Shown: piece after piece, positions 1 through 64,000 of the stretch
How positions within the stretch are numbered: position 1 is the stretch's first letter
Layout of the letters: each line of letters starts with the position of its first letter
The notes under the pieces: model-generated
The model's database searches: none
The model's input: only the letters and a program-made list of their open reading frames with translations
Told to the model about the DNA's origin: nothing
Made by a program: the position numbers and the translations under genes
NCBI RefSeq assembly: GCF_001677475.2
Contig: NZ_CP015229.1
DNA from: Escherichia coli
GTDB taxonomy: Bacteria > Pseudomonadota > Gammaproteobacteria > Enterobacterales > Enterobacteriaceae
Reading direction: 5' to 3' (one strand)
Length of the DNA: 64,000 bases

Positions 1-1004
1 AGGAAGAAAGGGAGGCTTTTCTTGAGGCCATTCAGGCTGGTGATTGTTTCGATTTCCTTAGCCTTCTGGAATATCCCGTCGCGTTGCAGAACCAGACTGT
101 TGAGTATTACTTCGCGCTGGAACGCTGCTGCCGTTACCATCCCGACTATGTCACTGCGTTTATGGCAATGGAAGGTCCGTGGTTCATTCCTGATGATGTC
201 AAGTTACATCGCAAACTGTTGCGCTGGTACAGCTCGGTGAAAACAGGTATGGCGGAACTCATTCCTGTTGCCCAACAGTGGCAAGCAGAAGAACCAGAAA
301 GCGAAGATGCCCGTTATTACCAGTGTGCGCAACGGTTGTACTGTGGCGAGGGGGAAAGCCTGCTTGCCGATCTCTGCGCATACCGGGAGAGTTACCCATC
401 TACACAAGCCGATAATTTGTTGTTGCAGTGGAGCAAGCGTCATTGCCCGGATTATTTCGCGCTGTTAGTGATGGTTATCGAAGCGCAGAGCATGGTTGAT
501 GCGCAAGGTCAACCGTTGAAATATGTTCCTGGTGAGAGCGCCCGGACGCGGCTGTTATGGGCGGAAATTTTACATAGCGGAAAATTATCGCCGTTAGGTC
601 AATCGTTTATTGAGTCGTTATTCTTCAAGCGCAAAGCATGGGCGTGGTGGAAATCGAGAGTCGGTAGCGAGACAGAACAAGATTCACCGTTACTGGATTT
701 GTATCGGGTAGCGGAACAGGTTGTGCTGGAAGCGTTCCCGAAACAAGAGATGCTGGCCCGTCTTAATACAAGGCTGGAAGGTGGAGATGCTCATCCATTA
801 GAGGCCATTATCACCCGGATGCTGTTGACGAAAGTGAAACTCGAGCCGGAGGATGAAGATGTCGATGAGACAACACCTGAAAACCACGAAGAAATAAATG
901 ATGAGGATGAAAAACCACAGAGCATTACCAGCATTATCAAAATCAGCTTAACGGTGCTGGTGATAGGTTATGCTCTCGGAAAAATCGCGATGTTGTTTAG
1001 CTGA
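1..1004 (+). CDS. djlC: J-domain co-chaperone DjlC-like, C-terminal portion (5' end lies upstream of window)
   Basis: Reading frame is open from base 3 with no stop; C-terminal hydrophobic anchor; convergent with hscC as in K-12 synteny; too long to be ybeU. Confidence 0.45.
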
Positions 1005-1085
1005 GGAAGTGTTTTTTGCGCCGATGCCGGATGCAGCGTTTATTGAACTGCACCCCAAATGTTGGACATAATCTGACATCTGAAG

Positions 1086-1616
1086 GTGCAGTTTATGAAA
1101 CATTCATTTGAAGTAAAACTTGCCGCTGTAAATCATTACCTGGCTGGTCATGCAGGCATCATTTCTACGGCAAAACTCTTTCAACTTTCTCACACCAGCC
1201 TCTCACACTGGATTAATCTTTTTCTTCTTCACGGTCCTCGGGCACTGGATTGCAGACACAAGCGTAGCTATTCTCCTGAAGATAAACTTTGCGTGGTTCT
1301 TTATGCTCTCGGGCATTCTGAGTCTCTACCCCGGGTAGCTGCCCGGTTTAACATTCCCAGCCACAACACGGTTAAAAACTGGATAAAAGGCTACCGCAAA
1401 TCTGGTAATGAGGCCTTTATCAGGCGCAGGAAGGAGAAAAGCATGACCCGTTCTGATGATACCCATGAAAACGAGGCAAACATGACGCCGGAAGAGATGA
1501 AGAATGAGCTGCGTTATCTTCGCGCAGAAAATGCATATCTGAAAGCCATGCAGGAGCATCTCCTGGAAAAAAAGCGCCAGGAGCTGGAGAAAAAACGAAA
1601 GTCATCCAGAGCCTGA
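1086..1616 (+). CDS. IS3-family transposase OrfA (HTH, leucine-zipper-like C-terminus)
   Basis: 176-aa ORF with IS3 OrfA architecture; slippery heptamer A AAA AAG at 1568-1574 near its 3' end. Confidence 0.8.
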   Translation: MQFMKHSFEVKLAAVNHYLAGHAGIISTAKLFQLSHTSLSHWINLFLLHGPRALDCRHKRSYSPEDKLCVVLYALGHSESLPRVAARFNIPSHNTVKNWIKGYRKSGNEAFIRRRKEKSMTRSDDTHENEANMTPEEMKNELRYLRAENAYLKAMQEHLLEKKRQELEKKRKSSRA

Positions 1617-1619
1617 GGT

Positions 1620-2477
<858 letters not shown>

Positions 2478-2499
2478 ATGCCGCATCCGGCAGCCGTGT

Positions 2500-4170
2500 T
2501 TAAGGGATCTCAATAGCCAAATAATCGCTCGCCCGTCGCCGAACTTCATCGACGCGGGCCATATCGTTTGACTGCAACGCCGCATCAAAATCGGTGATCA
2601 CCCGGCCGATCTCTTCTCGCTCGTCACCCAGCGCCCGCGCCCACAACTCTTCCAGTTTTGCTTTAAAGGTACGGTTGATGAGCATATCGCGCGGATAAAT
2701 TTTCAATGCGGATAACCGCGTCCGACTCTCTTCAATCTGCTGTGCGCTCAATGTTACAGGACTGTGATTAATGACTCTGGACTTAACGCTGCCGTCTTCC
2801 AGAAGCACGTCAACTTCAAGCAACCCGTTGATATCATAACTAAAGCGAATATCAATCGACTGATAAGCCCCGGTTTTCTTCAACGGCACATCGAAGGATT
2901 CCACCAGAATGTTATTTTTAACTTTGTGGTTTTCTCCCTGATAGACGTTAACCGTAATTGAATCCTGTTCCGGGTGCATGGTCGAGTAAGTTTCTACACG
3001 CGACACCGGTACAGTGGTGTTTCGTTCAATAATCGGCGAGAAAATGCCGGAAACGCCCTGGCGGTTAACTTCAACACCCAACGAGTAAGGGCAAATATCA
3101 GTGAGGATCACCTCTTCAATATCTTCACTGCGTAAGCGGCAGGCGGCCTGGATTGCTGCGCCCAGCGCGACAATGGTGCTCGGGTCGTAACTTTGATATG
3201 GTAATTTGCCAAACAGACGTACGGCGATTCGCTGCACCAGCGGCATTTGTGATGCGCCGCCAACCAGCACCAGACTGTCGATTTGACTTGGCTTCAGACG
3301 TGCATCGCGCAACGCCTGTTCAATCGGTACTCGCAAGCGATTGAGCAGCGGCAACCACAAATCTTCCAGTTCGTTTTCGTAAAATTCGCACTTACGCGTT
3401 TCTTCCTGATACTGCCAGCTAATTTGCAGCGGTAATTGATTGCCGCATTTTGCCGCTTCCACGCTGGTGTACAGGGCTGCCAGCTCACTTTCGTTGAGCA
3501 TGTTTTTAGCCACTGCGGCGCGTTTTAAAACTTCATCCACCAGCATATGAGTAAAATCTTCGCCGCCAAGAAAGTTGTCGCCAGCGGAGGCGTGAACTTC
3601 AATCACCGGCGTGGCGTATTCGAGCACCGTGACGTCAAACGTGCCGCCACCGAGATCAAAAACCAGCGAGCGGGTATTTTGTTGCGTATGCAGGCCATAT
3701 GCCATCGCAGCTGCTGTGGGTTCATTAATTAAGCGTACCGCATTTAACCCGGCTAACTCCGCTGCTAAACGGGTATGCTTGCGTTGTTCATCGCTGAAAT
3801 AAGCCGGAACGGAGATCACCACATCTTTAATCGGACGTTGCAGAAATTCTTCGGCATCTTCTTTTAATGAGCGTAATACCAAAGAGGACAGTTCTGGCGC
3901 GTTAAATGTATCGCTGCCTAACCGCCAGTTGGTATTACTGCCCATTGCACGTTTAAATAACGCTGCCGTTTTATCCGGATGCGAAGTGCGCCGTGATACA
4001 GCCGGTTTTCCGACTAAAATATGATTATTTTCATCCATGCTAATTATGGATGGTGTTAAATATTCACCGAACTTATTTGGAATTAATTGCGCGGCACCGT
4101 CTTTCCAGACGGCAATTAAACTATTGGTAGTACCGAGATCGATACCAATGGCGAGTTCTGCATTATCCAT
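2500..4170 (-). CDS. hscC: Hsp70-family chaperone HscC
   Basis: 556-aa ORF, N-terminal IGIDLGTTNS Hsp70 ATPase motif; K-12 synteny. Confidence 0.9.
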   Translation of the reverse strand: MDNAELAIGIDLGTTNSLIAVWKDGAAQLIPNKFGEYLTPSIISMDENNHILVGKPAVSRRTSHPDKTAALFKRAMGSNTNWRLGSDTFNAPELSSLVLRSLKEDAEEFLQRPIKDVVISVPAYFSDEQRKHTRLAAELAGLNAVRLINEPTAAAMAYGLHTQQNTRSLVFDLGGGTFDVTVLEYATPVIEVHASAGDNFLGGEDFTHMLVDEVLKRAAVAKNMLNESELAALYTSVEAAKCGNQLPLQISWQYQEETRKCEFYENELEDLWLPLLNRLRVPIEQALRDARLKPSQIDSLVLVGGASQMPLVQRIAVRLFGKLPYQSYDPSTIVALGAAIQAACRLRSEDIEEVILTDICPYSLGVEVNRQGVSGIFSPIIERNTTVPVSRVETYSTMHPEQDSITVNVYQGENHKVKNNILVESFDVPLKKTGAYQSIDIRFSYDINGLLEVDVLLEDGSVKSRVINHSPVTLSAQQIEESRTRLSALKIYPRDMLINRTFKAKLEELWARALGDEREEIGRVITDFDAALQSNDMARVDEVRRRASDYLAIEIP

Positions 4171-4253
4171 TGCATTTATATCTTGAAAGAAAAAGAGATA
4201 AACAGATTAAGACCACCCGGGTAACGCGTGGTGATCTTAATCAATGACGTGTG

Positions 4254-5189
4254 TTAAGCGTAAAATTTCAGACGATCAGCCAGTAAATCAACAAAGCCCT
4301 GACGATCAACATCGACCATTACAGTGGCATTCGGTTTATTGCCGGTCAGATAATAATAATCAACAACCGTCATACCCTGGGTATATTTCCCTTGTGTTTC
4401 CACGCCAACCCAGCGCTCAACAGTGGTAAACAACTCGGGTTTTAACAGCCAGGCGATGGTGCATGGGTCATGTAGCGGTGGGCCGACAAAGCCCCATTTT
4501 TCGTCTTTGTGATATTCGAGGAAGAAATCCAGCAGTTCGGCAACAATGGTTGAAACAGGGTTGCCAATGGCGCGGAAACGCTCGGTGTCCTCAACGTGAA
4601 TTTGTGCTTTGTGAGTAACATCCAGACCGGCCATCACCACCGGGATCCCTGACTGGAAGACAATTTCTGCCGCTTCCGGGTCAACGTAAATATTAAATTC
4701 AGCCGCAGGCGTCCAGTTACCAAGCCCCATTGCGCCGCCCATAATCACGATACGGGCAATTTTGCTATGCAGTTCCGGATGGCTATTGAGCAGCAAGGCA
4801 ACGTTAGTTTGCGGTCCGGTAGACACAATCGTGACAGGTTCCGCACTTTCACGTAGCGTTTTCGCCATCAGCTCCACCGCCGTACACTTTTGCGGTGCAA
4901 ACGTCGGTTCCGGTAATGCCGGGCCGTCGAGACCGCTTTCGCCGTGCACATTGTCCGCGATAATCAACTCACGCATTAACGGTTTTACTGCGCCGCCGGC
5001 TACCGGAATATCGGTGCGATTAAGCAATGTCAGCATACGCAGAACATTGCGTAAGGTTTTTTCTGGAGTCTGGTTTCCGGCGGAAGACGTAATTGCTTTG
5101 ACATCAAGCTCTGGTGAGGCGAGGGCGAGAACTATTGCGATAGCGTCATCATGACCTGGGTCGCAATCTAACAGAATTGGCAGTGCCAT
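4254..5189 (-). CDS. rihA: Pyrimidine-specific ribonucleoside hydrolase RihA
   Basis: ORF with DCDPGHDD nucleoside hydrolase motif; start placed at internal Met MALPILLD (ATG at 5187-5189). Confidence 0.85.
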
Positions 5190-5306
5190 TGTTGCTCCTT
5201 GTTGTGTGCTTCTTTGCGACAAGGGTACCGCCAGGATGTAACAGATACGAGGAGCGAAACGATAAAGCGTGAGATGGCGCGCACTTGGGTATGCGCGCCA
5301 GAGTGA

Positions 5307-6032
5307 TTAATGCAGGATTTTCGCGAGGAAGTCTTTTGCGCGGTCCGATTTCGGATCATCGAAGAAAGCGTCTTTCGGCGAGTCTTCGACAATTTTACCC
5401 TCGTCCATAAAGATCACCCGATTCGCCACTTTACGGGCAAAGCCCATTTCGTGGGTCACCACCATCATGGTCATTCCTTCATTCGCCAGTTCGACCATTA
5501 CGTCCAGCACTTCGTTGATCATCTCCGGATCCAGCGCCGATGTCGGTTCGTCGAACAGCATCGCGATAGGATCCATGCACAATGCGCGAGCGATCGCCAC
5601 ACGCTGCTGCTGACCGCCGGAAAGCTGCGCCGGAAACTTATTGGCATGTGCGGAAAGCCCGACGCGCTCCAGCAATTTCAATGCTTTTTCACGAGCGGGT
5701 GCTTTATCGCGTTTAAGCACTTTCACCTGCGCCAGGGTCAGGTTTTCAATAATCGACAAATGGGGGAACAACTCGAAATGCTGGAACACCATTCCCACAC
5801 GGGAACGCAGCTTCGCCAGATCGGTTTTCTTATCGTTCACCACGATGCCATCGACGGTGATTTCACCTTGCTGCACCGGTTCGAGGCCGTTAACGGTTTT
5901 AATCAGCGTTGATTTACCGGAGCCAGATGGGCCGCAAACCACCACCACTTCGCCTTTTTTCACTTCCGTTGAGCAGTCGGTCAGCACCTGAAAGTGACCA
6001 TACCATTTTGAAACATTTTTCAGGGTAATCAT
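5307..6032 (-). CDS. gltL: Glutamate/aspartate ABC transporter ATP-binding protein
   Basis: 241 aa, Walker [13 protein letters not shown] signature LSGGQQQR. Confidence 0.9.
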
Positions 6033-6706
6033 TATGCTGTCCTTCTTTTCAAGTAGCTGACCAACAACGACGCGCTAAGGCTAATAACGAAATAAACAAA
6101 TCCGGCAAACAGGATCATCTCAACCTGCGTACCATCACGCTCACCAATGGTTGAGGCGGTACGGAAGAAATCGGCCAGAGATAACACATACACCAGTGAG
6201 GTATCCTGAAACAGTACGATGCCCTGAGTGAGCAGCAGCGGCACCATCGCGCGGAACGCCTGCGGCAGAATAATCAGTTTCATCGACTGCCAGTGGGTCA
6301 TCCCCAACGCCAGCGCGGCGCTCGACTGACCACGAGAAATACTTTGAATACCGGCACGGATAATCTCTGAATAGTAGGCCGCTTCAAACATCGAAAACGC
6401 CACCATCGCCGAAATTAAACGGATATCATTTTTTGGTGATAATCCCAGCACGTTTTGCAGAAAACCCGGCACGATCAGGTAAAACCACAGCAAAACCATA
6501 ACTAAAGGAATCGAGCGGAATACGTTAACGTAGGCTTTGGCAAACCACGCTACGGGCGCAAAGCTGGACAAGCGCATCACCGCCAGCATGGTGCCCCACA
6601 AAATACCAATCACGACTGCCGTGACGGTGATTTTCAGGGTGATCACCAGCCCGTCGAGCAGATATGGCAGGGAAGGAACAATGGAACTCCAGTCAAACTC
6701 GTACAT
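6032..6706 (-). CDS. gltK: Glutamate/aspartate ABC transporter permease
   Basis: 224-aa polytopic membrane ORF overlapping gltL start; synteny. Confidence 0.9.
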
Positions 6707-7446
6707 TATTTGCCCCCCATGTTGCCGGGCAGGCGAACTTTACGTTCAACCAGCGTCATCACCAGCATGATAAAAGCGTTAATCAATACATACGCCAGCG
6801 TAATCGCGGTAAACGACTCCCAGGCGTGAGCCGAGTAGTCGAGCAATTTACCCGCCTGCGCTGCCATATCTACCAGACCGATGGTCGAGGCGATGGCGGA
6901 GTTTTTCACCAGGTTCATCATCTCTGAGGTCATCGGCGGGACGATAACGCGATAAGCATTAGGCAGCAGTACGTAGCGGTAAGCCTGCGGTAGCGTCAGA
7001 CCCATCGCCAGCGCGGCATTCTTCTGCCCACGCGGCAGCGACTGAATAGCGGCGCGTACCTGTTCGCAAACACGGGCGGCGGTAAACAGTCCAAGGCAGA
7101 GCATGGATGAAAGGAAAAACTGAATATTGGGATCCAGCTCGGCCTTAAACCACATGCCGATTTTCTCTGGCAGCAACTCCGGGATCACCAGATACCAGGT
7201 AAAGAATTGCACAATCAACGGCACGTTGCGGAACAGTTCGACATACAACGTACCCAGACCGGAGAGAAAACGGTTTGGAACGGTACGTAAAATGCCGAAA
7301 AATGAACCGACGAGGAAAGCGATAATCCAGGCGCAGATCGACAAAGCGATCGTCACCTGAAAACCACTCCAGATCCAACCAAGATAGGTGGTGTTGCCGA
7401 ACGGGGCTTGTTGTAAAAAAATACCCCAGTTCCAGTCTATAGACAT
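6706..7446 (-). CDS. gltJ: Glutamate/aspartate ABC transporter permease
   Basis: 246-aa membrane ORF; synteny. Confidence 0.9.
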
Positions 7447-7449
7447 AAA

Positions 7450-7612
7450 TCTACTCCAGAAAAAAGAGGGTAGCAGCGTTAACTGCTACCCTCGAAGATT
7501 GTTACCCAGCGTATTGCGGTTTTCAGGCCCGATGGGGAACGACCATCAGGCGTATAGTCTGTCCGTGCTACGTAACAATCGAGAGGGCTGGAATTTCCGC
7601 CCCTGGTTCTTG
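7450..7612 (-). ncRNA. sroC: SroC sRNA region (gltI 3' UTR / gltI-gltJ intergenic)
   Basis: Position between gltI stop and gltJ start matches where SroC is known to lie; stem-loop AGAGGGTAGCAGCG...CTGCTACCCTC present; boundaries approximate. Confidence 0.35.
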
Positions 7613-7615
7613 TAA

Positions 7616-8524
7616 TTAGTTCAGTGCCTTGTCATTCGGTTCTTTGAACAGAGCTTTCATTTCGTCTGACAGTTCGAAATTCATGTTCAGGTTTTTCGGC
7701 GGAATTGGATTTTTGAACCACTTATCAAACCATTTTTCCGCTTCGCCGGAGGTCTGCACCTGCGCGATGGTGTCATCCATCAGCTTTTTGAACTGCGGAT
7801 CATCTTTACGCAACATACAACCGTAGGCTTCCTGAGACTGCGGCTTGCCGACGATTTCCCAGTTGTCTGGTTTCTTCGCTTTCGCACGTTCACCGGCCAG
7901 CAGAGCGTCATCCATCATAAAGGCAACGGCACGACCGCTTTCCAGGGTGCGGAAAGAGTCACCGTGATCTTTGGCGCTGATGATGCGCATATTCATTTTT
8001 TGCTCTTCATTCAATTTGTTGAGCAAAACTTCAGAGGTAGTGCCGGAAGTGACGACTACGGCTTTGCCTTTCAGGTCGGCAAAATCTTTGATATCGCCGC
8101 CCTTTTTAGTCAGAAGGCGCGTACCGACCACGAAAATAGTGTCAGAGAAAGCCGCCTGTTTCTGGCGTTCGACGTTATTGGTGGTAGAACCACATTCAAA
8201 ATCGAAAGTGCCGTTTTGCAGCAGAGGAATACGGTTTTGTGAGGTGATCGGAATCAGTTTCACCTGCAAGTCCGGTTTGTTGAGTTTCTTTTTCACTGCT
8301 TCAACAATGGCGTTGGAGTAATCCTGCGAGTAACCCACCACTTTTTGCTGATTGTCGTAATAAGAGAAAGGTACTGAAGATTCACGGTGACCGACGACAA
8401 TCACACCGTTTTTGGCGATTTTGTCCAGCGTACTGCCCGCTGCCGGGGCGGCGTCATCTGCCTGTGCCAGTCCTGCGGAAAGCGCCAGGGCCAGGATTGC
8501 TGTGGCAGGTTTACGTAATTGCAT
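7616..8524 (-). CDS. gltI: Glutamate/aspartate periplasmic binding protein
   Basis: ORF with signal peptide MQLRKPATAILALALSAGLAQA; start set at ATG 8522-8524 preceded by AAGGAG. Confidence 0.9.
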   Translation of the reverse strand: MQLRKPATAILALALSAGLAQADDAAPAAGSTLDKIAKNGVIVVGHRESSVPFSYYDNQQKVVGYSQDYSNAIVEAVKKKLNKPDLQVKLIPITSQNRIPLLQNGTFDFECGSTTNNVERQKQAAFSDTIFVVGTRLLTKKGGDIKDFADLKGKAVVVTSGTTSEVLLNKLNEEQKMNMRIISAKDHGDSFRTLESGRAVAFMMDDALLAGERAKAKKPDNWEIVGKPQSQEAYGCMLRKDDPQFKKLMDDTIAQVQTSGEAEKWFDKWFKNPIPPKNLNMNFELSDEMKALFKEPNDKALN

Positions 8525-8920
8525 ATCCAACTCCTTTATCTTCTGCGTTAAGAACGCATGGATACCTGTTGTGAGTGTTTGTGTTGTTATCATCTGCAAC
8601 TTTATTGTGCAGTGTTGTGCCTGTTAGGTAACATTTAGTTTGGCTAAATGTAAAGATATTGCTGTTTTATTGTTTGTTTTTGCGAGTTGCGCCGCACCAT
8701 TCCGAAGCAAAATTCTTAAAATGCACTCTTTTGGTGCTACCCGTGGATTGCTGTGGTGCAACCGGGTTGTACTGATGCTGGTTCACGCTTTGCCTTGTAT
8801 AACAAAGCAATAGATGTGCCAAAGTTGGATAGGGGAATTTTGTTATCCGGATAACGCACTGATGCCGCATCCGGTGAGCGTGCCGAAATACGGGATGTAT
8901 TCCGGCACGATAAGAAGGGA

Positions 8921-10459
8921 TTATTTACGTCGTTGACGCAGACTCATCAGCACAGCAGCAAAACCAAACAGCGCCGTAAGCACCCACAGCGGCCAGTTGC
9001 CGGTACGTGCGTACGGTGTGAGTCCGGTGGTCGGCGTCACGTTAGTGGTTAACACCTCGCGGGTGAACTGCGGGATCATCGCCTGAATCTCACCCTGCGG
9101 ACCAATCACCGCCGTAATGCCGTTGTTGGTGCTACGCAGCAGTGGGCGCGCCAGCTCCAGCGCACGCATTCGCGCCATCTGGAAGTGTTGCCATGGACCA
9201 ATAGATTTACCAAACCACGCATCGTTGGAGATAGTCAGCAGGTAGTCGGTATCCGGGCGGAAGTTATCACGCACTTGCTCGCCGAGAATGATCTCGTAGC
9301 AAATAGCCGCAGTAAGCTCAATACCGTTTACCGACAGCGGCGGCTGGATATATGGCCCACGGCTGAACGACGACATCGGTAGATCAAAGAACGGTGCTAA
9401 CGGACGCAGAATCGACTCCAGCGGGACAAACTCGCCAAACGGCACCAGATGGTTTTTGTTATAGCGATCGGCTGATTCGTAGCTGTACGGCGCACCTTTA
9501 CCCAGCGTGATGATGGTGTTGTAGGTATCGTAGCGGTTCTGCTTATTGAGACGTGCGTCAACAATCCCGGTTACCAGCGAGCTACCTTTATCGCGCAACT
9601 CACCGTCCAGTGCTTTGAGGAACGGTTGCTGATTAATTTCCAGATCGGTTATCGCCGACTCCGGCCAGATAATCAACGATGATTTGCCCATCAGCGGTGC
9701 CGTTGCGTTGTAGTAAATCTTCAGCGTATTAAGAAGCTGGTCTCCGTCCCATTTCAGTGATTGCGGAATATCGCCCTGAACCATCGAAACCTGAATGGTT
9801 TTCTCCGGTTGCGGGGTAAACCACTGGATGTAACGCAGCGGGAAGGGAAGGGCGAACAGCACGACGGCCACCACCATCGGACGCCAGTTGCGTTTGACCA
9901 ACGCCAGTGCCAGCAGGCCGCTAACCATCATTAGCAGGAAGTTAATGGCTTCCACGCCCATTATCGGTGCCAGCCCTTTTAACGGGCCATCAATCTGGCT
10001 ATAGCCGAACTGTAACCACGGGAAACCAGTCAGCACCCAACCGCGCAGAAACTCGGTCACTTGCCAGAGAGCAGGGGCGGCAATCGCCACGCGCAGCCAG
10101 GTGGTTTTCGGCCACAGACGCGACAGCACGCCAGCAAACAGTCCGGTATACAGCGACAAATACGCCGCCAGCAGCACCACCAGGAAGATGTTAACCGGGC
10201 CAGGCATTCCGCCAAAGGTCGCGATGCTGACATAGACCCAGTTAATACCGCTGCCAAAGAGGCCAAATCCCCAGCAAAAGCCAATAGCGGCAGACTGGAG
10301 TGGACGGCGGTTAAAGGTCAGCGCCTGAAGCCCCATCAGCGAAATAATCGCCGCAGGCCAGACGTCGTAAGGAGAGAAGGCCAGCGTTCCGCAGGCACCG
10401 AATAATAACGCCAGCAGCAGGCGAATGCGCTGGCGTTCAATTAATGAGGCAAAAGCCAT
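8921..10459 (-). CDS. lnt: Apolipoprotein N-acyltransferase
   Basis: 512-aa ORF, N-terminal polytopic membrane domain plus C-terminal nitrilase-like domain; synteny. Confidence 0.9.
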
Positions 10460-10483
10460 GTAGTTATCTATCCAGTTTCGGTT

Positions 10484-11362
10484 TTATTCATCCAGCTTCG
10501 GCTGGGGTGAGTCATCCGGGATTTTGACATGAACCTGAATAATACGCCGACTGTCGGCCATCGCCACTTTGAACTGGTAACCGTCGATGTCGATGGTTTC
10601 GCCACGCGCCGGAAGATGCCCAAATGCCTGCATCACCAGACCACCGATAGTGTCAACCTCTTCATCGCTAAAGTGGGTGCCGAACGCTTCGTTGAAGTCT
10701 TCAATGGAAGCCAGTGCGCGCACGGTCCAGGTATGACGGCTCAGCTGACGGAAGTCGATATCATCTTCTTCGTCATACTCGTCTTCAATCTCACCAACAA
10801 TCAGTTCCAGGATGTCTTCAATGGTCACCAGACCGGAAACCCCACCGAATTCGTCAATGACGATCGCCATGTGGTAACGCTGAGAGCGAAACTCTTTCAG
10901 CATCCGGTCTACGCGCTTACTTTCAGGAACGACAACCGCCTGACGTAACACTTTGTCCATGCTGAAGGCTTCAGCATCGCTGCGCATAAACGGCAGCAAG
11001 TCTTTCGCCATCAGAATCCCTTCAATGTGATCTTTGTCTTCGCTAATCACCGGGAAACGTGAGTGGGCGGACTCGATGATGACATCAAGGCATTCGTCCA
11101 GCGTCTGGTTGCGTTTCAGGGTAATCATCTGGGAGCGGGGGATCATGATGTCGCGGACGCGTTGGTCTGCGATGTCCATCACCCCTTCGAGCATATCGCG
11201 CGTATCTTCGTCGATAAGGTCGTTCTGCCCGGAATCACGGATCAGCGCCAGCAGTTCGTCACGGTTTTTCGGTTCACCGTGGAAAAGTTGGCTGAGTAAC
11301 AGGGAGAAAAATCCCTTCTTGTTGCTTATCGTGTCACTACTGTGTGAATTGTCGTCGCTCAT
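10484..11362 (-). CDS. corC: CBS-domain Mg/Co efflux-associated protein CorC (YbeX)
   Basis: 292 aa; synteny upstream of lnt. Confidence 0.85.
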
Positions 11363-11451
11363 GGCGTCGTATGGGTTCTCATGTTAGTTAATCAAAACGC
11401 CGTCGTTAATCACCAACGGCGGGGACATCTGCCAGTCAAATGCCTGGCAAA

Positions 11452-11919
11452 TTATTCTTTCTCGGCAATGTACGGATCCTCATAGCCCAGAGCAAGCATA
11501 ATCTCTGTTTCGAGGGCTTCCATTTCTTCTGCTTCGTCATCTTCGATGTGATCGTAACCTAACAAATGCAGACTGCCGTGCACCACCATATGCGCCCAGT
11601 GCGCCTCCAGTGGTTTGCCTTGCTCCTGTGCTTCCTTCTCAACCACCTGACGGCAGATAACCAGATCGCCCAGTAGCGACATTTCCATGCCAGGCGGTAC
11701 TTCAAACGGGAAGGAGAGCACGTTGGTCGGCTTATCCTTACCGCGATAGGTCAGATTCAGACTGTGGCTTTCGGCGGTATCGACCACGCGAATCGTCACT
11801 TCCGATTCTTCCTGAAACTGCGGGATCACCGCATTCAGCCATGTCTGAAACTGGCTCTCTTCCGGTAACCCGGAATTATCTTCACATGCCAGTTGTAAAT
11901 CGAGGATCACCTGACTCAT
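11452..11919 (-). CDS. ybeY: Endoribonuclease YbeY (rRNA maturation)
   Basis: 155 aa with metal-binding [11 protein letters not shown] motif. Confidence 0.9.
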
Positions 11920-12956
11920 TTTTGTTCCTGTTCTTCGCGCTTGCGTTCTGCTGCCAGCGCCGCTTTACGTTTTTGTTCGGCTTCTTCCCAGGCTTCATAA
12001 GCGTTAACGATACGCGCCACCACCGGGTGACGAACCACGTCTTCGCTGTGGAAGAAGTTAAAGCTGATCTCTTCGACATCGGCCAGCACTTCGATGGCAT
12101 GACGCAAACCTGATTTAGTATTACGCGGCAGGTCGATCTGTGTGACGTCGCCGGTGATAACCGCTTTTGAGTTAAAACCGATACGGGTCAGGAACATCTT
12201 CATCTGTTCGATGGTAGTGTTCTGGCTCTCATCGAGAATGATAAATGCGTCGTTCAGCGTACGACCACGCATATAGGCCAGCGGTGCGACTTCAATAACG
12301 TTGCGCTCAATCAGTTTCTCAACTTTCTCAAAGCCCAGCATTTCAAACAGCGCGTCGTACAGCGGGCGCAAATACGGGTCTACTTTCTGGCTTAAATCGC
12401 CAGGCAGGAAGCCCAGTTTCTCACCGGCTTCTACCGCCGGACGAGTCAGCAGAATACGGCGAATTTCCTGACGCTCCAGGGCATCAACTGCCGCAGCCAC
12501 TGCCAGGTAGGTTTTACCCGTACCCGCCGGGCCAACGCCGAAGGTGATGTCATGGTCGAGAATATTGGCGATGTACTGCGCCTGGTTTGGCGTGCGCGGC
12601 TTGATTACGCCGCGTTTGGTTTTGATATTGACCGCTTTACCATACTCCGGCACGCTCTCCGCGCTTTGCTCCAGTACCCGCGCTTCTTTAATCGCAAGGT
12701 GGATCTGTTCCGGTTCGATATCCTGAATCTGACCGCGCATCGGGGCTGTATCGACATACAGGCTACGCAGAATGTCTGCCGCAGCGGTGACGCAAATCGG
12801 ACGGCCGGTCAGTTTAAAGTGGTTATCGCGGCGATTGATCTCGATGCCGAGACGGCGTTCGAGTTGTTTGATGTTGTCATCAAACGGGCCGCACAGGCTC
12901 AACAGACGCGCATTGTCTGCTGGCTCCAGGGTGATTTCGCGAGTGTCTATGTTCAA
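11916..12956 (-). CDS. ybeZ: PhoH-like ATPase YbeZ
   Basis: Walker A GPAGTGKT; start assumed at TTG giving the 346-aa K-12-like form (ORF could extend to 12995). Confidence 0.85.
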
Positions 12957-13108
12957 ACCGTTCCTCTTATCTGTATGCCGCCGGAAGCTGAACATTCACC
13001 GGCCTATAAGGAAATTATTCACGCCACAGGAAAAAGGCGCAAGCATTGCGATAAAGATGGGGATAAAGAGAGAAAAAACAAGGCCCACCGGAACGGCGGG
13101 CCTGAGAA

Positions 13109-14533
13109 TTACGGCTGATAATAACCCACGCCAAGGTCGTTTTCTTTGCGGGTACGGGCAATGACTGATTCCGGTGTTTCTGCCACGCGCAGACCCATTT
13201 CATCTTCAGTTCGCACCACTTTACCGCGCAGAGAGTTCGGGTAGACGTCGGTAATTTCTACATCGACGAATTTACCGATCATATCCGGTGTGCCCTCGAA
13301 GTTGACCACGCGGTTATTTTCAGTGCGACCGGAAAGCTCCATGATGCTCTTACGCGATGTACCTTCTACCAGAATACGCTGGGTGGTGCCGAGCATCCGG
13401 CGGCTCCATGCCATCGCTTGCTGATTAATACGTTCTTGTAGAATATACAGACGCTGCTTCTTCTCTTCTTCCGGAACATCATCAACCATGTCGGCGGCTG
13501 GTGTACCCGGACGTGCAGAGAAGATAAAGCTGTAGCTCATGTCGAAATTGACGTCGGCAATCAGCTTCATCGTTTTCTCGAAGTCTTCGGTGGTTTCGCC
13601 AGGGAAGCCGACGATGAAGTCAGAACTGATCTGAATATCCGGACGCGCCGCACGCAGTTTACGGATGATCGCTTTGTACTCCAGCGCCGTGTGGGTACGC
13701 CCCATCAGGTTCAGAATGCGATCGGAACCGCTCTGTACCGGCAGGTGCAGGAAACTCACTAGCTCCGGCGTGTCGCGGTACACTTCGATGATATCGTCGG
13801 TGAATTCGATCGGATGGCTGGTGGTAAAGCGAATACGATCGATCCCGTCGATCGCAGCAACCAGACGCAGCAGATCGGCAAACGATCCGGTGGTGCCGTC
13901 GTAGTTTTCACCACGCCAGGCGTTCACGTTCTGACCGAGCAGGTTGACTTCACGCACGCCCTGAGCCGCAAGCTGGGCGATCTCAAACAGAATATCGTCG
14001 GACGGACGGCTTACCTCTTCACCACGGGTGTAAGGCACTACGCAGTAGGTGCAATATTTATTGCAGCCTTCCATGATGGAGACAAACGCGGTCGGCCCTT
14101 CGGCACGTGGTTCCGGCAGACGGTCAAACTTCTCGATTTCCGGGAAGCTGATATCTACAACCGGGCTGCGGTCGCCGCGCACGGAGTTGATCATCTCCGG
14201 CAGACGGTGCAGCGTTTGCGGCCCAAAAATAATATCGACATAGTGGGCGCGCTGGCGAATGTGCTCGCCTTCTTGCGATGCCACGCAGCCGCCGACGCCG
14301 ATAATCAGGTCTGGATTCTTCTCTTTTAACAGTTTCCAGCGACCCAACTGATGGAAGACTTTTTCCTGAGCCTTCTCGCGGATTGAGCAGGTGTTCAGCA
14401 GCAGCACATCCGCTTCTTCCGCCACGTCGGTCAGTTGATAGCCGTGGGTGGCATCCAGCAGATCGGCCATCTTCGATGAATCGTACTCGTTCATCTGACA
14501 GCCCCAGGTTTTAATATGGAGTTTTTTGGTCAT
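13109..14533 (-). CDS. miaB: tRNA-i6A37 methylthiotransferase MiaB
   Basis: 474 aa, radical-SAM CxxxCxxC (CNKYCTYC) and N-terminal MTTase cysteines. Confidence 0.9.
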
Positions 14534-14678
14534 CGACTTGCTCTTGCGAAATAGTAGCCAGGAATGCAGGGCGCATAGTGTAATGCTTTGCTGCCGTTGT
14601 GACCAGTATGAGCGTTATCAGCCCTTGGGGGTAAAAATCCTGTAAACTTAAAGCATATTGCTAACAGGATGATTGACC

Positions 14679-15854
14679 ATGACAAATCAACCAACGGAAA
14701 TTGCCATTGTCGGCGGAGGAATGGTCGGCGGCGCACTGGCGCTGGGACTGGCTCAGCACGGATTTTCGGTAATGGTTATCGAACATGCCCAACCTGCACC
14801 GTTTGTCGCTGACAGCCAGCCGGACGTGCGGATCTCGGCGATTAGTGCGGCTTCGGTATCATTGCTTAAAGGGTTAGGGGTCTGGGATGCAGTACAGGCT
14901 ATGCGTTGCCATCCTTACCGCAGACTGGAAACGTGGGAGTGGGAAACGGCGCATGTGGTGTTTGACGCCGCTGAACTTAAGCTACCGTTGCTTGGCTACA
15001 TGGTGGAAAACACTGTCCTGCAACAGGCGCTGTGGCAGGCGCTGGAAGCGCATCCGAAAGTAACGTTACGTGTGCCAGGCTCGCTGATTGCGCTGCATCG
15101 CCATAATGATCTTCAGGAGCTGGAACTGAAGGGCGGTGAAACGATCCGCGCGAAGCTGGTGATTGGTGCCGACGGCGCAAATTCGCAGGTGCGGCAGATG
15201 GCGGGAATTGGCGTTCATGCCTGGCAGTATGCACAGTCGTGTATGTTGATTAGCGTACAGTGTGAGAACGATCCCGGCGACAGCACCTGGCAGCAATTTA
15301 CCCCGGATGGACCTCGTGCGTTTCTGCCGTTGTTTGATAACTGGGCATCGCTGGTGTGGTATGACTCTCCGGCACGCATTCGCCAGTTGCAGAATATGAA
15401 TATGGCGCAGTTACAGGCGGAAATCGCGAAGCATTTCCCGTCGCGTCTGGGTTACGTGACGCCACTCGCCGCGGGGGCGTTTCCGCTGACGCGCCGCCAT
15501 GCGTTGCAGTATGTGCAACCGGGGCTTGCGCTGGTGGGCGATGCGGCGCACACCATTCATCCGCTGGCGGGGCAGGGGGTGAATCTTGGTTATCGTGATG
15601 TCGATGCCCTGATTGACGTTCTGGTCAACGCTCGCAGCTATGGCGAAGCGTGGGCCAGTTATCCGATCCTCAAGCGTTACCAGATGCGGCGCATGGCGGA
15701 TAACTTCATTATGCAGAGCGGTATGGATCTGTTTTATGCCGGATTCAGCAATAATCTGCCGCCGCTGCGTTTTGTGCGTAATCTTGGTTTGATGGCGGCG
15801 GAGCGTGCTGGCGTGTTGAAACGTCAGGCACTGAAATATGCGTTAGGGTTGTAG
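14679..15854 (+). CDS. ubiF: Ubiquinone biosynthesis flavin monooxygenase UbiF
   Basis: FAD-binding IAIVGGGMVGG motif; start at MTNQPTEIA. Confidence 0.85.
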   Translation: MTNQPTEIAIVGGGMVGGALALGLAQHGFSVMVIEHAQPAPFVADSQPDVRISAISAASVSLLKGLGVWDAVQAMRCHPYRRLETWEWETAHVVFDAAELKLPLLGYMVENTVLQQALWQALEAHPKVTLRVPGSLIALHRHNDLQELELKGGETIRAKLVIGADGANSQVRQMAGIGVHAWQYAQSCMLISVQCENDPGDSTWQQFTPDGPRAFLPLFDNWASLVWYDSPARIRQLQNMNMAQLQAEIAKHFPSRLGYVTPLAAGAFPLTRRHALQYVQPGLALVGDAAHTIHPLAGQGVNLGYRDVDALIDVLVNARSYGEAWASYPILKRYQMRRMADNFIMQSGMDLFYAGFSNNLPPLRFVRNLGLMAAERAGVLKRQALKYALGL

Positions 15855-15970
15855 CCTTACAACATTGCCGGATACATGCCAACCGTAGGTCGGATAAGAC
15901 GCGTCAGCGTCGCATCCGACTTTGAAGGATAAGACGTGTCAACATCGCATTCGACATTGAATATACGCAG

Positions 15971-16003
15971 AAAAGCAAAAAGCTCGCCGAAGCGAGCTTT
16001 TTT
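15971..16003 (-). terminator. Rho-independent terminator of the metT tRNA operon
   Basis: GC hairpin AAAAAGCTCGC-CGAA-GCGAGCTTTTT immediately downstream (minus strand) of the last tRNA. Confidence 0.7.
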
Positions 16004-16007
16004 AATG

Positions 16008-16082
16008 TGGCTGGGGTACGAGGATTCGAACCTCGGAATGCCGGAATCAGAATCCGGTGCCTTACCGCTTGGCGATACCCCA
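16008..16082 (-). tRNA. glnX: tRNA-Gln (anticodon CUG)
   Basis: 75-nt match to E. coli tRNA-Gln; anticodon loop GGATTCTGATTCCGG on minus strand; CCA 3' end encoded. Confidence 0.9.
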
Positions 16083-16119
16083 ACTGGGTGCACTTACGAT
16101 GTAAGCGTCTTGAATAAAT

Positions 16120-16194
16120 TGGCTGGGGTACGAGGATTCGAACCTCGGAATGCCGGAATCAGAATCCGGTGCCTTACCGCTTGGCGATACCCCA
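16120..16194 (-). tRNA. glnV: tRNA-Gln (anticodon CUG)
   Basis: Identical copy of the 16008-16082 tRNA sequence. Confidence 0.9.
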
Positions 16195-16242
16195 ACAAAT
16201 TGGTTTGTGAATTTGCCGAACTTATTCGACACATTCAGAATT

Positions 16243-16319
16243 TGGTGGCTACGACGGGATTCGAACCTGTGACCCCATCATTATGAGTGATGTGCTCTAA
16301 CCAACTGAGCTACGTAGCC
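16243..16319 (-). tRNA. metU: tRNA-Met elongator (anticodon CAU)
   Basis: 77-nt cloverleaf GGCTACGTAGCTCAGTTGG...CTCATAA...; CCA encoded. Confidence 0.9.
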
Positions 16320-16334
16320 AGATTGTTTCTTCGA

Positions 16335-16409
16335 TGGCTGGGGTACCTGGATTCGAACCAGGGAATGCCGGTATCAAAAACCGGTGCCTTACCGCTTGGC
16401 GATACCCCA
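16335..16409 (-). tRNA. glnW: tRNA-Gln (anticodon UUG)
   Basis: 75-nt tRNA-Gln with anticodon loop CCGGTTTTTGATACCGG. Confidence 0.9.
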
Positions 16410-16443
16410 ATAACCGGGCGGTGAACCGCTTACTCGAAGAAGA

Positions 16444-16518
16444 TGGCTGGGGTACCTGGATTCGAACCAGGGAATGCCGGTATCAAAAACCGGTGCCTTA
16501 CCGCTTGGCGATACCCCA
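16444..16518 (-). tRNA. glnU: tRNA-Gln (anticodon UUG)
   Basis: Identical copy of the 16335-16409 tRNA. Confidence 0.9.
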
Positions 16519-16541
16519 TCCGTACAACGCTTTCTGGTGAA

Positions 16542-16626
16542 TGGTGCGGGAGGCGAGACTTGAACTCGCACACCTTGCGGCGCCAGAACCTAAATCTGGT
16601 GCGTCTACCAATTTCGCCACTCCCGC
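16542..16626 (-). tRNA. leuW: tRNA-Leu (anticodon UAG)
   Basis: 85-nt type II tRNA with long variable arm; anticodon loop AGATTTAGGTTCT. Confidence 0.9.
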
Positions 16627-16634
16627 AAAAAAGA

Positions 16635-16711
16635 TGGTGGCTACGACGGGATTCGAACCTGTGACCCCATCATTATGAGTGATGTGCTCTAACCAACTGA
16701 GCTACGTAGCC
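16635..16711 (-). tRNA. metT: tRNA-Met elongator (anticodon CAU)
   Basis: Identical to the 16243-16319 tRNA; first gene of the operon. Confidence 0.9.
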
Positions 16712-17090
16712 ATCTTTTTTTCGCGATACCTTATCGGCGTTGCGGGGCGCATTATGCGTATAGAGCCTTGCAGCGTCAACCTCTTTTTCAAGGAAAATTG
16801 CTCGAAAGTGACTGTTTGGTTAGGTTGCGAACAGCGTGGCGCTATATTCGTCAATTATTGTTTACTTTGTGTTTTTTCCCCACCCTACAGCCATTCTTTT
16901 GTCATACAGGATGAAATTCGGAATTCAACAATAGTGGTGGGAAATTAATCTATGAAGTACTGGCCTACAGTGATGAATTGTCAAACAGTGATGTGGCAAA
17001 CCCTGAACATTTCCTTACTGCATATCAGAATCAACAAGCAGCTCAATAACTAAAACAGCCCCGGATTTCTCCGGGGCAGTACCGCATTTC

Positions 17091-18755
17091 TTACTTATAC
17101 GCCGACTGGTGAACACCAACCGCACGACCAGACGGATCGTCCATTTTCTTGAACGCTTCATCCCACTCAATCGCTTTAGCGGAAGAACACGCGACGGAAG
17201 GACCGCCCGGTACGCACTCTGCGGCGCTCGGAAGCGGGAACAGTTCTTCAAAGATCTCCCGGTACAGATACGCTTCTTTGGACGTCGGCGTGTTGTACGG
17301 GAAGCGGAAGCGGGCAGTTTCCAGCTGTTGATCAGAAACCTGCTGCGCCGCCACTTCTTTCAGGGTATCGATCCAACTGTAACCGACGCCATCGGAGAAC
17401 TGCTCTTTCTGCCGCCAGGCCACGCTTGCAGGCAGATACGCTTCAAAACATTCACGCAGGATGTGTTTTTCCATTTTGCCGTTACCGCACATTTTATCCT
17501 GTGGGTTAATGCGCATCGCCACATCAAGGAATTTTTTGTCGAGGAACGGAACGCGTGCTTCCACGCCCCAGGCTGACATCGCTTTGTTGGCACGCGCGCA
17601 GTCATACATATGCAGGGCCAGCAGTTTACGCACCGTCTCTTCATGCAGTTCTTTGGCATTCGGTGCTTTGTGGAAGTAAAGATAACCGCCAAACACTTCA
17701 TCAGAACCTTCACCGGACAGCACCATTTTAATGCCCATCGCTTTGATCTTACGCGACATTAAATACATCGGTGTTGAAGCGCGAATAGTGGTCACATCAT
17801 AGGTTTCGATGTGGTAAATCACGTCGCGGATGGCGTCCAGACCTTCCTGTACAGTGAAGTGAATTTCATGATGCACAGTGCCCAGATGGTTTGCCACTTC
17901 CTGGGCTGCCTTCAGATCCGGTGAACCCGGCAGACCTACAGCAAAGGAGTGCAGCTGCGGCCACCAGGCTTCAGAGCGTTCCTGATCTTCCACGCGACGG
18001 GCGGCGTATTTCTTGGTGATAGCGGAAATGATTGAGGAATCCAGGCCACCAGATAGCAGCACACCGTAAGGCACATCAGACATCAGATGGCTTTTAACGG
18101 AATCTTCCAGTGCCTGACGCAGCTCGTTTTTGTCGGTCACGTTATCTTTCACTGCATCGTAGTCGAACCAGTCGCGGTGATAATAAGAACGGATTTCGCC
18201 GTCCTGACTCCACAAATAGCTCCCCGCCGGGAACTCTTTAATCGTGCGGCATACCGGCACCAGGGCTTTCATTTCTGAGGCCACATACAGCTGACCATGT
18301 TCGTCATAGCCCATATACAGTGGGATGATCCCCAGATGGTCGCGACCAATCAGATACGCATCTTTTTCGCTGTCGTACAGGGCAAAAGCGAACATGCCCT
18401 GCAAATCGTCCAGAAATTCCGGCCCTTTTTCCTGATACAGCGCGAGGATCACTTCACAGTCAGACCCGGTCTGGAACTGGTAACGATCGCCATATTCAGC
18501 GCGCAATGCCTGGTGGTTGTAGATTTCACCGTTTACTGCCAGCACGTGGGTTTTTTGTTGGTTGTAGAGAGGTTGCGCCCCCGCGTTAACGTCAACAATG
18601 GACAGACGTTCGTGGGCGAGAATGGCGTTATCGCTGGCATAAATACCGGACCAGTCCGGGCCACGATGACGCATCAGGCGTGACAGCTCGAGTGCTTTCT
18701 TGCGCAGCTCAACTGCGTCTGTTTTGATATCGAATACGCCAAAAATTGAACACAT
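17091..18755 (-). CDS. asnB: Asparagine synthetase B (glutamine-hydrolysing)
   Basis: Starts MCSIFGVFD (class II amidotransferase catalytic Cys2); 554 aa from internal start of the 581-aa ORF. Confidence 0.9.
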   Translation of the reverse strand: MCSIFGVFDIKTDAVELRKKALELSRLMRHRGPDWSGIYASDNAILAHERLSIVDVNAGAQPLYNQQKTHVLAVNGEIYNHQALRAEYGDRYQFQTGSDCEVILALYQEKGPEFLDDLQGMFAFALYDSEKDAYLIGRDHLGIIPLYMGYDEHGQLYVASEMKALVPVCRTIKEFPAGSYLWSQDGEIRSYYHRDWFDYDAVKDNVTDKNELRQALEDSVKSHLMSDVPYGVLLSGGLDSSIISAITKKYAARRVEDQERSEAWWPQLHSFAVGLPGSPDLKAAQEVANHLGTVHHEIHFTVQEGLDAIRDVIYHIETYDVTTIRASTPMYLMSRKIKAMGIKMVLSGEGSDEVFGGYLYFHKAPNAKELHEETVRKLLALHMYDCARANKAMSAWGVEARVPFLDKKFLDVAMRINPQDKMCGNGKMEKHILRECFEAYLPASVAWRQKEQFSDGVGYSWIDTLKEVAAQQVSDQQLETARFRFPYNTPTSKEAYLYREIFEELFPLPSAAECVPGGPSVACSSAKAIEWDEAFKKMDDPSGRAVGVHQSAYK

Positions 18756-19011
18756 AACCTTCTCCGTTAACCTGGTATTTGTTGCTTGTTGTGTTTGCTT
18801 GTTTAAAAAAATGCCGCAAAGCAGCACTGTGCGCAAGCGATTTGGCAGGGGGTAAATAAAAAACGTAATGGTGATTGCTGATTAATGAAAAAGGGTAGGG
18901 TGTGGAGGTGTATTTATTGATGAATCGATAATTTTTGGCGGGTTTTATTGAATGGGTGAATTTTAATGATGGGTAAAAATAAGAAACCACGCCCTGAGGC
19001 GTGGTTGCTAT

Positions 19012-19764
19012 TCAGATAACGTCGATTTCAGCGACTGACGGGTAAATCCAGCTTGGGCGGAACGGCATACTGTCGATATCGTCAAGCGACGAAACACCAG
19101 AGAGCACAAGAATCGTCTCCAGACCGGCCTGGAAGCCCGCCAGAATATCGGTACGCAAGTTATCGCCGACAATCACCGTTTCTTCCGAATGCGCCTGCAT
19201 TTTGTTTAATGCCGCGCGGATGATCCACGGACTCGGCTTTCCAACATAGAACGGTTTGCGCCCGGAGATTTTCTCGATCCCTGCACACAACGCGCCACAG
19301 GCGGGATAAAAACCGCGCCCGTGGGTGTCCGGGTTGGTGGCGATAAAGCGTGCACCGTTAGCGACGAAATAGGCTGCTTTATGCATCATGTCCCAGTTGT
19401 AGGAACGCGTTTCGCCAACAATCACAAAATCAGGGTTCACATCGGTAATAGTGAAACCGGCTTTGTACAGTTCATGAATCAGTGCGCCTTCGCCCACCAC
19501 ATACGCTTTCTTGCCTTCCTGGCGACGCAGGAAATCGGCGGTCGCCATCGCGGAGGTATAAAACACGCTATCCGGTACATCGACACCAGCAGTGGCAAAG
19601 CGGTTCGCCAGATCTTGCCCGGTCTGCGAAGGATAGTTGGTCAGCAACACCAGCGGCAGGCCTTTATCCATAATCCCGTGCAAAAATTCCGCTGCACCCG
19701 GTACGGCGACGTTATCGTGCATCAGCACGCCGTCGATATCGCAAATTACATTTTTAATGGTCAT
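19012..19764 (-). CDS. umpH: UMP phosphatase (HAD superfamily) UmpH/NagD
   Basis: 250 aa with HAD motif DIDGVL; synteny next to nagC. Confidence 0.85.
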   Translation of the reverse strand: MTIKNVICDIDGVLMHDNVAVPGAAEFLHGIMDKGLPLVLLTNYPSQTGQDLANRFATAGVDVPDSVFYTSAMATADFLRRQEGKKAYVVGEGALIHELYKAGFTITDVNPDFVIVGETRSYNWDMMHKAAYFVANGARFIATNPDTHGRGFYPACGALCAGIEKISGRKPFYVGKPSPWIIRAALNKMQAHSEETVIVGDNLRTDILAGFQAGLETILVLSGVSSLDDIDSMPFRPSWIYPSVAEIDVI

Positions 19765-19811
19765 GGACTACCCAGAATATTGACAACAATAAGCGCCACT
19801 ATAAAAGCATA

Positions 19812-21032
19812 TCAATTTTCCAGCAAATGCTGGAGCAAAATACCGTTGAGCATGGCGCGTTTTACCAGCGCAAAAGCGCCGATTGCCGAGCGGTGATCCA
19901 ACTCAGAACGTACCACCGGTAGATTAGTACGAAACGCCTTCAGCGCCTGGGTATTAATGCAGCTTTCAATAGCAGGGAGCAGCACTTTATCGGCTTCGGT
20001 GATTTCTCCAGCAATAACAATTTTTTGCGGATTAAATAAGTTGATAGCAATGGCGATGGTTTTACCCAGATGACGACCGACATATTCAATCACTTCCGAG
20101 GCCAGGCTATCGCCTTTGTTCGCGGCTTTGCAGATAGTTTTGATGGTGCAGTCGTCCAGTGGCACACGGCTCTGGTAGCCCTGCTTTAATAAATTCAACA
20201 CCCGTTGTTCAATGGCAGCGTTGGCAGCGATAGTTTCCAGGCAGCCGAAGTTGCCACAGTGGCAGCGTTCTCCCAGCGGTTCAACCTGAATATGACCAAT
20301 TTCACCGACGTTGCCGTTGCGGCCGATAAAAATGCGCCCGTTAGAGATGATTCCAGCCCCCGTTCCGCGATGCACGCGCACCAGAATGGAGTCTTCGCAA
20401 TCCTGACTTGCACCGAAGTAGTGCTCTGCCAGCGCCAGACTGCGGATATCGTGGCCGACAAAACAGGTCACTTTAAAACGCTCTTCCAATGCTTCTACCA
20501 GCCCCCAGTTTTCTACCTGAATATGCGGCATGTAATGAATTTTGCCGCTGTCCGGGTCAACAAGTCCTGGCAGGATCACGGAAATGGCGATCAGCTCGCG
20601 CAGCTTGCGCTGGTAGCTATCAATAAACTGAGCAATGGCGTTAAGCAGGGCATGTTCCAGCGTCTGCTGGGTACGTTCCGGCAGCGGGTAATGTTCTTCT
20701 GCCAGCACTTTGCTACTGAGATCAAACAAGGTGATGGTGGCGTCGTGACGACCAAGCCGTACGCCGATTGCGTGGAAATTGCGGGTTTCGGTGACGATGG
20801 AGATAGCGCGGCGGCCCCCGGTGGAGGCCTGCTGATCAACTTCTTTGATCAGCCCGCGTTCGATAAGCTGACGCGTAATTTTGGTTACGCTGGCGGGGGC
20901 AAGCTGACTTTGCTCGGCAATCTGAATCCGCGAGATTGGCCCATACTGGTCAATCAGGCGATAAACCGCCGCGCTGTTAAGCTGTTTTACGAGATCAACA
21001 TTACCTATCTGAGCTTGTCCGCCTGGTGTCAT
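19812..21032 (-). CDS. nagC: N-acetylglucosamine repressor NagC (ROK family)
   Basis: 406 aa, N-terminal HTH plus ROK sugar-kinase-like domain; synteny. Confidence 0.9.
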   Translation of the reverse strand: MTPGGQAQIGNVDLVKQLNSAAVYRLIDQYGPISRIQIAEQSQLAPASVTKITRQLIERGLIKEVDQQASTGGRRAISIVTETRNFHAIGVRLGRHDATITLFDLSSKVLAEEHYPLPERTQQTLEHALLNAIAQFIDSYQRKLRELIAISVILPGLVDPDSGKIHYMPHIQVENWGLVEALEERFKVTCFVGHDIRSLALAEHYFGASQDCEDSILVRVHRGTGAGIISNGRIFIGRNGNVGEIGHIQVEPLGERCHCGNFGCLETIAANAAIEQRVLNLLKQGYQSRVPLDDCTIKTICKAANKGDSLASEVIEYVGRHLGKTIAIAINLFNPQKIVIAGEITEADKVLLPAIESCINTQALKAFRTNLPVVRSELDHRSAIGAFALVKRAMLNGILLQHLLEN

Positions 21033-21040
21033 ACTTTCTC

Positions 21041-23049
<2,009 letters not shown>

Positions 23050-23381
23050 TATTCACCTCAATAAGTAAAATGTAAGCCGTTGGCGGATTAGGCATCTTTA
23101 AGCGTAACCTAGATTTGCGCAGACAGGCGTCAATCCGACCTGATTTTTTGAATGATAAAATAAGTTTTCTGGTTTAGCCAGTAAAAGGGAGTGATGATAA
23201 CGATATTTGGTGACAAAACTCACAAAAGACACGCGTTTAATTTGCGATACGAATTAAATTTTCACACACTCTGTAGCAGATGATCTAACAATCTGATTAC
23301 AGAACATCGGCAGTACAATTTGCAGCAAAATAAAAATACGGCTTTAAACGAGCCAAATAGGGTTCTCGTAGGGGGAATAAG
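23050..23381. promoter_or_regulatory. Divergent nagB / nagE promoter-operator region
   Basis: AT-rich intergenic region between divergently oriented nagB and nagE; individual NagC/CRP sites not delimited. Confidence 0.6.
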
Positions 23382-25328
23382 ATGAATATTTTAGGTTTTT
23401 TCCAGCGACTCGGTAGGGCGTTACAGCTCCCTATCGCGGTGCTGCCGGTGGCGGCGCTGTTGCTGCGATTCGGTCAGCCAGATTTACTTAACGTTGCGTT
23501 TATTGCCCAGGCGGGCGGTGCGATTTTTGATAACCTCGCATTAATCTTCGCCATCGGTGTGGCATCCAGCTGGTCGAAAGACAGCGCAGGTGCGGCGGCG
23601 CTGGCGGGTGCGGTAGGTTACTTTGTGTTAACCAAAGCGATGGTGACCATCAACCCAGAAATTAACATGGGTGTACTGGCGGGTATCATTACCGGTCTGG
23701 TTGGTGGCGCAGCTTATAACCGTTGGTCCGATATTAAACTGCCGGACTTCCTGAGTTTCTTCGGCGGCAAACGCTTTGTGCCGATTGCCACCGGCTTCTT
23801 CTGCCTGGTGCTGGCGGCCATTTTTGGTTACGTCTGGCCGCCGGTACAGCACGCTATCCATGCAGGCGGCGAGTGGATCGTTTCTGCGGGCGCGCTGGGT
23901 TCCGGTATCTTTGGTTTCATCAACCGTCTGCTTATCCCAACCGGTCTGCATCAGGTACTGAACACCATCGCCTGGTTCCAGATTGGTGAATTCACCAACG
24001 CGGCGGGTACGGTTTTCCACGGTGACATCAACCGCTTCTATGCCGGTGACGGCACCGCGGGGATGTTCATGTCCGGCTTCTTCCCGATCATGATGTTCGG
24101 TCTGCCGGGTGCGGCGCTGGCGATGTACTTTGCAGCACCGAAAGAGCGTCGTCCGATGGTTGGCGGTATGCTGCTTTCTGTTGCTGTTACTGCGTTCCTG
24201 ACCGGTGTGACTGAGCCGCTGGAATTCCTGTTCATGTTCCTTGCGCCGCTGCTGTACCTCCTGCACGCACTGCTGACCGGTATCAGCCTGTTTGTGGCAA
24301 CGCTGCTGGGTATCCACGCGGGCTTCTCCTTCTCTGCGGGGGCTATCGACTACGCGTTGATGTATAACCTGCCGGCCGCCAGCCAGAACGTCTGGATGCT
24401 GCTGGTGATGGGGGTTGTCTTCTTCGCTATCTACTTCGTGGTGTTCAGTTTGGTTATCCGCATGTTCAACCTGAAAACGCCGGGTCGTGAAGATAAAGAA
24501 GACGAGATCGTTACTGAAGAGGCTAACAGCAATACTGAAGAAGGTCTCAATCAACTGGCAACCAACTATATTGCTGCGGTTGGCGGTACTGACAACCTGA
24601 AAGCAATTGACGCCTGTATTACTCGTCTGCGCCTGACCGTGGTTGACTCGGCTCGCGTCAACGATGCGATGTGTAAACGGCTGGGTGCTTCTGGGGTAGT
24701 GAAACTGAACAAACAGACTATTCAGGTGATTGTTGGCGCGAAAGCGGAATCCATTGGCGATGCAATGAAGAAAGTTGTTGCCCGTGGTCCGGTAGCCGCT
24801 GCGTCAGCTGAAACTGCGCCTGCAACTGCCGCGCCTGTAGCAAAACCGCAGGCTGTACCAAACGCGGTGTCTATCGCGGAGCTGGTATCGCCGATTACCG
24901 GTGATGTTGTGGCACTGGATCAGGTTCCTGACGAAGCATTCGCCAGCAAAGCGGTGGGTGACGGTGTGGCGGTGAAACCGACAGATAAAATCGTCGTATC
25001 ACCAGCCGCAGGGACAATCGTGAAAATCTTCAATACCAACCACGCGTTCTGCCTGGAAACCGAAAAAGGCGCGGAGATCGTCGTCCATATGGGTATCGAC
25101 ACCGTAGCGCTGGAAGGTAAAGGCTTTAAACGTCTGGTGGAAGAGGGCGCGCAAGTAAGCGCAGGGCAACCGATTCTGGAAATGGATCTGGATTATCTGA
25201 ACGAAAACGCCCGCTCGATGATTAGCCCGGTGGTTTGCAGCAATATCGACGATTTCAGCGGCTTGATCATTAAAGCTCAGGGCCATGTCGTGGCGGGTCA
25301 AACGCCGCTGTATGAAATCAAAAAGTAA
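23382..25328 (+). CDS. nagE: PTS N-acetylglucosamine-specific EIICBA component
   Basis: 648 aa, N-terminal membrane EIIC, EIIB cysteine motif (ACITRLR), C-terminal EIIA domain. Confidence 0.9.
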   Translation: MNILGFFQRLGRALQLPIAVLPVAALLLRFGQPDLLNVAFIAQAGGAIFDNLALIFAIGVASSWSKDSAGAAALAGAVGYFVLTKAMVTINPEINMGVLAGIITGLVGGAAYNRWSDIKLPDFLSFFGGKRFVPIATGFFCLVLAAIFGYVWPPVQHAIHAGGEWIVSAGALGSGIFGFINRLLIPTGLHQVLNTIAWFQIGEFTNAAGTVFHGDINRFYAGDGTAGMFMSGFFPIMMFGLPGAALAMYFAAPKERRPMVGGMLLSVAVTAFLTGVTEPLEFLFMFLAPLLYLLHALLTGISLFVATLLGIHAGFSFSAGAIDYALMYNLPAASQNVWMLLVMGVVFFAIYFVVFSLVIRMFNLKTPGREDKEDEIVTEEANSNTEEGLNQLATNYIAAVGGTDNLKAIDACITRLRLTVVDSARVNDAMCKRLGASGVVKLNKQTIQVIVGAKAESIGDAMKKVVARGPVAAASAETAPATAAPVAKPQAVPNAVSIAELVSPITGDVVALDQVPDEAFASKAVGDGVAVKPTDKIVVSPAAGTIVKIFNTNHAFCLETEKGAEIVVHMGIDTVALEGKGFKRLVEEGAQVSAGQPILEMDLDYLNENARSMISPVVCSNIDDFSGLIIKAQGHVVAGQTPLYEIKK

Positions 25329-25530
25329 TCTGCTTTATGCCTGATGCGACGCTTGAGCGTCGCATCCAACAATGACAAGCGGTGGAGATCTTCTCTGCCG
25401 CTTTTTTTTTCATCAATCATCCCCATAATCTCAGTGAGATTTTCGATTTTCACTAACTAACAGTTGTCAGCCTGTCCCGCTTATAAGATCATACGCCGTT
25501 ATACGTTGTTTACGCTTTGAGGAATCCACG

Positions 25531-27195
25531 ATGAGTGAGGCAGAAGCCCGCCCGACTAACTTTATTCGTCAGATCATCGATGAAGATCTGGCCAGTGGTA
25601 AGCACACCACAGTACACACCCGTTTCCCGCCGGAGCCGAATGGCTATCTGCATATTGGCCATGCGAAATCTATCTGCCTGAACTTCGGGATCGCCCAGGA
25701 CTATAAAGGCCAGTGCAACCTGCGTTTCGACGACACTAACCCGGTAAAAGAAGATATCGAGTATGTTGAGTCGATCAAAAACGACGTTGAGTGGTTAGGT
25801 TTTCACTGGTCTGGTAACGTCCGTTACTCCTCCGATTATTTTGATCAGCTCCACGCCTATGCGATCGAACTGATCAATAAAGGCCTGGCGTACGTTGATG
25901 AACTGACACCGGAACAGATCCGCGAATACCGCGGCACCCTGACGCAGCCGGGTAAAAACAGCCCGTACCGCGACCGCAGCGTTGAAGAGAACCTGGCGCT
26001 GTTCGAAAAAATGCGTACCGGTGGTTTTGAAGAAGGTAAAGCCTGCCTGCGTGCGAAAATCGACATGGCGTCGCCATTTATCGTAATGCGCGATCCGGTG
26101 CTGTACCGCATTAAATTTGCTGAACACCACCAGACTGGCAACAAGTGGTGCATCTACCCGATGTACGACTTCACCCATTGCATCAGCGATGCGCTGGAAG
26201 GTATTACGCACTCTCTGTGTACGCTTGAGTTCCAGGACAACCGTCGCCTGTACGATTGGGTGCTGGACAACATCACCATTCCTGTTCACCCGCGCCAGTA
26301 CGAATTCTCGCGCCTGAATCTGGAATACACTGTGATGTCCAAGCGTAAGCTGAACCTGCTGGTGACCGACAAGCACGTTGAAGGCTGGGATGACCCGCGT
26401 ATGCCGACCATTTCCGGTCTGCGTCGTCGTGGTTACACTGCGGCTTCTATTCGTGAGTTCTGCAAACGCATCGGCGTGACCAAGCAGGACAACACCATTG
26501 AAATGGCGTCGCTGGAATCCTGCATCCGTGAAGATCTCAACGAAAACGCCCCGCGCGCAATGGCGGTTATCGATCCGGTGAAACTGGTTATCGAAAACTA
26601 TCAGGGCGAAGGCGAAATGGTCACCATGCCGAACCATCCGAACAAACCGGAAATGGGGAGCCGTCAGGTGCCGTTTAGCGGTGAGATTTGGATCGATCGC
26701 GCCGATTTCCGCGAAGAAGCTAACAAGCAGTACAAACGTCTGGTGCTGGGTAAAGAAGTGCGTCTGCGTAATGCTTACGTCATTAAGGCTGAACGCGTGG
26801 AGAAAGATGCCGAAGGCAATATCACCACCATCTTCTGTACTTATGACGCCGACACCTTAAGCAAAGATCCGGCAGATGGTCGTAAAGTGAAAGGCGTTAT
26901 TCACTGGGTGAGCGCGGCACATGCGCTGCCGGTTGAAATCCGTTTGTATGATCGTCTGTTCAGCGTGCCTAACCCAGGTGCTGCGGATGATTTCCTGTCG
27001 GTGATTAACCCGGAATCGCTGGTGATCAAACAGGGCTTTGCTGAACCGTCGCTGAAAGATGCGGTTGCGGGTAAAGCATTCCAGTTTGAGCGTGAAGGTT
27101 ACTTCTGCCTCGACAGCCGCCATTCCACTGCCGAAAAACCGGTATTTAACCGCACCGTTGGGCTGCGTGATACCTGGGCGAAAGTAGGCGAGTAA
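25531..27195 (+). CDS. glnS: Glutaminyl-tRNA synthetase
   Basis: 554 aa, class I HIGH (HIGHAKS) and KMSKS (VMSKR) motifs. Confidence 0.9.
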
Positions 27196-27262
27196 TTTTA
27201 AGTTCTACCAGGCCGGGTGAGGCGTTTACGCCGCATCCGGCATGAAACATGCAAACAATCCA

Positions 27263-27289
27263 AAACGCCGCGCTCTGCGGCGTTTTTTT
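27263..27289 (+). terminator. Rho-independent terminator downstream of glnS
   Basis: Hairpin AAACGCCGCGCTCTGCGGCGTTTTTTT. Confidence 0.7.
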
Positions 27290-27643
27290 CTGCTTTTCTT
27301 CGCGAATTAATTCCGCTTCGCAATTTATCCATAAAACAAATTTAAAATCACAAGCCATAATTAAATAAAATGTAACCGCTTTCATCTTGCTGGAATTTCA
27401 CGCTTTTATTCTTCTGCAAGCCTTTCAACTGCAAACTTAAGCCTTGTAACAAAAATCATCAAAATATGTGCGGTTGCTCATGTTCTTACATTCTGGTTAC
27501 AGAAAGAGATTGATAATTCGCGTCGCGAAAAATAGTCTGTTCCTGTAGTCAGCGAGACTTTTCTCAACGCTACTTTTTTAATTTTTATTTTTTTCGCTGT
27601 TCACCTTTGGTGCAGCAATTTATACGTCAAAGAGGATTAACCC

Positions 27644-29050
27644 ATGCGTACGTTTAGTGGCAAACGTAGTACGCTGGCGCTGGCTATCGCCGGTGTTACA
27701 GCAATGTCGGGCTTTATGGCAATGCCGGAGGCTCGCGCCGAAGGATTCATCGACGATTCAACCTTAACCGGCGGTATCTATTACTGGCAGCGTGAACGCG
27801 ACCGTAAAGATGTTACCGACGGCGACAAATACAAAACCAACCTTTCTCACTCCACCTGGAACGCCAACCTCGATTTTCAGTCTGGTTATGCTGCTGATAT
27901 GTTCGGCCTTGATATTGCTGCGTTTACGGCGATTGAAATGGCGGAAAACGGTGACAGCTCTCACCCGAACGAAATCGCGTTTTCAAAAAGCAATAAAGCC
28001 TATGACGAAGACTGGTCCGGCGACAAAAGCGGTATAAGCCTGTATAAAGCAGCGGCCAAATTTAAATACGGTCCGGTGTGGGCGAGGGCAGGTTACATTC
28101 AGCCAACTGGTCAGACGCTGTTAGCGCCGCACTGGAGCTTCATGCCGGGTACTTATCAGGGGGCGGAAGCCGGGGCGAATTTTGATTACGGCGATGCTGG
28201 TGCGTTGAGTTTCTCCTACATGTGGACCAACGAATACAAAGCACCGTGGCATCTGGAAATGGATGAGTTTTATCAGAACGATAAAACCACCAAAGTTGAT
28301 TATCTGCACTCCCTTGGGGCGAAATACGACTTCAAAAATAACTTCGTACTGGAAGCGGCATTTGGTCAGGCGGAAGGGTATATCGATCAATATTTTGCCA
28401 AAGCCAGCTACAAATTTGATATCGCCGGTAGCCCGTTAACCACCAGCTACCAGTTCTATGGTACGCGCGATAAAGTTGACGATCGCAGCGTCAACGATCT
28501 TTATGACGGCACCGCCTGGCTGCAAGCGTTGACCTTTGGTTACCGGGCGGCTGACGTAGTGGATTTGCGCCTCGAAGGCACCTGGGTTAAGGCTGACGGT
28601 CAGCAGGGATACTTCCTGCAACGTATGACTCCAACCTACGCTTCCTCGAACGGTCGCCTGGATATCTGGTGGGATAACCGTTCCGACTTCAACGCTAACG
28701 GCGAAAAAGCGGTCTTCTTCGGTGCGATGTATGACCTGAAAAACTGGAATCTTCCAGGCTTCGCCATCGGCGCTTCCTACGTTTACGCATGGGATGCTAA
28801 ACCTGCGACCTGGCAGAGCAATCCGGATGCGTACTACGACAAAAACCGGACTATTGAAGAGTCTGCCTACAGCCTGGATGCGGTGTACACCATTCAGGAC
28901 GGTCGCGCCAAAGGCACGATGTTCAAACTGCACTTCACCGAATACGACAACCACTCCGACATCCCAAGCTGGGGCGGTGGTTACGGCAACATCTTCCAGG
29001 ATGAGCGTGACGTGAAATTTATGGTAATCGCACCATTCACCATCTTCTGA
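27644..29050 (+). CDS. chiP: Chitoporin (outer-membrane chitooligosaccharide porin)
   Basis: 468 aa with signal peptide and beta-barrel-like composition ending in F; long 5' UTR upstream; synteny after glnS. Confidence 0.85.
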
Positions 29051-29099
29051 TGCCCGACGCGGCAGGTTTTGTGCCTGCCGCACGTTTGAGGAATTTGCT

Positions 29100-29426
29100 A
29101 TGAAAAAACTGATTCTCATCGCCATAATGGCATCGGGGCTGGTAGCTTGTGCGCAATCAACCGCGCCACAGGAAGACAGTCGTCTGAAAGAGGCATACAG
29201 CGCCTGTATCAACACCGCACAAGGTTCGCCAGAAAAAATTGAAGCCTGCCAGAGCGTGTTAAACGTGCTGAAGAAAGAGAAACAACATCAGCAGTTTGCC
29301 GACCAGGAAAGTGTCCGCGTACTGGATTATCAGCAGTGTCTGCGCGCAACGCAAACCGGAAATGATCAGGCGGTGAAAGCCGATTGTGATAAGGTCTGGC
29401 AGGAAATTCGCAGTAATAACAAATAA
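29100..29426 (+). CDS. chiQ: Lipoprotein ChiQ
   Basis: 108 aa with lipobox LVAC; immediately downstream of chiP. Confidence 0.8.
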   Translation: MKKLILIAIMASGLVACAQSTAPQEDSRLKEAYSACINTAQGSPEKIEACQSVLNVLKKEKQHQQFADQESVRVLDYQQCLRATQTGNDQAVKADCDKVWQEIRSNNK

Positions 29427-29467
29427 GTGAGAGCTGTAACTCTCGCTTTTCTTATTTCCCTTATATA

Positions 29468-29497
29468 AAAAAGCCAACCCGCAGGTTGGCTTTTCTC
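29468..29497. terminator. Bidirectional terminator between chiQ and fur
   Basis: Hairpin AAAAAGCCAACCCGCAGGTTGGCTTTTCT flanked by A/T runs on both sides. Confidence 0.65.
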
Positions 29498-29509
29498 GTT
29501 CAGGCTGGC

Positions 29510-29956
29510 TTATTTGCCTTCGTGCGCGTGCTCATCTTCGCGGCAATCGCCTTCGGCACAGTGACCGTAAAGATAGAGACTGTGGTTAGTCAGGCGAATG
29601 CCATGTTTTGCGGCAATTTCACGCTGACGCGCTTCGATGGAATCATCACTAAATTCGATTACCTTGCCGCAGTCGAGGCAGATCAGGTGATCGTGGTGAT
29701 GTTGCTGTGTCAGTTCAAATACGGATTTACCGCCTTCAAAATTGTGGCGGGTGACGATACCAGCGTCGTCAAACTGGTTCAGTACGCGATATACCGTAGC
29801 CAGACCAATTTCTTCACCCATATCGATCAGACGTTTGTATAAATCTTCCGCACTGACGTGATGGTTGTCCGGCTCCTGAAGAACTTCCAGGATTTTCAAG
29901 CGAGGAAGCGTTACTTTCAGGCCAGCTTTCTTTAGGGCGGTATTGTTATCAGTCAT
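29510..29956 (-). CDS. fur: Ferric uptake regulator
   Basis: 148 aa, MTDNNTALKKAGLKVTLPRLKILEVL, C-terminal HHDH/Cys metal sites. Confidence 0.95.
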   Translation of the reverse strand: MTDNNTALKKAGLKVTLPRLKILEVLQEPDNHHVSAEDLYKRLIDMGEEIGLATVYRVLNQFDDAGIVTRHNFEGGKSVFELTQQHHHDHLICLDCGKVIEFSDDSIEARQREIAAKHGIRLTNHSLYLYGHCAEGDCREDEHAHEGK

Positions 29957-30035
29957 GCGGAATCTGTCCTGTTACTAAGCGGTTCACTTCATTAGAAGAA
30001 GTGACAGAATTTGCTCTTGAGATAATGCGTATCAT
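29949..30035 (-). CDS. uof: uof, upstream ORF translationally coupled to fur
   Basis: 28-codon ORF MIRIISRANSVTSSNEVNRLVTGQIPHD whose stop overlaps the fur start codon. Confidence 0.7.
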   Translation of the reverse strand: MIRIISRANSVTSSNEVNRLVTGQIPHD

Positions 30036-30244
30036 TATAGAATTGCCACGCCTAAATGAAAACCACAAGTCCCTGGCAAATATTGTTAATAAAAACGTGG
30101 CACAGCTTACATTTACAACGGCAAGGCCACTTGAACACCGGGACATTGTACAGGTACAACAGCAAAAGTTACAAATTTGTAGCAATTATTTTGATTGGCA
30201 TTATCTATTAATACGGCGTAGACATGAGTCTACGCCGCATCACA

Positions 30245-30775
30245 TCAGGCATTGAGAATTTCGTCGAGATGCAGCTCTTCAGAAATTTGTTTAACCCATT
30301 TTTCTACACGTTCAGCGGTCAGTTCCGGCTGACGATCTTCGTCGATAGCCAGACCGACAAAGTGGTCATCATCAGCCAGACCTTTTGACGCTTCGAAGTG
30401 GTAGCCCGCGGTTGGCCAGTGACCAACGATGGTTGCACCGCGCGGTTCAATGATGTCGCGGATGGTGCCCAATGCATCGCAGAAGTATTCTGCGTAATCT
30501 TCCTGGTCGCCACAACCAAACAGCGCAACCAGTTTGCCATTGAAATCAATCTCTTCGAGAGTCGGGAAGAAGTCATCCCAGTCACACTGCGCTTCGCCGT
30601 AATACCAGGTTGGGATGCCCAGCAGCAGAATGTCATATGCTTCCAGATCTTCTTTGCTGCTTTTTGCAATGTCATGGACATCGGCAACGTCTTTACCAAG
30701 CTGTTTTTGAATCATTTTTGCGATATTTTCGGTATTACCGGTGTCGCTGCCGAAAAAGATGCCAGTGATAGCCAT
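30245..30775 (-). CDS. fldA: Flavodoxin 1
   Basis: 176 aa starting [16 protein letters not shown] (FMN-binding loop). Confidence 0.9.
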
Positions 30776-30914
30776 GAGTGAAATAACCTCTTGAAACTTA
30801 TTGAAATGGGGGTGGAAAATTGCCCACGGATAAAGGCAATCATAGCAGAACAGGCAGTCTTGCGGAATCAGCAAACGAGCAGGACTGCACACTGTGCTAC
30901 ATGAAAGTGGAAAT

Positions 30915-31208
30915 TTAAACGATGCCCTGACTACGCAGCGCCGCCAGTTGCTGCATTAACATCTCTTCGATCAGTTCGCTACGGCTCATATTGCGCGATT
31001 CCGCCAGCTCGTTCAGCGCCTCGACAGCTTCCGCGTTCAGCTTCAGTTCGACACGCTTAAGGCCACGTACTTTGTCGCGTTTTAGCTGGTTGCGTTTATT
31101 AATACGCAGCTGTTCATCGCGCGAAAGCGGATTAGTTTTCGGTCGTCCCGGTCGACGCTCGTGCGCGAACAGATCTAATGTCGTACGGTCCGTTTGTTCT
31201 TTGGCCAT
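30915..31208 (-). CDS. ybfE: LexA-regulated small protein YbfE
   Basis: 97 aa from [14 protein letters not shown]; synteny. Confidence 0.7.
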
Positions 31209-31347
31209 GATCTTGGTGACTTCGGGGGAAACAATCAGCCAGGCCTCTGCCCGGATGGATAGCGCGCCATAATACATCAGCGCGATGAGTCACGCCAACG
31301 CCCACGCGCGGAAAGCGACGCGGACGCTGGGTTTTTAATCAGTTGCG

Positions 31348-32112
31348 TTAATCATTGAGATAGCGACGGATAGCGCGTAATACCGCATCCGGTTTTTCAG
31401 CATGGACCCAGTGACCCGCGCCTGCAATCACATGCGCCCGTGCCTGTGGAAATTGTGCCAGTAAATCATCACGGTACTGCTCGCTAACATACGGAGAATT
31501 GCCGCCAGGGATAAACAGGGCAGGGTGATCCCATGCCGGGATTTTCTCCCAACCCACAATATGCGGATACTGATCCCACAATACCGGCACGTTAAAGCGC
31601 CACTCCCCGTCAACAAAAGATTTCAACAGAAACTGAATCACCCCTTCTTCATTAAGATGCTGGCGCATTATTGCTGCTGCTTGCTGGCGAGTTTGTGCGT
31701 CCGATTCACTGACCGCGTTGATGGCCGCAAAAATCTCATCATGACGGCGTACGTGATAGTCGACCGGTGCGATATCGATCGCTACCAGCTTATCGATGCG
31801 ATCGGGGGCCAGTGCAGTAAGAGCCATTACCGCTTTACCGCCCATGGAGTGACCGATAAATGTTGCTTTGTCGATCTGCTGTGCATCCAGGGTATCAACA
31901 AGATCCTGCGCCATCGCCGGGTAATTCATTACCGGATCTCTCGGTGAAAGACCGTGGTTACGCATATCAACCTGGATGATATTGTGATCGTTTACCAAAT
32001 CGCGAGCCAGTACGCCAAGGTTGTCGAGACTGCCAAACAGACCATGGACAAGAACGATGGGAGAATTATTGTGCTGGTTTTGTGCAGTTTGCGCGCGGAT
32101 ATTCAATTTCAT
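31348..32112 (-). CDS. ybfF: Esterase YbfF (alpha/beta hydrolase)
   Basis: 254 aa with GHSMGG nucleophile elbow. Confidence 0.85.
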   Translation of the reverse strand: MKLNIRAQTAQNQHNNSPIVLVHGLFGSLDNLGVLARDLVNDHNIIQVDMRNHGLSPRDPVMNYPAMAQDLVDTLDAQQIDKATFIGHSMGGKAVMALTALAPDRIDKLVAIDIAPVDYHVRRHDEIFAAINAVSESDAQTRQQAAAIMRQHLNEEGVIQFLLKSFVDGEWRFNVPVLWDQYPHIVGWEKIPAWDHPALFIPGGNSPYVSEQYRDDLLAQFPQARAHVIAGAGHWVHAEKPDAVLRAIRRYLND

Positions 32113-32296
32113 GGCAAAGTTCTTTTTTTCGCGTTGTCGGGTTAGGGTATTATGTTGACCATTGTGCCACAGGGCTGCAACAAATAAGGTTTATTCCGAG
32201 TTTTTCTGCAAGCCAGGCTTGACGCTATCCGCTGCCGGGATTTATTCATATACTCCTGGCGACTTGTATTCAGCTAAGACACTGCACTGGATTAAG

Positions 32297-32842
32297 ATGA
32301 AAACGATTGAAGTTGATGATGAACTCTACAGCTATATTGCCAGCCACACTAAGCATATCGGCGAGAGCGCATCCGACATTTTACGGCGTATGTTGAAATT
32401 TTCCGCCGCATCACAGCCTGCTGCTCCGGTGACGAAAGAGGTTCGCGTTGCGTCACCTGCTATCGTCGAAGCGAAGCCGGTCAAAACGATTAAAGACAAG
32501 GTTCGCGCAATGCGTGAACTTCTGCTTTCGGACGAATACGCAGAGCAAAAGCGAGCGGTCAATCGCTTTATGCTGCTGTTGTCTACACTATATTCTCTTG
32601 ACGCTCAGGCGTTTGCTGAGGCAACGGAATCGTTGCATGGCCGCACGCGCGTTTACTTTGCGGCAGATGAACAAACGCTGCTGAAAAATGGTAATCAGAC
32701 CAAGCCGAAACATGTGCCTGGTACGCCGTATTGGGTGATCACCAACACCAACACCGGCCGTAAATGCAGCATGATCGAACACATCATGCAGTCGATGCAA
32801 TTCCCGGCGGAATTGATTGAGAAGGTTTGCGGAACTATCTAA
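32297..32842 (+). CDS. seqA: Replication initiation negative regulator SeqA
   Basis: 181 aa from [15 protein letters not shown]. Confidence 0.9.
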
Positions 32843-32867
32843 AACGTTGCAGACAAAGGACAAAGCA

Positions 32868-34508
32868 ATGGCAATCCACAATCGTGCAGGCCAACCTGCA
32901 CAACAGAGTGATTTGATTAACGTCGCCCAACTGACGGCGCAATATTATGTACTGAAACCAGAAGCAGGGAATGCGGAGCACGCGGTGAAATTCGGTACTT
33001 CCGGTCACCGTGGCAGTGCAGCGCGCCACAGCTTTAACGAGCCGCACATTCTGGCGATCGCTCAGGCAATTGCTGAAGAACGTGCGAAAAACGGCATCAC
33101 TGGCCCTTGCTATGTGGGTAAAGATACTCACGCCCTGTCCGAGCCTGCGTTCATTTCCGTACTGGAAGTGCTGGCAGCGAACGGTGTTGATGTCATTGTG
33201 CAGGAAAACAATGGCTTCACTCCGACGCCTGCTGTTTCCAATGCCATCCTGGTTCACAATAAAAAAGGTGGCCCGCTGGCAGACGGTATCGTGATTACAC
33301 CGTCCCATAACCCGCCGGAAGATGGTGGTATCAAGTACAATCCGCCAAATGGTGGCCCGGCTGATACCAACGTCACTAAAGTGGTGGAAGATCGTGCCAA
33401 CGCACTGCTGGCCGACGGCCTGAAAGGCGTGAAGCGTATCTCCCTCGACGAAGCGATGGCATCCGGTCATGTGAAAGAGCAGGATCTGGTGCAGCCGTTT
33501 GTGGAAGGTCTGGCCGATATCGTTGATATGGCGGCGATTCAGAAAGCGGGCCTGACGCTGGGCGTTGATCCGCTGGGTGGTTCCGGTATCGAATACTGGA
33601 AGCGCATTGGCGAGTATTACAATCTCAACCTGACCATCGTTAACGATCAGGTCGATCAAACCTTCCGCTTTATGCACCTCGATAAAGACGGCGCGATCCG
33701 TATGGACTGCTCCTCCGAGTGTGCGATGGCGGGCCTGCTGGCACTGCGTGATAAGTTCGATCTGGCGTTTGCTAACGACCCGGATTATGACCGTCACGGT
33801 ATCGTCACTCCGGCAGGTTTGATGAATCCGAACCACTACCTGGCGGTGGCGATCAACTACCTGTTCCAGCATCGTCCGCAGTGGGGCAAAGATGTTGCTG
33901 TCGGTAAAACGCTGGTTTCTTCTGCGATGATCGACCGTGTGGTCAATGACTTGGGCCGTAAGCTGGTAGAAGTCCCGGTAGGTTTCAAATGGTTTGTTGA
34001 TGGTCTGTTCGACGGCAGCTTCGGCTTTGGCGGCGAAGAGAGCGCAGGGGCTTCCTTCCTGCGTTTCGACGGCACGCCGTGGTCCACCGATAAAGACGGC
34101 ATCATTATGTGTCTGCTGGCGGCGGAAATCACTGCCGTTACCGGTAAGAACCCGCAAGAACACTACAACGAACTGGCAAAACGCTTTGGTGCGCCGAGCT
34201 ACAACCGTTTGCAGGCAGCCGCGACTTCCGCACAAAAAGCGGCGCTGTCTAAACTGTCTCCGGAAATGGTGAGCGCCAGCACCCTGGCAGGTGACCCGAT
34301 CACCGCGCGCCTGACCGCTGCGCCTGGCAACGGTGCTTCTATCGGCGGTCTGAAAGTGATGACTGACAACGGCTGGTTCGCCGCGCGTCCGTCAGGCACG
34401 GAAGACGCCTATAAGATCTATTGTGAAAGCTTCCTCGGGGAAGAACATCGCAAGCAGATTGAGAAAGAAGCGGTTGAGATTGTTAGCGAAGTTCTAAAAA
34501 ACGCGTAA
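32868..34508 (+). CDS. pgm: Phosphoglucomutase
   Basis: 546 aa from [11 protein letters not shown]; active-site TPSHNP motif. Confidence 0.9.
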
Positions 34509-34523
34509 ACACATTTAATAAGA

Positions 34524-34553
34524 AAAAGGGCGGTCAGAAGATCGCCCTTTTTT
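34524..34553. terminator. Bidirectional terminator between pgm and potE
   Basis: Hairpin AAAAAGGGCGGTCAGAAGATCGCCCTTTTTT. Confidence 0.7.
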
Positions 34554-34564
34554 ACTTTGCTTTA

Positions 34565-35884
34565 TTAACCGTGTTTATTTTTCAGTTCAAAGCGTGGTGA
34601 GACCAGACCATACAGTGTCCAACCGAGGAAGGTCACGATGGAACCGTATAGCATGGCTTCTTCCCCGGATGAGTACAGCGCATAAAAGCTGTACATCGCG
34701 CCAACAAAAGCAACAAAGTTTGCAACTTTCGCTTTTGAGGGGGGCACATTAGCGACCTTCTGAATAATGACTAATGCCGCCATTGACAGAATATACGGAA
34801 TGATATTGGTCACCACGGCCAGGTTAACCAGCACGTTGAACTGACTGTTTAGCGACGGGCTAATCGTCATCAGCGCCAACCCGCTCTGGATAATCACAAT
34901 GGTCAACATTCCCTGCACCGGTGCATCCACTTTGGTTACACGGGAGAAAATTTTAGGGAAGTAGCCTTCATCAGATGAAGATTTAAACACCTGGGCAATG
35001 GTGAACTGCCAGCCAAGCAGCGAACCGCAGCAGGACATCACCATCAGCGCCATAATGACTTTACCCACTTCTGGCGTGAACATCTGTGCGAAGGCCAGGC
35101 CAAATGGTGCCGTTGAATTTGCCAGCTCCATATTAGGCACAATCCCTGCAATCACGTTGGTGGAGACGATATAAATCACCGCCGCACCTAACGTACCGCC
35201 GAGTACCGCGATTGGCACATTACGTTCCGGGTTTTCCACTACATCAGTATTCGCACACGCAGACTCCAGACCAAGAAAAGCCCACAGCGTCATAGCGATG
35301 GAAGAACCTACCGCACTGAAGAACGGTGCATGATGCGGATTCCAGGAATCAACGTAAAGCGTCGGGCTAAACCAGAACCAGCCGATAACGCACAGGCCTA
35401 CCACCGGAATAATGACCCCCCACACGGTAATGCTACTGATTTGCCCGGTAATGCGCGCACCACCAAAGTTAGCCACGGTACAAATCCACAGCACCCCGAT
35501 GGTCGCAAGACCAATCTGCACTGGCGACAAACTCGCGCCGAGCAGTTCGGTGCCGTAACCAACCGCCGAAATAGCAATCGCGACGTTAGCAATCAGCAGT
35601 GAGACGCCGTAGGTATAGTTCGCCATAAAGTTACCGGATTTACCGAAAGCATACTCGGCATAACCGCCCATACCACCTGATTTACGGCTGAACATACCGC
35701 ATTTTGCGAATGCCCATGCCAGTGCCATTGAGCCTACGGCTGTCACCAGCCAGGAAATAATTGAGATTGTCCCGACTTCGGCAAGCTTTGTCGGCAGCAT
35801 GATGATACCGGAGCCCATCATGTTGACCATCGTCAGTATGGTTAACTGAACGACGCCCATCTTATTCGATTTAGCCTGACTCAT
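34565..35884 (-). CDS. potE: Putrescine/ornithine antiporter
   Basis: 439-aa APC-family transporter; overlaps speF stop. Confidence 0.9.
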   Translation of the reverse strand: MSQAKSNKMGVVQLTILTMVNMMGSGIIMLPTKLAEVGTISIISWLVTAVGSMALAWAFAKCGMFSRKSGGMGGYAEYAFGKSGNFMANYTYGVSLLIANVAIAISAVGYGTELLGASLSPVQIGLATIGVLWICTVANFGGARITGQISSITVWGVIIPVVGLCVIGWFWFSPTLYVDSWNPHHAPFFSAVGSSIAMTLWAFLGLESACANTDVVENPERNVPIAVLGGTLGAAVIYIVSTNVIAGIVPNMELANSTAPFGLAFAQMFTPEVGKVIMALMVMSCCGSLLGWQFTIAQVFKSSSDEGYFPKIFSRVTKVDAPVQGMLTIVIIQSGLALMTISPSLNSQFNVLVNLAVVTNIIPYILSMAALVIIQKVANVPPSKAKVANFVAFVGAMYSFYALYSSGEEAMLYGSIVTFLGWTLYGLVSPRFELKNKHG

Positions 35885-38079
35885 AATTTTTCCCCTTTCA
35901 ACAGGGTGCTTTGCGCATCACGAGGCTTGATGACATAGCACCAAACTTGCTTACGACCATCATGTTCTTCGATATAGACACCCTGCAGCTCTGGTGCAAA
36001 ACCTGGCAGCAGGTTGATCCCTTCTTCCAGAGCGCTGAAGTAACGCAGAACAGCACCACCCCAGATTTCACCCGGAACAACACACAGCACACCCGGAGGA
36101 TAAGGAAGCGCACCTTCGGCAGCGATACGGCCTTCTGCATCCGGCAGACGAACCAGCTCCACTTCACCGCGTAAGTAGGCGTAGTTGGCTTCTTGCGGAT
36201 TCATGCTGACGCGTGGGAAGTGTTCCTTACGGAACATCTCTTTTTGCAGTTGTTTCACGTTGTGACGGGCATACAAATCATGCATTTCCTGGCACAACTG
36301 ACGCAGGGTATAACCGGCGTAGCGCTCTTCATGCTGTTTGTAGATGGAAGGCAGTACTTCCGCCAGAGGCGCATCAGCTTCCAGTAGTTTTTCGAAGCGT
36401 ACCAGCAGGGCAACAAGTTGCTGCAGTTTGGCCATATCTTCTGCCGGAGTCAGCAGGAAGAGGATGGAGTTAAGATCGCATTTTTCCGGCACTACGCCAT
36501 TTTCGCGCAGGAAGTTAGCAAGAATCGTTGCGGGTACACCGAACGCTTCATATTCGCCGTTACGTGCATCAATACCTGGAGTTGTCAGCAACAGTTTGCA
36601 CGGATCGACAAAGTATTGGTTCTCTGCGTAGCCTTCAAAAGAATGCCAGTGCTCACCGGGTACAAATTTAAAGAAGCGTAGATCAACCGCAATTTGCGCT
36701 GTTTCATACGACTGCCAGGGTTTACCATCCACCAGTTCAGGAACGAACGGGCGAATGTGCTGGCAGTTATCGAGGATCAATTTGCGGGCATTAATACCGT
36801 TAACCACACAATCCATCCACATATTACGACCGCTGACACCTTCATGCATTTTAGCGTTGATATCCAGTGCGGCAAACAGCGGATAGAACGGGCTGGTGGA
36901 GGCGTGCATCATAAAGGCGTTGTTCATGCGTTTGTGCGGTACATAACGCTGTTGCCCTTTGATATGGCTGTCTTTTTTATGAATTTGTGAAGTCTGAGAA
37001 AAACCAGCCTGTTGTTTATGCACAGATTGCGTAACCAGAATACCCGGATCGTTCTCATTAAGCTCCAGTAGCAGCGGCGAACAGTCCGCCATCATCGGAA
37101 TAAACTGTTCATAGCCGACCCATGCTGAGTCAAACAGGATGTAGTCACACAGATGACCGATTTTATCCACCACCTGGCGGGCGTTATAAATAGTACCGTC
37201 GTAGGTGCCTAACTGAATCACAGCGAGGCGGAACGGACGCGCCTCTTTTGCCCGTTGCGGTGCAACTTCTGTAATCAGTTCACGCAGATAACTTTCTTCG
37301 AAGCAGTGCGCATCAATGCCACCGATAAAACCATACGGGTTACGTGCTGTTTCCAGATAAACCGGTGTTGCACCAGCCTGTAGCAAGGCCCCGTGGTGGT
37401 TAGACTTATGGTTATTGCGGTCAAACAGCACCAGATCACCCGGTGTCAGCAGGGCGTTTAAAACCACTTTGTTGGAAGAGGAGGTGCCGTTTAAAACAAA
37501 GTACGTTTTATCGGCATTAAACACTTTAGCCGCATGTTGCTGTGCAATGCATGGCGCACCTTCATGAATCAGTAGATCGCCCATTGCAACGTCGGCATTA
37601 CACAAGTCGGAGCGGAAGAGCATTTCGCCAAAATATTCCACGAACTGATTGCCTGCCGGATGGCGACGGAAAAACTCACCTCCCTGATGACCCGGGCAGT
37701 CAAAAGCGCTATTGCCCTGATTGACATAATCGACCAGTGCGCGGAAGAAGGGCGGGCGCAGTTGCGTTTCATAATGGCTGGCAGCGGTTTCTAACTGACG
37801 TCCATAAAACTCTTTCCGTGATTCGCAATGCTCGAAGACACCCGAAATACGGGGCAAATACTCTGCGGGTACACGTTCTTCATTTTCCGTTGCAATAAAA
37901 ACAGGAATGCCATAGCCAGTAGCGTCTATTTCATCGAGTTTTCCACGTTCAACATCACTGACTGATAAAATAATGGCGGCAACGTCAATATAATTACTTT
38001 TGTCAATATTCACGCATTCACGATGAGTGGAAAAACAATCCGGGCAAGAACGGCTAACGGCAATTTTTAATTCTGACAT
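35881..38079 (-). CDS. speF: Inducible ornithine decarboxylase
   Basis: 732 aa from MSELKIAV; PLP-dependent fold-I decarboxylase. Confidence 0.9.
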   Translation of the reverse strand: MSELKIAVSRSCPDCFSTHRECVNIDKSNYIDVAAIILSVSDVERGKLDEIDATGYGIPVFIATENEERVPAEYLPRISGVFEHCESRKEFYGRQLETAASHYETQLRPPFFRALVDYVNQGNSAFDCPGHQGGEFFRRHPAGNQFVEYFGEMLFRSDLCNADVAMGDLLIHEGAPCIAQQHAAKVFNADKTYFVLNGTSSSNKVVLNALLTPGDLVLFDRNNHKSNHHGALLQAGATPVYLETARNPYGFIGGIDAHCFEESYLRELITEVAPQRAKEARPFRLAVIQLGTYDGTIYNARQVVDKIGHLCDYILFDSAWVGYEQFIPMMADCSPLLLELNENDPGILVTQSVHKQQAGFSQTSQIHKKDSHIKGQQRYVPHKRMNNAFMMHASTSPFYPLFAALDINAKMHEGVSGRNMWMDCVVNGINARKLILDNCQHIRPFVPELVDGKPWQSYETAQIAVDLRFFKFVPGEHWHSFEGYAENQYFVDPCKLLLTTPGIDARNGEYEAFGVPATILANFLRENGVVPEKCDLNSILFLLTPAEDMAKLQQLVALLVRFEKLLEADAPLAEVLPSIYKQHEERYAGYTLRQLCQEMHDLYARHNVKQLQKEMFRKEHFPRVSMNPQEANYAYLRGEVELVRLPDAEGRIAAEGALPYPPGVLCVVPGEIWGGAVLRYFSALEEGINLLPGFAPELQGVYIEEHDGRKQVWCYVIKPRDAQSTLLKGEKL

Positions 38080-38388
38080 TTTGTTCATCTCTTTATTTCA
38101 GGTAATAGCAGGTCCTCAATTTCTCAAAGGAGAAATTGATCACGCCGGAAAAAAAGCAAAACCCACCGCTGATAAATAAATCAGTAGTTTGCTTTTTGCA
38201 GATGCAATAACCCAGACCAGCCCGGTAACTGGCTATACTCGTCATACTTCAAGTTGCATGTGCTGCGACTCGAATTATTTAGAGTTTAAAAGGGTTAGCA
38301 GTATATGAGCACCGAGGGATACAGGTATTAACCTGTAATGCTTAAAGTCAGGGAGACCTGTACGCTGAGGTGCCCTTTAGTCAGAAGA

Positions 38389-38493
38389 CTAGCGGGCATT
38401 AAAGAAATGAAAGTCAAAACTATTACGATGTGCAAACTTCATGATATGGGTTGTCCGCCTTATATGAGGCATTAAGCGGTTATTATTTTCCAT
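38389..38493 (-). CDS. speFL: speF leader peptide SpeFL (ornithine-sensing arrest peptide)
   Basis: 34-codon ORF MENNNRLMPHIRRTTHIMKFAHRNSFDFHFFNAR about 300 nt upstream of speF; matches the recalled SpeFL sequence at all but two positions. Confidence 0.7.
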   Translation of the reverse strand: MENNNRLMPHIRRTTHIMKFAHRNSFDFHFFNAR

Positions 38494-38767
38494 TTACCTT
38501 TACCTTTTTCTGTGTCAGTTGAAGGTAGAGTTATTCTATCCATGAAATGGCTATAATCTGTGAAGAAGATCAACAAAAAACGATCATATCCCAAATAATA
38601 AATCATTAATGATGAATAGCGCCATATTAGATGCTGTTTTGTTGTTTAAATGTTGCAATTTTGTGGGTTGTATTTTCATTAAGAAATTAAACCTGCCAAA
38701 TAATAATTTTCGGGGCAGGTTTAATAATAAATTAATAATTATTTAAGCGTATTTATTGAATAATAAT

Positions 38768-39445
38768 TCATGGCATAAACCGATACCCAATACCGGTTTC
38801 AGTAATAAAATGGCGGGGGCGGGCGGGATCTTGCTCCAGTTTTTGTCGCAGATGCCCCATATAAATACGCAAATAATGACTGTGTTCGACCGCGTTTGGC
38901 CCCCACACCTGGTTAAGGAGCTGGCGCTGGGTGAGCACTTTTCCCGCATTATTAAGCAACACTGCCAGCAGGCGGAACTCAATCGGGGTAAGATGCACCT
39001 CTTCCTCGCCCCGATGGATCACACGAGCTGCTAAATCGACGGTAACATCGGAAAATTTCACCAGCGGATCGGGCGCGGTGGTGGCAGAGTGGCGGCGTAA
39101 AGCGACGCGCAGACGGGCCTGCAATTCGCCAATGCCAAATGGTTTACTCAGGTAATCATCCGCTCCGGCATCCAGCGCGGCGATTTTGTCGCTCTCTTCG
39201 CTACGTGCGGAAAGCACAATCACCGGCACTGCGCTCCACTGGCGCAGGTCGCGGATAAACTCAATCCCATCACCGTCGGGCAGGCCGAGATCGAGAATAA
39301 TCAAATCTGGCTTACGGGTTGCCGCTTCCAGCAAGCCGCGTTGCAGCGTTTCGGCCTCAAAGACGCGCATACCGTCGCCCTCCAGCGCCGTGCGCAGAAA
39401 GCGACGAATAGCCTGTTCATCTTCAACAATCAGAACGTTTGTCAC
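38768..39445 (-). CDS. kdpE: Response regulator KdpE (OmpR family)
   Basis: 225 aa, receiver domain plus winged-helix; overlaps kdpD stop. Confidence 0.9.
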   Translation of the reverse strand: MTNVLIVEDEQAIRRFLRTALEGDGMRVFEAETLQRGLLEAATRKPDLIILDLGLPDGDGIEFIRDLRQWSAVPVIVLSARSEESDKIAALDAGADDYLSKPFGIGELQARLRVALRRHSATTAPDPLVKFSDVTVDLAARVIHRGEEEVHLTPIEFRLLAVLLNNAGKVLTQRQLLNQVWGPNAVEHSHYLRIYMGHLRQKLEQDPARPRHFITETGIGYRFMP

Positions 39446-42126
39446 ATATCCTCATGAAATTCTTCAAGTTCAGGAGCTGTTTGCTGGGGAAGTGTAACAC
39501 GAAAACAGGCACCACCTTCCGGTCGGTTGAATGCGGTAATGGTGCCGCCGTGTACATCCACTATCGCCCGACAAATTGCCAACCCAAGCCCTACACCCGG
39601 TACCGCCGACTCTTTATTCCCGCGAGCAAACTTATCAAATATCGTCTGCTCCTGGCCTGGTGGAAGACCGGGGCCATTATCCCAGACATCCAGTTGTAGA
39701 TTTTCGCCCTCAACGTGGGCATCGATACCAATTTCGGCCTGCGCACCCGCGTATTTCACCGCGTTCTCCAGCAGATTAATCAGCACCCGTTCAAACAGTG
39801 GCCCGTCAACGTGGATTAAGGTCAGCGGTTCTGGCAGAGAAAGATTGATGGGCGACGATAAACCCGGTTCCAGCATTTGCAGCGCGCTGCCGACCACTTC
39901 TTCCAGCGTTAACCACTCTTTCTTCAAATTAAAGCCGCCGGACTGAATTCGCGCCATATCCAGTAGATTATTCACCAGTCGGGTCGTGTTCAGCACATGC
40001 TGACGAATCTCGCTGGCCTGGCGGGCGTGGGGCGATCCTTCGCTTGCCAGATCGAGCGTTAAGATTTCTGCCTGACCGAATAACACCGTGAGCGGAGTGC
40101 GTAAATCATGCGAAAGTGCCGCCAGCAGGGCGTTGCGGATCTGTTCACGTTCGCTTGCCATCCGCGCCTGTTCTTCGCTGGCGGTCAGTGTCAGCCGCTC
40201 AAGGGCATTGGCGACTAACAGCGTAAACGTCTCCAGCAGGCGCTGCTGTTCCGGGATCATCAACTGGCGCAGATTCCCCGGTTCCACCACCACCAGTCCG
40301 TAGGTTTTCTCGCCGCTTTTTAGCGGCAAAATCTGGTACGGTACACCGGGTAACGTGTCGGTGCCCGCGCCCGCAGGCAGGCCTTTATCAAAACTCCACT
40401 GCGCGATGGCATCGTCCCACGGCGTCATTCCTTGCGGATGTGTTAAAGGCTGCAATTTACCGTTGTCATCAGGCAGCAACACCTGGCTACGGGCATGAAA
40501 CGTGGAGGCAATAAACTGTTCGCTGGTGGCGGCGATATCCTGCGAACTACGGCCCACAGCCAGAGCTTTCGACATTTCATATAAGTGCCGTGTGCGTTGT
40601 TCGCGGTAACGGGCTACCCGCGCCTGATAACGCACGCCAGCAGTAAGGTTCCCGATCACCAGCCCGACGGTTAACATCACCGCGAAGGTCAGCAGATATT
40701 GCACATCAGAGACGGCGAGCGTGCCGCGTGGGGCGATAAAAAAGAGATCGAAACTCACCACATTAATGACGGTGGCAACCACCGAAGGCCAGCGTCCGTA
40801 AAATAGTGCCACCACCACGACGCCAAGCAGATACAGCATCACCAGGTTGGCGGCATCAAACGCCATCAGCCACTGCATGGCAATTAAGGTGATAACGGCG
40901 CATAACGCGGCGGCAACCACGCATCCCTGAATCTGTACCCGCCACTTGTCTTTAAAAGAGCGGCTATCCGGCGCGTTGTTAAGCGTGCGGGCGGGTGGTT
41001 CATCAAGCGCGACCAGCACCTGATCGAGATCGGGGGCGATGCGCGCCAGCCGGTCAGCAAACGTTTCCCGACGCCACCAGCGGCGCGAGGCTGGGCGACC
41101 GAGAATAATCTTGCCGAGATTATGTTCACGGGCATAACGCACTACCGCTTTCTCTTCCGCTGGATCAGAAAGTGTTGCCGTCTCTGCGCCCAGTTCCTGC
41201 GCCAGACGTAAGGCGCTGAGAATTGCCCGACGTTTTTTCTCCGGTAAACGGTGCAAGGCAGGGGTTTCAACATACACCGCGTGCCAGACGCTCCCCAGCC
41301 GTGACGCCAGCCGCGCCGCTGCGCGGACCAGTTTTTCGCTGCCCGTGTTATGCCCGATGCATAAAAGGATCGCGTCGCGCGTGTGCCAGACTTTCTCTTC
41401 GCCAGGATGCCCCCGCCAGGCGCGCATTTGCTCATCTACGCGATCGGCAGTACGGCGCAGTGCCAGTTCGCGCAGGGCGATCAGATTGCCTTTGCGGAAA
41501 AAATGTTCAATGGCGCGCTCCGCCTGCCCGGTAATATAGACTTTGCCTTCTTTCAGTCGCTGGCGCAGATCGTCCGGGGGCAAGTCCACCAGTACTACGT
41601 CGTCGGCGGCATCAAAAAAAGGATCGGGCACGGTTTCCCGTACCTGAATTCCGGTGACGCCGCTGACCACATCATTCAGACTTTCCAGATGCTGAACGTT
41701 GACGGTTGTGAAAACATCAATGCCAGCTTCCAGCAGTTCTTCGATATCCTGCCAGCGTTTAGGATGACGAGAACCTGGCGCATTACTGTGCGCCAGTTCG
41801 TCCATTAAGATCAGCGCCGGACGGCGGGCGAGGGCGGCATCGAGATCAAACTTGCTGATATGCCGCCCACGGTACGCCTGGCGTTTCAGCGGCAGAACAG
41901 CCAGCCCTTCCAGCATGGCGGCGGTATCTTTCCGACCATGGGTTTCTACCACGCCAACCACAATATCCAGCCCTTGTGCCCGCAGTCGCTGGGCTTCTGC
42001 CAGCATCGCCCAGGTCTTCCCGACGCCTGCACAGGCACCGAAAAAAACTTTCAGCTTCCCCCGATGCGGCGCGGCAGTTTGTTCCAGCAGACGATCGGGG
42101 TCGGGACGTAAGGGTTCGTTATTCAT
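39442..42126 (-). CDS. kdpD: Sensor histidine kinase KdpD
   Basis: 894 aa from [14 protein letters not shown]; Usp-like N-terminus, four TM helices, HisKA/HATPase C-terminus. Confidence 0.9.
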
Positions 42127-42691
42127 CAAGCTTATCCAGCGCCAGATTGAGTTCGACAATGTTGACGACCGGCTGGCCGATATATTTCACCAGCGGTTGT
42201 TGGCTGTATTTTGCGATCAGTTGCGTGAGTTGTTCAACGCTGAGATTACGCGCTTTCGCCACGCGTGGGATCTGCCAGGCTGCCGCTTGCGGGGTGATGT
42301 TATTGTCCAGCCCGCTTGCCGATGCCGTCACCAGTTCAACCGGAACGCTCGCGCTGGCATCCGGGTTAGCGGCCCGTAATGCAGCAACGCGTGCGGCTAT
42401 TAGTTTATCCAGCTCAGGGTTACTGACCGCCAGATTGCTCCCGCCAGAAGCCTGTGGATTATAGGGTATTTCTGCCGTTGCCGACGGGCGACCATGAAAA
42501 TAGCCGTTGCCGGTAAAATTCTGCCCGATTAATGCTGAACCCCGCACCGTATCACCTTCACGAATCAACGAACCGTTGGCCTGCCAGGGAAACCACCATT
42601 GCCCCAGCGCGGTGGTCAGCAGCGGGTAAACGCCGCCAGTAATCAATAACAGAAAGATAAATGTTGATAATGCCGGACGTAATCCACTCAT
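42119..42691 (-). CDS. kdpC: K+-transporting ATPase subunit C
   Basis: 190 aa from MSGLRPAL. Confidence 0.9.
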
Positions 42692-42699
42692 GGTAAACC

Positions 42700-44748
42700 T
42701 CACACCAGACCGCAAACGGTCAGCAGTAAATCAATGACTTTGATACCAATAAACGGCACCAGCAGCCCACCCAGACCGTAAATCCATAAGTTACGGCGCA
42801 ACATGGCAGAAGCGGTAAGCGGTTTATAACTCACGCCTTTTAACGCCAGGGGAATCAAAAAGACGATAATCAAGGCGTTGAAAATGACCGCACTGAGAAT
42901 GGCGGAGTCGGGCGAATGCAGGCGCATGATGTTCAGCGCATTTAACTGTGGATACGTTGCCGCGAATGCCGCCGGAATAATGGCGAAGTATTTCGCCACA
43001 TCGTTGGCAATGCTGAAGGTGGTCAGCGAGCCACGGGTCATCAGCATCTGTTTGCCAATGTGCACCACCTCGATCAACTTGGTCGGGTTAGAGTCGAGAT
43101 CCACCATATTGCCCGCTTCTTTCGCCGCCTGAGTACCGGAGTTCATCGCTACCGCGACATCTGCCTGCGCCAGCGCCGGAGCATCGTTGGTGCCATCGCC
43201 GGTCATCGCCACTAAACGGCCTTCCGCCTGATACTGACGAATCAATGCCAGCTTGGCCTCCGGTGTCGCTTCGGCGAGAAAATCATCGACACCCGCTTCC
43301 GCAGCAATCGCGGCGGCAGTCAGACGGTTATCGCCGGTAATCATCACCGTTTTAATGCCCATTTTACGCAACTGCGCGAAGCGTTCTTTAATGCCGCCTT
43401 TGACGATATCTTTCAGCGCAATAACGCCCAGCACACGGGAACCTTCCACCACCACCAGCGGCGTGGCTCCCTGACGCGCAATCTGATCGACTTTTTGATC
43501 AACATCGGCTGGGAAGTGACCACCATTAGCCTCAACATGGCGGCGAATGGCATCGACAGAACCTTTACGGATCATGCGGTTGTCGATGTTGATCCCGCTC
43601 ATCCGGCTTTGCGCAGTAAACGGTACAAAGGTGGCATGGAGCGACTGCACATCGCGCTCGCGCAGGTTAAAACGCTGCTTGGCGAGGATCACAATACTGC
43701 GGCCTTCCGGCGTTTCATCAGCCAGCGAAGCCAGTTGTGCGGCGTCAGCCAGCGTTTTTTCATCCACGCCCTGCGCGGGGATAAACTCCGACGCCTGACG
43801 GTTACCGAGTGTGATGGTGCCGGTTTTATCCAGTAGCAGAACGTCAACGTCACCTGCCGCTTCAACTGCACGTCCGCTGGTGGCAATCACATTCGCGCCC
43901 AGCATCCGACTCATCCCGGCGACGCCGATCGCTGACAACAGGCCGCCAATAGTGGTTGGGATCAGACAGACCAGCAGCGCCACCAGTACCGTTACACTCA
44001 CTGCATTACCGCCCCACGCGGAAAACGGCCACAGCGTGGCGGTTGCCAGTAAAAAGACGATAGTCAGGGCAATCAGGAGAATGGTCAGGGCAATCTCGTT
44101 CGGCGTTTTGCGTCGCTGTGCGCCTTCCACCATCGCGATCATCCTATCCAGAAATGTCTCGCCGGGGTTAACGCTGCACTCAATCACCAGCCAGTCAGAA
44201 AGAATACGCGTGCCGCCAGTGACGGAGGCAAAATCGCCGCCGGATTCACGGATCACCGGTGCCGATTCCCCGGTGATGGCGCTTTCATCGACCGATGCCC
44301 CCCCTTCAATAACTTCACCATCGCAGGGGATAATATCGCCAGCTTCTACCAGTACGATATCGCCTTTACGCAGTTGATCGGCAGGTACTTTGTCCGCCGC
44401 AGCGCCATATTTCGGCTCACGCAGCTTGCGGGCAAAGGCAGTTTTTTTCACCCCTTTCAGACTGTTGGCCTGCGCTTTACTGCGGCCTTCTGCCAGCGCC
44501 TCGGCGAAATTAGCGAACAGTACGGTGACCCACAGCCAGCCGCTAATTGCCGCGCTAAACAGCGCATTGCCAGGCATCGCACCGCTTGCCATCGCGATGC
44601 TAATACAGGTGGTCAGCAGACTGCCGATCCAGACGATAAACATCACCGGATTGCGCCATTGCGCCTGCGGGTTTAATTTTTTCACCGCTTCTTTCAGCGC
44701 CTGAACGACAAGTGTTGGTTCGAATAGCGCCAGTTGTTTACGACTCAT
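42700..44748 (-). CDS. kdpB: K+-transporting P-type ATPase subunit B
   Basis: 682 aa with DKTGT phosphorylation motif and TGDN/GDGTND motifs. Confidence 0.95.
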
Positions 44749-44770
44749 ATTCAGTGCTCACTCAATATCA

Positions 44771-46444
44771 TCAGGAGAGATATTCCGCCACCGGACCAAG
44801 CGCCAGGGCAGGGATAAAGGTCAGTGCGCCAACCAGCAATACGGTGCCGATTAACAGGCCAACAAACAGCGGGCCGTGCGTTGGCAGCGTGCCGGAGCTG
44901 GCGGGTTGGCTCTTTTTACTCACCAGCGAACCGGCAATTGCCATCACCGGGATAATCACCCCGAAGCGACCGACAAACATGCAGAACGCCAGTAAACAGT
45001 TCCAGAACGGAGAGTTGGCGCTTAATCCGGCAAAGGCGCTGCCGTTGTTGTTAGCGGCGGACGACACGGCGTACAGCACTTCGCTAAAACCATGCGGGCC
45101 AGGGTTGAGCATGGCGCTACGTCCGGCGTCGGTCATCATTGCCAGCGCCGCGCCCATCAGCACCAGCGTCGGGGTGACCAGAATCGCCAGCGCGGTCAAT
45201 TTCATCTCGCGTACGTCGATTTTTTTACCCAGATATTCCGGTGTACGACCAATCATCAGCCCGGCAATAAACACCGCCAGCAGGACGAACAGCATCATGC
45301 CGTAAAGACCAGAACCGACACCGCCGAATACCACTTCACCAATTTGCATCAGCCACATCGGCACCATGCCACCAAGAGCGGTAAACGAATCATGCATCGC
45401 AATCACCGCGCCGCAGGAAGCCGCCGTAGTCACGACCGCAAACAGGCTACTGACCAGCACGCCGAAACGACTCTCTTTACCTTCCATATTGATGCTGCTG
45501 TCCGCGCCCAGTGCCAGCAGATGCGGATTACCCTGAACTTCTGCCCACATCACCACGCCTGTGCAGATGATAAAAATCACTGACATCGCCCACAGCAACA
45601 TGCGCCCCTGGCGGCGATCGCCCGCCACTTCACCAAAGGCAAAGCACAGCGCTGTTGGGATCAAGAAGATCGCCAGCATCTGCACGAAGTTGGTCAGTGC
45701 GGTTGGGTTTTCAAACGGATGCGACGAGTTGGCATTAAAGAAGCCACCACCGTTAGTGCCGAGCATCTTGATCGCTTCCTGAGAAGCCACCGGACCCATT
45801 GGTAACAGCTGTTTCGCTCCTTCAACGGTATTCACCGCCTGATAGGGCAGAAAGTTTTGCAGTGCACCTTGTTGAATAAAAAACAGTGCGATCAACAACG
45901 CCACAGGGACTAGCACCCATAACGTGATGCGTAGCAGATCGACCCAGGCATTCCCGAGTGTGCTCATGCTCTGGCGGGTAAATGCACGGATGAGGGCAAA
46001 AATCACCGCAATCCCGCTGGCGGCAGAAAGAAAGTTTTGCACCGTTAAGCCCGCCATCTGGCTGAAATAGCTCAACGTGGTTTCACCGCTGTAAGATTGC
46101 CAGTTGGTATTCGTGACAAAGCTGACGGCGGTATTCAGCGCCAGATCCCATGACAGTCCCGGCAACTGCTGCGGATTAAGCGGCAGATAGTGCTGACCGA
46201 GCAACATAAAAAACAGCACCGCCAGCCCCAGCATATTCAGGCCAAGAATGGCTGAGAGATACTGCTTCCAGTTCATCTCGCGGTCAGAGACGCCAAGCGC
46301 GCTAAAGAGTACGCGTTCAACGCCCGTCGTACCAGGAAGAGGAATATCATTAATCAGCCGCGCCAGCCCGCTGCCTAAAGGACGTGCCAGTACCATTAAC
46401 ACCAGTAAAAACGTGGCGATCAGTAAGAACCCTTGCGCAGCCAT
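44771..46444 (-). CDS. kdpA: K+-transporting ATPase subunit A
   Basis: 557 aa from [14 protein letters not shown]; start overlaps kdpF stop (ATGA). Confidence 0.9.
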
Positions 46445-46533
46445 CAGAACGCCTCCGCATTGATCAGGGCATAAACCAGATAACCCAGTAATAAAAACAC
46501 CAGCAACACGCCGGCTATCACGCCTGCACTCAC
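46444..46533 (-). CDS. kdpF: K+-transporting ATPase subunit F (29 aa)
   Basis: GTG-initiated [28 protein letters not shown]; single TM helix; stop overlaps kdpA start. Confidence 0.75.
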
Positions 46534-46599
46534 AGTGCACCTCCAGTGGCCTAAAAGTGATACCGGAAGGGTAGAATTCTGGCTGCAAAGATTTCGCAA

Positions 46600-46640
46600 A
46601 AATCTTCGGGCGGGATGTAAAAAAAGTATAAAAATGGCAA
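46600..46640 (-). promoter_or_regulatory. kdpFABC promoter with KdpE-binding T-rich box
   Basis: Minus-strand CATTTTTATACTTTTTTTACATCCCGCCCG resembles the known KdpE operator upstream of kdpF. Confidence 0.5.
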
Positions 46641-46845
46641 AAGCCATGATTTAACTGATGGTTAGTATTAATTTAACTTTTGTGTAACTTAATTACAGTG
46701 TGAATGTAAATAAACCATCAATAAGCAAAAATAAGTGGTCGGATGAGTAGTAAAATTACACAAAAGGCGGTACTATTTTCATCAGATAAACAAATTCATT
46801 TTTCCGGTGCCATTCACCGGGTAGATACAAAAGGGGGAGAAAAGT

Positions 46846-47052
46846 ATGGAACTCTACAGAGAATATCCTGCATGGCTTATCTTTTTACGCCGTACTTATG
46901 CGGTTGTAGCGGGCGTCCTGGCGCTGCCTTTCATGCTTTTCTGGAAAGACCGCGCCCGCTTTTACAGCTACCTGCATCGCGTCTGGTCGAAAACCAGCGA
47001 TAAACCGGTGTGGATGGATCAGGCCGAAAAGGCAACTGGTGATTTTTACTGA
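46846..47052 (+). CDS. ybfA: DUF2517 small protein YbfA
   Basis: 68 aa [20 protein letters not shown]... Confidence 0.8.
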
Positions 47053-48054
47053 TTGCCTGCGCGTTTAAGCCAGCCTCGTATCAGGGGGCTGGTTTAGGCG
47101 TTTTGAATCAACGGGTTCCATGGTGTTGTTCATTTAATCACTGTTTTAGTATCAATTTTCAATAGTATCCTTTCATAGGACTACTCTGGATGCGTTCACC
47201 TTCATTGTCGCTCTAAGCAACTAGATCCTCAGAAATCTCCAGTTAGGTTGCATCCTTCCTTACACACTTTCCTGAAACTTCAGGGTAAGGTGAGAAAGCC
47301 GCCATCACTTTTTCTTATTCCAGCATCTAAATAAATTCCGAATTTTGCTATTAATATCGCTACCGCAATAAAAACAGATAGTAAAGAGAGTAATATATAC
47401 TTTAGTGATATGTTAAGAATAATTGATTGTTAACATATCTAATGGGATAAGATGTGTTTCTGTTAATGAAAATATTCAAGATTTATAGTTGATAATTAAA
47501 ATACACTCGATATCTCAGCCCTTTCTATGCAAGATGCAATTTTATAAGCTGTCCATTTTTTATATGGAGGCGGTAGCGTGTTTGTTACTCGTGATTTTAT
47601 TGGTATGGTGAATATGTTGGGATTGTTAAATACATAACGGCATATCAGTTCCGGTCATTGTAAATATGGGTAATTGCTTAATGTTATTAGTGATTACCGT
47701 TTGAAAGATAAAGAGTGCTGTAAAGCGGTGATAGACATTACATTCATGATTAAAAAACAGAACCTGTCAATAAATAATTCATTTATTAAAAAGGACGACT
47801 TCTATTATGACGGAATATTATCTCAATGAGACGGTTTGCAAATACAGAGCCAGTTTCTCCGGGGTAACGAGCAGGTGTACCAGTGTCAGGTGGCATTTGT
47901 ATTGCCGGGTGAGCGGGTCATGATGGCCTTCACCTACGCCCGAACCACACCGCTGACCCCGGCAGATATGACGCGCTGGGCTGAAATTAAAAAGAATCTG
48001 CGCTTCAGGATGCGGCAGGAAGCCGGGACGAATTAATCACACAGGGAACGGGAC

Positions 48055-51000
48055 ATGGAAGAGGCATTCTGGGCGGCAAGGCAGGGTGATGCCCTGCTGC
48101 ATACGTCGTTTATGGCAGATGTGCTGGGGGCAGTTGTAGAGGTTGCCGCCACAGCCCTGGTGGATGTTCTGGTTGTCGGAACCATGGCGGCGCTGGGCGG
48201 AGTTGAAGTGGCAACGCTGGGCTGCTCAACCATTTTAGCGATCGGTATAGCAACAGCGGTATTTATGTCGTATCAGGGCTGGAATGACCGAATCAGTAGG
48301 GAAAGTGAGCAACTGGCGAACTGGCTTTTCCCGCCTCAGATTGAAGGTTACATCCTCACCGGCTCTGGCGACACATGGATCAACAGCAAACCTGCCGCGC
48401 GGGCCGCGGCGACTGCGGCATCGCGGCAGGACATTGAGGCGCAGGAGGCGCAGGCGAAGGCGGAACAGGAAGAAGCGCAGCGTCAGGAGGATGCCAGAAC
48501 GTTCCTGGATGTGGCCGGGGAATATCTGGAAATGGCGGGGGCCATAGCCCTGGCGGTTAACCCGGTGACAGGGCCTGTGCTGATGTCCCGGGCGCTGCAC
48601 GACCAGCTCAGTACGGAAGAAGGGCGTTCTGAAATGGTGGATGGCGTGACACATTTTGTGTCGGAACTATGGCAGCCCACCGTGGCCAGTGCGGCCCCGG
48701 GCTCCACCCCGACCCCTGACGATAAAATCGACTGCCATAAACATCCCTCCTCACTGACGCAGTTTCTCGCACAAAAAAAAGCCGCCTTTCTGGATGACCC
48801 CCTGGGAACGGCCCTTAACCTGCTGAGTCCGGGCGGTATGCTGGAAACCGCCTTTCAGGGAGTGAATGCGGTTATTGGCAGCATCAGTAATCTGTTCAAA
48901 GGCGATGATGAACCGCCCGCAGCGGAATATATCGCGGAAGGCGCGCGGGATGTGCGTATCAACAGCCAGCCGGCGGCACGCAGCGGGGCACGCTGCACCT
49001 GCGAGGCCAGGGTGGTGAATGAGCCGGGGAACGGGGCGTTTGTGTCACCGGATGTCCGCATTGGCGGTCCGTTACTGGTGGTCAGGGATATCAGAAGCGG
49101 CAGGTCGCAGATAACCCTGGTGGCAACCGTGGCGCTGATGTTTCTTCGCCCGGGCAAAATGCTTTCTAAAATCGCCTGTTTTGCTGCCAGTGTCGGGATG
49201 GGGGTGATGACGCAGAAGGCCATCAGTGCCCTTCCGCATCCGGTCAATGCCGCCACCGGAGCCAAATATCTGGCCGATGACGATGATTTTGACTTCAGTC
49301 TGCCGGGCCACTTTCCGCTGGACTGGCAGCGCGTGTACAGCAGTCGTGACGACCGCACGGAAGGGATGTTCGGGCAGGGCTGGAGTGTAATGTATGAAGT
49401 CAGCCTCGAGCGCACGCCGGGTACTGCTGACGAAAACTGTATGACCTTTGTGTCGGGCATGGGACGACGTCTGGATATGGAGGCCGTGCTGCCGGGGAGC
49501 GGGTTTTACAGCCCCGGCGAAGGACTGGCAGTACGGCGGGGTGAGCAGGGGCACTGGCTTATCAGCAGCGATGACGGGCAGTTTTTTCTGTTTGAGGCCG
49601 ACCCGCGTCACCCGCAGCGCCAGCGGCTGAAAATGCTGGGCGACCGCAACAGCAACTGTCTGAATCTGTACTACGACGAGCTGGGGCGCATCACGCAAAT
49701 CAGCGGTGAACAGCAGCGTCCGTGCATCCGTCTGCATTATGAACTGGCGGCGCATCCCCGGCGGGTGACACAGATTTATCAGCATTTCCCTGAGATGGCT
49801 CCTTTACTGCTGCGTCGTTACCGCTATGACGAGGCCGGCGACCTGAACGGCGTGTACGACAGCACGGGGCACCTGCTGCGCGAGTTTGCTTACGACGAAA
49901 ACCACTGCATGACCCTGCACCGCCAGCCGGGCGGCGAAGGGTATTATTACCAGTGGGGCTGGTATGAAGGCCCGGATGACGCAGCGTGGCGGGTGACGGG
50001 GCACCACACGGACAGCGGTGAACAGTACCGGCTGGCGTGGAGCCTGGCGGCACGCAGGCTGTGCGTGACGGACGGGCTGGGGCGCACGCGTTATCATCAG
50101 TGGGACGCGCAAAATCAGGTGACGGCGTACCAGGACGAAGCCGGGCAGGTGACGACGTTCCGCTGGAGCGACGAAGAACGGCTGTTACTGGGAATGACCG
50201 ATGCGCAGGGCGGCAAATGGCGCTATGTGTATGACCGGCAGGGGCATATCACGGAGACGCACGACCCGCTGGGGCGGGTGGCACAGACACAGTGGCACCC
50301 GGTGTGGCACCAGCCGGAAACGGAGGTGGACGCGGCGGGGAACAGCTGGTGCTGTGAGTACGATGAACGCGGCAATCTTCTTGCGGTGACCGACCCGCTG
50401 CAGCAGAACACCCGGTATCAGTATGACCGCCACGGCCAGGTGGTGCAGATAACGGATGCGCGCGGGGGGAATAAATACCTTCAGTGGAACGAAGACGGGC
50501 AGCTCATGCGGCACACGGACTGTTCCGGCTCGCAGACGGCCTGGTTCTACGACGAACGCACGCGGCTGATACGGATGACAGACGCGCAGAGCCACAGCAC
50601 GCGCTACGGGTATGACGACAGCGGCCACCTGACGGAGGTGATACTGGCGGACGGCCGCACGGTGAATTACCAGTCGGACGCGGCGGGCAGGCTGGTGAAG
50701 TACACCAGCCCGATGGGGAGGATAACGCGCTGGCAGCGGGACGGGCAGGGCCGGGTGCGCAGCCGGACAGACGCGACGGGGCGCAGGACGGCGTTCGGGT
50801 ACGATGCCTACGGGCGTCTGGTCACGCTCACGAACGAGAACGGAGAAAGCTACCGGTTCCGCCATGACGTGCTGGACCGTCTGGCGGAGCAGATAAATCC
50901 GGACGGCTGCCGCCAGACGTACCGCTACAACGCGCTGAACGCGGTCACGGAAGTGGTGTTCACCGGGGACCGGGGCGGTGAAATCCGCCACCGGCTGGCA

Positions 51001-52737
51001 CGTGATGCGGCGGGCCGGCTCACGGCAAAGGAGACAGCCGATGGCCATACGGAATACGTCCATGATGCGGCAGACCAGCTACTGGAAATCCGCCGCCGAC
51101 GGTCGGATGCCGGGGAAACAGACGCACCGGAGATTATCCGTTTCAGTTACGACAGACTGGGGCGGATGCTGACCGAGGAGACGGCGCAGGGCGTCCTGAC
51201 CCATCAGTACGATGAACTCAGCAACCGGACAGCCACCACCTTTCCGGATGGCAGAACGCAGCGTCATCTGTACTACGGCAGCGGCCATCTCCAGCAGATA
51301 AATCTGGACCGGGAGGTCATCAGCGAGTTCACACGTGACGCCCTGCACCGGGAAGTGCTCAGAAGTCAGGGGCGACTGAGCACGCGGCAGCTTTATGACC
51401 CCGCCGGGCGGCTGAAGCGCAGGGAGACATACAGCGGGATGCGCGGGGTGGTACCGGAGACGTTCACGGACCGGCAGTACAGCTACAGCGGCGAGGATGA
51501 ATTGCTGAAGACGCGGCACAGCCGGCGGGGGGAAACGGATTACTTCTACGACCCCACGGGGCGCATCACGGCGTGCCGCTCGGAGGATGAGAGGTATCTG
51601 GCGAGCTGGCAGTACGACGCGGCGGGAAACCTGCTGGGGAGGCGCGCGGGGGAAAGGGCCACGGCAGAAAACAGCGTGGTGCCGTTCAACCGGCTGATGT
51701 CTTACCGTGGTGTGCACTACCGTTATGACGAATTTGGCCGGACGGTGGAAAAGGAGGGCCGGAGCGGCACGCAGAGTTACCGTTATGATGCGGAACACCG
51801 GATGGTGGAAGTGACGACAGCGCGGGGGACATACCGGTATGTGTACGATGCGCTGGGGAGGCGGACGGAAAAACAGCACATCAGCCCTGACGGTAAACCG
51901 TACAACCGGACGACATTTTTATGGGACGGAATGCGGCTGGCGCAGGAGAGCAGGCCGGAGGGAATAAGCAGCCTGTATATCTACAGCGACCCGGGGAGTT
52001 ATGAACCGCTGGCGCGGGTGGATAAGGCGGGCAAAGAGGGCCCGAACCGGATACTGTATTTTCACACGGATGTGAACGGTGCGCCGGAAGAGATGACGGA
52101 CAGTGACGGGAAAATCGTGTGGGAGACGGGGTATCAGGTCTGGGGTAACACGATACAGGAGAAGGACCACGGCGGGGTGGAGCAGAACCTGCGCTACCAG
52201 GGACAGTACCTCGACAGGGAAACGGGGCTGCATTACAATCTGCACAGGTACTATGATCCGGATGTCGGGCGGTTCATGGTAACGGACCCGATAGGGCTGG
52301 CGGGGGGACTGAATCTTTACCAATACTCACCGAATCCAATAAGTTGGATCGACCCGCTGGGATTAACAGGGGAGTGGGTTAATCCCAAAGATATTAATTT
52401 TTCTCAAAGAACAATATCACCTCATGATTATGCCGATATTATGCGTAATGGTGGTTGGGATTGGGACAGGTCTCCATTAAGAGTAATTGATATTGATGGG
52501 CAATTAGTTTCTTATGATAATAGGCGATTAGACGCAGCTCTAGAGGCCGGATTAGATAAGGTTAAAGTCATTAGAGTTGACCCTAATGCTCCTCATCCTG
52601 ACTCATCTACTGGAAAAACATGGTTACAAAAATTCCGAGAGAGATTTAGAGATCGAAGAAATATAAAGGCCGGTGGAATAGTACCAGATAAAGGATTAAA
52701 TTCTCGACCGGAAAGAACATCAAGAGGTTGCAAATGA
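48055..52737 (+). CDS. Rhs-family polymorphic toxin with prePAAR motif, N-terminal TM segments, PAAR motif, YD-repeat shell and variable C-terminal toxin domain
   Basis: 1560-aa ORF; N-terminus MEEAFWAARQGDALLH fits AARxxDxxxH; hydrophobic segments at residues ~20-70; SKPAARA PAAR motif; many YD repeats; [27 protein letters not shown] demarcation before a unique ~130-aa tip. Confidence 0.85.
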   Translation: MEEAFWAARQGDALLHTSFMADVLGAVVEVAATALVDVLVVGTMAALGGVEVATLGCSTILAIGIATAVFMSYQGWNDRISRESEQLANWLFPPQIEGYILTGSGDTWINSKPAARAAATAASRQDIEAQEAQAKAEQEEAQRQEDARTFLDVAGEYLEMAGAIALAVNPVTGPVLMSRALHDQLSTEEGRSEMVDGVTHFVSELWQPTVASAAPGSTPTPDDKIDCHKHPSSLTQFLAQKKAAFLDDPLGTALNLLSPGGMLETAFQGVNAVIGSISNLFKGDDEPPAAEYIAEGARDVRINSQPAARSGARCTCEARVVNEPGNGAFVSPDVRIGGPLLVVRDIRSGRSQITLVATVALMFLRPGKMLSKIACFAASVGMGVMTQKAISALPHPVNAATGAKYLADDDDFDFSLPGHFPLDWQRVYSSRDDRTEGMFGQGWSVMYEVSLERTPGTADENCMTFVSGMGRRLDMEAVLPGSGFYSPGEGLAVRRGEQGHWLISSDDGQFFLFEADPRHPQRQRLKMLGDRNSNCLNLYYDELGRITQISGEQQRPCIRLHYELAAHPRRVTQIYQHFPEMAPLLLRRYRYDEAGDLNGVYDSTGHLLREFAYDENHCMTLHRQPGGEGYYYQWGWYEGPDDAAWRVTGHHTDSGEQYRLAWSLAARRLCVTDGLGRTRYHQWDAQNQVTAYQDEAGQVTTFRWSDEERLLLGMTDAQGGKWRYVYDRQGHITETHDPLGRVAQTQWHPVWHQPETEVDAAGNSWCCEYDERGNLLAVTDPLQQNTRYQYDRHGQVVQITDARGGNKYLQWNEDGQLMRHTDCSGSQTAWFYDERTRLIRMTDAQSHSTRYGYDDSGHLTEVILADGRTVNYQSDAAGRLVKYTSPMGRITRWQRDGQGRVRSRTDATGRRTAFGYDAYGRLVTLTNENGESYRFRHDVLDRLAEQINPDGCRQTYRYNALNAVTEVVFTGDRGGEIRHRLARDAAGRLTAKETADGHTEYVHDAADQLLEIRRRRSDAGETDAPEIIRFSYDRLGRMLTEETAQGVLTHQYDELSNRTATTFPDGRTQRHLYYGSGHLQQINLDREVISEFTRDALHREVLRSQGRLSTRQLYDPAGRLKRRETYSGMRGVVPETFTDRQYSYSGEDELLKTRHSRRGETDYFYDPTGRITACRSEDERYLASWQYDAAGNLLGRRAGERATAENSVVPFNRLMSYRGVHYRYDEFGRTVEKEGRSGTQSYRYDAEHRMVEVTTARGTYRYVYDALGRRTEKQHISPDGKPYNRTTFLWDGMRLAQESRPEGISSLYIYSDPGSYEPLARVDKAGKEGPNRILYFHTDVNGAPEEMTDSDGKIVWETGYQVWGNTIQEKDHGGVEQNLRYQGQYLDRETGLHYNLHRYYDPDVGRFMVTDPIGLAGGLNLYQYSPNPISWIDPLGLTGEWVNPKDINFSQRTISPHDYADIMRNGGWDWDRSPLRVIDIDGQLVSYDNRRLDAALEAGLDKVKVIRVDPNAPHPDSSTGKTWLQKFRERFRDRRNIKAGGIVPDKGLNSRPERTSRGCK

Positions 52738-53168
52738 AAAATATTATTCAGTTATGGGAAGATGGTTTATTACCGATAAAAGATGCTATTTACTTTTCTA
52801 ACGGTGAATCTTTCCTTTGTAAAATAACATCTTACCCTACTCCTTGTATTGAGAAAAATGGTGAGTTTGATTTCTCTGCCTTTTATGAAAAAAATAAAGA
52901 TGAAGTTACTGATATTGATAAGTCTAGAGAAGTTAAATTAGCGAATAATTGCTATTGTTGCATTGGAGAAGGTAGTTATGGTTCTGAAGGATTTATCGCA
53001 TATCTCGATGAAAATAAAAACTTAGTTTGGGTTCTTTATTCCGAAGAATCTAATCCATTTATTAATATAACTGAATATACATCTGATATTATTATAGTAG
53101 AATCAAGTTCTAATATTAGACTAAGAATAAATATAAACAATCCAGTGGATTTAGAATTGGCATTTTAA
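52734..53168 (+). CDS. Putative cognate immunity protein of the Rhs C-terminal toxin
   Basis: ATG overlaps the rhs TGA stop (ATGA); AT-rich 144-aa ORF directly downstream of a toxin tip. Confidence 0.6.
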   Translation: MKNIIQLWEDGLLPIKDAIYFSNGESFLCKITSYPTPCIEKNGEFDFSAFYEKNKDEVTDIDKSREVKLANNCYCCIGEGSYGSEGFIAYLDENKNLVWVLYSEESNPFINITEYTSDIIIVESSSNIRLRININNPVDLELAF

Positions 53169-53169
53169 A

Positions 53170-53211
53170 TAAAAAGCCGGGTGAAATTAAATCTTCCCGG
53201 CTTTTTTATTA
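53170..53211. terminator. Hairpin terminator (AAAGCCGGG-loop-CCCGGCTTTTTT), first of four copies of this motif
   Basis: Perfect GC stem flanked by A and T runs between the immunity gene and the convergent symE-like gene; similar hairpins at 57795-57835, 60412-60452 and 62816-62902. Confidence 0.7.
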
Positions 53212-53212
53212 T

Positions 53213-53542
53213 TTAACTCTCGTTCAGCACACTAAACATCCCGTTCCGCATCCCCTTAACCACCTGTTTAACCTGATAAAGTTCTTCCCGCAGCTCCTGC
53301 ACCTCGTCACTGTCAGCGATGATGGTCAGGTACCCCTCCGAAATCTTCACCGTGACACCCCGCCCGGTATCAAATCCCGCCTCAGCCAGCCAGTCGCCCT
53401 TGAGGTGCAGGCTGGGATGTTGTGAATAATACCGGGCTATACCTGTTGTGCGGTCCTGGTGGCGGGTTCTGACATAGCCGACTTTATAGCGGCGCTGGGT
53501 TTTGGAAATGGTGACTTCTGGCGTAATATCGTGTTCAGCCAT
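53213..53542 (-). CDS. SymE-like protein (type I toxin family, AbrB/MazE-like fold), full-length copy
   Basis: 109-aa ORF; core HLKGDWLAEAGFDTGRGVTVKISEGYLTII resembles SymE KGxWLxxAGFxxGxxVxV motif as recalled. Confidence 0.6.
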   Translation of the reverse strand: MAEHDITPEVTISKTQRRYKVGYVRTRHQDRTTGIARYYSQHPSLHLKGDWLAEAGFDTGRGVTVKISEGYLTIIADSDEVQELREELYQVKQVVKGMRNGMFSVLNES

Positions 53543-53781
53543 GATTAACTACTCCTGTTAGTTGCTTGTGGTGAGCGGCTGTTACAGGCGGCAACCTGTA
53601 GCAGTCGCGTTAAATATCAACGCATTACCTTCATTACCTGCTTCATCTTCTCCTGGGTGATCGCCATATCCAGAATACGGCAGATCACTTCCTGATCGTC
53701 TGCTTTAAGCTCATCAACCTGCTTACACAGTTCTTTTAACCGCTTGTTTTTTATATCGAAAACATCGCGGAAGAAGAAGGT

Positions 53782-54861
53782 GTGCGCCAGGCGGCCTACG
53801 CGCTCAAGCTGTTGCAGTCGGACGGGGAACTGACCATCGCCAGTACGGGCAAGGATGACGCCAGCGGTAACCTGGTCACCAAACAGTATACGGTGAAAGG
53901 CCCGGTGATGCTGATGCTGACCACCACCGCCATCGATGTTGACGAGGAGTTACTCAACCGCTGTCTGGTGCTGACGGTGAACGAATCGCGGGAACAGACG
54001 GAAGCTATCCACGCGGCGCAGCGTTACGCGCAGACGCTGGAAGGACTGCTGGCGGCTAACGAAAAAAGTTACATCACGCAGCTTCACCAGAACGCGCAGC
54101 GGCTGCTGCGCCCGCTCAACGTGGTGAACCCGTTCGCCTCGCAGCTCACGTTCATGAGCGACAAAACCCGCACCCGGCGCGACCACATGAAATACCTGAC
54201 GCTGATCCAGGCGATCGCCCTGCTGCACCAGTACCAGCGGGAGATCAAGCGCGTGGAGCATCGCGGGCAGGTGGTGGAGTACATCGAGGTCACGCGGGAG
54301 GACATCGCCCTGGCGAACCGCCTGGCACATGAAATACTCGGGCGCACCCTGGATGAAATGCCGCCGCAGACGCGCAAACTGTTAACCCTGATCCAGCAAT
54401 GGGTGAGCGACAGCGGTCAGGCGCGTGAGGCGATGCGGTTCACCCGTAAACAACTGCGTGACGCGGTACAGTGGGGCGACACGCAGCTCAAGATCCACCT
54501 GGCGCGGCTGGTCGAAATGGAATATCTGCTGGTCCACCGTCTCGGGCTGACGTTCTGCTATGAACTGCTGTTCGACGGGGACGGCAGCGCAGACACCGCG
54601 CACCTGTGCGGGCTGATCGACGTACCGGAACCACCGTATGACGTCGCCCGGTCGGGGGAAACGGTGAAGCAGCTGGCCTCTGGTCGGGCAGTGGTCGGCG
54701 GTCAGTCGGGTAAGGAAAAAACCGCCTCAGACCAGACACCACGAGGCTTACAGGCCGGAGCGGTCGGGGCAGAGGAAAAAGCCCTGTTCCGGCAGAACGC
54801 AAAAAAACCGTCCCGCAATCATACTGCGGCCCGTCCGGGCCGGAGCAACACGGAAGCATAA
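53782..54861 (+). CDS. Hypothetical protein, apparently 5'-truncated (no ATG; frame closed by TAA just upstream); function unknown
   Basis: 1080-nt open frame in GC-rich DNA, far longer than the overlapping opposite-strand ORFs; no family recognised. Confidence 0.35.
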   Translation: MRQAAYALKLLQSDGELTIASTGKDDASGNLVTKQYTVKGPVMLMLTTTAIDVDEELLNRCLVLTVNESREQTEAIHAAQRYAQTLEGLLAANEKSYITQLHQNAQRLLRPLNVVNPFASQLTFMSDKTRTRRDHMKYLTLIQAIALLHQYQREIKRVEHRGQVVEYIEVTREDIALANRLAHEILGRTLDEMPPQTRKLLTLIQQWVSDSGQAREAMRFTRKQLRDAVQWGDTQLKIHLARLVEMEYLLVHRLGLTFCYELLFDGDGSADTAHLCGLIDVPEPPYDVARSGETVKQLASGRAVVGGQSGKEKTASDQTPRGLQAGAVGAEEKALFRQNAKKPSRNHTAARPGRSNTEA

Positions 54862-55065
54862 GTACGACTTCATCCGGTCGGGGCAACGGCTGCAATAGTC
54901 GGCCCCTGGTCGGCAGTCAGTCGGCGGGTAGTCGGGGTGCGTAAAACCCCCGCAGGCCGCGCCCGGCAAGGTTCAGGCCATGAAGCGGTCGGCCTGCCTG
55001 AAAATCACTGTTCCATCCTCTGTTCTTCTCTCTGTCGTACCGTAATCTCAATCAGGACAATCATC

Positions 55066-56095
55066 ATGACAAAACCCATCCCTCCGGGGCCGGAGGAACT
55101 TTACCTCAGCCGCCAGAACCTGACGCAGCGCCAGTATGTGGTGGTGTGGCTGGAATACCTGACGGCACAGAACTACAGCGCGATCAGCGTAAGCGACTAT
55201 CGCGAACGGGTGTTACCGTTCGTGACATGGTGTGAGGAGCGCGGGCTGATGTACGCGCCGCAGGTCAGCCAGCCGCAGCTTGAAAGCTATCAGCGCCACC
55301 TTCACGGCTACCGTAAGGCGGACGGCCATCCGCTGGCGGTCAGCGGTCAGGTGGGCCGGATAAGCGCGATAAAAATCTTTTACCGCTGGCTGCTGAAGCG
55401 GCATGTGATCCTGTACAACCCCGCCGATCTGCTGGAACTGCCAAAGCCGGACAAACGGCTTCCGGCGCAGGTGTTCAGTAAGGGCGAGACGCGGCAGGTG
55501 TTACAGAGCCTTGATATCAACACGCCCGTTGGCCTGCGCAACCGGACAATCCTTGAGGTGCTGTGGAGTACCGGGATCAGGCGGATGGAGCTGGCCAGCC
55601 TGATGTTGTGGGATGTTGACACCGGGCGCGGTGTGGTTAACGTGCGGCAGGGTAAGGGGCGTAAGGATCGGGTGGTTCCGGTGGGCCATGTGGCGCTGGG
55701 ATGGCTGGCAAGACGTGCGACCACAGATGACGCGCCAGCGCGACAGTGGTCATCTGTTCGTGACGAAATACGGCAGCGGGATGAAACGCAACACGCTGAC
55801 GGCGATGGCAGGCACCGCGATCCGGGAAACGGCACGGATCGACAAACCGGGCGCGTGCCATATCTTCCGGCACTCGATGGCGACGCAGATGCTGGACAAT
55901 GGCGCAGACACGCGGCATATCCAGGCGATCCTCGGCCATGAGAAGCTGGAGACGACGCAGATCTACACGAAGGTGGCCATAAAGCCGTTGCAGAAGGTTC
56001 ATGCGCGGACGCACCCGGCAGAGAAGCGGCGAAGGGAAAAGCGCGTGCAGCAGCCGGACGAGGCCACCGTATCGCCGGACAGCCTGAAAAGTTAG
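55066..56095 (+). pseudogene. Tyrosine recombinase (phage-integrase family) with frameshift
   Basis: N-terminal SAM-like domain in one frame to ~55710 ([13 protein letters not shown]), catalytic domain ([16 protein letters not shown]...[13 protein letters not shown]...[13 protein letters not shown]) in the other frame from ~55700; single indel inferred. Confidence 0.65.
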
Positions 56096-57005
56096 GTGGC
56101 GATCCCTGTAAGGCCGTGGGGTGCGGTGCAGGGCAGACAACCGCCTTCCCTGGCGGTTGACTGCCCCCTGCCAGCGGCGTGCGCGGGGGTAAATGCCGTC
56201 CGCCCCGTGGAGGCAGCCGCGCCCCATGCGACCATGCAGCACGGGGCAAACGTCATTCAACATAATGCGGATTATGCGCACTCTCGCCGGTCGGCAATGA
56301 CGGCGAACCCGATCCGCTGTGCGCGGCTCGTGTTCGCACAATCCGCATTATGTCTGACGCCCCCGCGTTCAGCCCCGTGGTCCGTGCAGCGCAAAGCTTC
56401 GCTGGCGCTCCGCTCTGCTGCCGGGTGCGGTGTTCTTCTGTGGCCCCGCAGTCGCCGCCATCCCTGGCGGCTCCGGTGCCGTTCTGCGGCAGCGTCATCG
56501 TGTGGCAGTCAGTCAGAAAAGGGTGTCGGCCTGGCGGCCTCCGCTTGTAAGGGCTTTATGCCCGCCCGGCGTCGTCTGGCTGCGGCGGCTCGTGCCGCGC
56601 AAAAAGGCCGCGCGTCACTCGTTCCCGCCTCGCCAGCTTCCGCTGCCCGCCCCGGTCAGGTGTGGTCATGCAAAGGCAACCCCCGGTCAGGCAGCGGTGC
56701 CACAGAGCGCCGTTCCGTCGCTTGCGGACTCTCTGCCGCCCGCACCCGCAGACCCCGCGCCGTGGCCCCGCCATGCCGCCGGAGGCGTCCTGGCGGCCCC
56801 CCGTCACGGGGTGCCGGAAACGGACTTAGTGGAAAGCGGAATGACAGGCGGTGGTGGTGGTGCTATGGTGAGCGGGCGTGAAAATGCGCGTCGGGAAAGT
56901 CGGGTTAACGTGCTGTTAAATAAGTAAAAGGTGATAGCCGGGAAGCCAGAAACGGCGCGGGCGGTAGCGTGTTAAAAAGTGTGACCTGCACCGGATCGTT
57001 CCGAT

Positions 57006-57515
57006 GACCCGATAGGACTGCGGGGTGGATTAAATCTCTATCAATATGCGCCGAATCCGTTGAGCTATATTGATCCTCTTGGCCTTTGTAAATTAAGGGG
57101 AAGTAATGGGCGCTTCAGAAGTGCTCAGAATATTCAGGAAGAAATAGGCGGACTACCTAATTTTTCAGGGAAGACTCCAGGGCAAATACGACAAACTTTG
57201 CGTAATCGAGTTTATTCGTCGGTACAAGCGCATAGTGGTGGAGAGGTCTGGACAAAAGCATTACCTGACGGAAATACTGTTGCTGTGAGAATTGACCCGG
57301 CAAATCCTCGCTCACCTTCACATTATGCTGATGCTGTGCCTCATGCTCATATTGAAACAGTTCCAACGTCCAGTGTTTCTAATGGGAATTATCGCCCACG
57401 AGACGTGACTGGCAGGCATACTGCCACTGGTGGGATTTCTGACCGAGGAACGAATCCGAATCATAATGCTGATGTTCACATTCCAATGTCTCCGGGACGA
57501 TTCCCATATAATTAA
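57006..57515 (+). CDS. Orphan Rhs C-terminal toxin module (DPIGL homology patch plus toxin tip), no upstream core
   Basis: Frame opens with [28 protein letters not shown] then a unique ~140-aa domain; no ATG at the patch. Confidence 0.6.
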   Translation, partial: DPIGLRGGLNLYQYAPNPLSYIDPLGLCKLRGSNGRFRSAQNIQEEIGGLPNFSGKTPGQIRQTLRNRVYSSVQAHSGGEVWTKALPDGNTVAVRIDPANPRSPSHYADAVPHAHIETVPTSSVSNGNYRPRDVTGRHTATGGISDRGTNPNHNADVHIPMSPGRFPYN

Positions 57516-57526
57516 TGTGAGGTTTT

Positions 57527-57790
57527 ATGAATATCCGAAATCAATATAATGAAGCCTTAAATAAATTAGAAGTTGATGTTAATGATGGTTTAAGAGATTT
57601 AATAAACATATATTGTGTAGCTATTGATTCTTTTGAAAATGATATCGTTGACTCGATTGCTTTATACGTGATTGATATGGGAAATAAAGATACTTGTCGA
57701 TATCTACAAGAAATATTATCAGAGAATGAAGATCCTTATTTAGTAAAAGAATTTAATGCATGGATGAAAGAAATTAAGAAAAAATATTAA
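57527..57790 (+). CDS. Putative immunity protein for the orphan toxin at 57006-57515
   Basis: AT-rich 87-aa ORF 11 nt downstream of the toxin stop with RBS-like GAGG. Confidence 0.5.
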   Translation: MNIRNQYNEALNKLEVDVNDGLRDLINIYCVAIDSFENDIVDSIALYVIDMGNKDTCRYLQEILSENEDPYLVKEFNAWMKEIKKKY

Positions 57791-57836
57791 AATAAAAGCC
57801 GGGACGGTTATTAAATCTTCCCGGCTTTTTTATTAC

Positions 57837-58070
57837 TTAACTTTCGTTCAGCACACTAAACATCCCGTCACGCATTCCCTTAACCGCCTGTTTAACCAGA
57901 TAAAGTTCCCTGCGCAGTTCCTGTACTTCGTTGTTATCCGCAAGCAGGATCAGACATCCTTCCGAGATCTTCACGGTGACGCCCGTGCCGATCTCAAATC
58001 CCGCTTCTCTCAGCCATTTTGCGCTGATTTTGATTACCGGCGTGTCGCTGCGGTTGGGCAGATAACCCAC
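57837..58070 (-). CDS. SymE-like protein, short paralog (77 aa)
   Basis: KISAKWLREAGFEIGTGVTVKISEGCLILLADNNEVQELRRELY...; synonymous differences from copy 1 in this frame. Confidence 0.55.
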   Translation of the reverse strand: MGYLPNRSDTPVIKISAKWLREAGFEIGTGVTVKISEGCLILLADNNEVQELRRELYLVKQAVKGMRDGMFSVLNES

Positions 58071-58263
58071 GGTACAGTGGCGCTGTGTTTTGGAAATGAT
58101 ATTCTTATATTTAATCTGCTGATTAGATAGTAAAATTAACTTCGTGCAGATAGCTTACTTTATCAGGGTGCGGCGGTAGTGTATGAACTATGACGTGATG
58201 GTTTTAGTGATTTATATACGAAAATGACAGTACGATCCGGACTTCGAATAGATTGCGCGATTT

Positions 58264-58413
58264 GACCCGATAGGGCTGGCGGGGGGATTAAATCTCTATC
58301 AATATGCGCCTAATCCGTTAAGTTATATTGATCCACTTGGATTGTGTCCTAAAACTGACTTTAAATGGGGAAATCCCAGGGAAAGATCACGTAATGCTGC
58401 TTTTTTGTACTAA
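58264..58413 (+). pseudogene. Truncated orphan rhs C-terminal fragment
   Basis: [49 protein letters not shown] then stop, just before the ISAs1 element. Confidence 0.5.
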
Positions 58414-58419
58414 ACAATT

Positions 58420-59700
58420 CGCATTTTATGTTTAAAAATTGAGATATTCCTCATTACATAAAGCTGTTTTTTATTGCTTATACATGATCAAATACTCCTT
58501 ACATAATTAAGGAGAACAAAATGGAACTTAAAAAATTGATGGAACATATTTCTATTATCCCCGATTACAGACAAGCCTGGAAAGTGGAACATAAATTATC
58601 GGATATTCTACTGTTGACTATTTGTGCCGTTATTTCGGGTGCAGAAGGCTGGGAAGATATAGAGGATTTTGGGGAAACACATCTCGATTTTTTGAAGCAA
58701 TATGGTGATTTTGATAATGGTATTCCTGTTCACGATACCATTGCCAGAGTTGTATCCTGTATCAGTCCTGCAAAATTTCACGAGTGCTTTATTAACTGGA
58801 TGCGTGACTGCCATTCTTCAGATGATAAAGACGTCATCGCAATTGATGGAAAAACGCTCCGGCATTCTTATGACAAGAGTCGCCGCAGGGGAGCGATTCA
58901 TGTCATTAGTGCGTTCTCAACAATGCACAGTCTGGTCATCGGACAGATCAGGACGGATGAGAAATCAAATGAAATTACAGCTATCCCTGAACTTCTTAAC
59001 ATGCTGGATATTAAAGGAAAAATCATCACAACTGATGCGATGGGTTGCCAGAAAGATATTGCAGAGAAGATACAAAAACAGGGAGGTGATTATTTATTCG
59101 CTGTAAAAGGAAACCAGGGGCGGCTAAATAAAGCCTTTGAGGAAAAATTCCCACTGAAAGAATTAAATAATCCAGAGCATGACAGTTACGCAATTAGTGA
59201 AAAGAGTCACGGCAGAGAAGAAATCCGTCTTCACATTGTTTGCGATGTCCCTGATGAACTTATTGATTTCACGTTTGAATGGAAAGGACTGAAGAAATTA
59301 TGCGTGGCAGTCTCCTTTCGGTCAATAATAGCAGAACAAAAGAAAGAGCCAGAAATGACGGTCAGATATTATATCAGTTCTGCTGATTTAACCGCAGAGA
59401 AGTTCGCCACAGCAATCCGAAACCACTGGCACGTGGAGAATAAGCTGCACTGGCGTCTGGACGTGGTAATGAATGAAGACGACTGCAAAATAAGAAGAGG
59501 AAACGCCGCAGAATTATTTTCAGGGATACGGCACATCGCTATTAATATTTTAACGAATGATAAGGTATTCAAGGCAGGGTTAAGACGTAAGATGCGAAAA
59601 GCAGCCATGGACAGAAACTATCTCGCGTCAGTCCTTGCGGGGAGCGGGCTTTCGTAATCTTGCCCTGGGGGAAATCCAAAAAGTAAGCCTACATACGGTC
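58420..59700 (+). mobile_element. ISAs1-family (H-repeat) element; ends not precisely mapped
   Basis: Contains the 378-aa H-repeat-associated transposase ORF; boundaries approximate. Confidence 0.6.
58521..59657 (+). CDS. ISAs1-family transposase (H-repeat-associated protein, YhhI/YbfD-like)
   Basis: 378-aa ORF with typical H-rpt protein content; K-12 rhs loci carry homologues. Confidence 0.8.
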
Positions 59701-59726
59701 ACACATTTTCTGAACACGGACAGAAA

Positions 59727-59993
59727 ATGAAACCAAGTCAGTTAATTGATCGTGCCAGAAATAAAGGTCATCAAGTAGGACAATATCTCGATGATAATTC
59801 TGCTGCTGATTTTATTGCTTCTGTTGCCAAAAAAGGTCCGGGTGTGCATGATGTGCCATTGCCTACAAATATAAAAGGTCGAGGTTATTTGCCTGATGGG
59901 ACAGAGGTCGTTCCAGATATGGCAAGGGTTGTTGTAAAACCCGATGGTTCTGTACGAACATCGTTCCCATTCAATTCATCACACACCAACTAA
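59727..59993 (+). CDS. Hypothetical protein, possibly the distal part of an orphan toxin split by the ISAs1 insertion
   Basis: 88-aa ORF starting 70 nt after the H-rpt transposase stop, followed by an immunity-like ORF. Confidence 0.35.
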   Translation: MKPSQLIDRARNKGHQVGQYLDDNSAADFIASVAKKGPGVHDVPLPTNIKGRGYLPDGTEVVPDMARVVVKPDGSVRTSFPFNSSHTN

Positions 59994-60010
59994 AGTAATG
60001 AAGGGTATAT

Positions 60011-60391
60011 ATGAATGAAATAGATAAGATCTGTAGTGAACTTGGCGTACCAGTTGGTGATAAGTTTACACAAGATTGGGCTTATGAACTGCCTGAAAAA
60101 TATCGAACTAAAGAGTGGCTAAGTAAATACATTGCTGCATACTTAAACAATGGCTACTCCCAAAAAGGGAAGACTGAATTAATGACTTTAGCCCTTGATG
60201 TCTGTAATGATTTATTATCTTCTGGAGTACCCCCATCAGATGAGGTTATTATAAAAGTACTCAACGCCCTGCGTGATAATTACAAAAATCATATAGATCT
60301 TATTAATTATTGGTCCTTGGATGATGAATCTTTAGATGACAGTTTTGCATTAACTCCTGAAATAAGGGAGCTAAAAAGAAGATTGATTTAG
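60011..60391 (+). CDS. Putative immunity protein
   Basis: AT-rich 126-aa ORF followed by the shared hairpin terminator and a convergent symE-like gene. Confidence 0.45.
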   Translation: MNEIDKICSELGVPVGDKFTQDWAYELPEKYRTKEWLSKYIAAYLNNGYSQKGKTELMTLALDVCNDLLSSGVPPSDEVIIKVLNALRDNYKNHIDLINYWSLDDESLDDSFALTPEIRELKRRLI

Positions 60392-60452
60392 GATTATAAT
60401 ATTATTAAGTTATAAAAAGCCGGGAATATAATCTTCCCGGCTTTTTTATTAT

Positions 60453-60695
60453 TTAACTCTCGTTCAGCACACTAAACATCCCGTCACGCATCCCCTTAAC
60501 CGCCTGTTTAACCTGATAAAGTTCCCTGCGCAGTTCCTGTACTTCGTTGTTATCCGCGAGCAGGATCAGGCAACCTTCCGAGATCTTCACGGTAACGCCC
60601 GTACCGATCTCAAATCCCGCTTCTCTCAGCCATTTGGCGCTGATTTTGATCACCGGCGTGTCGCTGCGGTTGGGCAGATGCTGCGCTGGCAGCAC
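60453..60695 (-). CDS. SymE-like protein, paralog with replaced 5' end
   Basis: Near-identical to the 57837-58070 copy from codon ~5 onward; upstream sequence replaced by the rhs core fragment at ~60700. Confidence 0.5.
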   Translation of the reverse strand: MLPAQHLPNRSDTPVIKISAKWLREAGFEIGTGVTVKISEGCLILLADNNEVQELRRELYQVKQAVKGMRDGMFSVLNES

Positions 60696-60704
60696 GACGG
60701 CAGA

Positions 60705-62083
60705 GCCAGACGTACCGTTACAACGCGCTGAACGCGGTCACGGAAGTGGTGTTCACCGGGGACCGGGGCGGTGAAATCCGCCACCGGCTGGCACGTGATG
60801 CGGCGGGCCGGCTCACGGCAAAGGAGACAGCCGATAGCCGAACGGAATACGTCCATGATGCGGCAGACCAGCTACTGGAAATCCGCCGCCGACGGTCGGA
60901 TGCCGGGGAAATGGACGCACCGGAGATTATCCGTTTCAGTTACGACAGACTGGGGCGGATGCTGACTGAGGAGACGGCGCAGGGCGTCCTGACCCATCAG
61001 TACGATGAACTCAGCAACCGGACAGCCACCACCTTTCCGGACGGCAGAACGCAGCGTCATCTGTACTACGGCAGCGGCCATCTCCAGCAGATAAATCTGG
61101 ACCGGGAGGTCATCAGCGAGTTCACACGTGACGCCCTGCACCGGGAAGTGCTCAGAAGTCAGGGGCGACTGAGCACGCGGCAGCTTTATGACCCCGCCGG
61201 GCGGCTGAAGCGCAGGGAGACATACAGCGGGATGCGCGGGGTGGTACCGGAGACGTTCACGGACCGGCAGTACAGCTACAGCGGCGAGGATGAACTGCTG
61301 AAGACGCGGCACAGCCGGCGGGGGGAAACGGATTACTTCTACGACCCCACGGGGCGCATCACGGCGTGCCGCTCGGAGGATGAGGGGTATCTGGCGAGCT
61401 GGCAGTACGACGCGGCGGGAAACCTGCTGGGGAGGCGCGCGGGGGAAAGGGCCACGGCAGAAAACAGCGTGGTGCCGTTCAACCGGCTGATGTCTTACCG
61501 TGGTGTGCACTACCGTTATGACGAATTTGGCCGGACGGTGGAAAAGGAGGGCCGGAGCGGCACGCAGAGTTACCGTTATGATGCGGAACACCGGATGGTG
61601 GAAGTGACGACAGCGCGGGGGACATACCGGTATGTGTACGATGCGCTGGGGAGGCGGACGGAAAAACAGCACATCAGCCCTGACGGTAAAGCGTACAACC
61701 GGACGACATTTTTATGGGACGGAATGCGGCTGGCGCAGGAGAGCAGGCCGGAGGGAATAAGTAGCCTGTATATCTACAGCGACCCGGGGAGTTATGAACC
61801 GCTGGCGCGGGTGGATAAGGCGGGCAAAGAGGGCCCGAACCGGATACTGTATTTTCACACGGATGTGAACGGTGCGCCGGAAGAGATGACGGACAGTGAC
61901 GGGAAAATCGTGTGGGAGACGGGGTATCAGGTCTGGGGTAACACGATACAGGAGAAGGACCACGGCGGGGTGGAGCAGAACCTGCGCTACCAGGGACAGT
62001 ACCTCGACAGGGAAACGGGGCTGCACTACAATCTGCACAGGTACTATGATCCGGATGTCGGGCGGTTCATGGTAACGGACCCG
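60705..62083 (+). repeat. Near-identical direct repeat of the main rhs core 3' region (50914-52292)
   Basis: Nucleotide and protein near-identity to the main rhs over ~1.38 kb with a handful of substitutions (read by eye). Confidence 0.8.
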
Positions 62084-62518
62084 ATAGGGCTGAGAGGCGG
62101 ATTAAACTTATACCAATACGCGCCTAATCCGTTAAGCTGGATCGATCCTCTTGGATTAAGTGCCGCCTCTGATTTACCTCAATTAAAAGGAAGATCCCCA
62201 GGGGCAATAGGTTCTATTCTTACTGATAATGGATTCAATTTAGATAAACAAACAAGTACCGGGAATCAGACTTGGAGCCACGCCGATGGTTCTAAAGTTC
62301 GTGTCGATCCCTATGGAAACCAAAGTATGACTATGAAAAACGGTGATCCATTACCGAAATCAGGAGCTAACGCACATGTGCATAAATATGATCCCGGTGA
62401 GATACCGCTGAATGACAGAGGCATTCCGAGTACAAATCCAAATGAAACACATATAGGGATCAGGAATCCAAATGATTATTCTACAAAACGAGGGCGGGCC
62501 CATGGGTGCGGCGTATAA
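60746..62518 (+). CDS. Orphan Rhs fragment: C-terminal part of YD-repeat core plus an alternative C-terminal toxin tip
   Basis: 590-aa ORF; first ~455 aa match the main Rhs, ending [27 protein letters not shown], then a unique ~120-aa tip. Confidence 0.8.
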   Translation: MVFTGDRGGEIRHRLARDAAGRLTAKETADSRTEYVHDAADQLLEIRRRRSDAGEMDAPEIIRFSYDRLGRMLTEETAQGVLTHQYDELSNRTATTFPDGRTQRHLYYGSGHLQQINLDREVISEFTRDALHREVLRSQGRLSTRQLYDPAGRLKRRETYSGMRGVVPETFTDRQYSYSGEDELLKTRHSRRGETDYFYDPTGRITACRSEDEGYLASWQYDAAGNLLGRRAGERATAENSVVPFNRLMSYRGVHYRYDEFGRTVEKEGRSGTQSYRYDAEHRMVEVTTARGTYRYVYDALGRRTEKQHISPDGKAYNRTTFLWDGMRLAQESRPEGISSLYIYSDPGSYEPLARVDKAGKEGPNRILYFHTDVNGAPEEMTDSDGKIVWETGYQVWGNTIQEKDHGGVEQNLRYQGQYLDRETGLHYNLHRYYDPDVGRFMVTDPIGLRGGLNLYQYAPNPLSWIDPLGLSAASDLPQLKGRSPGAIGSILTDNGFNLDKQTSTGNQTWSHADGSKVRVDPYGNQSMTMKNGDPLPKSGANAHVHKYDPGEIPLNDRGIPSTNPNETHIGIRNPNDYSTKRGRAHGCGV

Positions 62519-62530
62519 GGTAAGAAATTA

Positions 62531-62815
62531 ATGAGTGTTGAATATGTTATACATGTCGATGATAAAGTAGATAATTTACTTTCTTTTATTGTCGAGAGAA
62601 TAAAGGAAAATCAACCATCCTCTCGAATTAATACTGACGGTTCACTTTGGATTCCATCTAGCTATTCAAATTGGATTGATTTTTCAATAGAAGACCATGA
62701 GGATGGTTTTTTTATTGTAAATAATTTAAATGGAAGTGATAGAGATAAATTATTTTCACTGATATTTACTGCCTTTCATGAATTATCTATAAAATATGAA
62801 ATAGAAGAAGTCTAA
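62531..62815 (+). CDS. Putative immunity protein for the orphan toxin tip at 62120-62518
   Basis: AT-rich 94-aa ORF 12 nt downstream of the toxin stop. Confidence 0.5.
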   Translation: MSVEYVIHVDDKVDNLLSFIVERIKENQPSSRINTDGSLWIPSSYSNWIDFSIEDHEDGFFIVNNLNGSDRDKLFSLIFTAFHELSIKYEIEEV

Positions 62816-62828
62816 TGAAAGCCGGGTT

Positions 62829-62880
62829 TTTGGACTGACCCCATAAAGTTGGACACCCAACTGATTAAGGTGCAGTCCAA
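62829..62880. mobile_element. Miniature inverted-repeat element resembling back-to-back IS3-family terminal repeats, inserted in a terminator loop
   Basis: TTGGACTGACCCCATAAAGTTGGACA ... CAGTCCAA; resembles the IS IR TGAACTGCACCCCAAATGTTGGACA at 1044; the other three hairpin copies lack this ~52-bp segment. Confidence 0.4.
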
Positions 62881-62902
62881 CATATTCCCGGCTTTTTATT
62901 AT

Positions 62903-63136
62903 TTAACTCTCGTTCAGTACACTAAATATCCCGTCACGCATACCCTTAACCACCTGTTTAACCTGATAAAGTTCCCTGCGCAGTTCCTGTACTTCGTTGT
63001 TATCTGCAAGCAGGATCTGGCAGCCTTCCGAGATCTTCACGGTAACGCCCGTGCCGATCTCAAATCCCGCTTCTCTCAGCCATTTTGCGCTGATTTTGAT
63101 TACCGGCGTGTCGCTGCGGTTGGGCAGATAACCCAC
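62903..63136 (-). CDS. SymE-like protein, short paralog (77 aa)
   Basis: Near-identical to the 57837-58070 copy. Confidence 0.55.
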   Translation of the reverse strand: MGYLPNRSDTPVIKISAKWLREAGFEIGTGVTVKISEGCQILLADNNEVQELRRELYQVKQVVKGMRDGIFSVLNES

Positions 63137-63329
63137 GGTACAGTGGCGCTGTGTTTTGGAAATGATATTTTTGTATTTAACCTGCTGATTAGATAGTAAA
63201 ATAAACTTCGTGCAGATAGCTTACTTTATCAGGGTGTGGCGGTAGCGTATGAACTATGATGCGGTGGTTTCAGGAATGTACGTACAAAATCGATAGTACG
63301 ATCCTCCAATCAGGTAGATTTGCTGCCCT

Positions 63330-63734
63330 GATCCGATAGGGCTAAGAGGCGGGCTGAACCTGTATGCTTATGCGCCTAATCCGCTGAAATATATTGATCC
63401 ACTCGGATTAAAAAAAGAGCTCTGTAATGGAACTACTCGTGTGCGGCATTATACTAATCGTAAAGGTTCAAATGCGATTGCTGAAAGTGGGATAATTAAG
63501 GCGCATGATAACGGTCGTGTATATTTGGAACCTGCGAATAAAAAACCACTCAGTCAAGTAGACATAGAGGCGAAATATCAAATAGGTCGTGGGAAAGGTA
63601 GAGATTATGTGGATACAGATGTATCTAACGAGCAATTAGAGTGGGTAACAAACCCTCGATATCATATAGATGAATTGACTGTGAAAGGTGATATTATTCT
63701 TTCTGAAAATGCAAAAATAACTCGGCGTAAATAA
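63330..63734 (+). CDS. Orphan Rhs C-terminal toxin module
   Basis: Opens with DPIGLRGGLNLYAYAPNPLKYIDPLGL then a unique ~105-aa domain. Confidence 0.6.
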   Translation, partial: DPIGLRGGLNLYAYAPNPLKYIDPLGLKKELCNGTTRVRHYTNRKGSNAIAESGIIKAHDNGRVYLEPANKKPLSQVDIEAKYQIGRGKGRDYVDTDVSNEQLEWVTNPRYHIDELTVKGDIILSENAKITRRK

Positions 63735-63735
63735 T

Positions 63736-64000
63736 ATGAATAAAAACAATGATGTAATTAATATACCCGGAAAGGATGCCCTTTATATTCTAAGTGAGGT
63801 AGAGTACATATTGATATCACTTAAGAATATTGCAAGGTATTATTTCAATGGTATAGAACAGAACGTTATTGATGATAAATTGTTGAATTCTTACTTTAAA
63901 GAAACCACTAAATTTATTGATGATAAAAATATTACACATCGATTGGCTGAAATAAGAAGGGTTATTACTGAAAATTTTAATACTGATCTTGGAGATGATG
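63736..64000 (+). CDS. Putative immunity protein (3' end beyond window)
   Basis: AT-rich ORF starting 1 nt after the orphan toxin stop; open to window end. Confidence 0.45.
   Translation, partial: MNKNNDVINIPGKDALYILSEVEYILISLKNIARYYFNGIEQNVIDDKLLNSYFKETTKFIDDKNITHRLAEIRRVITENFNTDLGDD

Follow-up and report, generated by a model that had tools for sequence, protein, structure and literature searches.

Background

In an orphan rhs array of Escherichia coli, displaced toxin-tip/immunity modules are followed by a hairpin terminator and, on the opposite strand, by a SymE-like open reading frame (ORF), which raises the question of why a gene of this family should accompany Rhs toxins. The window analysed here is the whole stretch of 64,000 nucleotides from contig NZ_CP015229.1. 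A first, sequence-only reading could not place this coupling in the described Rhs architecture. Indeed, Kawano, Aravind and Storz 2007 (PMC1891008) give no mechanism linking SymE to Rhs, but the legend of their Fig. 7A already lists SymE neighbourhoods which include cHTH, Prim-Hel and RHS/haemagglutinin genes. The evidence collected below suggests that the SymE-like genes probably belong to the backbone of a 6-8 kb integrative plasmid-like element, which carries an Rhs tip and its immunity gene as cargo, integrates serially and is maintained by SymE/SymR addiction. A literature search found no published description of this ~7-kb element, which may explain the build-up of displaced toxin-tip arrays in bacteria.

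SymE-family reading frames in the array

The four minus-strand ORFs (53213-53542, 57837-58070, 60453-60695 and 62903-63136) are present in the ORF list as claimed, and their SymE identity was borne out by HMM searches. Pfam SymE_toxin (PF08845) matches copy 1 (109 aa, E=8.9e-20) and copy 2 (77 aa, E=3.3e-11), while NCBIfam SymE (NF010128) scores all four copies at 38-43 bits; as this is far under the equivalog cut-off of 132 bits, they are members of the SymE family and not orthologues of K-12 SymE. On 29 contigs, a protein identical to copy 1 carries the annotation SymE family toxin. The reported excess of synonymous changes was likewise recovered, with dN/dS between copies at 0.02-0.35, not near 1 (0.16-0.22 for copy 1 against copies 2-4, 0.03-0.16 among copies 2-4). 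The description of the four ORFs as SymE-family sequences which appear to have evolved under protein-level constraint therefore holds. That conserved recombination-anchor DNA just happens to contain these reading frames is very improbable: three of the four have no proper start, but the significant Pfam and NCBIfam matches, dN/dS well below 1 and intact homologues conserved in about ten genera contradict this view, both for copy 1 and for the whole family.

Copy 1 (53213..53542, minus strand) is the only full-length copy of the four. Copies 2-4 are without the start codon, the first 10-21 codons and the promoter region, and the GTG codons taken as their 'starts' are internal ones. A 97-aa SymE subtype is homologous to copies 2 and 4, with homology lost about 11 codons past its ATG, while copy 3 is cut about 21 codons in and fused to an rhs core fragment. 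To say that a SymE gene caps every module thus overstates gene status, since three of the four ORFs are 5'-truncated backbone relics.

The short ORFs (77-80 aa) might still be functional and kept with each orphan module, regulating or protecting against the adjacent toxin as truncated AbrB-fold proteins, although this is considered unlikely. The three relic ORFs of the window are intact and keep the SymE_toxin domain core, the exact 80-aa protein occurs on 335 contigs, and forms of 77-81 aa are annotated as proteins in E. albertii, E. marmotae and E. fergusonii. Moreover, copies 2 and 4, which have a common truncation, show a dN/dS of 0.16, and the three copies with a common core-fusion junction 0.14-0.33; values well below 1 among such copies are unexpected for plain relics and count against the mobile-element reading. 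They may, however, be inherited from a functional ancestor or result from gene conversion by intact copies. In comparison with intact copies, the short ORFs are also missing the ATG along with the first 10-21 codons, as well as the SymR region, the HTH gene and the promoter/operator; the first codons of copy 3 are antisense rhs core, and by eye no Shine-Dalgarno sequence lies just upstream of the copy 2 GTG. Their truncation points vary, leaving remnants of 201, 108, 243 and 267 nt.

Organisation of the tip units

The main rhs gene (48055..52737, plus strand, 1560 aa in the ORF list) shares 93% identity with the rhs gene in E. coli d1-58. Its core-end (CE; 52285-52365, plus strand) comprises 81 nt, the last 27 core codons (GACCCGATAGG...DPLGL), and is followed on the same strand by the current toxin tip (52366-52737) and a listed 146-aa immunity ORF (52728..53168), for whose product a family search returned no match. 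Five CE copies were found in the window, starting at 52285, 57006, 58264, 62078 and 63330 (repeat family D3).

Orphan unit 1 (57006..57790, plus strand; CE 57006-57086, toxin ORF 57060-57515, immunity 57527-57790) has 94% identity, from the exact first CE base, to copies attached to an rhs core in 21 E. coli genomes. It is followed by the 5'-truncated symE relic 2 (57837-58103, minus strand; listed ORF 57837-58070), whose homology to the 97-aa subtype ends at 58098. Between this relic and the next CE, alignment delimits a 160-nt segment (58104..58263) which weakly resembles the element right end and has a second copy, ~80% identical by eye in the alignment, at 63170-63329; the whole junction was found in just 2 of 5426 E. 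coli genomes. The unit previously placed at 59.7-60.4 kb is a real toxin/immunity unit, but it starts at 58264 and is split. This orphan unit 2 (58264..60391, plus strand) consists of a CE (58264-58344) and the tip start (to 58376), an ISAs1/H-repeat insertion (~58377-59667, transposase 58521-59657), the remainder of the tip (to 59993) and an immunity gene (60011-60391); locus L001 holds an uninterrupted counterpart at 3581-6168. Relic 3 (60453-60695, minus strand) is fused to rhs core at a junction also seen twice in L001, at 2198 and 4716. Orphan unit 3 (60696..62815, plus strand) has a 1.4-kb core fragment, a CE (62078-62158), a tip (to 62518) and an immunity gene (62531-62815). After the 5'-truncated relic 4 (62903-63169, minus strand) comes orphan unit 4 (63330..64000, plus strand; CE 63330-63410, toxin ORF 63441-63734), which continues beyond the window.

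The hairpin AAAGCCGGG...CCCGGCTTTTT was confirmed 3' of each of the four immunity genes, and both of its strands fold (-16.6 to -41.6 kcal/mol, z -4.0 to -7.5). An exact-pattern search, which allowed a loop of 12 nt or less, caught hairpin 3 alone (60414-60446), since loops 1 and 2 measure 13-14 nt and hairpin 4 (62817-62897) has a ~50-nt palindromic insertion in its loop. Hairpin 1 (53172..53208; -16.6/-17.0 kcal/mol on the two strands), a bidirectional terminator, is the left edge of the conserved backbone, homology to other units beginning at 53164-53190; hairpin 2 (57794-57830) precedes a truncated relic.

A decayed element backbone

The 53.6-57.0 kb interval, from copy 1 to the next unit, is not filler but a decayed mobile-element backbone. 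It opens with the last 48 of 132 codons of an HTH repressor gene (53620..53763, minus strand; tblastn 100% to aa 85-132 of the HTH protein of locus L002), which ends at the junction of a ~2.2 kb deletion (53763/53764). A primase-helicase remnant follows (53755..54630, plus strand, aa 611-902 of 909, tblastn 96.6%; its ORF continues to 54861), the full protein featuring a CHC2 Zn-ribbon, DnaG core, Toprim and P-loop. Downstream lies a xerC-like tyrosine recombinase pseudogene (55066..56092, plus strand) with a frameshift near 55650-55713, as tblastn shows by a switch from frame 1 (aa 1-216) to frame 2 (aa 200-351). Against NF002331, which has a cut-off of 371, an intact relative reaches 527.6 bits. 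The element right end is a GC-rich (67%) non-coding spacer (56096..57005) with 92-93% identity to the L001 and L002 spacers, comparison with which found no conserved reading frame. Its hairpin at 56260-56353 (ACATAATG...CATTATGT) is conserved, with compensatory pairs, and the spacer terminates in ...GGATCGTTCCGAT, directly abutting the next CE.

The window backbone thus matches intact units piecewise, minus the 2.2-kb deletion and with xerC frameshifted. The window as a whole contains one decayed element (53.2-57.0 kb) and three further-decayed relics. The element at 52285-57005 is the newest; gone from it are the 5' end of the HTH gene and two thirds of the primase, while older ones persist merely as a hairpin and a 5'-truncated symE piece. 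The window element is dead, which counts against the preferred reading.

The unit in other genomes

E. coli 200164 and d1-58 carry at this same kdp-ybgA rhs locus a repeat consisting of tip, immunity gene, SymE(-), HTH(-), primase(+), XerC(+) and ~1 kb, after which the next tip begins. A survey based on primase alignment recovered 74 loci, in Citrobacter, Pectobacterium, Photorhabdus, Xenorhabdus, Brenneria, Samsonia, Dickeya, Serratia and Edaphovirga as well as in one uncultured betaproteobacterial MAG. The conserved unit, present in other E. coli and in some ten further Enterobacterales genera, runs from rhs CE, toxin, immunity gene and hairpin through SymE(-), HTH repressor(-), primase-helicase(+) and XerC-like recombinase(+) to a ~1 kb GC-rich spacer and the next CE, and most loci of sufficient length show the order RhsCore, CE, cargo, SymE(-), HTH(-), Prim(+), XerC(+), spacer, CE. 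SymE lies within 1.1 kb upstream of 71 of the 76 primase genes, and 28 complete CE-to-CE units measure 6.2-7.8 kb. The HTH protein is RstR-like, with a palindromic operator situated between its gene and that of the primase. In every host sampled, Photorhabdus and Xenorhabdus with their AT-rich genomes included, the backbone has a G+C of 57-67%. The complete genome of Pectobacterium aroidearum L6 and several Xenorhabdus contain perfect tandem dimers (100% identity over 6.7 kb), and X. japonica has identical backbones with different cargo.

Tip, immunity gene, hairpin and symE remnant recur together at other rhs loci of other strains. The proposal that they form a cassette exchanged as a unit is right in that symE travels with the toxin/immunity cargo, but the exchanged unit is a ~7-kb element and not three genes. 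SymE is the first backbone gene of this element, followed by HTH, primase-helicase, XerC-like recombinase and a spacer ending at the CE.

Junctions and a model of tip replacement

Across genera, the junction between right end and CE is conserved as TAAAAAGTAtGAC...ATCGTCCCTAT followed by GACCCGATAGGGCTG; within it lies an inverted repeat, CCCTAT-GACCCG-ATAGGG (25 unique junctions). The 81-nt CE encodes DPIGL...DPLGL. In other strains CE, tip and immunity gene are attached to an rhs core, and homology to these copies starts at most one base from the first CE base (query position 157; position 200 of 201). On the rhs side, alignment of the junctions revealed no obvious left-arm symmetry in the putative attB, a point against the preferred reading.

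In the proposed circular form, attP would consist of the right-end spacer and, directly adjoining it, an 81-nt CE copy. Beyond it would lie toxin tip, immunity gene and bidirectional terminator hairpin; on the opposite strand, symE, accompanied by a SymR-like antisense RNA, and an HTH repressor of Cro/cI type; then primase-helicase and XerC-like tyrosine recombinase, divergently transcribed from the palindromic operator, with the ~1 kb GC-rich non-coding spacer closing the circle. The attP would recombine with the matching 12-nt sequence of the chromosomal rhs gene (GACCCGATAGGG, DPIG codons), in a site-specific integration at the palindrome probably catalysed by XerC. The incoming tip would be joined in frame to the resident core, and the old tip and immunity gene displaced downstream, with the element right end now in front; repeated integrations would build the orphan array. 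The primase presumably replicates the free circle, the HTH protein would act as element repressor and possibly as an antitoxin-like partner, and SymE/SymR would be the addiction module that stabilises the element. This last role is drawn by analogy with the family (Kawano 2007), and the SymR match is sub-threshold; both points count against the preferred reading. The model builds on the observed gene order, the junction and its cross-genus conservation, together with the decay seen in the window, a foreign base composition and two records of circular DNA.

Both records are plasmids which contain the junction without a full-length rhs gene: that of Shigella flexneri (8758 bp) also holds an IS and a 387-nt rhs core fragment, while that of Lonsdalea populi (11289 bp) has no core sequence. 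Free circular records are rare, with 2 in PLSDB and none found in IMG/VR, which also counts against the preferred reading. Several draft-genome contigs are exactly one unit long, starting with GACCCGATAGGG and ending in ...CCCTAT or the same 12-mer.

Circles of this kind, proposed by Jackson et al. 2009, could instead enter by a RecA-dependent single crossover in core homology, the plasmid or circular intermediate carrying tip, immunity gene and a piece of rhs core; the XerC-like protein would then merely resolve plasmid multimers and SymE would serve plasmid addiction. The chances of this alternative are rated as low. Some units do have 0.4-1.5 kb of rhs core ahead of the tip (window 60696-62077, L019, L037, L054, L055), and 400-600 nt of core at some post-XerC junctions (Photorhabdus L019/L024/L037, Xenorhabdus L054/L055) points to homologous events. 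Identical symE'/core junctions recur in the window and L001, and the Shigella circle could have arisen by homologous recombination between tandem backbones, or by tandem-repeat assembly. In P. asymbiotica, CEs are mosaic, two different tips having the first 68 nt of the CE in common; exchange inside the CE therefore also occurs, against the preferred reading.

Most elements, however, have just 81 nt of core homology. Among 17 non-identical neighbouring CE pairs (64-99% identity), the longest exact block is at most 14 nt in 9 and 17-26 nt in 5 more, and never exceeds 26 nt in clearly different pairs; among the window CEs, only the first 11 nt make up a long exact block. In E. coli, RecA pathways need ~25-30 bp, so that exact identity at or below this length argues against homologous recombination. 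Furthermore, the element side of the CE is conserved across genera and palindromic with the first CE codons, which would be superfluous for homology-driven insertion.

Antisense RNA features

An isrA-like sequence (Rfam RF01385; 107.5 bits, gathering score 51) lies at 53343..53471 on the plus strand, antisense to the middle of symE copy 1. A segment spanning the symE start (53537..53611, plus strand) weakly matches SymR (RF01809; 39 bits, E=2e-4, sub-threshold against a gathering score of 61); at the corresponding position, Lonsdalea scores 52-54 bits and Pectobacterium 41 bits, and SymR-like matches at the symE 5' end span four genera. In Salmonella, IsrA and its target STM0294.1n are inversely expressed (PMC2330248). 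An antisense role, which had been suggested as one explanation, thus finds backing in the isrA match, but the feature belongs to the toxin-antitoxin module and does not account for the toxin/SymE coupling.

It could also be argued that the conserved block is kept for a toxin-strand RNA, an IsrA/Ssr1-like 3' extension or sRNA, and not for SymE protein. Besides IsrA, this would accommodate the partial Ssr1 matches over all four symE copies and the detection of Ssr1 by northern blot and 5' RACE beside an Rhs gene in S. flexneri. It is nonetheless improbable: substitutions are codon-periodic in the minus-strand frame, which selection on an opposite-strand RNA would not yield, the Ssr1 scores (88-283) are far under the family threshold of 820, and on the plus strand the block is preceded by a strong terminator.

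Relation to known systems

Like K-12 SymE/SymR, the element has an AbrB-fold SymE_toxin domain and a SymR-like antisense match over the 5' end. It differs in that the gene is not an orthologue, in its operon-like position behind an HTH gene inside a mobile backbone, and in that a search of an intact element revealed no LexA box. The orphan arrays of Jackson 2009 and Poole 2011 similarly place CE fragment, toxin and immunity gene downstream of a full rhs, with new tips displacing old ones; Jackson et al. 2009 predicted a circular intermediate of tip displacement, and Poole et al. 2011 do not mention an integrase. In the present case, by contrast, recombinase, replicase and addiction module are physically linked to each tip.

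P4-type phages and genomic islands insert in the 3' end of tRNA genes and carry a replacement 3' end. With these the element has in common a tyrosine recombinase, an attP with a copy of the target gene 3' end and a highly conserved target, and with P4-like satellites a backbone primase-helicase and repressor. Here, however, a protein-coding motif (DPIGL in the Rhs core) serves as the target and the replacement 3' end is deliberately different, so that integration alters the gene product and does not restore it. Unlike P4-type elements, it has no capsid-interaction or transfer genes that could be seen. The Vibrio cholerae T6SS Aux3 is reportedly prophage-like, moving a whole effector module with no fusion of a toxin domain onto a resident gene. 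Santoriello et al. 2020 (PMC7721734) reportedly describe for it a T6SS effector/immunity pair, a tyrosine recombinase and circle formation, as proposed here.

XerC/D beside polyimmunity loci were described by Zhang et al. 2012. As in integrons and recombinase-associated immunity arrays, small cassettes accumulate serially beside a tyrosine recombinase. The rAID loci of Bacteroidales are immunity arrays of the latter kind. The element recombinase falls under integron-integrase cut-offs (124 vs 265 bits) and, in contrast to integrons, the element is without attC-type cassettes, each cassette bringing its own full backbone.

The array and its SymE-like genes

The array directly follows kdpFABC. 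The genome is E. coli-like, and its kdp genes reach a best identity of 97.8% against 5426 complete E. coli genomes. It opens with the main rhs gene (48055-52737, 1560 aa), beyond which further copies of the 81-nt rhs core-end (CE), encoding DPIGL...DPLGL, start at 57006, 58264, 62078 and 63330. The five CE copies of the window, 67-87% identical to the reference copy, are each followed by distinct downstream ORFs, as in an orphan rhs-CT/immunity array: each CE opens into its own short toxin ORF (the tip), accompanied by a small immunity ORF. For the tips and immunity proteins tested, neither Pfam nor NCBIfam gave a significant match. An A-tract/GC-stem/T-tract hairpin, which gives a good fold on either strand (z -4.0 to -7.5), lies 3' of the first four immunity genes, and a minus-strand ORF with a SymE_toxin domain comes next after each of the four hairpins. 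The coordinates, hairpin motif and example peptides of the sequence-only reading were all correct.

The same reading had proposed that these ORFs belong to the SymE family and are selected as proteins, and both proposals held. Pfam SymE_toxin (PF08845) matches copy 1 (53213-53542) with E=8.9e-20 and copy 2 with E=3.3e-11, while NCBIfam NF010128 matches all four copies at E values of about 1e-9 to 1e-11, with scores (38-43 bits) below the curated cut-off of 132 bits for K-12 SymE equivalogs. dN/dS is 0.16-0.22 between copy 1 and copies 2-4 and 0.03-0.16 within copies 2-4. The two outcomes that would have spoken against genuine genes, no SymE match and dN/dS near 1, were therefore not observed.

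The idea that a SymE gene regularly caps each module stood in part, as three of the four ORFs behind the hairpins are relics. Copy 1 (109 aa) is colinear with annotated full-length SymE genes of other E. coli. Copies 2 and 4 represent a second, 97-aa SymE subtype (MAEHDITPEVTISKTQRRCTVGY...), to which homology starts only at ...ISKTQR, and their GTG 'start' is a valine codon within TVGY. Copy 3 is truncated deeper, at LPNRSD, and is fused there to an antisense rhs core fragment, a junction that occurs twice in E. coli 200164. Being 5'-truncated, copies 2-4 lack the ATG, the 5' region that gives a SymR-like match in full copies and all upstream sequence. A dN/dS well below 1 nevertheless persists between truncated copies with a common truncation, and intact 77-83-aa SymE ORFs are widespread in four Escherichia species, a pattern that some remaining function, or gene conversion by intact copies, could explain. 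For annotation, the 77-83-aa 'SymE toxins' of hundreds of Escherichia genomes are to be read as 5'-truncated remnants.

A palindromic insert of ~50 nt (62833-62882) occupies the loop of the fourth terminator hairpin, giving a composite fold of about -40 kcal/mol. Orphan tip 2 is interrupted by an ISAs1/H-repeat element (58377-59667, transposase 58521-59657) and is present without it in E. coli 200164; overlapping match ends suggest that the insertion made a target duplication of ~9-10 bp.

A larger unit in related genomes

The segment 53190-53764 corresponds to symE and the 3'-terminal part of an HTH gene of E. coli d1-58. From 53763/4 the alignment skips ~2.2 kb of the d1-58 sequence, lands within a primase gene and continues past it, across a XerC-like gene and a non-coding stretch of ~1 kb, to the next CE. 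tblastn recovered the HTH protein over residues 85-132, the primase over residues 611-902 and the XerC-like protein over residues 1-216 and 200-351 in two frames, i.e. frameshifted. What separates copy 1 from the next tip in the window is therefore a larger unit in a decayed state.

The unit is intact at the kdp-ybgA locus of E. coli 200164 and d1-58, where tip, immunity, SymE(-), HTH(-), primase(+, ~2.9 kb), XerC(+) and ~1 kb of DNA precede the next tip, with two or three tandem occurrences. Aligning the primase against one genome per bacterial species identified 74 loci in nine further Enterobacterales genera and one betaproteobacterial MAG, which were mapped for SymE, HTH, primase, XerC, rhs core and the CE motif. 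Order and orientation agreed in most loci on sufficiently long contigs: SymE lies at most 1.1 kb upstream of the primase gene in 71 of 76 cases, the cargo slot is defined by a CE 0.7-2.0 kb upstream of SymE, and complete units (n=28) measure 6.2-7.8 kb. Few complete E. coli genomes carry the backbone (59 of 5426), and those that do have a median of 4 copies; symE-type sequence occurs in 220 genomes.

The primase combines a CHC2 zinc ribbon, a DnaG core, a Toprim domain and a C-terminal P-loop, the XerC-like gene encodes a tyrosine recombinase (527.6 bits to NCBIfam NF002331 in an intact relative), and the HTH protein resembles the phage repressor RstR. The divergent promoter region between the HTH and primase genes of d1-58 contains a perfect palindrome (TATTGACCTGTAT/ATACAGGTCAATA; 12853-12880 of comparison locus L002), likely the operator of this repressor; the region is deleted in the window. 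Photorhabdus and Xenorhabdus are AT-rich, and the backbone has 57-67% G+C in every sampled host, these two included, while the cargo is AT-rich by eye. An origin as a phage or phage satellite was considered and rejected, since database matches are distant or partial: IMG/VR returned only distant DnaG-domain matches, mostly of 22-32% identity across the first ~350 residues, and no match in a phage collection covered more than 36% of the primase.

Spacer and junction with the core-end

The spacer between xerC and the next CE (56096-57005 in the window) is non-coding, with 59-67% G+C and a length that hardly varies between genera (936-1058 nt in all of them). A protein gene in this GC-rich kilobase was rejected, as no reading frame was consistent between genera in tblastx and the longest ORFs vary in strand and frame. 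A hairpin with invariant ends, ACATAATG...CATTATGT, is conserved in the spacer and lies at 56260-56353 in the window and at 7268-7330 and 14107-14201 of two comparison loci (L018 and L039). Its two length classes show 4 and 7 compensatory pairs, and its arms are similar to the half sites of Xer systems; the hairpin may serve as an origin or a resolution site, or may function as RNA.

In 25 unique junctions from about nine genera, the spacer terminates in ...TAAAAAGTAtGAC(N)ATCGTCCCTAT and passes directly into GACCCGATAGGGCTG, the first CE codons. CCCTAT, GACCCG and ATAGGG form a 6-6-6 inverted repeat in the putative attP and attR sites of many genera, a layout that would be expected of a tyrosine-recombinase core site. 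In E. coli the left arm reads CCCGAT, and no matching left arm was seen on the rhs side among the aligned junctions. The window junction at 57005/6 is of this spacer/CE type, and direct repeats, GACCCGATAGG(G), bound each unit at either end (52285 and 57006 in the window).

GACCCGATAGG(G) is the sole long identical block in many CE pairs, and in the window the first 11 nt are the only such exact block. Across 17 non-identical neighbouring pairs (64-99% identity), the longest exact block was at most 14 nt in nine and 17-26 nt in five more, which offers little substrate for RecA and places any crossover at the palindrome. When tip and immunity cassettes are found attached to an rhs core elsewhere, the similarity starts no more than one base from the first CE base; this holds for the orphan 1 cassette of the window, attached in 21 genomes including E2348/69, and for the papain-fold tip of d1-58, attached in three.

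Possible free forms and signs of recent activity

Two circular plasmid records, the only ones recovered when free circles were sought among small plasmid records, carry the unit with its spacer/CE junction and without a full-length rhs gene. The record of Lonsdalea populi N-5-1 (11289 bp) holds two cassettes and an extra RelE/DinJ pair. That of Shigella flexneri SWHIN_104 (8758 bp) includes an IS and a 387-nt core fragment, because of which it may reflect homologous excision or an assembly artefact. Either origin may also apply to the junction of the Lonsdalea record. Several draft contigs consist of exactly one unit, starting with GACCCGATAGGG and ending in ...CCCTAT or in the identical 12-mer. 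Perfect 6.7-kb tandem dimers are present in P. aroidearum L6, whose genome is complete, and in several Xenorhabdus, and whole-unit tandem copies of this length and 100% identity were recorded at loci L046 (P. aroidearum L6), L039, L049, L050 and L060. In X. japonica, two backbones are 100% identical and their toxin cargo is different. Such identity implies insertion or amplification that would be very recent, and a probable exchange of cargo on a fixed backbone.

No pair of empty and occupied sites at one locus was found in closely related strains. Instead, the kdp-ybgA cassettes recur at other rhs loci: the unit that the sequence-only reading had proposed to look for there is represented by tip, immunity and hairpin at ansP-pptA in E. 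coli E2348/69 (L079) and at vgrG-rhs-nfrB in E. coli JNE23-011 (L162), with symE reduced to still shorter remnants of 201 and 108 nt.

A proposed integrative element as the source of orphan arrays

The simplest account is that of an integrative, probably self-replicating element whose putative attP holds a copy of the rhs CE. Integration at the DPIGL codons would fuse the incoming tip in frame, the displaced tip would stay downstream, after the right end of the element, and repeated integration would generate an orphan array. Later deletions would erode the backbones, the hairpin and the 3' part of symE, which adjoin the cargo, lasting longest; the regular SymE 'capping' of modules would follow from the survival of this remnant. 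The earlier suggestion of a toxin-immunity-symE cassette exchanged as a unit is partly right, in that its components do travel jointly, but within a far larger element. We infer catalysis by the XerC-like protein, replication by the primase and addiction by SymE. We consider it moderately probable that such self-replicating integrative elements are widespread, that their attachment site is the end of a polymorphic-toxin gene, and that their insertion swaps the toxin domain and adds immunity.

Homologous recombination also contributes. Units with 0.4-1.5 kb of rhs core (orphan 3 of the window and some Photorhabdus and Xenorhabdus loci) and mosaic CEs show that it too reshapes the arrays. A non-autonomous mini-element consisting of CE, tip, immunity, truncated symE and a 160-nt right end was weighed as the source of copies 2 and 4. 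Two 160-nt segments (58104-58263 and 63170-63329), which by eye share ~80% identity, do bridge a truncated symE and the following CE and bear a faint likeness to the right end of the element. The mini-element was rejected and treated as a deletion derivative, since the left arm at the junction of truncated symE, 160-nt segment and CE is degenerate and only 2 of 5426 complete E. coli genomes contain that junction.

The element differs from integrons and from IMEX. In integrons the cassettes are attC cassettes, whereas here each unit has a full backbone, and the recombinase scores only 124 and 67 bits on integron-integrase models with cut-offs of 265 and 435. IMEX rely on host XerCD at dif, while this element brings a recombinase of its own and has its junction in rhs. 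Tip replacement in Rhs (and CDI) systems and the build-up of orphan arrays have been in question since 2009, when the model of Jackson et al. invoked circular intermediates and RecA, no integrase being then known to be linked to rhs. Recombinases are unmentioned by Poole et al. (2011), Zhang et al. (2012) mention XerC/D only beside polyimmunity loci, and later papers report SymE genes in T6SS, Rhs or CDI clusters and leave them unexplained. In searchable full texts, which cover few subscription journals, no description of a recombinase/primase element targeting rhs was found.

The comparative data now place genes for a recombinase, a replicase, a repressor and a putative addiction module in physical linkage with each tip, and the conserved palindromic junction sits in the most conserved Rhs codons. 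They indicate a mechanism of Rhs tip displacement that can be tested, and suggest that a selfish element, pursuing interests of its own, shapes the toxin repertoires of Enterobacterales. If true, the reading would supply the missing enzymatic mechanism of 'C-terminal displacement', and the spread of tips, as cargo, would be due to a dedicated vehicle and not to chance recombination.

Antisense RNAs and the role of SymE

The toxin family to which these ORFs belong has been shown to be toxic in K-12. Kawano 2007 (PMC1891008) noted SymE as a selfish module that occurs in neighbourhoods with cHTH, Prim-Hel and RHS, and reported 14 copies in the Erwinia genome. The homologous antisense RNA of Salmonella, IsrA, is expressed inversely to its target STM0294.1n (PMC2330248), and the Shigella sRNA Ssr1 adjoins an Rhs gene. 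In the window, Rfam isrA (RF01385) scores 107.5 bits at 53343-53471 (+), above the gathering threshold of 51, and 33-35 bits, under it, on the truncated copies. The Ssr1 model (RF02627) matches all four copies, each time partially (88-283 bits against a threshold of 820). SymR (RF01809) gives a weak match in the window (39 bits against a gathering score of 61), 52-54 bits in Lonsdalea and 41 bits in Pectobacterium; these SymR-like matches recur in four genera, invariably on the opposite strand at the symE start, and are missing in copies 2-4. On the element reading, IsrA, Ssr1 and the Erwinia copies, like the many 'SymE family' annotations at rhs and CDI loci, would all belong to one element.

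By analogy, SymE likely stabilises the element, probably as an addiction function. Control by LexA and the SOS response, as for K-12 symE, was rejected: a consensus-pattern search found no CTGT-N8-ACAG site in the 24.5-kb d1-58 locus, which contains two intact elements.

Related backbones at other toxin genes

The wider family would share a backbone of HTH repressor, primase-helicase, XerC-like recombinase and toxin-antitoxin stabiliser, and would target the DPIGL-coding DNA of rhs and, by extension to Pseudomonas-type relatives, the C-terminal region of CdiA/TpsA. Backbones linked to TpsA2/CdiA-like genes in Pseudomonas indicate that the principle may extend to other polymorphic toxins, and the family may also target two-partner-secretion toxins. 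On the plasmids pPA1609-475 of P. aeruginosa (L161) and pCFSAN006171_1 of Salmonella (L160), related HTH-primase-XerC backbones in tandem repeats follow the end of a TpsA2/CdiA-like gene and an immunity gene, with VbhA and RelE/ParE modules where SymE would stand. Primase identity is 55-59% for the Pseudomonas plasmid backbones, and the Salmonella backbone lies near a ShlB/FhaC gene.

Follow-up and report, generated by a model that had tools for sequence, protein, structure and literature searches.

What is a GC-rich block of broken genes doing within an rhs array of E. coli, between kdp and ybgA, and where did it come from? In the window, i.e. the whole 64,000-nucleotide stretch of DNA analyzed, to which all coordinates refer, the block spans positions 53543-56950. 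Its GC content, recognized in the original prediction as higher than that of the surroundings, is 61.9% (51.6% for the entire window), a value close to that of the rhs core (61.6%). The block had been taken for a decayed integrative element that had landed in the array. In our view, the block is probably what remains of a plasmid-like element that carried Rhs toxin tips, its backbone having decayed; new tips would be installed by recombination at the rhs core end.

Parts of the window copy

The block is real, but its ends had been set too close: the unit to which it belongs is slightly larger (approximately 53170-57086), and reaches symE on the left and the end of an rhs core on the right. From left to right, the window holds an rhs core, tip-1, imm-1, symE-1, remnants of HTH, primase and xerC genes, a tail, a core end, tip-2 and imm-2. 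A scan of the block for promoters and terminators revealed nothing remarkable.

symE-1 (53213-53542, minus strand), an ORF assigned to the SymE toxin family, is the left-most gene of the constant unit. It matches NCBIfam NF010128 at 42.6 bits, under the 132-bit equivalog cutoff, and falls in the 97.8%-identical constant block common to the tandem units of E. coli CUWW11. Homologues carry the RefSeq label 'SymE family'. A weak candidate for a SymR-like antisense RNA lies over the 5' end of symE (53537-53611, plus strand; Rfam RF01809, 39 bits, E 6.9e-5, gathering score 61). The block had been supposed to replace the left part of a symE leader seen in other units of the array. The comparison of element copies speaks against it: symE adjoins the divergent HTH gene in 61 of 74 copies, this being the arrangement of intact elements across genera, and the unusual leader is that of window units 2 and 4, present in only 2 of 5,426 E. 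coli genomes. These two units lack the backbone, symE being joined to the next core end by a sequence of about 100 bp, which matches no part of the element.

The plausible protein C-terminus noticed on the minus strand at the left junction, and suspected to be a gene remnant, is the end of an RstR-like HTH repressor. What survives is the last 48 codons (53620-53763, minus strand), which match residues 85-132 of the HTH protein of the relative L001 (132 aa) at 100% identity; nothing is left of the N-terminal HTH domain. In full length, the protein reaches 78.9 bits with the NF041951 phage_RstR model, against a cutoff of 80. HTH alleles are 28-39% identical where the primases of the units are 70-80% identical, a divergence which, at the sequence level, resembles that of incompatibility or immunity determinants. 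The remnant stops at an internal deletion junction (53763-53764, AAAACA/TCGCGG), mapped to L001 positions 1648 and 3838 by blastn and by comparing the two sequences directly. About 2.19 kb are missing, comprising the N-terminal part of HTH, the promoter region between the divergent genes, and codons 1 to ~615 of the primase gene.

On the other side of the junction lies the 3' remnant of a primase-helicase gene (53764-54861, plus strand). The 359-aa ORF found here (53782-54861), rightly described as 5'-truncated and devoid of an ATG, starts at a GTG, its frame being shut by a TAA at 53737-53739. It is the 3' part of a gene for a 910-aa primase, with 97.9% identity to residues 612-903 of the CUWW11 protein. 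Intact proteins feature a DnaG-type priming part, with a CHC2 zinc ribbon and a Toprim domain, fused to a putative MCM-like ATPase. The window remnant keeps the latter half of the putative MCM-like AAA+ domain, followed by the winged helix and by a C-terminal tail of divergent sequence, but neither the Zn-ribbon nor the Toprim domain nor the Walker A motif. The assignment of the ATPase part to an MCM-like AAA+ clade with winged helix is a prediction from a model with a mean pLDDT of 69, in which the ATPase core is modelled poorly, and the C-terminal half found no match in a PDB sequence search. A priming domain joined to an MCM-like AAA+ helicase, here putative, is likewise carried by mobile elements in BcMCM of Bacillus cereus and in prophage/plasmid fusions. 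The priming domain of BcMCM is of the archaeo-eukaryotic type, unlike the DnaG-type domain of the element. Among PHROG families, integrases and primases match element proteins.

The xerC-like tyrosine recombinase is a pseudogene (55066-56095, plus strand). Its halves lie in different frames, as predicted (55066-55713 and ~55714-56095), the split being caused by the loss, near 55708, of 11 bp that an intact 351-aa homologue retains; the halves are 92% and 84% identical to this homologue. The motifs GIRRxE, KG.KDR, HxFRH and LGH...IYT are legible across the two. Against NF002331 (PRK01287) the halves score 303.7 and 202.3 bits, missing the 371-bit cutoff since the gene is split; with the intact E. 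coli homologue the same model gives 533.2 bits. This homologue falls below threshold with both TIGR02224, the model of housekeeping XerC (221.6 vs. 335.15 bits), and TIGR02249, the model of integron integrases (119.6 vs. 265 bits). The element recombinase is a XerC paralogue, distinct from the chromosomal XerC. Because 2.2 kb are lost and xerC is frameshifted, the window copy can no longer replicate or recombine; the Xer hairpin described below is still intact.

At its right end the unit closes with an rhs core-end remnant (57005-57086, plus strand), which encodes 27 residues, DPIGL among them, that share 85% identity with positions 1411-1437 of the main Rhs protein. At the DNA level, the remnant is ~80% identical to the core end of the main gene (52285-52364), via the copy at 58263-58343; core-end copies in the window are ~80 bp long and 74-90% identical to one another. 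The remnant heads the orphan toxin tip-2, followed by a putative immunity gene (57060-57790, plus strand; ORFs 57060-57515 and 57527-57790). All the marks of an orphan Rhs module are found, i.e. a PxxxxDPxGL core end, a variable AT-rich tip (tip-2 and immunity DNA have a GC content of 37.8%), a small immunity ORF, and no upstream core. The same tip and immunity DNA ends genes annotated as RHS repeat-associated core protein in E. coli E2348/69 and other strains. A search of the joined flanks in 5,426 E. coli genomes revealed no unoccupied site and no crossover scar, only tip-2 in annotated RHS-core genes.

The backbone in other genomes

Intact backbones are ~5.9 kb long, reside in rhs arrays, and are often in tandem. 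Their order is symE (minus strand), RstR-like HTH gene (minus), gene for the 910-aa primase-ATPase (plus), gene for the XerC-like recombinase (plus), GC-rich non-coding tail of ~0.9 kb, and ~80 bp of rhs core end with tip and immunity genes. The window copy fits this order, the blastn and tblastn matches being collinear and ranging from 81 to 98% identity. A total of 223 relatives were found in one-genome-per-species contigs. The same position of the backbone relative to core end, tip, immunity gene and symE recurs at more than 70 loci in at least 10 genera, often in tandem. xerC is next after the primase gene in 66 copies out of 66, and 25 of the 32 close-clade copies have an rhs gene on their upstream side, tandem arrays being numerous. 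The backbone belongs to the make-up of these arrays.

The block is not conserved across E. coli, related DNA being present in ~222 of 5,426 complete genomes (~4%). Intact versions do exist at the same locus next to ybgA: strain CUWW11 carries intact tandem units at the rhsC/ybgA locus, and the two units are 97.8% identical apart from tip and immunity genes. Their variable part extends from the rhs core end to the symE terminator. Outside E. coli, the backbone was detected in Photorhabdus, Xenorhabdus, Pectobacterium, Brenneria, Dickeya, Serratia and Citrobacter. Whatever the host, the backbone stays GC-rich, AT-rich Photorhabdus and Xenorhabdus included. Almost all records are chromosomal; the backbone is also found on plasmids and beside CDI loci. 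Addiction modules are regularly carried, symE in all units, RelE/DinJ or ParDE in some.

Two deposited circular records are of unit length. An 11.3-kb circular plasmid of Lonsdalea populi is built solely from backbone-unit modules and has one hairpin site; its two tips start with ...DPIGxxGG..NP..W.DPFGL, with stop codons upstream. A circular record of 8.76 kb from Shigella flexneri consists of one unit plus ISEc1. Both are non-mobilizable according to MOB-suite, and encode no transfer functions. The two could be either excised circles or products of the assembly of tandem repeats; among small draft contigs tested for terminal overlap, 1 of 43 had one, of 38 bp.

Cargo genes match the Pfam families EndoU, Endonuclea_NS_2, Colicin-DNase, WHH and Imm-NTF2. 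In a sister clade, the cargo is made up by cassettes starting at the CdiA VENN motif, plus a MafI immunity gene. The cargo of distant alphaproteobacterial and Rhodanobacter relatives gave no match in an NCBIfam scan.

The GC-rich tail and its hairpin

The tail (56096-57005, GC content 66.9%) had been judged non-coding by its looks, and comparison with relatives agrees. Mismatches are distributed over the three codon positions as 29/29/41, with no 3-base periodicity (9/9/37 in xerC), and indels are mostly not multiples of three, which rules out the tail as coding sequence. It is nonetheless a conserved sequence, 65-85% identical at the DNA level across genera, with a GC content of 60-66% even in AT-rich hosts. 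RefSeq places in the tail a 160-aa 'hypothetical protein', conserved in close relatives only. The tail matches no Rfam family, and a search for iterons revealed short two-copy repeats only. A degraded rhs core was also considered and rejected, only the last ~80 bp matching.

The tail hosts a conserved imperfect palindrome of ~100 nt (56255-56354, minus strand), which scores z = -7.1 when folded as ssDNA; the rest of the tail (56355-57005) does not fold more stably than its shuffled versions (z +0.9 and -1.0). The 3' arm of the hairpin (56255-56282, minus strand) is a dif-like Xer site, AGTGCGCATAA-TCCGCA-TTATGTTGAAT, matching dif at 20 of 22 arm positions around a 6-bp spacer. At up to 3 mismatches it is the sole match in the 64-kb window, 0.00 being expected by chance. 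The site was found in ~40 of 50 relatives, the XerD arm being conserved, the XerC arm differing between lineages. Pairing is maintained in 99.1% of the cells of the 17-pair stem, with compensatory changes in five pairs, and none of 500 shuffles was as good. Wobble pairs are all G.T, on one strand, and the central region features bulged bases. As expected for a member of the backbone family, the hairpin of the window copy lies within ~160-290 bp 3' of xerC; there is one per backbone unit and one per free plasmid. Neither a second site nor a half-site was found at the junctions of backbone-less cassettes. In neighbouring Photorhabdus units, similarity breakpoints do not coincide with the hairpin, and gave no sign of the site as a crossover point. 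The hairpin may have a role in recombination, its predicted folding being such that inverted half-sites could come together in ssDNA in an attP-like manner.

Origin of the block

If the block is the backbone of a tip carrier, an intact unit would combine a SymE-type toxin, a divergent RstR/cI-like repressor, a primase-MCM-like protein that may support autonomous replication, a XerC-family recombinase and a hairpin site. The cargo would be a promoterless tip with its immunity gene, no more than the final ~27 codons of the rhs core standing in front of the tip. A circular element would recombine with a chromosomal rhs gene via the common core-end sequence, and a single crossover would join the incoming tip, immunity gene and symE to the full-length rhs. 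The backbone would stay directly downstream, the former tip becoming a silent orphan behind tail and core end. The gene order in the window is exactly the one that a single core-end crossover would be expected to produce. The recombinase and its Xer site would serve to resolve multimers of the free element and to release unit circles from tandem arrays, perhaps also to insert circles where a site is already present. Once integrated, the backbone would be dispensable, and decay. Counting against a crossover model, ~80 bp of core-end homology at 74-90% identity is a poor RecA substrate today, neither an unoccupied site nor a crossover scar turned up, transfer functions are missing, the Photorhabdus breakpoints miss the hairpin, and window units 2 and 4 have no backbone.

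A C-terminal displacement model of rhs evolution has been proposed (Jackson et al. 2009, PMC2935791). It needed a stable tip-carrying circle, and no recombinase was known to accompany rhs (PMC2935791). The window order is as that model predicts, the old tip having moved downstream with a short core remnant, but in the window the remains of a candidate vehicle, equipped with genes for replication and recombination, are physically linked to the tips. More tentatively, the elements may form an uncharacterised class of small replicons, marked by a replication protein of the DnaG-primase/MCM-like helicase type, by a repressor with heteroimmune alleles, and by a XerC paralogue with a dif-like site folded into a hairpin; promoterless Rhs-, CdiA- or Maf-type tips with homology arms would be the dedicated cargo. 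Such replicons would be an episomal vehicle for C-terminal displacement, the site acting as folded ssDNA like CTXphi attP or integron attC, though with a recombinase encoded by the element.

Several features would also suit an integron- or IMEX-like system, in which mainly XerC-type recombination at the dif-like hairpin, and not homologous recombination at the core end, moves unit circles, possibly as folded ssDNA, and the window copy is a decayed insert: the close match to dif with a conserved XerD arm, the compensatory changes, one-strand wobbles and bulged centre of the hairpin, the single site carried by each unit and each free plasmid, and tandem arrays of constant length, expected from circle insertion at a resident site. 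However, the site is inside the unit, away from any detectable similarity boundary, the variable part ends at core end and symE terminator and not at Xer sites, backbone-less junctions lack a second site or half-site, and the fusion of a tip to a full-length rhs is left unexplained. This explanation is in our opinion doubtful. A domesticated, non-mobile module of the rhs locus, through which the host amplifies, shuffles or regulates orphan tip-immunity cassettes, and which was inactivated in the window, is improbable. The nearly exclusive chromosomal location, the lack of transfer genes, the presence of a repressor gene, and near-identical units in one genome, as if by local duplication, are in line with it, but patchy distribution, GC richness in all hosts, frequent decay, addiction modules, and occurrence on plasmids and beside CDI loci fit a selfish mobile replicon better.

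As to the arrival of an unrelated prophage or genomic-island remnant, the foreign-looking, GC-rich and decayed state of the block is as originally described, and a tyrosine recombinase together with a replication gene is typical of islands and satellites, as the PHROG integrase and primase matches illustrate. The chance landing itself is the part that fails: dozens of loci in many genera show the same position and orientation, in tandem, no att duplication was found at the block ends, no tRNA or dif target is present, and the free circular form itself carries rhs tips. We regard such an event as highly improbable. Hardly credible at all is the idea that the recombinase is functional in the real genome, its frameshift having arisen in sequencing or assembly. 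The 11-bp lesion lies in non-repetitive sequence, with no homopolymer slip, and is unlikely to be a read error; the same element has a 2.2-kb deletion hitting essential parts of two other genes, and an independent frameshift is annotated in an element copy of another strain.

The proposed carrier of toxin tips has points in common with several known systems. Like the attP(+) of CTXphi-type IMEXs, the dif-like site has two inverted imperfect half-sites, here predicted to fold into a forked hairpin with an irregular centre, and an RstR-like repressor is encoded, as in CTXphi. IMEXs lack a recombinase gene and enter the chromosome at dif; in contrast, the element encodes a XerC-family enzyme and sits in toxin loci, here an rhs array in which the only dif-like site of the window is inside the element. 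Unlike CTXphi, it would replicate, if at all, by a primase-helicase and not by rolling-circle RstA, and genes for phage morphogenesis are absent. With integrons the element shares a recombinase of the Xer/IntI branch of tyrosine recombinases, a covarying bulged hairpin site and arrays of promoterless cassettes. Yet integrons have one site per cassette, the element one per ~6.6-kb unit, with cassettes bounded by rhs core end and symE terminator; neither attI nor a Pc promoter was identified in the element. A single dif-like core per small circular replicon, beside a non-coding flank, with XerC and XerD arms and a spacer within the 6-8 bp range, is reminiscent of ColE1 cer and pSC101 psi. These rely on host XerC and XerD, with ArgR/PepA or ArcA sites, whereas the element brings its own XerC paralogue and a palindromic site.

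Ross et al. are said to have described, in 2019, the rAID clusters of Bacteroidales (recombinase-associated acquired interbacterial defence). Polyimmunity loci next to XerC/D have been reported as well (Zhang et al. 2012, PMC3482391). In both, as in the element, a tyrosine recombinase is linked to orphan toxin/immunity arrays. They occur in different phyla, without primase-helicase or SymE, and it is the element arrays that keep toxin tips, each with a homology arm from the core end in front. Martinkus et al. (Curr Biol, 2026) have reportedly noted Xer recombination systems beside Rhs poly-immunity arrays in Xenorhabdus and Photorhabdus; we therefore treat the element as a further member of this kind, the window copy being a decayed member of E. 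coli type. Beyond this reported Xer-Rhs link, literature searches revealed no other description of the element.

The source of new C-terminal tips of Rhs and CDI toxins has been an open question since the displacement model of 2009. The dead block in the window points to a widespread element with the properties of a vehicle, namely a replication protein, a repressor, addiction genes, a Xer recombinase with its site, and homology-armed tips. It suggests why only ~80 bp of core precede orphan tips, and why GC-rich 'junk' and symE genes are scattered through rhs arrays. In practical terms, 'hypothetical protein' annotations in the GC-rich tail are probably spurious.

The rhs-associated unit and its decayed copy

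The GC content of the block at 53543-56950 is 61.9%, against 51.6% for the whole window; for comparison, the rhs core has 61.6%, the tips (the variable C-terminal toxin parts) and immunity genes 33-38%. The 359-aa ORF at 53782-54861 has a GTG start, its frame being closed by a TAA at 53737-53739, and the tyrosine recombinase is split over two frames. The tail of the block lacks a coding signature: mismatches between relatives distribute over codon phases as 29/29/41, vs. 9/9/37 in xerC, and few indels have a length divisible by three. The C-terminus on the minus strand (53620-53763) is genuine, matching the last part of a 132-aa HTH protein at 100% identity. The original prediction was accurate on all these features, and its reading of the block as a decayed foreign element stands. 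Chance insertion into the array does not hold. Nor does replacement of the left part of the symE leader, symE being found on the minus strand upstream of the primase gene in 61 of 74 copies.

Related DNA resides in 222 of 5,426 complete E. coli genomes, always in the chromosome, at a median of three places per genome (megablast). In the CUWW11 strain, used as reference, the annotated order is rhs, immunity gene, symE and HTH (both on the minus strand), a 910-aa 'DNA primase' and xerC (both on the plus strand), a 'hypothetical' gene, two small genes, and symE again on the minus strand. The whole unit is present twice in tandem, the two copies being 97.8% identical over 5.9 kb; this stretch starts just past the symE stop codon and closes with an ~80-bp rhs core-end remnant, and differences are confined to the tip and immunity genes which follow the core end. 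The N-terminal 345 residues of the primase are DnaG-type (Pfam Zn_ribbon_DnaG, DNAG_N and Toprim; 175 bits vs. TIGR01391). The HTH protein falls just short of the cutoff for the RstR repressor family (78.9 vs. 80 bits). The intact recombinase homologue scores 533 bits against NF002331 (cutoff 371), and falls under the cutoffs for housekeeping XerC, XerD and integron integrases.

The window copy is collinear with the CUWW11 unit, with three lesions or differences. A 2.19-kb deletion (junction AAAACA/TCGCGG at 53763/53764) took away the HTH domain and the divergent promoter region, together with the first ~615 codons of the primase, which encode the zinc ribbon, the Toprim domain and the Walker A motif; xerC is split by an 11-bp deletion near 55708; the primase remnant has a C-terminal tail unlike that of the reference. 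Since one of the CUWW11 copies is also annotated as frameshifted, at another position, backbone decay is recurrent. The window copy no longer functions, so that the local feature by itself is of limited interest.

Relatives and cargo

A one-genome-per-species scan yielded 223 primase relatives; 73 loci were kept, and searched with the E. coli proteins. The xerC gene directly follows the primase gene in all 66 copies with enough sequence. A recognisable HTH gene is found upstream on the minus strand in 60 out of 83, the missing ones being probably too divergent to be detected. Relatives with at least 65% identity (close clade) reside in Photorhabdus, Xenorhabdus, Pectobacterium, Brenneria, Dickeya, Serratia, Edaphovirga and Citrobacter, tandem units being common, and a rhs gene or core end lies within 3 kb upstream in 25/32. 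None was found upstream of 14 copies of a sister clade (~55% identity), yet these carry other polymorphic-toxin cargo. At least three tandem sister-clade units are found in an Enterobacter sp. plasmid (NZ_CP074171, 151795-171687), each with DinJ/RelE and two CdiA-type (VENN) tip/immunity pairs annotated as 'adhesin', the cassettes starting with ...VVENN, the CdiA pre-toxin boundary. On a Salmonella plasmid, a ShlB/FhaC-family gene adjoins the element. The cassette of Xenorhabdus szentirmaii encodes a MafI immunity protein (93.9 bits, cutoff 31), and a pooled Pfam scan of cargo ORFs detected EndoU, Endonuclea_NS_2, Colicin-DNase, WHH and Imm-NTF2 domains.

The GC content of the backbone is 57-63% in every host, AT-rich Photorhabdus and Xenorhabdus included. 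HTH alleles are only 28-39% identical between units with primases 70-80% identical, a pattern which would be expected of immunity or incompatibility determinants. The E. coli HTH allele (L001, 8133-8531) is found also in the distant Pectobacterium fontis, Photorhabdus australis and Budvicia, at 77-85% identity. Divergence and sharing among far hosts together suggest modular exchange of an immunity or incompatibility region.

Many Photorhabdus units feature, just upstream of the full xerC, an extra fragment similar to xerC residues 19-131 (~41% identity; L014, 13278-13616, and loci L017, L021, L023, L024 and L027). Two of these loci, L017 and L024, each made up of several backbone units, are about 12 kb apart on the chromosome of Photorhabdus thracensis (NZ_CP011104, 2264236-2318470), and the array region may thus span 54 kb or more; two more backbone copies lie elsewhere in this genome.

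The dif-like hairpin and small circular forms

The tail contains, on the minus strand at 56255-56282, a dif-like site, AGTGCGCATAA-TCCGCA-TTATGTTGAAT, matching the arms of E. coli dif at 20/22 positions. With up to three mismatches allowed, nothing else in the 64-kb window matches (0.00 expected by chance). The site makes up the 3' arm of a 100-nt imperfect palindrome (56255-56354), the minus strand of which, folded as single-stranded DNA, reaches -46 kcal/mol (z = -7.1). About 40 of 50 relatives have a related site and palindrome; among them are the sister clade, a Pseudomonas contig and a plasmid of Lonsdalea populi, which has exactly one hairpin site. The XerD arm hardly changes; from lineage to lineage, the spacer and the XerC arm vary, and so does the partner arm along with them. 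In an alignment of 13 distinct stems and 17 pairs, anchored by hand at positions of our own choice, 99.1% of cells are paired and 5 pairs are changed on both sides, a result reached in 0/500 shuffles. The 25 wobble cells are, without exception, G.T when read on the minus strand; the opposite strand would have A.C mismatches there. One arm of the long-loop class has additional C residues bulging out in its central region.

The hairpin site resembles the folded attP of CTXphi and integron attC. As the anchors were self-chosen, and a pair of inverted sites bound by the same protein could likewise co-vary in the absence of folding, this likeness is a lead, not a demonstration. The rest of the tail (56355-57005; ~650 bp, 67% GC) is non-coding and 65-85% identical across genera; it does not derive from the rhs core, matches no Rfam family, and its predicted folding is no more stable than that of shuffles. 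The 160-aa 'hypothetical protein' annotated by RefSeq on the equivalent E. coli sequence is probably spurious. As a guess, this region may be the origin of replication.

Two records of the plasmid collection consist essentially of this unit. The 11,289-bp circular plasmid of Lonsdalea populi encodes RelE/DinJ, XerC, a primase (71% identical), HTH, SymE, an NTF2-fold immunity protein and an endonuclease tip, along with a second, degenerate unit, and has no replication gene other than the primase. Both its tips open with the last ~27 rhs core codons (...DPIGxxGG...NP..W.DPFGL), with stop codons just upstream; unless joined to a core, neither can be expressed as a toxin. The 8,758-bp circular record of Shigella flexneri is one unit plus ISEc1. 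The two records support an extrachromosomal state of the element, and could alternatively be excised circles or assembly products.

Array layout and a proposed tip displacement

In the window, the kdp operon (minus strand) is followed by a full-length rhs gene (48055-52737) and the downstream array; the locus is the rhsC position. The corresponding array in CUWW11 is terminated by ybgA-phrB. None of the complete E. coli genomes in the collection matches the window array end to end, element identity being at most about 91.6%. The main rhs gene, with tip-1, is followed by imm-1, symE-1 and the decayed backbone, retained in this first unit only; then come a core end (57005-57086) with tip-2 and imm-2, symE-2 (57840-58130), a core end (58231-58383), an ISAs1-family element (58521-59657), a truncated symE-3 (60456-60665), a 1.5-kb rhs core fragment with tip-4 (60707-62518), symE-4 (62906-63163) and a last core end (63279-63428). 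The ISAs1/ISEc1-family (H-repeat) element, with a 378-aa transposase ORF directly after the core end, probably interrupts the orphan tip-3; the same IS family is found in the Shigella circular record. The core fragment of the orphan at 60707-62518 corresponds to residues 954-1472, and is 97.7% identical to the main gene over 1,465 bp, which is ample homology for a deletion to switch tips, in contrast to the ~80-bp core ends of the other orphans.

Between each immunity gene and the convergent symE, at 53170-53210 and 57795-57830, there is a hairpin with a GC stem and flanking A and T runs (AAAAGCCGGG...CCCGGCTTTTT), nearly identical at the two places. These hairpins stand at the left edge of the constant unit, and look like bidirectional terminators. 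Antisense within the symE-1 coding region, Rfam isrA (RF01385) matches 53343-53471 on the plus strand (107.5 bits vs. a gathering score of 51); a weaker copy resides within symE-2 (57967-58050, 33 bits). The Rfam Ssr1 model spans both symE regions, far under its gathering score.

If a circular unit recombined, by one crossover at its core end, with the core end of a chromosomal rhs gene, the outcome would be a core, a new tip with its immunity gene and symE, then HTH, primase, xerC, tail, a core end and the old tip, exactly the order observed in the window; this would also account for the mere ~80 bp of core left with the displaced tip. The Xer paralogue and the single site may serve to resolve multimers of the free form and to release unit circles from tandem arrays, and insertion of a circle at a resident site would form tandem units with different tips. 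The scheme corresponds to C-terminal displacement as modelled by Jackson et al. 2009 (PMC2935791), who postulated an episomal circle and pointed out the lack of any known integrase accompanying rhs. In E. coli E2348/69 and further strains, tip-2 forms the end of an annotated RHS-core protein gene, which is what one would expect of a tip that was once active. Several findings count against the account or limit it. Identity among the core-end copies of the window is only 74-90%, an empty site did not turn up, the breakpoints in similarity between Photorhabdus units lie elsewhere than at the hairpin, and there are no transfer genes. The junctions of the backbone-less units 2 and 4 are a further limit: a ~100-bp sequence links symE to the next rhs core end (58099-58230 and 63164-63278), the two copies being 94-95% alike, with no match anywhere in the full element. 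Found in only 2/5,426 complete E. coli genomes, this junction would be either one deletion copied later, or a site-specific product.

XerC/D genes are known to adjoin polyimmunity loci (Zhang et al. 2012, PMC3482391), and literature searches retrieved no paper on a primase/XerC element in rhs loci. The element is taken here to be of a recently recognised kind, to which the window copy adds a new member, decayed and residing in an E. coli-type genome; the family bears directly on the diversification of polymorphic toxins.

What the first reader, a model, noticed from the sequence alone, without database searches (positions are those of the whole stretch)
56263..56351. 17-bp inverted repeat directly downstream of the recombinase gene
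ATAATGCGGATTATGCG (56263-56279) and CGCACAATCCGCATTAT (56335-56351) form a 16/17 inverted repeat separated by 55 bp, starting ~170 bp after the recombinase stop in a region with no convincing coding capacity. It is a candidate recombination or attachment site for that recombinase, or a structured RNA element.
Basis: seen in the sequence. Interest (0 to 1): 0.4.

Follow-up and report, generated by a model that had tools for sequence, protein, structure and literature searches.

The report
Hairpin of two dif-like recombination sites
The inverted repeat is real: it is a conserved hairpin made of two dif-like (Xer-type) recombination sites next to a Xer-family recombinase gene, part of a poorly described primase-recombinase element found in Rhs toxin loci, and the copy in this window is decayed.

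Summary
The repeat is confirmed. The first arm is off by one base (56262-56278), and pairing extends to 30-nt arms at 56260-56289 and 56324-56353. Each arm is a 28-bp Xer-type core site. The 5' arm (56255-56282) matches the E. coli dif arms at 20 of 22 positions with a 6-bp spacer, and the 3' arm (56331-56358) is an inverted copy.

The hairpin is conserved downstream of the same recombinase family in E. coli, Citrobacter, Photorhabdus, Xenorhabdus, Lonsdalea, Catenovulum, Cellvibrio and beta-proteobacteria. The outer half-sites (ACATAAYG/CRTTATGT) are nearly invariant. The inner half-sites co-vary (11 of 19 pairs, 0 of 500 shuffles). Extra bases sit mostly on one arm, and wobble mismatches favour minus-strand folding.

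In two pairs of related copies, near-identity ends inside the 5' arm, suggesting crossover there.

The module is HTH, DnaG-like primase, Xer-like recombinase, hairpin cluster, GC-rich spacer, Rhs core-end fragment and toxin tip. It recurs in tandem in Rhs loci and appears in two small circular records.

Best reading: the cognate recombination site, probably used folded like CTXphi attP or integron attC. Here the primase is truncated and the recombinase frameshifted. No paper describing it was found.

The parts
56255..56282 (.). 5'-arm dif-like core site: ATTCAACATAA | TGCGGA | TTATGCGCACT (11-6-11)
   Evidence: Matches GGTGCGCATAA-N6-TTATGTTAAAT on the - strand with 2 mismatches. It is the only match in the window, and 0 are expected from 100 shuffles. 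That dif 28-mer occurs in 5423 of 5426 E. coli genomes, median once per genome.
56331..56358 (.). 3'-arm dif-like core site, inverted copy: TGTTCGCACAA | TCCGCA | TTATGTCTGAC
   Evidence: Read from the sequence. Its reverse complement matches ACATAA-N6-TTATG with 1 mismatch. The spacer is 6 nt in nearly all homologues. The 3' flank GTCNGGCGCC is conserved in most of the beta/gamma-proteobacterial copies aligned.
56260..56353 (-). Whole hairpin (H3): outer stem ACATAATGC/GCATTATGT, paired central region, inner stem ATTATGCG/CGCACAAT, and a branched variable loop at 56283-56330
   Evidence: Covariation: 92.2% of cells paired, 11 of 19 pairs with changes on both sides, 0 of 500 shuffles as high. 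Mismatches are wobble-compatible on the - strand in 22 cells and on the + strand in 2. Covariance model R1 scores it 87.7 bits, the only + strand hit in the window.
56192..56257 (-). Hairpin H2, directly abutting the dif-like hairpin
   Evidence: Inverted repeat I9. RNAalifold recovers it on both strands, with many pairs changed on both sides (AU/GC, GC/CG).
56131..56166 (.). Hairpin H1 (GGGCAG...CTGCCC), followed by the conserved linker CGCGGGGGTAAATG at 56182-56195
   Evidence: Inverted repeat I15, 15-nt arms, 93% complementary. Conserved from E. coli to Xenorhabdus, with inner-stem changes that keep pairing.
54937..56095 (+). Xer-family tyrosine recombinase gene, frameshifted pseudogene in this window
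   Evidence: tblastn places residues 1-235 and 221-326 in two different frames. Intact homologues carry Phage_integrase plus SAM-like N domains, match NCBIfam NF002331 'XerC' subfamily at 529 bits, and are closest to XerD 1a0p among solved structures.
53782..54861 (+). Remnant (C-terminal ~360 aa) of the ~910-990-aa DnaG-like primase protein; the HTH gene and the primase N-terminal ~610 aa are deleted
   Evidence: tblastn matches residues 612-971 only, and the HTH query gives no hit in the window. Intact E. coli copies have a zinc ribbon, a Toprim domain and a weak P-loop match.
56354..57005 (.). GC-rich (65-72%) conserved non-coding spacer between the hairpin and the Rhs core-end fragment
   Evidence: GC profile. 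1-nt indels between close relatives. Conserved blocks from E. coli to Photorhabdus and Xenorhabdus. Only weak consensus folding.
57006..57790 (+). Rhs core-end fragment ([18 protein letters not shown]...), orphan toxin tip (to 57515) and putative immunity ORF (57527-57790)
   Evidence: The DPxGL motif lies 910 nt after the recombinase stop, preceded by in-frame stop codons. The same layout recurs in E. coli, Photorhabdus and Xenorhabdus.
53213..53542 (-). SymE-like type I toxin gene with overlapping isrA/Ssr1/SymR-like RNA matches, left neighbour of the module

Best explanation
The inverted repeat is the cognate recombination site of the Xer-family tyrosine recombinase encoded just upstream.

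**What the sequence shows directly.** There are two 28-bp dif-like core sites in inverted orientation. Each has two half-sites of the type NNCATAAY around a roughly 6-bp central region.

**What is inferred.**
- One strand, most likely the minus strand, folds so that the two sites pair into a single duplex-like site. That folded site has an invariant outer box, a central region that usually carries extra unpaired bases, a lineage-specific inner box and a variable terminal loop.
- The recombinase would bind this folded site and exchange strands at the edge of the central region of the arm nearest its gene. This would work like XerCD on the folded attP(+) of CTXphi or IntI on a folded attC.
- The site belongs to a module of HTH repressor, DnaG-like primase, Xer-like recombinase, hairpin cluster (H1-H3) and GC-rich spacer. 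The module sits between Rhs toxin-tip cassettes, is often tandem, and seems able to exist as a small circle.
- Recombination at the hairpin would excise, re-insert or reshuffle such units.

In this window the module is a fossil. The primase is truncated, the HTH gene is lost and the recombinase is frameshifted, so the site could act only with a recombinase supplied in trans.
For: 1. **Site anatomy.** 56255-56282 matches the dif arms at 20 of 22 positions with a 6-bp spacer, and 0 such matches are expected by chance. The dif sequence used was verified in 5423 of 5426 E. coli genomes. The 3' arm is an inverted copy.
2. **Neighbouring gene.** The adjacent gene is a Xer-family recombinase that aligns with XerD end to end.
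3. **Conservation.** The recombinase family has 432 confirmed relatives. In nearly all fetched loci that extend far enough upstream, the primase gene lies directly upstream of it. The hairpin lies downstream in every enterobacterial locus with enough sequence except one with a deletion (L016). It is also found in Pseudomonas nitritireducens, Rhodoferax, Sulfuritalea, Catenovulum, Cellvibrio, Arenicella, Fluviicoccus and Lonsdalea.
4. **Pattern of variation.** The six outer pairs never vary. The inner half-site differs by lineage (TTATGCG, TTATACG, TTAAGCG, TTACGCG, TTACCCR), yet the two arms change together. 92% of cells are paired, 11 of 19 pairs change on both sides, 0 of 500 shuffles reach this, and slid controls give 18-50% pairing.
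5. **Asymmetry.** The 3' arm spacer is 6 nt (7 in three copies). The 5' arm spacer is 7-10 nt everywhere except this window, so extra bases sit mostly on one arm. A.C mismatches, which are G.T on the minus strand, outnumber G.T on the plus strand by 22 cells to 2. Consensus folding energy is -57.4 kcal/mol for the minus strand against -46.9 for the plus strand.
6. **Breakpoints.** Two Photorhabdus thracensis copies are 100% identical for 6761 bp, up to ...ACATAATGTGGCATTA|, and 74-88% identical for about the next 400 bp. Copies from two Xenorhabdus species have 2 mismatches in the 450 nt to the left and diverge from position +24 of the hairpin.
7. **Circular records.** An 8758-bp Shigella flexneri record is collinear with one tandem period of an E. 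coli array (98.1%). An 11289-bp Lonsdalea populi record carries the whole module plus a DinJ-RelE pair. Both contain an intact hairpin.
8. **Precedents.** CTXphi attP is two inverted dif-like sites 90 bp apart, used as folded ssDNA (PMC4246890). attC sites are recognised only when folded, with extrahelical bases that set strand choice (PMC4792948).
Against: - There is no experiment. Binding, cleavage and the recombined strand are all inferred.
- No second copy or partner site exists in the window. The target of the reaction is unknown, and no dif-like site was recognised in the Rhs core-end sequence.
- In E. coli the clearest mosaic boundary lies at the recombinase stop codon, not at the hairpin. 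Homologous recombination therefore also shuffles these modules, and the two hairpin breakpoints could in principle be recombination or replication artefacts of a palindrome.
- The model finds no hairpin in about 30 more distant loci of the recombinase family. Some of these have only a simple ACATAA-N5-TTATGT palindrome.
- Covariation of two inverted DNA copies can also arise by gene conversion or template switching.
- H1 shows some plus-strand wobble pairs, so the strand call is not uniform.
- The circular records could be assembler artefacts of tandem repeats.
Confidence: 0.7

Rival explanations
1. The hairpin cluster is a replication signal for the element's DnaG-like primase protein. It would be an origin or a single-strand initiation site where one strand folds and is primed, as with ssiA/ssiB of IncQ plasmids or the minus-strand origins of filamentous phages. 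The dif likeness would be incidental, or would apply only to H3.
For: A replicative primase gene always accompanies the site. Three adjacent conserved hairpins with covariation and a conserved linker CGCGGGGGTAAATG look like a structured single-stranded region. The strand bias fits a signal read on one strand. Small circular records suggest a replicon that needs an origin. The comparison with ssiA/ssiB is from my own knowledge.
Against: The 20-of-22 match to the dif arms with exact 11-6-11 geometry is not expected of a priming signal. The invariant part is the Xer half-site itself. Identity breakpoints fall at the central-region side of one arm. H1-H2 could be the priming signal while H3 is the recombination site, so this rival partly complements the main reading.
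Confidence: 0.12
2. The site is a target for the host XerC/XerD proteins rather than for the element's own recombinase. It would serve multimer resolution like cer or psi, or integration like elements that exploit host Xer.
For: In this window the 5' arm is almost a canonical dif. dif-like sites are common on E. coli plasmids, with 734 plasmid places.
Against: This window is the exception. In all other copies examined the 5' arm spacer is 7-10 nt, which is incompatible with the 6-bp spacing of dif. The inner half-site drifts away from the XerC arm in other genera. The central region TGCGGA differs from the canonical TGTATA (PMC2533119). The site always travels with its own Xer-like gene.
Confidence: 0.06
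3. It is a structured RNA: a 3' UTR or terminator element of the recombinase mRNA, or an antisense RNA read from the minus strand.
For: The fold is very stable. Covariation is present and G.U-compatible mismatches lie on the minus strand.
Against: No Rfam family matches. No terminator-like T run or promoter lies at the site. Six outer pairs are invariant in sequence and coincide with Xer half-sites. In Lonsdalea a DinJ-RelE pair separates the hairpin from the recombinase gene, and in Catenovulum about 1030 nt do, so it is not a fixed 3' UTR element.
Confidence: 0.07
4. It is a chance palindrome or a dispersed repeat of the REP or MITE type with no link to the recombinase.
For: GC-rich intergenic DNA often holds palindromes, and many short inverted repeats are listed in this region.
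Against: It occurs once in the 64-kb window. In the loci examined it is found next to this recombinase family across orders of bacteria. Shuffle z-scores are -5 to -6. Of 102 pattern matches in IMG/VR, 80 were fetched and scored with the model, and only one is a true match; that one sits in the same module.
Confidence: 0.02

Closest known systems
attP(+) of the cholera-toxin phage CTXphi (an integrative element exploiting Xer)
   Same: Both have two dif-like sites in inverted orientation a few dozen bases apart. In CTXphi they pair in single-stranded DNA to build one Xer-type site with an imperfect central region (PMC4246890). Both show tandem arrays of integrated copies. The HTH protein here also resembles the RstR repressor family (68 bits, below the cut-off of 80).
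   Different: CTXphi has no recombinase of its own and uses host XerCD at chromosomal dif. It replicates by a rolling-circle initiator and is a filamentous phage. This element carries its own single Xer-like recombinase and a DnaG-like primase, has no phage genes, sits in Rhs loci rather than at dif, and its arms are 34-50 nt apart rather than 90.
Integron attC sites recombined by IntI
   Same: Both are imperfect palindromes with a conserved outer box, a variable inner box that keeps pairing, extra unpaired bases on one arm, a terminal loop of variable length and sequence, and a preference for one strand. The recombinase is a close relative of XerC/XerD (PMC4792948). The 5' flank ATTCAAC fits the R'' consensus RYYYAAC, which I cite from memory.
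   Different: The recombinase scores below the integron-integrase cut-off (124 bits against 265) and has no large insertion relative to XerD, so no I2-like helix. Each unit carries its own recombinase and replication gene instead of being a promoterless cassette behind one integrase. The boxes are full Xer half-sites. No attI-like partner was found.
dif with XerCD, and single-recombinase modules (XerS/difSL, XerH/difH)
   Same: The core site is 28 bp with two inverted arms and a 6-bp central region, with arm sequences nearly those of dif (PMC2533119). As in the XerS and XerH systems, a single recombinase gene lies next to its site (review PMC5357621 listed; the detail is from my own knowledge).
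   Different: It is not at the replication terminus, not single-copy (up to 6 places per E. coli genome), duplicated in inverted orientation, and part of a mobile module. A role in chromosome dimer resolution is implausible.
pdif modules of Acinetobacter plasmids
   Same: Both involve pairs of inverted Xer-type sites associated with movable gene modules (PMC10132070, listed).
   Different: pdif sites flank a cargo gene of 1 kb or more and are thought to use host XerCD. Here the two sites are only 34-50 nt apart and pair with each other.

Membership tests
Xer-type (dif-like) core recombination site | Two ~11-bp inverted binding arms separated by a ~6-bp central region | tested here: met
   56255-56282 is 11-6-11, and 56331-56358 is likewise. 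The 3' arm spacer is 6 nt in nearly all homologues.
Xer-type (dif-like) core recombination site | Arm sequences resembling the dif consensus | tested here: met
   20 of 22 arm positions match E. coli dif, with 0 chance matches in 100 shuffles. The dif sequence was verified in 5423 of 5426 genomes.
Xer-type (dif-like) core recombination site | Bound and cleaved by a Xer-family recombinase at the arm/central-region borders | not testable with these tools
   The evidence is indirect only: a Xer-family gene is adjacent, and identity breakpoints lie next to the central region.
CTXphi-type folded attP(+) | Two dif-like sites in inverted orientation that can pair within one strand | tested here: met
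CTXphi-type folded attP(+) | Recombined as single-stranded DNA, with one pair of strand exchanges and resolution by replication | not testable with these tools
   Supported only by strand-biased wobble mismatches (22 cells against 2) and by extra bases concentrated on one arm.
CTXphi-type folded attP(+) | Element lacks a recombinase and exploits host XerCD at chromosomal dif | tested here: not met
   The element has its own Xer-like gene in every locus. It lies in Rhs loci next to kdp and ybgA/phr, not at dif.
Integron attC / IntI | Imperfect palindrome with conserved outer (R) and variable inner (L) boxes, extrahelical bases and a variable terminal structure | tested here: met
   The outer 6 bp are invariant, the inner box covaries, the 5' arm has 1-4 extra bases in all copies but this one, and the loop gives a total length of 62-135 nt.
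Integron attC / IntI | Integrase of the IntI family with the additional I2 domain | tested here: not met
   TIGR02249 scores 124.5 bits against a cut-off of 265. The alignment to XerD is continuous, without a large insertion in the catalytic domain.
Integron attC / IntI | Array of promoterless cassettes behind one integrase gene and an attI site | tested here: not met
   Each tandem unit carries its own primase and recombinase genes. No attI-like site was seen.
Known RNA families (Rfam 15) | Match to a curated covariance model | tested here: not met
   No match overlaps 56096-57000 at E-value up to 1.

The most novel reading that the evidence does not exclude
The hairpin is the attachment site of a self-contained system that recombines folded single-stranded DNA. 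A Xer-like recombinase acts on an attC-like hairpin with extrahelical bases, and a DnaG-like primase converts the excised single-stranded circle into a replicating duplex. The unit carries Rhs toxin tips with their immunity genes. That would supply the site-specific machinery for Rhs 'C-terminal displacement' that Jackson et al. [quoted passage not shown] It would also be a living intermediate between Xer/CTXphi-type and integron-type recombination, as imagined by Escudero et al. (2016).
Probability: 0.3. Interest if true: 0.85.

Novelty: new variant of a known kind. Interest (0 to 1): 0.64.

Why it matters
Rhs proteins are major weapons of bacterial competition, and how their toxic tips are swapped has been an open question. 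[quoted passage not shown]

This repeat leads to a widespread module: 432 relatives of the recombinase among species-representative genomes, across many phyla. The module places a Xer-like recombinase, its site and a primase exactly between Rhs tip cassettes. The site offers a concrete, testable handle for binding, cleavage, strand preference and circle formation.

If it is used as a folded strand by a dedicated Xer-like enzyme, it would be only the third such system after integrons and CTXphi, and it would bear on how integrons arose. For this window alone the practical meaning is modest, because it marks a decayed copy of the module.

Tried and rejected
- **Rfam.** A scan of 52000-58000 at E-value up to 1 found nothing over the repeat.
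- **Promoters and terminators.** The scan found nothing at the repeat.
- **Second copy in the window.** I searched with two patterns and with the covariance model and found none.
- **dif-like site in the Rhs core-end sequence.** I looked by eye and found no convincing match, so the partner site is unknown.
- **Right-hand spacer (56354-57005).** Consensus folding is weak (-30 kcal/mol on the plus strand, -53 on the minus strand, over 881 columns) and alignments across genera are poor. I assign no structure or function.
- **More E. coli copies for hairpin breakpoints.** The main mosaic boundary there is at the recombinase stop codon, not at the hairpin. E. coli strain IH5 holds a fragment beside a MobH relaxase gene, but its left end is a truncation inside the recombinase gene and is uninformative.
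- **Phage link.** The phage collection gave only distant integrases. The IMG/VR pattern scan gave 102 stretches; 80 were fetched and scored with the model, and one is real, a fragment of an isolate genome.
- **Crossover point in the Shigella circle.** It cannot be located without that strain's chromosome.
- **Lonsdalea draft assemblies.** Contigs end about 28 nt after the RelE gene, which is consistent with a repeat but does not show a circle.
- **Literature.** Six searches found no description of the module or the site.
- **C-terminal ~590 aa of the primase protein.** No sequence-detectable domain turned up beyond a weak P-loop match. I did not model its structure.

Full report
**Observation.** The repeat is in the sequence. 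ATAATGCGGATTATGCG is at 56262-56278, one base lower than reported, and CGCACAATCCGCATTAT is at 56335-56351. They are 16/17 complementary, and the first arm begins 167 nt after the recombinase stop codon (56093-56095). The pairing extends to 30-nt arms (56260-56289 and 56324-56353, 83%). The 104-nt stretch folds at -49.1 kcal/mol on the + strand and -55.4 kcal/mol on the - strand, with z-scores of -5.1 and -5.8 and no shuffle of 200 as stable. The surrounding 56096-57005 is 65-72% G+C. It is non-coding by the evidence available: close relatives differ by 1-nt indels, and the region is left unannotated in nearly all of the 55 E. coli genomes that hold the whole spacer.

**Context.** The window is Escherichia DNA. 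Its kdpD is 97.9% identical to E. coli, and the region is an Rhs locus beside kdp.
- Downstream of a full-length rhs gene (48055-52737) come an immunity-like ORF and a SymE-like gene with isrA/Ssr1/SymR-type RNA matches.
- Next are the C-terminal third of a large DnaG-like primase gene (53782-54861) and a frameshifted Xer-family recombinase gene (54937-56095).
- Then follow the GC-rich spacer holding the repeat and, from 57006, a short Rhs core-end fragment ([18 protein letters not shown]) fused to an orphan toxin tip with a putative immunity ORF.
- Intact versions in E. coli read: HTH (minus strand), primase of 910-990 aa, 'XerC' of 351-369 aa, about 950 unannotated bases, then an Rhs core-end fragment. 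They are often in tandem.
- Domain content is a zinc ribbon, Toprim and a weak P-loop match for the primase, and Phage_integrase plus a SAM-like N domain for the recombinase.
- The recombinase matches NCBIfam subfamily NF002331 at 529 bits. It falls below the cut-offs for true XerC, XerD and integron integrase, and XerD is its closest solved relative.

**What the repeat is.** Each arm is a Xer-type core site.
- The 5' arm reads ATTCAACATAA-TGCGGA-TTATGCGCACT. On the other strand this matches the E. coli dif arms GGTGCGCATAA-N6-TTATGTTAAAT with 2 mismatches in 22. It is the only such match in the window, and none occurred in 100 shuffles.
- I checked my memory of dif against data: the 28-mer occurs in 5423 of 5426 complete E. 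coli genomes, median once per genome. Its 11-6-11 layout, and cleavage at the borders of the central region, are as described in PMC2533119.
- The 3' arm, TGTTCGCACAA-TCCGCA-TTATGTCTGAC, is an inverted copy with the same central region.

**Conservation.**
- A protein-guided scan of species-representative genomes found 432 relatives of the recombinase. The 76 loci fetched span Enterobacterales, Pseudomonas, beta-proteobacteria, Planctomycetota, Acidobacteriota, Verrucomicrobiota and Actinomycetota.
- In nearly all fetched loci that extend far enough upstream, the primase gene lies directly upstream of the recombinase gene, and the HTH gene often lies before that.
- In E. coli, Photorhabdus and Xenorhabdus the Rhs core-end motif follows the recombinase stop by about 900-960 nt, with in-frame stop codons just before it.
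- The hairpin is present in every enterobacterial locus with enough downstream sequence except one with a deletion. A covariance model built from 25 copies finds it in Citrobacter, Lonsdalea, Pseudomonas nitritireducens, Rhodoferax, Sulfuritalea, Cellvibrio, Arenicella, Fluviicoccus and Catenovulum. In Catenovulum it lies about 1030 nt after the gene.
- The model finds exactly one copy in the window, and none in about 30 more distant loci. Two of those have a simple ACATAA-N5-TTATGT palindrome instead.

**Pattern of variation.**
- The outer box ACATAA/TTATGT never varies.
- The next three pairs and the inner box vary by lineage (TTATGCG, TTATACG, TTAAGCG, TTACGCG, TTACCCR), while the two arms keep matching.
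- On the 25-sequence alignment, 92.2% of cells are paired, 11 of 19 pairs show changes on both sides, no shuffle of 500 reaches the observed values, and sliding the partner gives 18-50% pairing.
- An invariant box fits protein recognition. A freely drifting but self-complementary box fits base pairing, or concerted evolution of the two arms.
- Two asymmetries favour real intrastrand pairing on one strand. First, the 3'-arm spacer is 6 nt (7 in three copies), whereas the 5'-arm spacer is 7-10 nt with a variable G run everywhere except in this window. A folded site therefore nearly always has unpaired extra bases, mostly on the 5' arm. Second, mismatches are A.C on the plus strand (G.T on the minus strand) in 22 cells against 2 of the opposite kind; by my reading that is about a dozen independent changes against two.
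- Consensus folding is -57.4 kcal/mol for the minus strand and -46.9 kcal/mol for the plus strand.
- Two further hairpins, H1 (56131-56166) and H2 (56192-56257), are conserved with compensatory changes and abut the dif-like hairpin. H1 carries some plus-strand wobbles, so the strand call is moderate rather than firm.

**Evidence that recombination happens there.**
- Two copies in Photorhabdus thracensis are identical for 6761 bp. The block starts where an orphan Rhs core fragment starts and ends inside the 5' arm (...ACATAATGTGGCATTA|). After that, identity is 74-88% for about 400 bp. The inner boxes, the loop and the 3' arm go with the right-hand side.
- Copies from two Xenorhabdus species have 2 mismatches in the 450 nt left of the hairpin and diverge from position +24, just after the 5'-arm inner box.
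- This is what a crossover at the central region of the gene-proximal arm would leave.
- It is not the only way these modules are shuffled. In E. coli, two recombinase alleles (68-70% identical in DNA) are combined with two hairpin types, and the boundary is at the stop codon.

**Lifestyle of the module.**
- Two small circular records carry it. An 8758-bp 'plasmid' of Shigella flexneri is collinear with exactly one tandem period of an E. coli array at 98.1%.
- An 11289-bp 'plasmid' of Lonsdalea populi carries two tip/immunity/SymE/HTH modules, a full primase gene, the recombinase gene, a DinJ-RelE pair, the hairpin and the spacer.
- These may be real circles or assembler products of tandem repeats, and I cannot tell which.
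- No link to phages was found.
- Modules without the primase-recombinase block have only about 200 nt between the SymE-like gene and the next core-end fragment.

**Mechanism proposed.**
- Shown: a pair of inverted dif-like sites, conserved next to a Xer-family gene, with covariation and one-sided extra bases.
- Inferred: the element's recombinase binds the site. The site is used in folded form, probably on the minus strand. Strand exchange occurs at the central region of the gene-proximal arm. The reaction joins or separates tandem units, producing circles that the primase protein helps to replicate.
- The folded-site part follows two precedents. CTXphi carries two inverted dif-like sites 90 bp apart that form attP(+) only in single-stranded DNA (PMC4246890). 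Integron attC sites are recognised only when folded, and their extrahelical bases set the strand (PMC4792948).
- This is not an integron. The recombinase lacks an insertion relative to XerD and scores below the IntI cut-off, and every unit has its own recombinase gene.
- It is not a CTX-type element either. It has its own recombinase and is not at dif.
- Rivals are a priming or origin signal for the primase (most plausible for H1-H2), a host XerCD site, a structured RNA, and a chance palindrome. They are weighed in the rivals section.

**Novelty and verdict.** Six searches of the paper library found no description of this module or its site. [quoted passage not shown] The library omits most subscription papers, so prior description cannot be excluded. 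I rate the site a new variant of a known kind: a Xer-type site arranged as a self-pairing hairpin with its own recombinase. The copy in this window belongs to a decayed module and is probably inactive on its own. Its value is as the pointer to the family.

Noticed in passing
window 56354-57005: A roughly 650-nt GC-rich (up to 72.5%) non-coding spacer lies between the hairpin and the Rhs core-end fragment. It has sequence blocks conserved from E. coli to Photorhabdus and Xenorhabdus, 1-nt indels, and only weak consensus folding. Its function is unknown; it could be an origin of replication or hold accessory binding sites.
   Followed up: partly
window 56131-56257: Two more conserved hairpins (H1, H2) with compensatory changes and a conserved linker CGCGGGGGTAAATG (56182-56195) lie directly upstream of the dif-like hairpin. 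Together they form a three-hairpin cluster that travels as a unit.
   Followed up: partly
L080 (NZ_CP055112.1, whole record) and L081 (NZ_CP072857.1, whole record): Small circular 'plasmid' records of 8758 bp (Shigella flexneri) and 11289 bp (Lonsdalea populi) consist of one or two units of the Rhs-array module. The Lonsdalea record has an extra DinJ-RelE pair. They are either real circles or assembly artefacts of tandem repeats.
   Followed up: partly
window 56266-56271; L002 9162-9259; L003 9162-9259 and 18011-18109: The G run in the central region of the 5' arm varies among E. coli copies: GG in this window, GGGGG or GGGGGG elsewhere. Only the window copy has a canonical 6-bp spacer and a fully paired central region.
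   Followed up: partly
window 53105-53611 and 57760-58070 (also 62849-63196): Each orphan Rhs module ends with a SymE-like type I toxin gene on the minus strand, overlapped by Rfam matches to isrA, Ssr1 and SymR. In modules lacking the primase-recombinase block, the 5' end of the SymE-like gene is replaced by other sequence.
   Followed up: partly
L007 445 and L008 445; L009, L011, L012 about 1280-1320 nt after the recombinase stop: The junction between the spacer and the Rhs core fragment is not fixed. Most copies begin the fragment at DPIGL, but some begin about 130 aa earlier in the core (LWDGDVP...). Independent deletions in L016 and L082 also end at this junction, suggesting it is a hot spot for joining.
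   Followed up: no
L001, L002, L003, L086-L090: E. coli holds two recombinase alleles only 68-70% identical in DNA, combined with two hairpin types (a long type and a short 62-nt type). The exchange boundary is at the shared last codons of the gene.
   Followed up: partly
L089 (E. coli IH5, NZ_CP168949.1 4975414-4981313): A fragment of the module (recombinase C-terminus, hairpin, spacer, core-end and tip) sits outside an Rhs locus next to a MobH-family relaxase gene, in what looks like an integrative conjugative element.
   Followed up: partly
L003 4678-7641 (primase protein, residues ~400-988): The C-terminal ~590 residues of the primase protein have no sequence-detectable homologue in PDB, Pfam or PHROGs apart from a weak P-loop match. 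A helicase or origin-binding role is only a guess.
   Followed up: no
window 58521-59657: An intact ISAs1-family (ISEc1/H-repeat type) transposase gene is inserted after the next Rhs core-end fragment, as in several E. coli arrays.
   Followed up: no

Follow-up and report, generated by a model that had tools for sequence, protein, structure and literature searches.

In the C-terminal displacement model (Jackson et al. 2009, PMC2935791), a full-length rhs gene is followed by an array of tip-immunity modules. The account of recombination-activated Rhs orphans (Koskiniemi et al. 2014, cited in PMC5727410) describes the same array architecture, and both correspond to the arrangement of the locus analysed here. 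Copies of the H-repeat (H-rpt or ISEc1; ydcC, ybfD and yhhI-type) share a length of 1291 bp, the inverted repeats and a 378-aa transposase with the copy described below. According to one genome paper (PMC3032704), transposition of H-rpt has not been observed. The window (the whole 64,000-nucleotide stretch of Escherichia coli DNA that was analysed) covers the kdp-ybfA-rhsC locus, with 98.3% identity to E. coli kdpA/B-ybfA-rhs. As with the classical H-rpt copies, the ISEc1 copy described below sits in an Rhs locus.

The full-length rhs gene of the window is followed by an array of silent cassettes, each consisting of an orphan toxin tip, a putative immunity gene and symE. This toxin-immunity-symE order is repeated at every module of the array, and the tip-immunity modules each open with a conserved patch encoding DPxGL. 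The gene split by ISEc1 is orphan number 2 in the array, located downstream of the main rhs gene and co-oriented with it. Orphan 2 retains the conserved core-end patch but has neither an Rhs core nor a start codon. Local alignment identified an 80-nt patch as its sole homology to the main rhsC, and the NCBIfam model Rhs_assc_core matched residues 1-27 with an E-value of 2.5e-7 and 31.1 bits, slightly under the 32.5-bit cut-off. The frame is open back to position 58252 only, and the list of open reading frames contained no ATG, GTG or TTG start in the patch that would yield 30 aa or more. As the start codon is absent, the orphan 2 module is a silent orphan.

The gene is interrupted by an ISAs1-family element with all the marks of a complete insertion (Table 1). 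Both ends of ISEc1 are set by its terminal inverted repeats and by a 10-bp duplication that abuts both ends exactly, and the left end is also the exact point at which the flanks diverge from those of the E. coli ydcC copy. The inverted repeats are imperfect, matching at 13 of 15 terminal positions and extending to 27 nt at 78%. The two copies of the target, GGGGAAATCC, are identical; by our own arithmetic, a perfect 10-bp repeat at a fixed position would arise by chance with a probability of about 1e-6. Target duplications of the ISAs1 family range from 8 to 10 bp (ISfinder), a length for which the literature searched gave no confirmation. Deletion of 58377-59677, corresponding to the IS and one copy of the duplication, yields a continuous in-frame 142-codon ORF running from DPIGL to SSHTN. 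An initial annotation of this DNA had proposed that an ISAs1 element inserted into an orphan toxin tip, and had placed the DPIGL ORF, the transposase gene and the 88-aa ORF at the positions listed in Table 1, with an immunity-like ORF following. All four features were reproduced, and the proposal is borne out by the element ends and the duplication, which lie inside the gene, and by the frame restored on deletion.

Table 1 Features of the rhsC locus and of the ISEc1-split orphan 2 (positions in the window).
Feature	Position	Strand	Details and basis
Main full-length rhs (rhsC) gene	48055-52737		1560 aa; own DPIGL at 52285
Decayed rhs core-end remnant (YDPDFE*IARF)	58231-58263	+	In-frame TAG at 58249-58251; direct sequence reading
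DPIGL...DPLGL patch	58264-58344	+	27 codons; matches main rhs 52285-52364
DPIGL ORF, 49-codon stub	58264-58413	+	Last 12 codons, from 58377, read from IS left end
Linker and first toxin-domain residues	58345-58376	+	KWGNP conserved across toxin family
Target-site duplication, left copy, GGGGAAATCC	58367-58376	.	10 bp
ISEc1 (ISAs1 family, H-repeat)	58377-59667	+	1291 bp; identity to ydcC, flank divergence, inverted repeats
IRL, CAGGGAAAGATCACG	58377-58391		Left terminal inverted repeat of ISEc1
ISAs1-family DDE transposase gene	58521-59657	+	Intact, 378 aa; Pfam and NCBIfam matches
IRR, reverse complement CAGGGCAAGATTACG	59653-59667		Right terminal inverted repeat of ISEc1
Target-site duplication, right copy, GGGGAAATCC	59668-59677	.	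10 bp, identical to left copy
Toxin gene remainder (KSKPTYGHTFSEHGQKM...SSHTN*)	59678-59993	+	Rejoined ORF, family alignments, structure model
88-aa ORF	59727-59993	+	Toxin fragment from internal Met56; without H46 and H51
Putative cognate immunity gene	60011-60391	+	Intact, 126 aa; conserved next to toxin
Terminator-like hairpin	60414-60446	+	Between immunity gene and convergent symE
symE-family gene, closes cassette	60453-60695	-	Called SymE in identical public contigs

The initial annotation further held that the insertion separated the patch from the toxin domain. The split itself is real, but the insertion point separates codons P38 and K39, 5-6 residues into the conserved toxin domain (LKWGNP/KSKPTYGH) and shortly ahead of the putative catalytic residues, and not at the domain boundary. 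The left piece comprises the patch plus 11 codons and ends 12 codons into the IS at a stop codon (58411-58413). Beyond the IS right end, toxin coding resumes directly, with no start codon before Met56, and the remainder holds the invariant H46, H51 and R63 as well as the C-terminal T132-x-F134-P motif. The 88-aa ORF that had been taken as the toxin part is indeed a toxin fragment, but it covers just the sequence from Met56 onward, the longest product that could be translated from the right piece. Annotators should be aware that a single gene has given rise to both the 49-codon stub and the 88-aa "hypothetical protein", each being one half of it.

Uninterrupted homologues of the rejoined gene, which the initial annotation had suggested seeking, do exist. 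BLAST recovers the rejoined sequence in one piece from 45 complete E. coli genomes, at 92.3% identity. In the case of E. coli strain 104, the rejoined toxin forms the 3' end of a full-length rhsC (CDS L001:4771-9429, 92% nt identity), and the same 126-aa gene comes after it. The allele seen in the window is also present in E. coli GCA_012494665.1 (L003), where it is identical at 344 of 345 nt across the empty site AAATGGGGAAATCCAAAAAGT and the target occurs once; GGGGAAATCC is likewise single-copy in the uninterrupted homologues. Contiguous toxin proteins also occur in Pectobacterium parmentieri, Xenorhabdus bovienii and metagenome records. No fully intact copy of the exact window allele was found; since the best intact relative is 92% identical, some other defect may have been present in the window allele before the insertion.

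The transposase matches Pfam DDE_Tnp_1_assoc (PF13808, E 9.5e-34) and DDE_Tnp_1 (PF01609, E 2e-30), both over the Pfam cut-offs, and NCBIfam transpos_ISAs1 (NF033564) with an E-value of 1e-124 and 415.8 bits against a cut-off of 70. The element is 98.5% identical at the nucleotide level over 1300 nt to E. coli copies (ydcC), and RefSeq labels the matching copies 'ISAs1-like element ISEc1 family transposase'. The megablast match to ydcC ran 9 nt beyond the IS; a longer element or a conserved flank was considered on this basis and rejected, as the overrun is a chance partial match (GCCGAAATC at ydcC versus GGGGAAATC in the window).

At least 23 public draft contigs share this ISEc1 insertion. 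Over approximately 56900-60800, two independent public assemblies (L007 and L008) match the window at 100% identity, and the split arrangement is therefore no assembly artefact. Derivatives were also detected: one (L010) has an IS-adjacent deletion that leaves a different left flank at the same IS copy, and another (L011) has a different flanking locus. This ISEc1 copy has since served as a rearrangement substrate in related strains.

Most other ISEc1 copies examined lack a target duplication and have unrelated flanks (the ydcC copy, L002; L001 15483-16773; L003 1610-2900). Together with the different left flank of L010, this would fit a history in which recombination between ISEc1 copies joined unrelated flanks at one IS, with no gene having been split. 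However, the duplication here is a perfect 10 bp, the flanks rejoin in frame, and the sequence is contiguous in the 45 complete E. coli genomes and, at 344/345 nt, in L003. The empty-site sequences refute the joining of unrelated flanks, to which we assign a practically negligible probability. We are highly confident instead that ISEc1 transposed into the second orphan of the rhsC array, splitting the toxin gene and sparing the putative immunity gene. The insertion at GGGGAAATCC duplicated the 10-bp target and cut the toxin at P38/K39. It is very improbable that the 88-aa ORF, or a transposase-toxin read-through fusion, is functional in its own right. The ORF does begin 70 nt past the transposase stop in the frame of the transposase gene, with one TAA between transposase and toxin remainder, and 88-aa proteins with the same start have been called in other genomes (for example P0010 and P0026). 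However, a common frame arises in one of three cases by chance, and the 88-aa calls elsewhere are most simply explained by gene callers choosing the first ATG in startless orphans. In addition, the fragment is devoid of both H46 and H51, because it starts at the internal Met56.

The transposition of ISEc1 into orphan 2 is most simply seen as neutral decay of an unexpressed cassette, although sequence alone does not separate decay from selection. Selection would have permanently disarmed a dangerous spare toxin while keeping its immunity gene, possibly driven from the co-oriented transposase transcript or the IS end, to leave an immunity-only cassette as protection from competitors that deploy this toxin. 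Several observations are in line with this: the immunity gene is intact, downstream of the transposase gene and co-oriented with it; the interrupted allele persists across the assemblies described above in two flanking contexts; and independently inactivated copies of the toxin exist in further E. coli, with a different ISAs1-type junction in one case (L003) and premature ends in two (P0037 and P0027). Furthermore, the 45 complete genomes actively employ the toxin as their main RhsC tip. Against this, the orphan was already silent and hard to activate, having no start codon and only the 80-nt patch, and there was therefore little for selection to act upon. IS-driven decay of orphans is, moreover, common (PMC3150448). 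On balance, we regard a selected insertion as unlikely.

Counterparts of the putative cognate immunity gene lie directly behind the toxin gene in E. coli 104 (92% aa identity), P. parmentieri (70%) and Paenibacillus (26%, E 1.7e-10), such that the adjacency of toxin and 126-aa gene is kept across three genera. The 126-aa protein had no Pfam or NCBIfam match. A scan for promoter-like sites gave counts not over chance (5 sites versus 7.1 expected from shuffled sequence), and no promoter is claimed for the immunity gene. With regard to the symE gene that closes the cassette, a near-identical paralogue at 57837-58070 matches Pfam SymE_toxin. We infer that the cell would stay immune to neighbours deploying the toxin, with strain 104-like lineages using it as their main RhsC tip. 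Re-arming of orphan 2 by recombination with the main rhs would be blocked, the expected product being the Rhs core followed by 38 residues and 12 IS-derived residues.

The predicted toxin domain is widespread, with 581 cluster representatives at E<=1e-3, and is without Pfam annotation. It is always C-terminal in the matched proteins, and the carriers scanned include PAAR-Rhs proteins, Rhs proteins with PT-HINT and an S-pyocin-like protein. An alignment of 26 homologues revealed invariant G45, H46, H51, R63, A64 and G72; T132 is nearly invariant, and F/Y is present at position 134. Searches of Pfam and NCBIfam with the toxin, both split and rejoined, returned no family beyond the Rhs core-end patch, and the window toxin had no Pfam match even at E<=10, PF18431 included. 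RNAse_A_bac (PF18431) did give weak sub-threshold matches in 6 of 21 family members, the best (E 0.0017) falling under the cut-off. Sequence and profile searches of the PDB with the toxin produced chance matches only, such as the mitoribosomal mS71. An AF2 model of the rejoined toxin was confident for residues 51-140, whereas the conserved N-terminal stretch including H46 was of low confidence. The predicted fold is RNase A-like, and the best structural match, with modest scores, is CdiA-CT of Yersinia kristensenii 33638 (PDB 5e3e). The published active site of CdiA-CT(Ykris) (PMC5435912) consists of His175, Arg186 and Thr276/Tyr278. Judged by spacing and motif, H51, R63 and T132-x-F134 of the toxin family would match these residues. 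Both have a similar pattern of a His, an Arg some 11-12 residues on, and a C-terminal T-x-[YF]-P. The window toxin has no significant sequence similarity to CdiA-CT(Ykris), and its family has a second histidine that is invariant, H46, as well as the conserved leader KWGNPKSKPTYGH. From the predicted fold, the toxin would act as a small RNase of the bacterial RNase A-like type that needs no metal. The locus also draws attention to a C-terminal toxin domain that is widespread, lacks a Pfam model and probably adopts this fold.

An element encoding a primase and a tyrosine recombinase was observed to abut the DPIGL patch of neighbouring tips. Its genes encode an HTH protein, a DnaG/Toprim primase of approximately 910-970 aa and a XerC-type tyrosine recombinase, and one element end is a conserved arm of approximately 45 nt that abuts a startless DPIGL patch. 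In P. parmentieri, a 7461-nt unit occurs twice in tandem, in the order patch, tipA, immA, tipB (of the same toxin family as the split orphan), immB, symE, HTH, primase, integrase and arm. The boundaries of the unit coincide precisely with the DPIGL codon, and beyond the last arm lies a displaced tip of a different kind. E. coli CUWW11 has tandem elements carrying different tips. The gene set and the arm/DPIG junctions both recur in Lonsdalea populi, on a circular 'plasmid' of 11,289 bp. The window itself contains a decayed copy of the element at approximately 53550-56950, ending at the orphan 1 patch. No primase-element remnant was found directly upstream of orphan 2 (58071-58263); this spacer consists of the symE 5' region and the decayed core end, and is common to the spacer before orphan 4. 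A fixed linkage between the main tip and the primase element was considered and rejected, as in E. coli A34 the main tip, its immunity gene and symE directly adjoin ybgA. The orphan cassettes, including the ISEc1-split toxin family, may be cargo of a small plasmid-like primase-XerC element acting as a tip vehicle, a tentative proposal to which we give slightly less than an even chance. On integrating at the DPIGL-coding site in a resident rhs gene, such an element would join its own tip to the core and shift the previous one downstream. If true, this would supply a vehicle and an integrase for 'C-terminal displacement', and explain both the arrival and the displacement of Rhs tips. The literature searched yielded no published description of a primase-XerC element carrying Rhs tips. 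Among the closest statements, Steele 2017 associates integrase-like genes with Rhs in bee gut bacteria, and Zhang 2012 places XerC/D recombinases next to polyimmunity loci.

The insertion into orphan 2 is an ordinary event of a known kind that is cleanly provable here. The IS-disrupted orphans of CDI/Rhs systems (Poole et al. 2011, PMC3150448) are likewise silent pairs downstream of a full-length gene and interrupted by mobile elements. Those examples are cdiA-CT orphans, whereas the window concerns an rhs-CT, interrupted by ISEc1 with the putative immunity gene spared. Unlike the recombination-activated orphans, orphan 2 could probably not be re-armed, because the IS parts the patch from the catalytic portion of the toxin. 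The stakes of the insertion are small, and could be greater for the primase-XerC element. The locus offers a clean, fully reconstructable case in which an IS disables a spare toxin and spares its putative immunity gene. With respect to the H-repeat, the 10-bp duplication around the window copy is pristine and other strains have the matching empty sites, in contrast to three other copies examined, which have neither. Judged from these sequences, this copy is comparative evidence for a genuine transposition event, and indicates that ISEc1, an element for which the literature describes no observed movement, transposes and produces a 10-bp duplication.

The window corresponds to the E. coli kdp-ybfA-rhsC locus, with 98.3% identity across kdpB-kdpA-kdpF-ybfA and the first part of rhs. 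The split gene is the second of the orphan toxin modules. Traced backwards, its frame stays open as far as 58252, just before which a TAG closes it, and it offers no start codon. The 33 nt before its patch (the DPIGL-coding core-end stretch that heads each tip, or C-terminal toxin part) derive from a core end that has decayed (YDPDFE*IARF), and homology to the main rhs gene is limited to 80 nt. This module is a true orphan. Every module of the array is closed by a convergent symE-family gene, and a shared hairpin precedes each. Between symE and the patch that follows it (58099-58263, and likewise ahead of 63330), the spacer consists of a decayed core end with the form YD..*.YDP..., a feature that Pectobacterium orphans also conserve.

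Features of the rhsC locus and its orphan array (window coordinates)
Feature	Position	Length or strand	Remarks
Full-length rhs gene	48055-52737		DPIGL codon at 52285; own tip, immunity gene and symE follow
symE-family genes	53213-53542, 57837-58070, 60453-60695, 62903-63136	- strand
Primase remnant	53782-54861	359 aa	C-terminal part only
XerC-like recombinase	54937-55941 and 55613-56095		split over two frames
Patches of the four orphan modules	57006, 58264, 62078, 63330		downstream of main module
DPIGL ORF (left part of split gene)	58264-58413
10-bp direct repeat	58367-58376 and 59668-59677	10 bp	GGGGAAATCC; perfect, flanks ISEc1
ISEc1	58377-59667	1291 bp
Transposase ORF	58521-59657	378 aa	ISAs1-family DDE transposase
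88-aa ORF within right part of split gene	59727-59993	88 aa
Putative immunity gene	60011-60391	126 aa
Orphan 3	60746-62518	590 aa	core fragment, near-identical to main rhs core
Orphan 4	63441-63734		Tox-ART-HYD1 ADP-ribosyltransferase tip

H-repeats are classical constituents of Rhs loci. The initial annotation had proposed that an ISAs1 element inserted into an orphan toxin tip, and the ORFs it invoked were all found where it had placed them: a DPIGL ORF ending 22 codons past its 27-residue patch, the transposase gene, an ORF starting 70 nt past the transposase stop, and an immunity-like gene downstream. The transposase is matched by Pfam DDE_Tnp_1_assoc and DDE_Tnp_1, and by NCBIfam transpos_ISAs1 at 416 bits (cut-off 70). 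When the 5,426 complete E. coli genomes were searched by megablast, window 58377-59676 showed 98.5% identity to copies annotated as 'ISAs1-like element ISEc1 family transposase' (ydcC). Comparison of flanks with the ydcC copy placed the left edge of similarity exactly at 58377. A longer right end, with 9 extra matched bases, was rejected as a chance partial match (ydcC GCCGAAATC versus window GGGGAAATC). The element thus spans 58377-59667; its terminal inverted repeats are CAGGGAAAGATCACG and CAGGGCAAGATTACG, and a perfect target duplication flanks it. It is the only ISEc1 copy in the window; three other copies examined lack a target duplication.

Deletion of ISEc1 and one repeat copy restores a continuous 142-codon frame, whose product comprises 38 residues before the cut and KSKPTYGHTFSEHGQKMKPSQ...SFPFNSSHTN* after it. 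The rejoined DNA is found uninterrupted, at 92.3% identity, in 45 complete E. coli genomes. In strain 104 it forms the 3' end of a full-length rhsC (L001:4771-9429), followed by the 126-aa gene and symE; the alignment is unbroken through AAATGGGGAAATCCAAAAAGT, and the target occurs there once. The same allele is present in GCA_012494665.1 (L003), with 344/345 nt identical across the empty site. Contiguous proteins also occur in Pectobacterium parmentieri, Xenorhabdus bovienii and metagenome records, with more distant ones in Paenibacillus and Lachnospiraceae. These three lines of evidence (the 45 genomes, L003 and the contiguous proteins) show the uninterrupted frame to be the ancestral state. 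The insertion reading is thus supported, because homologues joining both fragments exist and both ends of the element lie inside the gene. According to a genome paper, H-rpt transposition 'has not been observed' (PMC3032704); the window copy with its pristine duplication, together with the empty sites, makes a good comparative case for transposition of ISEc1.

The proposed separation of patch from toxin domain needs one refinement: the cut, between P38 and K39 (LKWGNP/KSKPTYGH, slash marking the cut), falls within the conserved domain, five to six residues from its start. The left stub runs 12 codons into ISEc1 before a stop. In the right part the first start is Met56, and in the absence of an earlier one the 88-aa ORF lacks H46 and H51. 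Patch recombination with the main rhs gene would now be predicted to yield an Rhs protein that is cut short and has no toxin. The immunity gene remains whole, in the same orientation as the transposase gene; a promoter scan for it gave nothing above chance. The toxin remainder is in frame with the transposase ORF, with one TAA (59655-59657) between them (window 59655-59726), which is probably a coincidence (1 in 3).

Neither the toxin nor the immunity protein had a sequence match in Pfam, NCBIfam or the PDB. A toxin-only profile nevertheless retrieved 581 cluster representatives (50% identity) at E<=1e-3, of which 381 reach E<=1e-10. In most of the proteins listed, which are up to 3,688 aa long, the match forms the extreme C-terminal end. 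Four of the six longer carriers scanned contain RHS repeats, together with a PAAR motif in one and PT-HINT in another; the others are one S-pyocin-like protein and one without a Pfam hit. The toxin is thus a real, widespread C-terminal domain unannotated by Pfam. G45, H46, H51, R63, A64 and G72 are invariant in the family, and T132 and P135 nearly so. An AlphaFold2 model, confident for residues 51-140, has a helix-strand-helix-four-strand topology, and Pfam RNAse_A_bac gives weak, sub-threshold matches in 6 of 21 relatives. The published active site of the RNAse_A_bac toxin CdiA-CT(Ykris) consists of His175, Arg186, Thr276 and Tyr278, the Tyr often being Phe in homologues (PMC5435912); by spacing, H51...R63...T132-x-F134 of the toxin fits this pattern. 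On the basis of model, profile matches and residue spacing, the most likely mode of action is that of an RNase A-like toxin. The matches do not amount to membership of PF18431, to which the toxin was therefore not assigned; the toxin family (alignment A2) could instead merit a model of its own, related to RNAse_A_bac. Counterparts of the 126-aa gene lie next to the toxin in E. coli (92%), Pectobacterium (70%) and Paenibacillus (26%, E 1.7e-10), and it is this synteny that supports a putative immunity role.

At least 23 public contigs carry a gene call for exactly the 88-aa product, and two independent assemblies (L007 and L008) match the window at 100% identity over about 56900-60800. The insertion is absent from all 5,426 complete RefSeq E. 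coli genomes. In GCA_025810455.1 (L010, 1145-1830) the same ISEc1 and right junction are preceded by the HTH gene of a neighbouring high-GC primase element, which indicates that orphan 1 and the left stub were lost through IS-adjacent deletion or IS-IS recombination. GCA_012921415.1 (L011, 1-3284) carries an identical right-junction cassette (toxin remainder, immunity gene, symE), then an ISAs1 remnant and yafV-ivy-fadE; it either sits at a different, Rhs-bearing chromosomal locus or reflects Rhs-mediated rearrangement. The toxin has been inactivated independently in other E. coli. In L003 the break in the gene lies further downstream, following ...DGTEV (L003 1610), at a different ISAs1-type junction, and the remainder of the cassette is missing. 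One protein record (P0037) ends early, at ...WGNPKK, from which we infer a frameshift in the adjacent A-run, and another (P0027) is truncated.

Between the main-module symE and orphan 1 lies a block of 60-70% GC (about 53550-56950), which is a deleted copy of an element encoding HTH, DnaG/Toprim primase and XerC-type recombinase proteins. This element (annotated HTH, DNA primase, XerC, hypothetical) occurs in 62 complete E. coli genomes, at a median of four sites per genome, and also in L015, L017/L019 and L018. The window copy is defunct, given its split recombinase and reduced primase. In all the cases examined, the end distal to the recombinase is formed by a conserved arm, aaaaag-N3-gac-N~7-cgg-N~6-ccSat/GACCCGATAGGG, directly adjoining a startless DPIGL patch and tip; in the window, this is the patch of orphan 1. 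Both E. coli CUWW11 and P. parmentieri carry intact tandem copies, whose units are bounded exactly at the DPIGL codon. The latter has the order rhs core, patch, two copies of a 7461-nt unit (99.9% identical), patch, and a different tip X with immX. Each unit comprises tipA, immA, tipB, immB, symE, HTH, primase, integrase and arm, tipB being of the same family as the toxin split by ISEc1. What appears to be a full Campbell-type structure is visible here. A circular 11,289-bp 'plasmid' record of Lonsdalea populi holds the same genes and two arm/DPIG-tip junctions. The element may be an integrative vehicle by which Rhs tips are exchanged, whether by site-specific integration or by homologous recombination through the patch. 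No description of such an element carrying Rhs tips was found in the literature searched; Rhs-associated integrase-like genes were noted by Steele et al. (PMC5727410), and XerC/D recombinases beside polyimmunity loci by Zhang et al. (PMC3482391). Disruption of orphan toxins by IS elements is already documented (PMC3150448), and overall the ISEc1 insertion is a new instance of this known type of event.

Follow-up and report, generated by a model that had tools for sequence, protein, structure and literature searches.

The insert carried in the loop of a terminator-like hairpin between an Rhs immunity gene and symE, within a stretch of 64,000 nucleotides of Escherichia coli DNA (hereafter the window, meaning that stretch at its full length), is, judging from its sequence, a non-coding and non-autonomous derivative of an ISKpn1-like insertion sequence (IS) of the IS3 family. 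It is fairly ordinary: a fossil present in one copy, and not a miniature element in the course of spreading. A relic of IS ends formed in place, by internal deletion or template switching, is favoured with some reserve over a MITE mobilised in trans. The features concerned are collected in Table 1.

Table 1. Positions of the features discussed in the window, followed by the 49-bp sister elements found elsewhere.
Feature	Position or source	Strand	Remarks
IS1397, 1433 bp	1044..2476	+	Within REP/PU palindrome, TTAT duplication; 99.9% to annotated copies
Paralogous hairpin 1	53173-53204		Loop 14 nt
Paralogous hairpin 2	57795-57828		Loop 16 nt
Paralogous hairpin 3	60416-60444		Loop 11 nt
Immunity-type ORF upstream of insert-bearing hairpin	62531-62815	+	
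Host hairpin with insert	62818-62895		AAAGCCGGG/CCCGGCTTT, T-run after 3' arm
Host hairpin 5' arm, AAAGCCGGG	62818..62826	+	Repeat search: 9 nt, 100%
49-bp IS-end element	62831..62879	.	TG...CA tips, no ORF; 49/49 to product rebuilt from L063
Long arm of element	62831..62855	-	25/25 to right terminal inverted repeat of L062, L063 and L064, inverted
Segment matching ISKpn1-like left-end nt 15-46	62845..62876	+	31/32 to L062, 32/32 to L063/L002
Host hairpin 3' arm, CCCGGCTTT, then T-run	62887..62895	+	Repeat search: 9 nt, 100%
SymE ORF (truncated) beyond insert-bearing hairpin	62903-63136	-	
49-bp sister element	Yersinia similis, L028		Duplication TAAT
49-bp sister element	Lelliottia, L057		Duplication GTT
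49-bp sister element	Pseudenterobacter, L027		Duplication none
49-bp sister element	Metagenome contig L074		Duplication TAA
49-bp sister elements	Metagenome contigs L069, L073, L075		No exact duplication of at least 3 bp

Between positions 48055 and 63136, the window holds four tandem modules, the first with a full Rhs gene (1560 aa) and the others with orphan C-terminal fragments. Each continues with a small immunity-type ORF, a conserved hairpin and a full or truncated symE on the opposite strand, and the left arm of the hairpin goes with the variable immunity gene, the right arm with the conserved symE side. In all four modules the hairpin has a Rhs-associated small ORF (+) on one side and a SymE-family gene (-) on the other, a position which indicates that the hairpin is a common bidirectional terminator-like structure, and the copy at 60414 was scored as terminator-like by a terminator scan. 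Three paralogues with the same stem occur in the 64-kb window against none expected in shuffled sequence, and the loops of 11-16 nt attributed to them in an earlier, sequence-only reading of this DNA were borne out. In the fourth hairpin the order read in the sequence is gaAAGCCGGGtttt-TGGACTGACCCCATAAAGTTGGACACCCAACTGATTAAGGTGCAGTCCA-acatattCCCGGCTTTtt, where TGGACTGACCCCATAAAGTTGGACACCCAACTGATTAAGGTGCAGTCCA is the loop insert. The window is E. coli-like, its lnt-gltI-gltJ region having 98.3% identity to the best match among complete E. coli genomes.

Several Rfam models touch on this locus. A full-length isrA match (107.5 bits) is found at 53343-53471 (+), antisense within a 109-aa SymE ORF (53213-53542), together with a weak partial match (32.8 bits) at 63033-63116 (+), opposite the truncated SymE gene; isrA here resembles a SymR-type antisense partner of symE. 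The Ssr1 model (Shigella small RNA 1, 654 nt) aligns to 62668-63166 (+) with 252 bits against a gathering score of 820, and evidently covers the module of Rhs immunity gene, hairpin and symE antisense rather than a compact small RNA. In this alignment the model's hairpin is empty at the point where 48 extra nt stand in the window, which independently marks the segment as an insertion. At the insert site itself, the Rfam scan gave no family at gathering score, Ssr1 and StyR-143 being sub-threshold and covering the flanking module, and the element was found to belong to neither REP/BIME nor ERIC nor another curated repeat or RNA family.

The composition of the element can be followed almost nucleotide by nucleotide. 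With its limits placed by the TG...CA tips of full-length relatives, nt 1-25 correspond to the inverted right end of an ISKpn1-like IS (25/25; nt 1423-1447 of a Citrobacter braakii IS against window 62855-62831, local BLAST), nt 26-46 to the leader just inside the left end (21/21) and nt 47-49 to the tip CCA, and a product assembled in silico from one Pantoea copy (L063) is identical to the window element (49/49). Read on the other strand, it consists of the left tip (nt 1-11), 13 nt of inverted leader and the 25-nt right inverted repeat. The short arm accordingly joins the tip to the stretch of leader that complements the left tip, and is not a second copy of the terminal repeat, while the long arm is of the right-end type and two indels away from the left-end type; this combination is termed chimeric below. 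The segment that matches the left end contains the core AAAGTTGGACA, an inner palindrome (AGTTGG/CCAACT) and an SD-like AAGGTG inside the leader motif GGTGCAGT, which is itself complementary to the ISKpn1-like left tip. A repeat search gave inner arms at 62830-62837 and 62873-62880 (TTGGACTG/CAGTCCAA, 8 nt, 100%), and the arms of the element pair over 8 bp exactly, or over 11 bp with one bulge. The sequence-only reading had described an extra segment of about 52 bp (62829-62880) in this fourth copy, made of two inverted arms resembling an IS3-family terminal repeat. The insertion is confirmed, with its limits drawn in to 49 bp (62831-62879), and so is its derivation from IS3-family ends only, the alignment to IS3-family termini proposed as a check having given the matches above; a view of the arms as simply two copies of the terminal repeat is not supported. 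No other copy was detected in the 64-kb window with up to 3 mismatches or by blastn-short, the arm string occurs once against 0 expected in shuffles, and no target-site duplication is present at the window copy (TTTT before and ACAT after the element; TTTT and TCAT in another E. coli carrier, L001).

The parent lineage comprises ISKpn1-like ISs of 1445-1447 bp with orfA/orfB and about 80% nucleotide identity to annotated ISKpn1, in which the OrfB of one copy (L062) matches the NCBIfam IS3 family transposase NF033516 with 343.7 bits (cutoff 160). In E. coli, the left end of a 1445-bp IS3-family IS (L002) matches nt 1-46 of the insert only, and closer copies, of 1447 bp, are found on plasmids of C. 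braakii, Pantoea ananatis and Rahnella. The left and right inverted repeats have the 11-nt core AAAGTTGGACA in common, and since the leader complements the left tip it also repeats the right tip, (G/T)CAGTCCA, in direct orientation. Full-length copies segregate GATT and GAGT leader variants. A literature search found no paper in which these terminal sequences are printed. IS1397 and ISKpn1 belong to the same clade, and both are placed in the IS150 group by ISfinder.

A member of this clade is present in the window itself, as the IS1397 copy at 1044, and the sequence-only reading had linked the element to it. The likeness is real: the two have a family-level consensus in common, agree at 22/25 positions of the left inverted repeat and carry the same GGTGCAGT leader motif. 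It is also moderate, with different tips (TGAACTG vs TGGACTG) and 39/49 matches overall with 5 gap columns, against 49/49 for ISKpn1-like ends, and the transposases of IS1397 and the ISKpn1-like lineage are just 42% (OrfA) and 52% (OrfB) identical. IS1397 was rejected as parent on these figures, the ISKpn1-like lineage taking its place, and a source in the copy at 1044 is extremely improbable. No IS1397-derived miniature elements were found in the 64-kb window. The IS1397 copy has an in-frame TAG in orfB (..KLMQ*LGLK..) and is probably inactive. The earlier remark that this IS had landed in a palindrome was correct, as it lies within a REP with a TTAT duplication.

IS1397 and ISKpn1 are known to target REP loops (reviewed in PMC1525189). 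A corresponding preference for hairpin loops, suggested in the sequence-only reading, was recovered for the lineage of the element, with five of seven full-length ISKpn1-like copies lying in loops and every one of these a terminator-like hairpin. When these seven copies are taken together with ten miniature elements, 11/17 insertions lie in loops, compared with 4.5% of 20,000 random positions of the window; a loop was defined by an exact stem of at least 6 bp and a loop of at most 16 nt, a definition used because an earlier criterion based on 60-nt MFE folds passed 26% of random sites. The typical target stem is a terminator of A-tract, GC-stem and T-tract, as in aaaagcctcagacTAA-IS-TAAttctgaggcttttttt. 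Among the five full-length copies in loops, four have an exact duplication of 3-4 bp and the E. coli copy (L002) an imperfect one (TCT/TCC). Target duplications accompany 5/7 full-length copies and 3/10 miniature elements elsewhere, and the exact ones include TAA, CAT, TTT, TCGT and AATA. The ISKpn1-like sub-lineage targets terminator loops, so that Rho-independent terminators are to be counted, besides REPs, among its landing sites, and this habit of landing in hairpin loops explains the location of the element.

When the hairpin was compared by blastn with 5426 complete E. coli genomes, 142 had a match, in one place each. The search for further copies, proposed as a check in the sequence-only reading, gave none at other sites in these complete genomes: the miniature element is present in four of them, again in one place each and always in the same hairpin next to symE. 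The four carriers (94% identity) have a different upstream gene, as in L001, and it is the symE side of the module that the element accompanies; the copy in strain 2014C-3338 differs from the window element at 3/49 positions. Among the matches listed beyond the four carriers, the query span covered was the same as in L002. All matches carry the annotation 'none', and annotation pipelines overlook such remnants. Neither a full-length IS at the same hairpin nor a 49/49 element of the simple type described below was found in the 5426 genomes, and every Enterobacterales genome examined has one copy. The chimeric form was found at no second locus in a scan of one genome per species and a metagenome scan; two metagenome matches (L070, L072) were set aside as chance matches, not chimeric copies. 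No exact empty site was found; the one allele of this immunity gene that turned up with an empty hairpin (L076, strain 2012C-4221) has a different loop, from which the insertion point and any duplication are not reconstructable.

An architecture-pattern scan of one genome per species and a junction-specific metagenome scan revealed seven sister elements of 49 bp (Table 1). All have a simple form, in which the left inverted repeat (nt 1-25) is followed by the leader (nt 26-46) and CCA, and most are at hairpin sites. The simple form corresponds to a deletion between the leader (G)CAGT and the right-tip (G/T)CAGT, and one metagenome element (L074) is identical to the in-silico product of that deletion (49/49). 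A 65-bp variant from Buttiauxella (L046) has a different junction, TTTATGG, and two longer copies, of about 830 bp (L068) and 620 bp (L079), have lost part of their interior. The miniature elements carry both of the GATT and GAGT leader variants of full-length copies, which argues for several independent origins. Together with the left-end variants below, these derivatives show a lineage that decays by deletion and template switching, both of them frequent in it.

Some relatives are altered at the left end itself. In two 1434-bp ISs (L067, L071) and the internally deleted copy of about 830 bp (L068), all of them ISKpn1-like variants on metagenome contigs, the leader complement has taken the place of nt 12-25 of the left end, giving a perfect 40-nt palindrome (TGCACCTTAATCAGTTGGAC joined to GTCCAACTGATTAAGGTGCA) that is a signature of quasi-palindrome template switching. 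On Pantoea agglomerans megaplasmids, an internally deleted relative of about 620 bp (L077-L079) has no right inverted repeat and the N-terminus of orfA fused to the C-terminus of orfB. The first 49 nt of this relative, TGAACTGCACC...GGTGCAGTTCA, close with 11 nt that complement the left tip perfectly, immediately before a GTG start, so that the 49-nt unit is already present inside some IS copies.

According to the favoured account, a full-length ISKpn1-like IS, or a derivative of one, would have entered the terminator-hairpin loop common to the Rhs-immunity gene and symE, and its entire coding interior would then have been lost via short repeats built into the left end, where the leader is expected to mask the SD-like AAGGTG of transcripts that read through. 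Slippage, or a switch of template, from one of these repeats to another would give the simple product seen in other genera or the chimeric product of the window. A long arm of the right-end type calls for a double template switch or a two-step history: the strand may have passed from the left tip to the leader complement via the 8-nt inverted repeat and from there to the right inverted repeat via the 11-nt core, or the left inverted repeat may have been converted beforehand. The one-step precursor of the chimeric arm, a full-length IS with the left end TGGACTGACCCCATAAAG...GGTGCAGTCCA, was not found; the palindromised variants L067, L068 and L071 would give 46-48/49, a figure from comparison by hand and not computed. 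At present the relic would be immobile, single-copy and old, and recombined next to a different upstream gene. Several points count against this account, among them the extra step that the chimeric arm requires and the failure to find an exact empty allele or, in the 5426 E. coli genomes, a full-length IS at this hairpin. A deletion in situ should keep the target duplication, which is missing here, and the simple architecture recurs at seven further loci with a junction microhomology of just 4-5 nt exact (6-7/8 inexact), a recurrence that transposition of a pre-formed element explains equally well. Speculatively, both the chimeric arm and the missing duplication could be put down to elements in paralogous hairpins having recombined.

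The sequence-only reading had proposed a MITE. Such an element, arriving already miniature, would be a unit of 49 bp in which the left inverted repeat is complete and the leader serves as a pseudo-right end, moved in trans into hairpin loops by the OrfAB of full-length copies. The insert does have the general build: it is short (49 bp), non-coding and bounded by terminal inverted repeats related to an autonomous IS, with a terminal match and TG...CA tips that point to an IS3-family parent with orfA/orfB. The identical 49-bp architecture at the seven other loci of Table 1 speaks for mobility, since several lie in hairpin loops and 3/7 have exact duplications (TAAT, GTT, TAA), although a duplication is also expected after deletion in situ and does not discriminate between the two models. 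The right arm mimics an inverted repeat, its 11-nt tip being equal to the left tip and AGTTGG standing at nearly the same spacing, and in the Pantoea relative the first 49 nt already end in the perfect tip complement GGTGCAGTTCA. One 2.8-kb metagenome contig (L075, Ga0157364_1054242) bears both a miniature element (139-187) and a full-length ISKpn1-like left end (2674-2828, at the contig end), 2.5 kb apart, and related 50-52-bp elements in Pseudomonas and Paucimonas are multi-copy, up to 6 per genome, with 3-4-bp duplications. Against this stand the lack of dispersed copies (one in the 64-kb window, one per Enterobacterales genome examined and, among 5426 E. coli genomes, four carriers with the same locus), the lack of a 3-4-bp duplication at the window copy, the restriction of the chimeric form to the window locus, and the GATT/GAGT variants, which imply repeated origin. 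For the window copy the MITE proposal is not supported, and an arrival as a mobile unit is regarded as possible but rather doubtful.

A bolder extension concerns the leader. In the IS1397/ISKpn1 clade the left inverted repeat and the leader stretch complementing the left tip together make up the first 49 nt of the IS, and the leader is normally read as hiding the ribosome-binding site from read-through transcripts. It might in addition act as a built-in spare right end, such that one slip restoring the 3-nt tip would create a 49-bp unit movable by the parental transposase into terminator or REP loops, with relatives in the clade having seeded multi-copy palindromes of 43-52 bp in Pseudomonas and Bacteroidota. 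This is put forward as an unlikely proposal. If it were true, the 49-bp unit would rank among the smallest known transposable units and would offer a route from IS ends to REP-like palindromes spread genome-wide.

The segment is predicted to form a very stable coaxial hairpin (z = -7.1 and -5.6). The hairpin with insert has a predicted folding energy of -40.0 kcal/mol; removing the insert in silico gives -16.1, and the three empty paralogues range from -16.2 to -20.4. In these predictions the + strand retains both stem and U-run, the - strand retains the stem, and this retention, through coaxial stacking of the insert on the terminator stem, would explain why the insertion is tolerated. The stability, together with the fact that the segment is kept with the symE module in two contexts and that the region aligns to Rfam Ssr1 below gathering score, could suggest that the extra 49 nt belong natively to the Rhs/SymE terminator or small-RNA region, as a functional extension of no transposable origin. 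A segment that matches IS termini at 49/49 positions, that is missing from the three paralogous hairpins, the Ssr1 model and an allele of the same immunity gene, and that is present in just 4/5426 complete genomes makes this explanation highly improbable. The element most likely does nothing active and is probably neutral. For the window itself the consequence is small, namely a single-copy scar which lengthens the terminator hairpin between the Rhs immunity gene and symE.

Other palindromic elements were encountered outside the Enterobacterales lineage. In Pseudomonas and Paucimonas (L022-L024, L031-L039, L048-L050, L053, L055, L058 and L060), elements of 50-52 bp are built from a pair of inverted repeats, each about 22 nt long and fused to the other, TGGACTGCCCCCAAGAAGTTGGA...TCCAACCCTTGGGGGCAGTCCA, and stand beside the REP motif CTCCCACAGG. 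Many of these IR-IR elements have exact 3-4-bp duplications, and a genome has up to 6 copies; they have the appearance of a genuine multi-copy MITE that belongs to the same IS clade and targets REPs. Shorter IR-IR elements, of 43-44 bp and with the same tips (TGGACTGCCCCCAAAAAGTTAGACA...), occur in Sphingobacteriia, Flavobacterium, Chryseobacterium and Pedobacter (L029, L045, L054, L059, L061), and one of 51 bp with the same tips is found in Brevibacillus (L041). A/T-flanked hairpins hold some of these 43-51-bp elements, and an AAT duplication accompanies L061. The tips in common indicate a terminal consensus that spans phyla; these cross-phylum elements are of more interest than the window copy.

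With regard to the ISKpn1-like lineage, the leader hairpin at the left end would predispose the IS to collapse into a reproducible 49-bp remnant. Such remnants could mark past IS occupancy and module shuffling in Rhs/SymE loci and, if mobilisable, would define a near-minimal substrate of an IS3-family transposase.

Compared with ISKpn1 and IS1397, the element has similar terminal sequences, TG(G/A)ACTG(C)ACCCC...GTTGGACA, with TG...CA tips, and a similar position in the loop of a palindrome. It differs in its size of 49 bp without orfA/orfB, against 1433-1447 bp, and in having no target duplication at the window site; its nearest full-length relatives are about 80% identical to ISKpn1 and, in the copies examined, lie in terminator-like hairpins and not in REPs. 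A second parallel is provided by the 'nearly precise excision' of Tn10, which reportedly leaves a palindromic remnant of 50 bp (Foster et al. 1981 are said to have described it). There, too, a palindrome of about 50 bp stays behind at the insertion site, and the process would need no transposase, relying on slippage between short direct repeats inside long inverted repeats. The repeats of the element are of 4-8 nt as opposed to 24 nt, however, its parent is a single IS and not a composite transposon, and the event is deduced from its product.

Bacterial MITEs such as MITEPsy1, ERIC, Correia and RUP are likewise short and intergenic, with terminal inverted repeats and no transposase. The general definition of MITEs includes an origin from ISs by loss of the interior (PMC3189936), and the element is similarly IS-derived by interior loss and folds as an RNA hairpin. 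In contrast to their sizes of about 100-300 bp it has 49 bp, it is single-copy with no duplication at the site, and its right arm is the leader's complement of the tip, which makes it a chimera of right inverted repeat and leader. The IR-IR elements of Pseudomonas (50-52 bp) and Bacteroidota (43-44 bp) resemble it in their tips, TGGACTGCCCCC...GGGGGCAGTCCA, in a GTTGGA/GTTAGA core and in lying in or beside palindromes, many with 3-4-bp duplications. Unlike it, they are direct fusions of two inverted repeats, each complete and about 22 nt long, they occur in multiple copies (up to 6 per genome), and they are not close to it in sequence.
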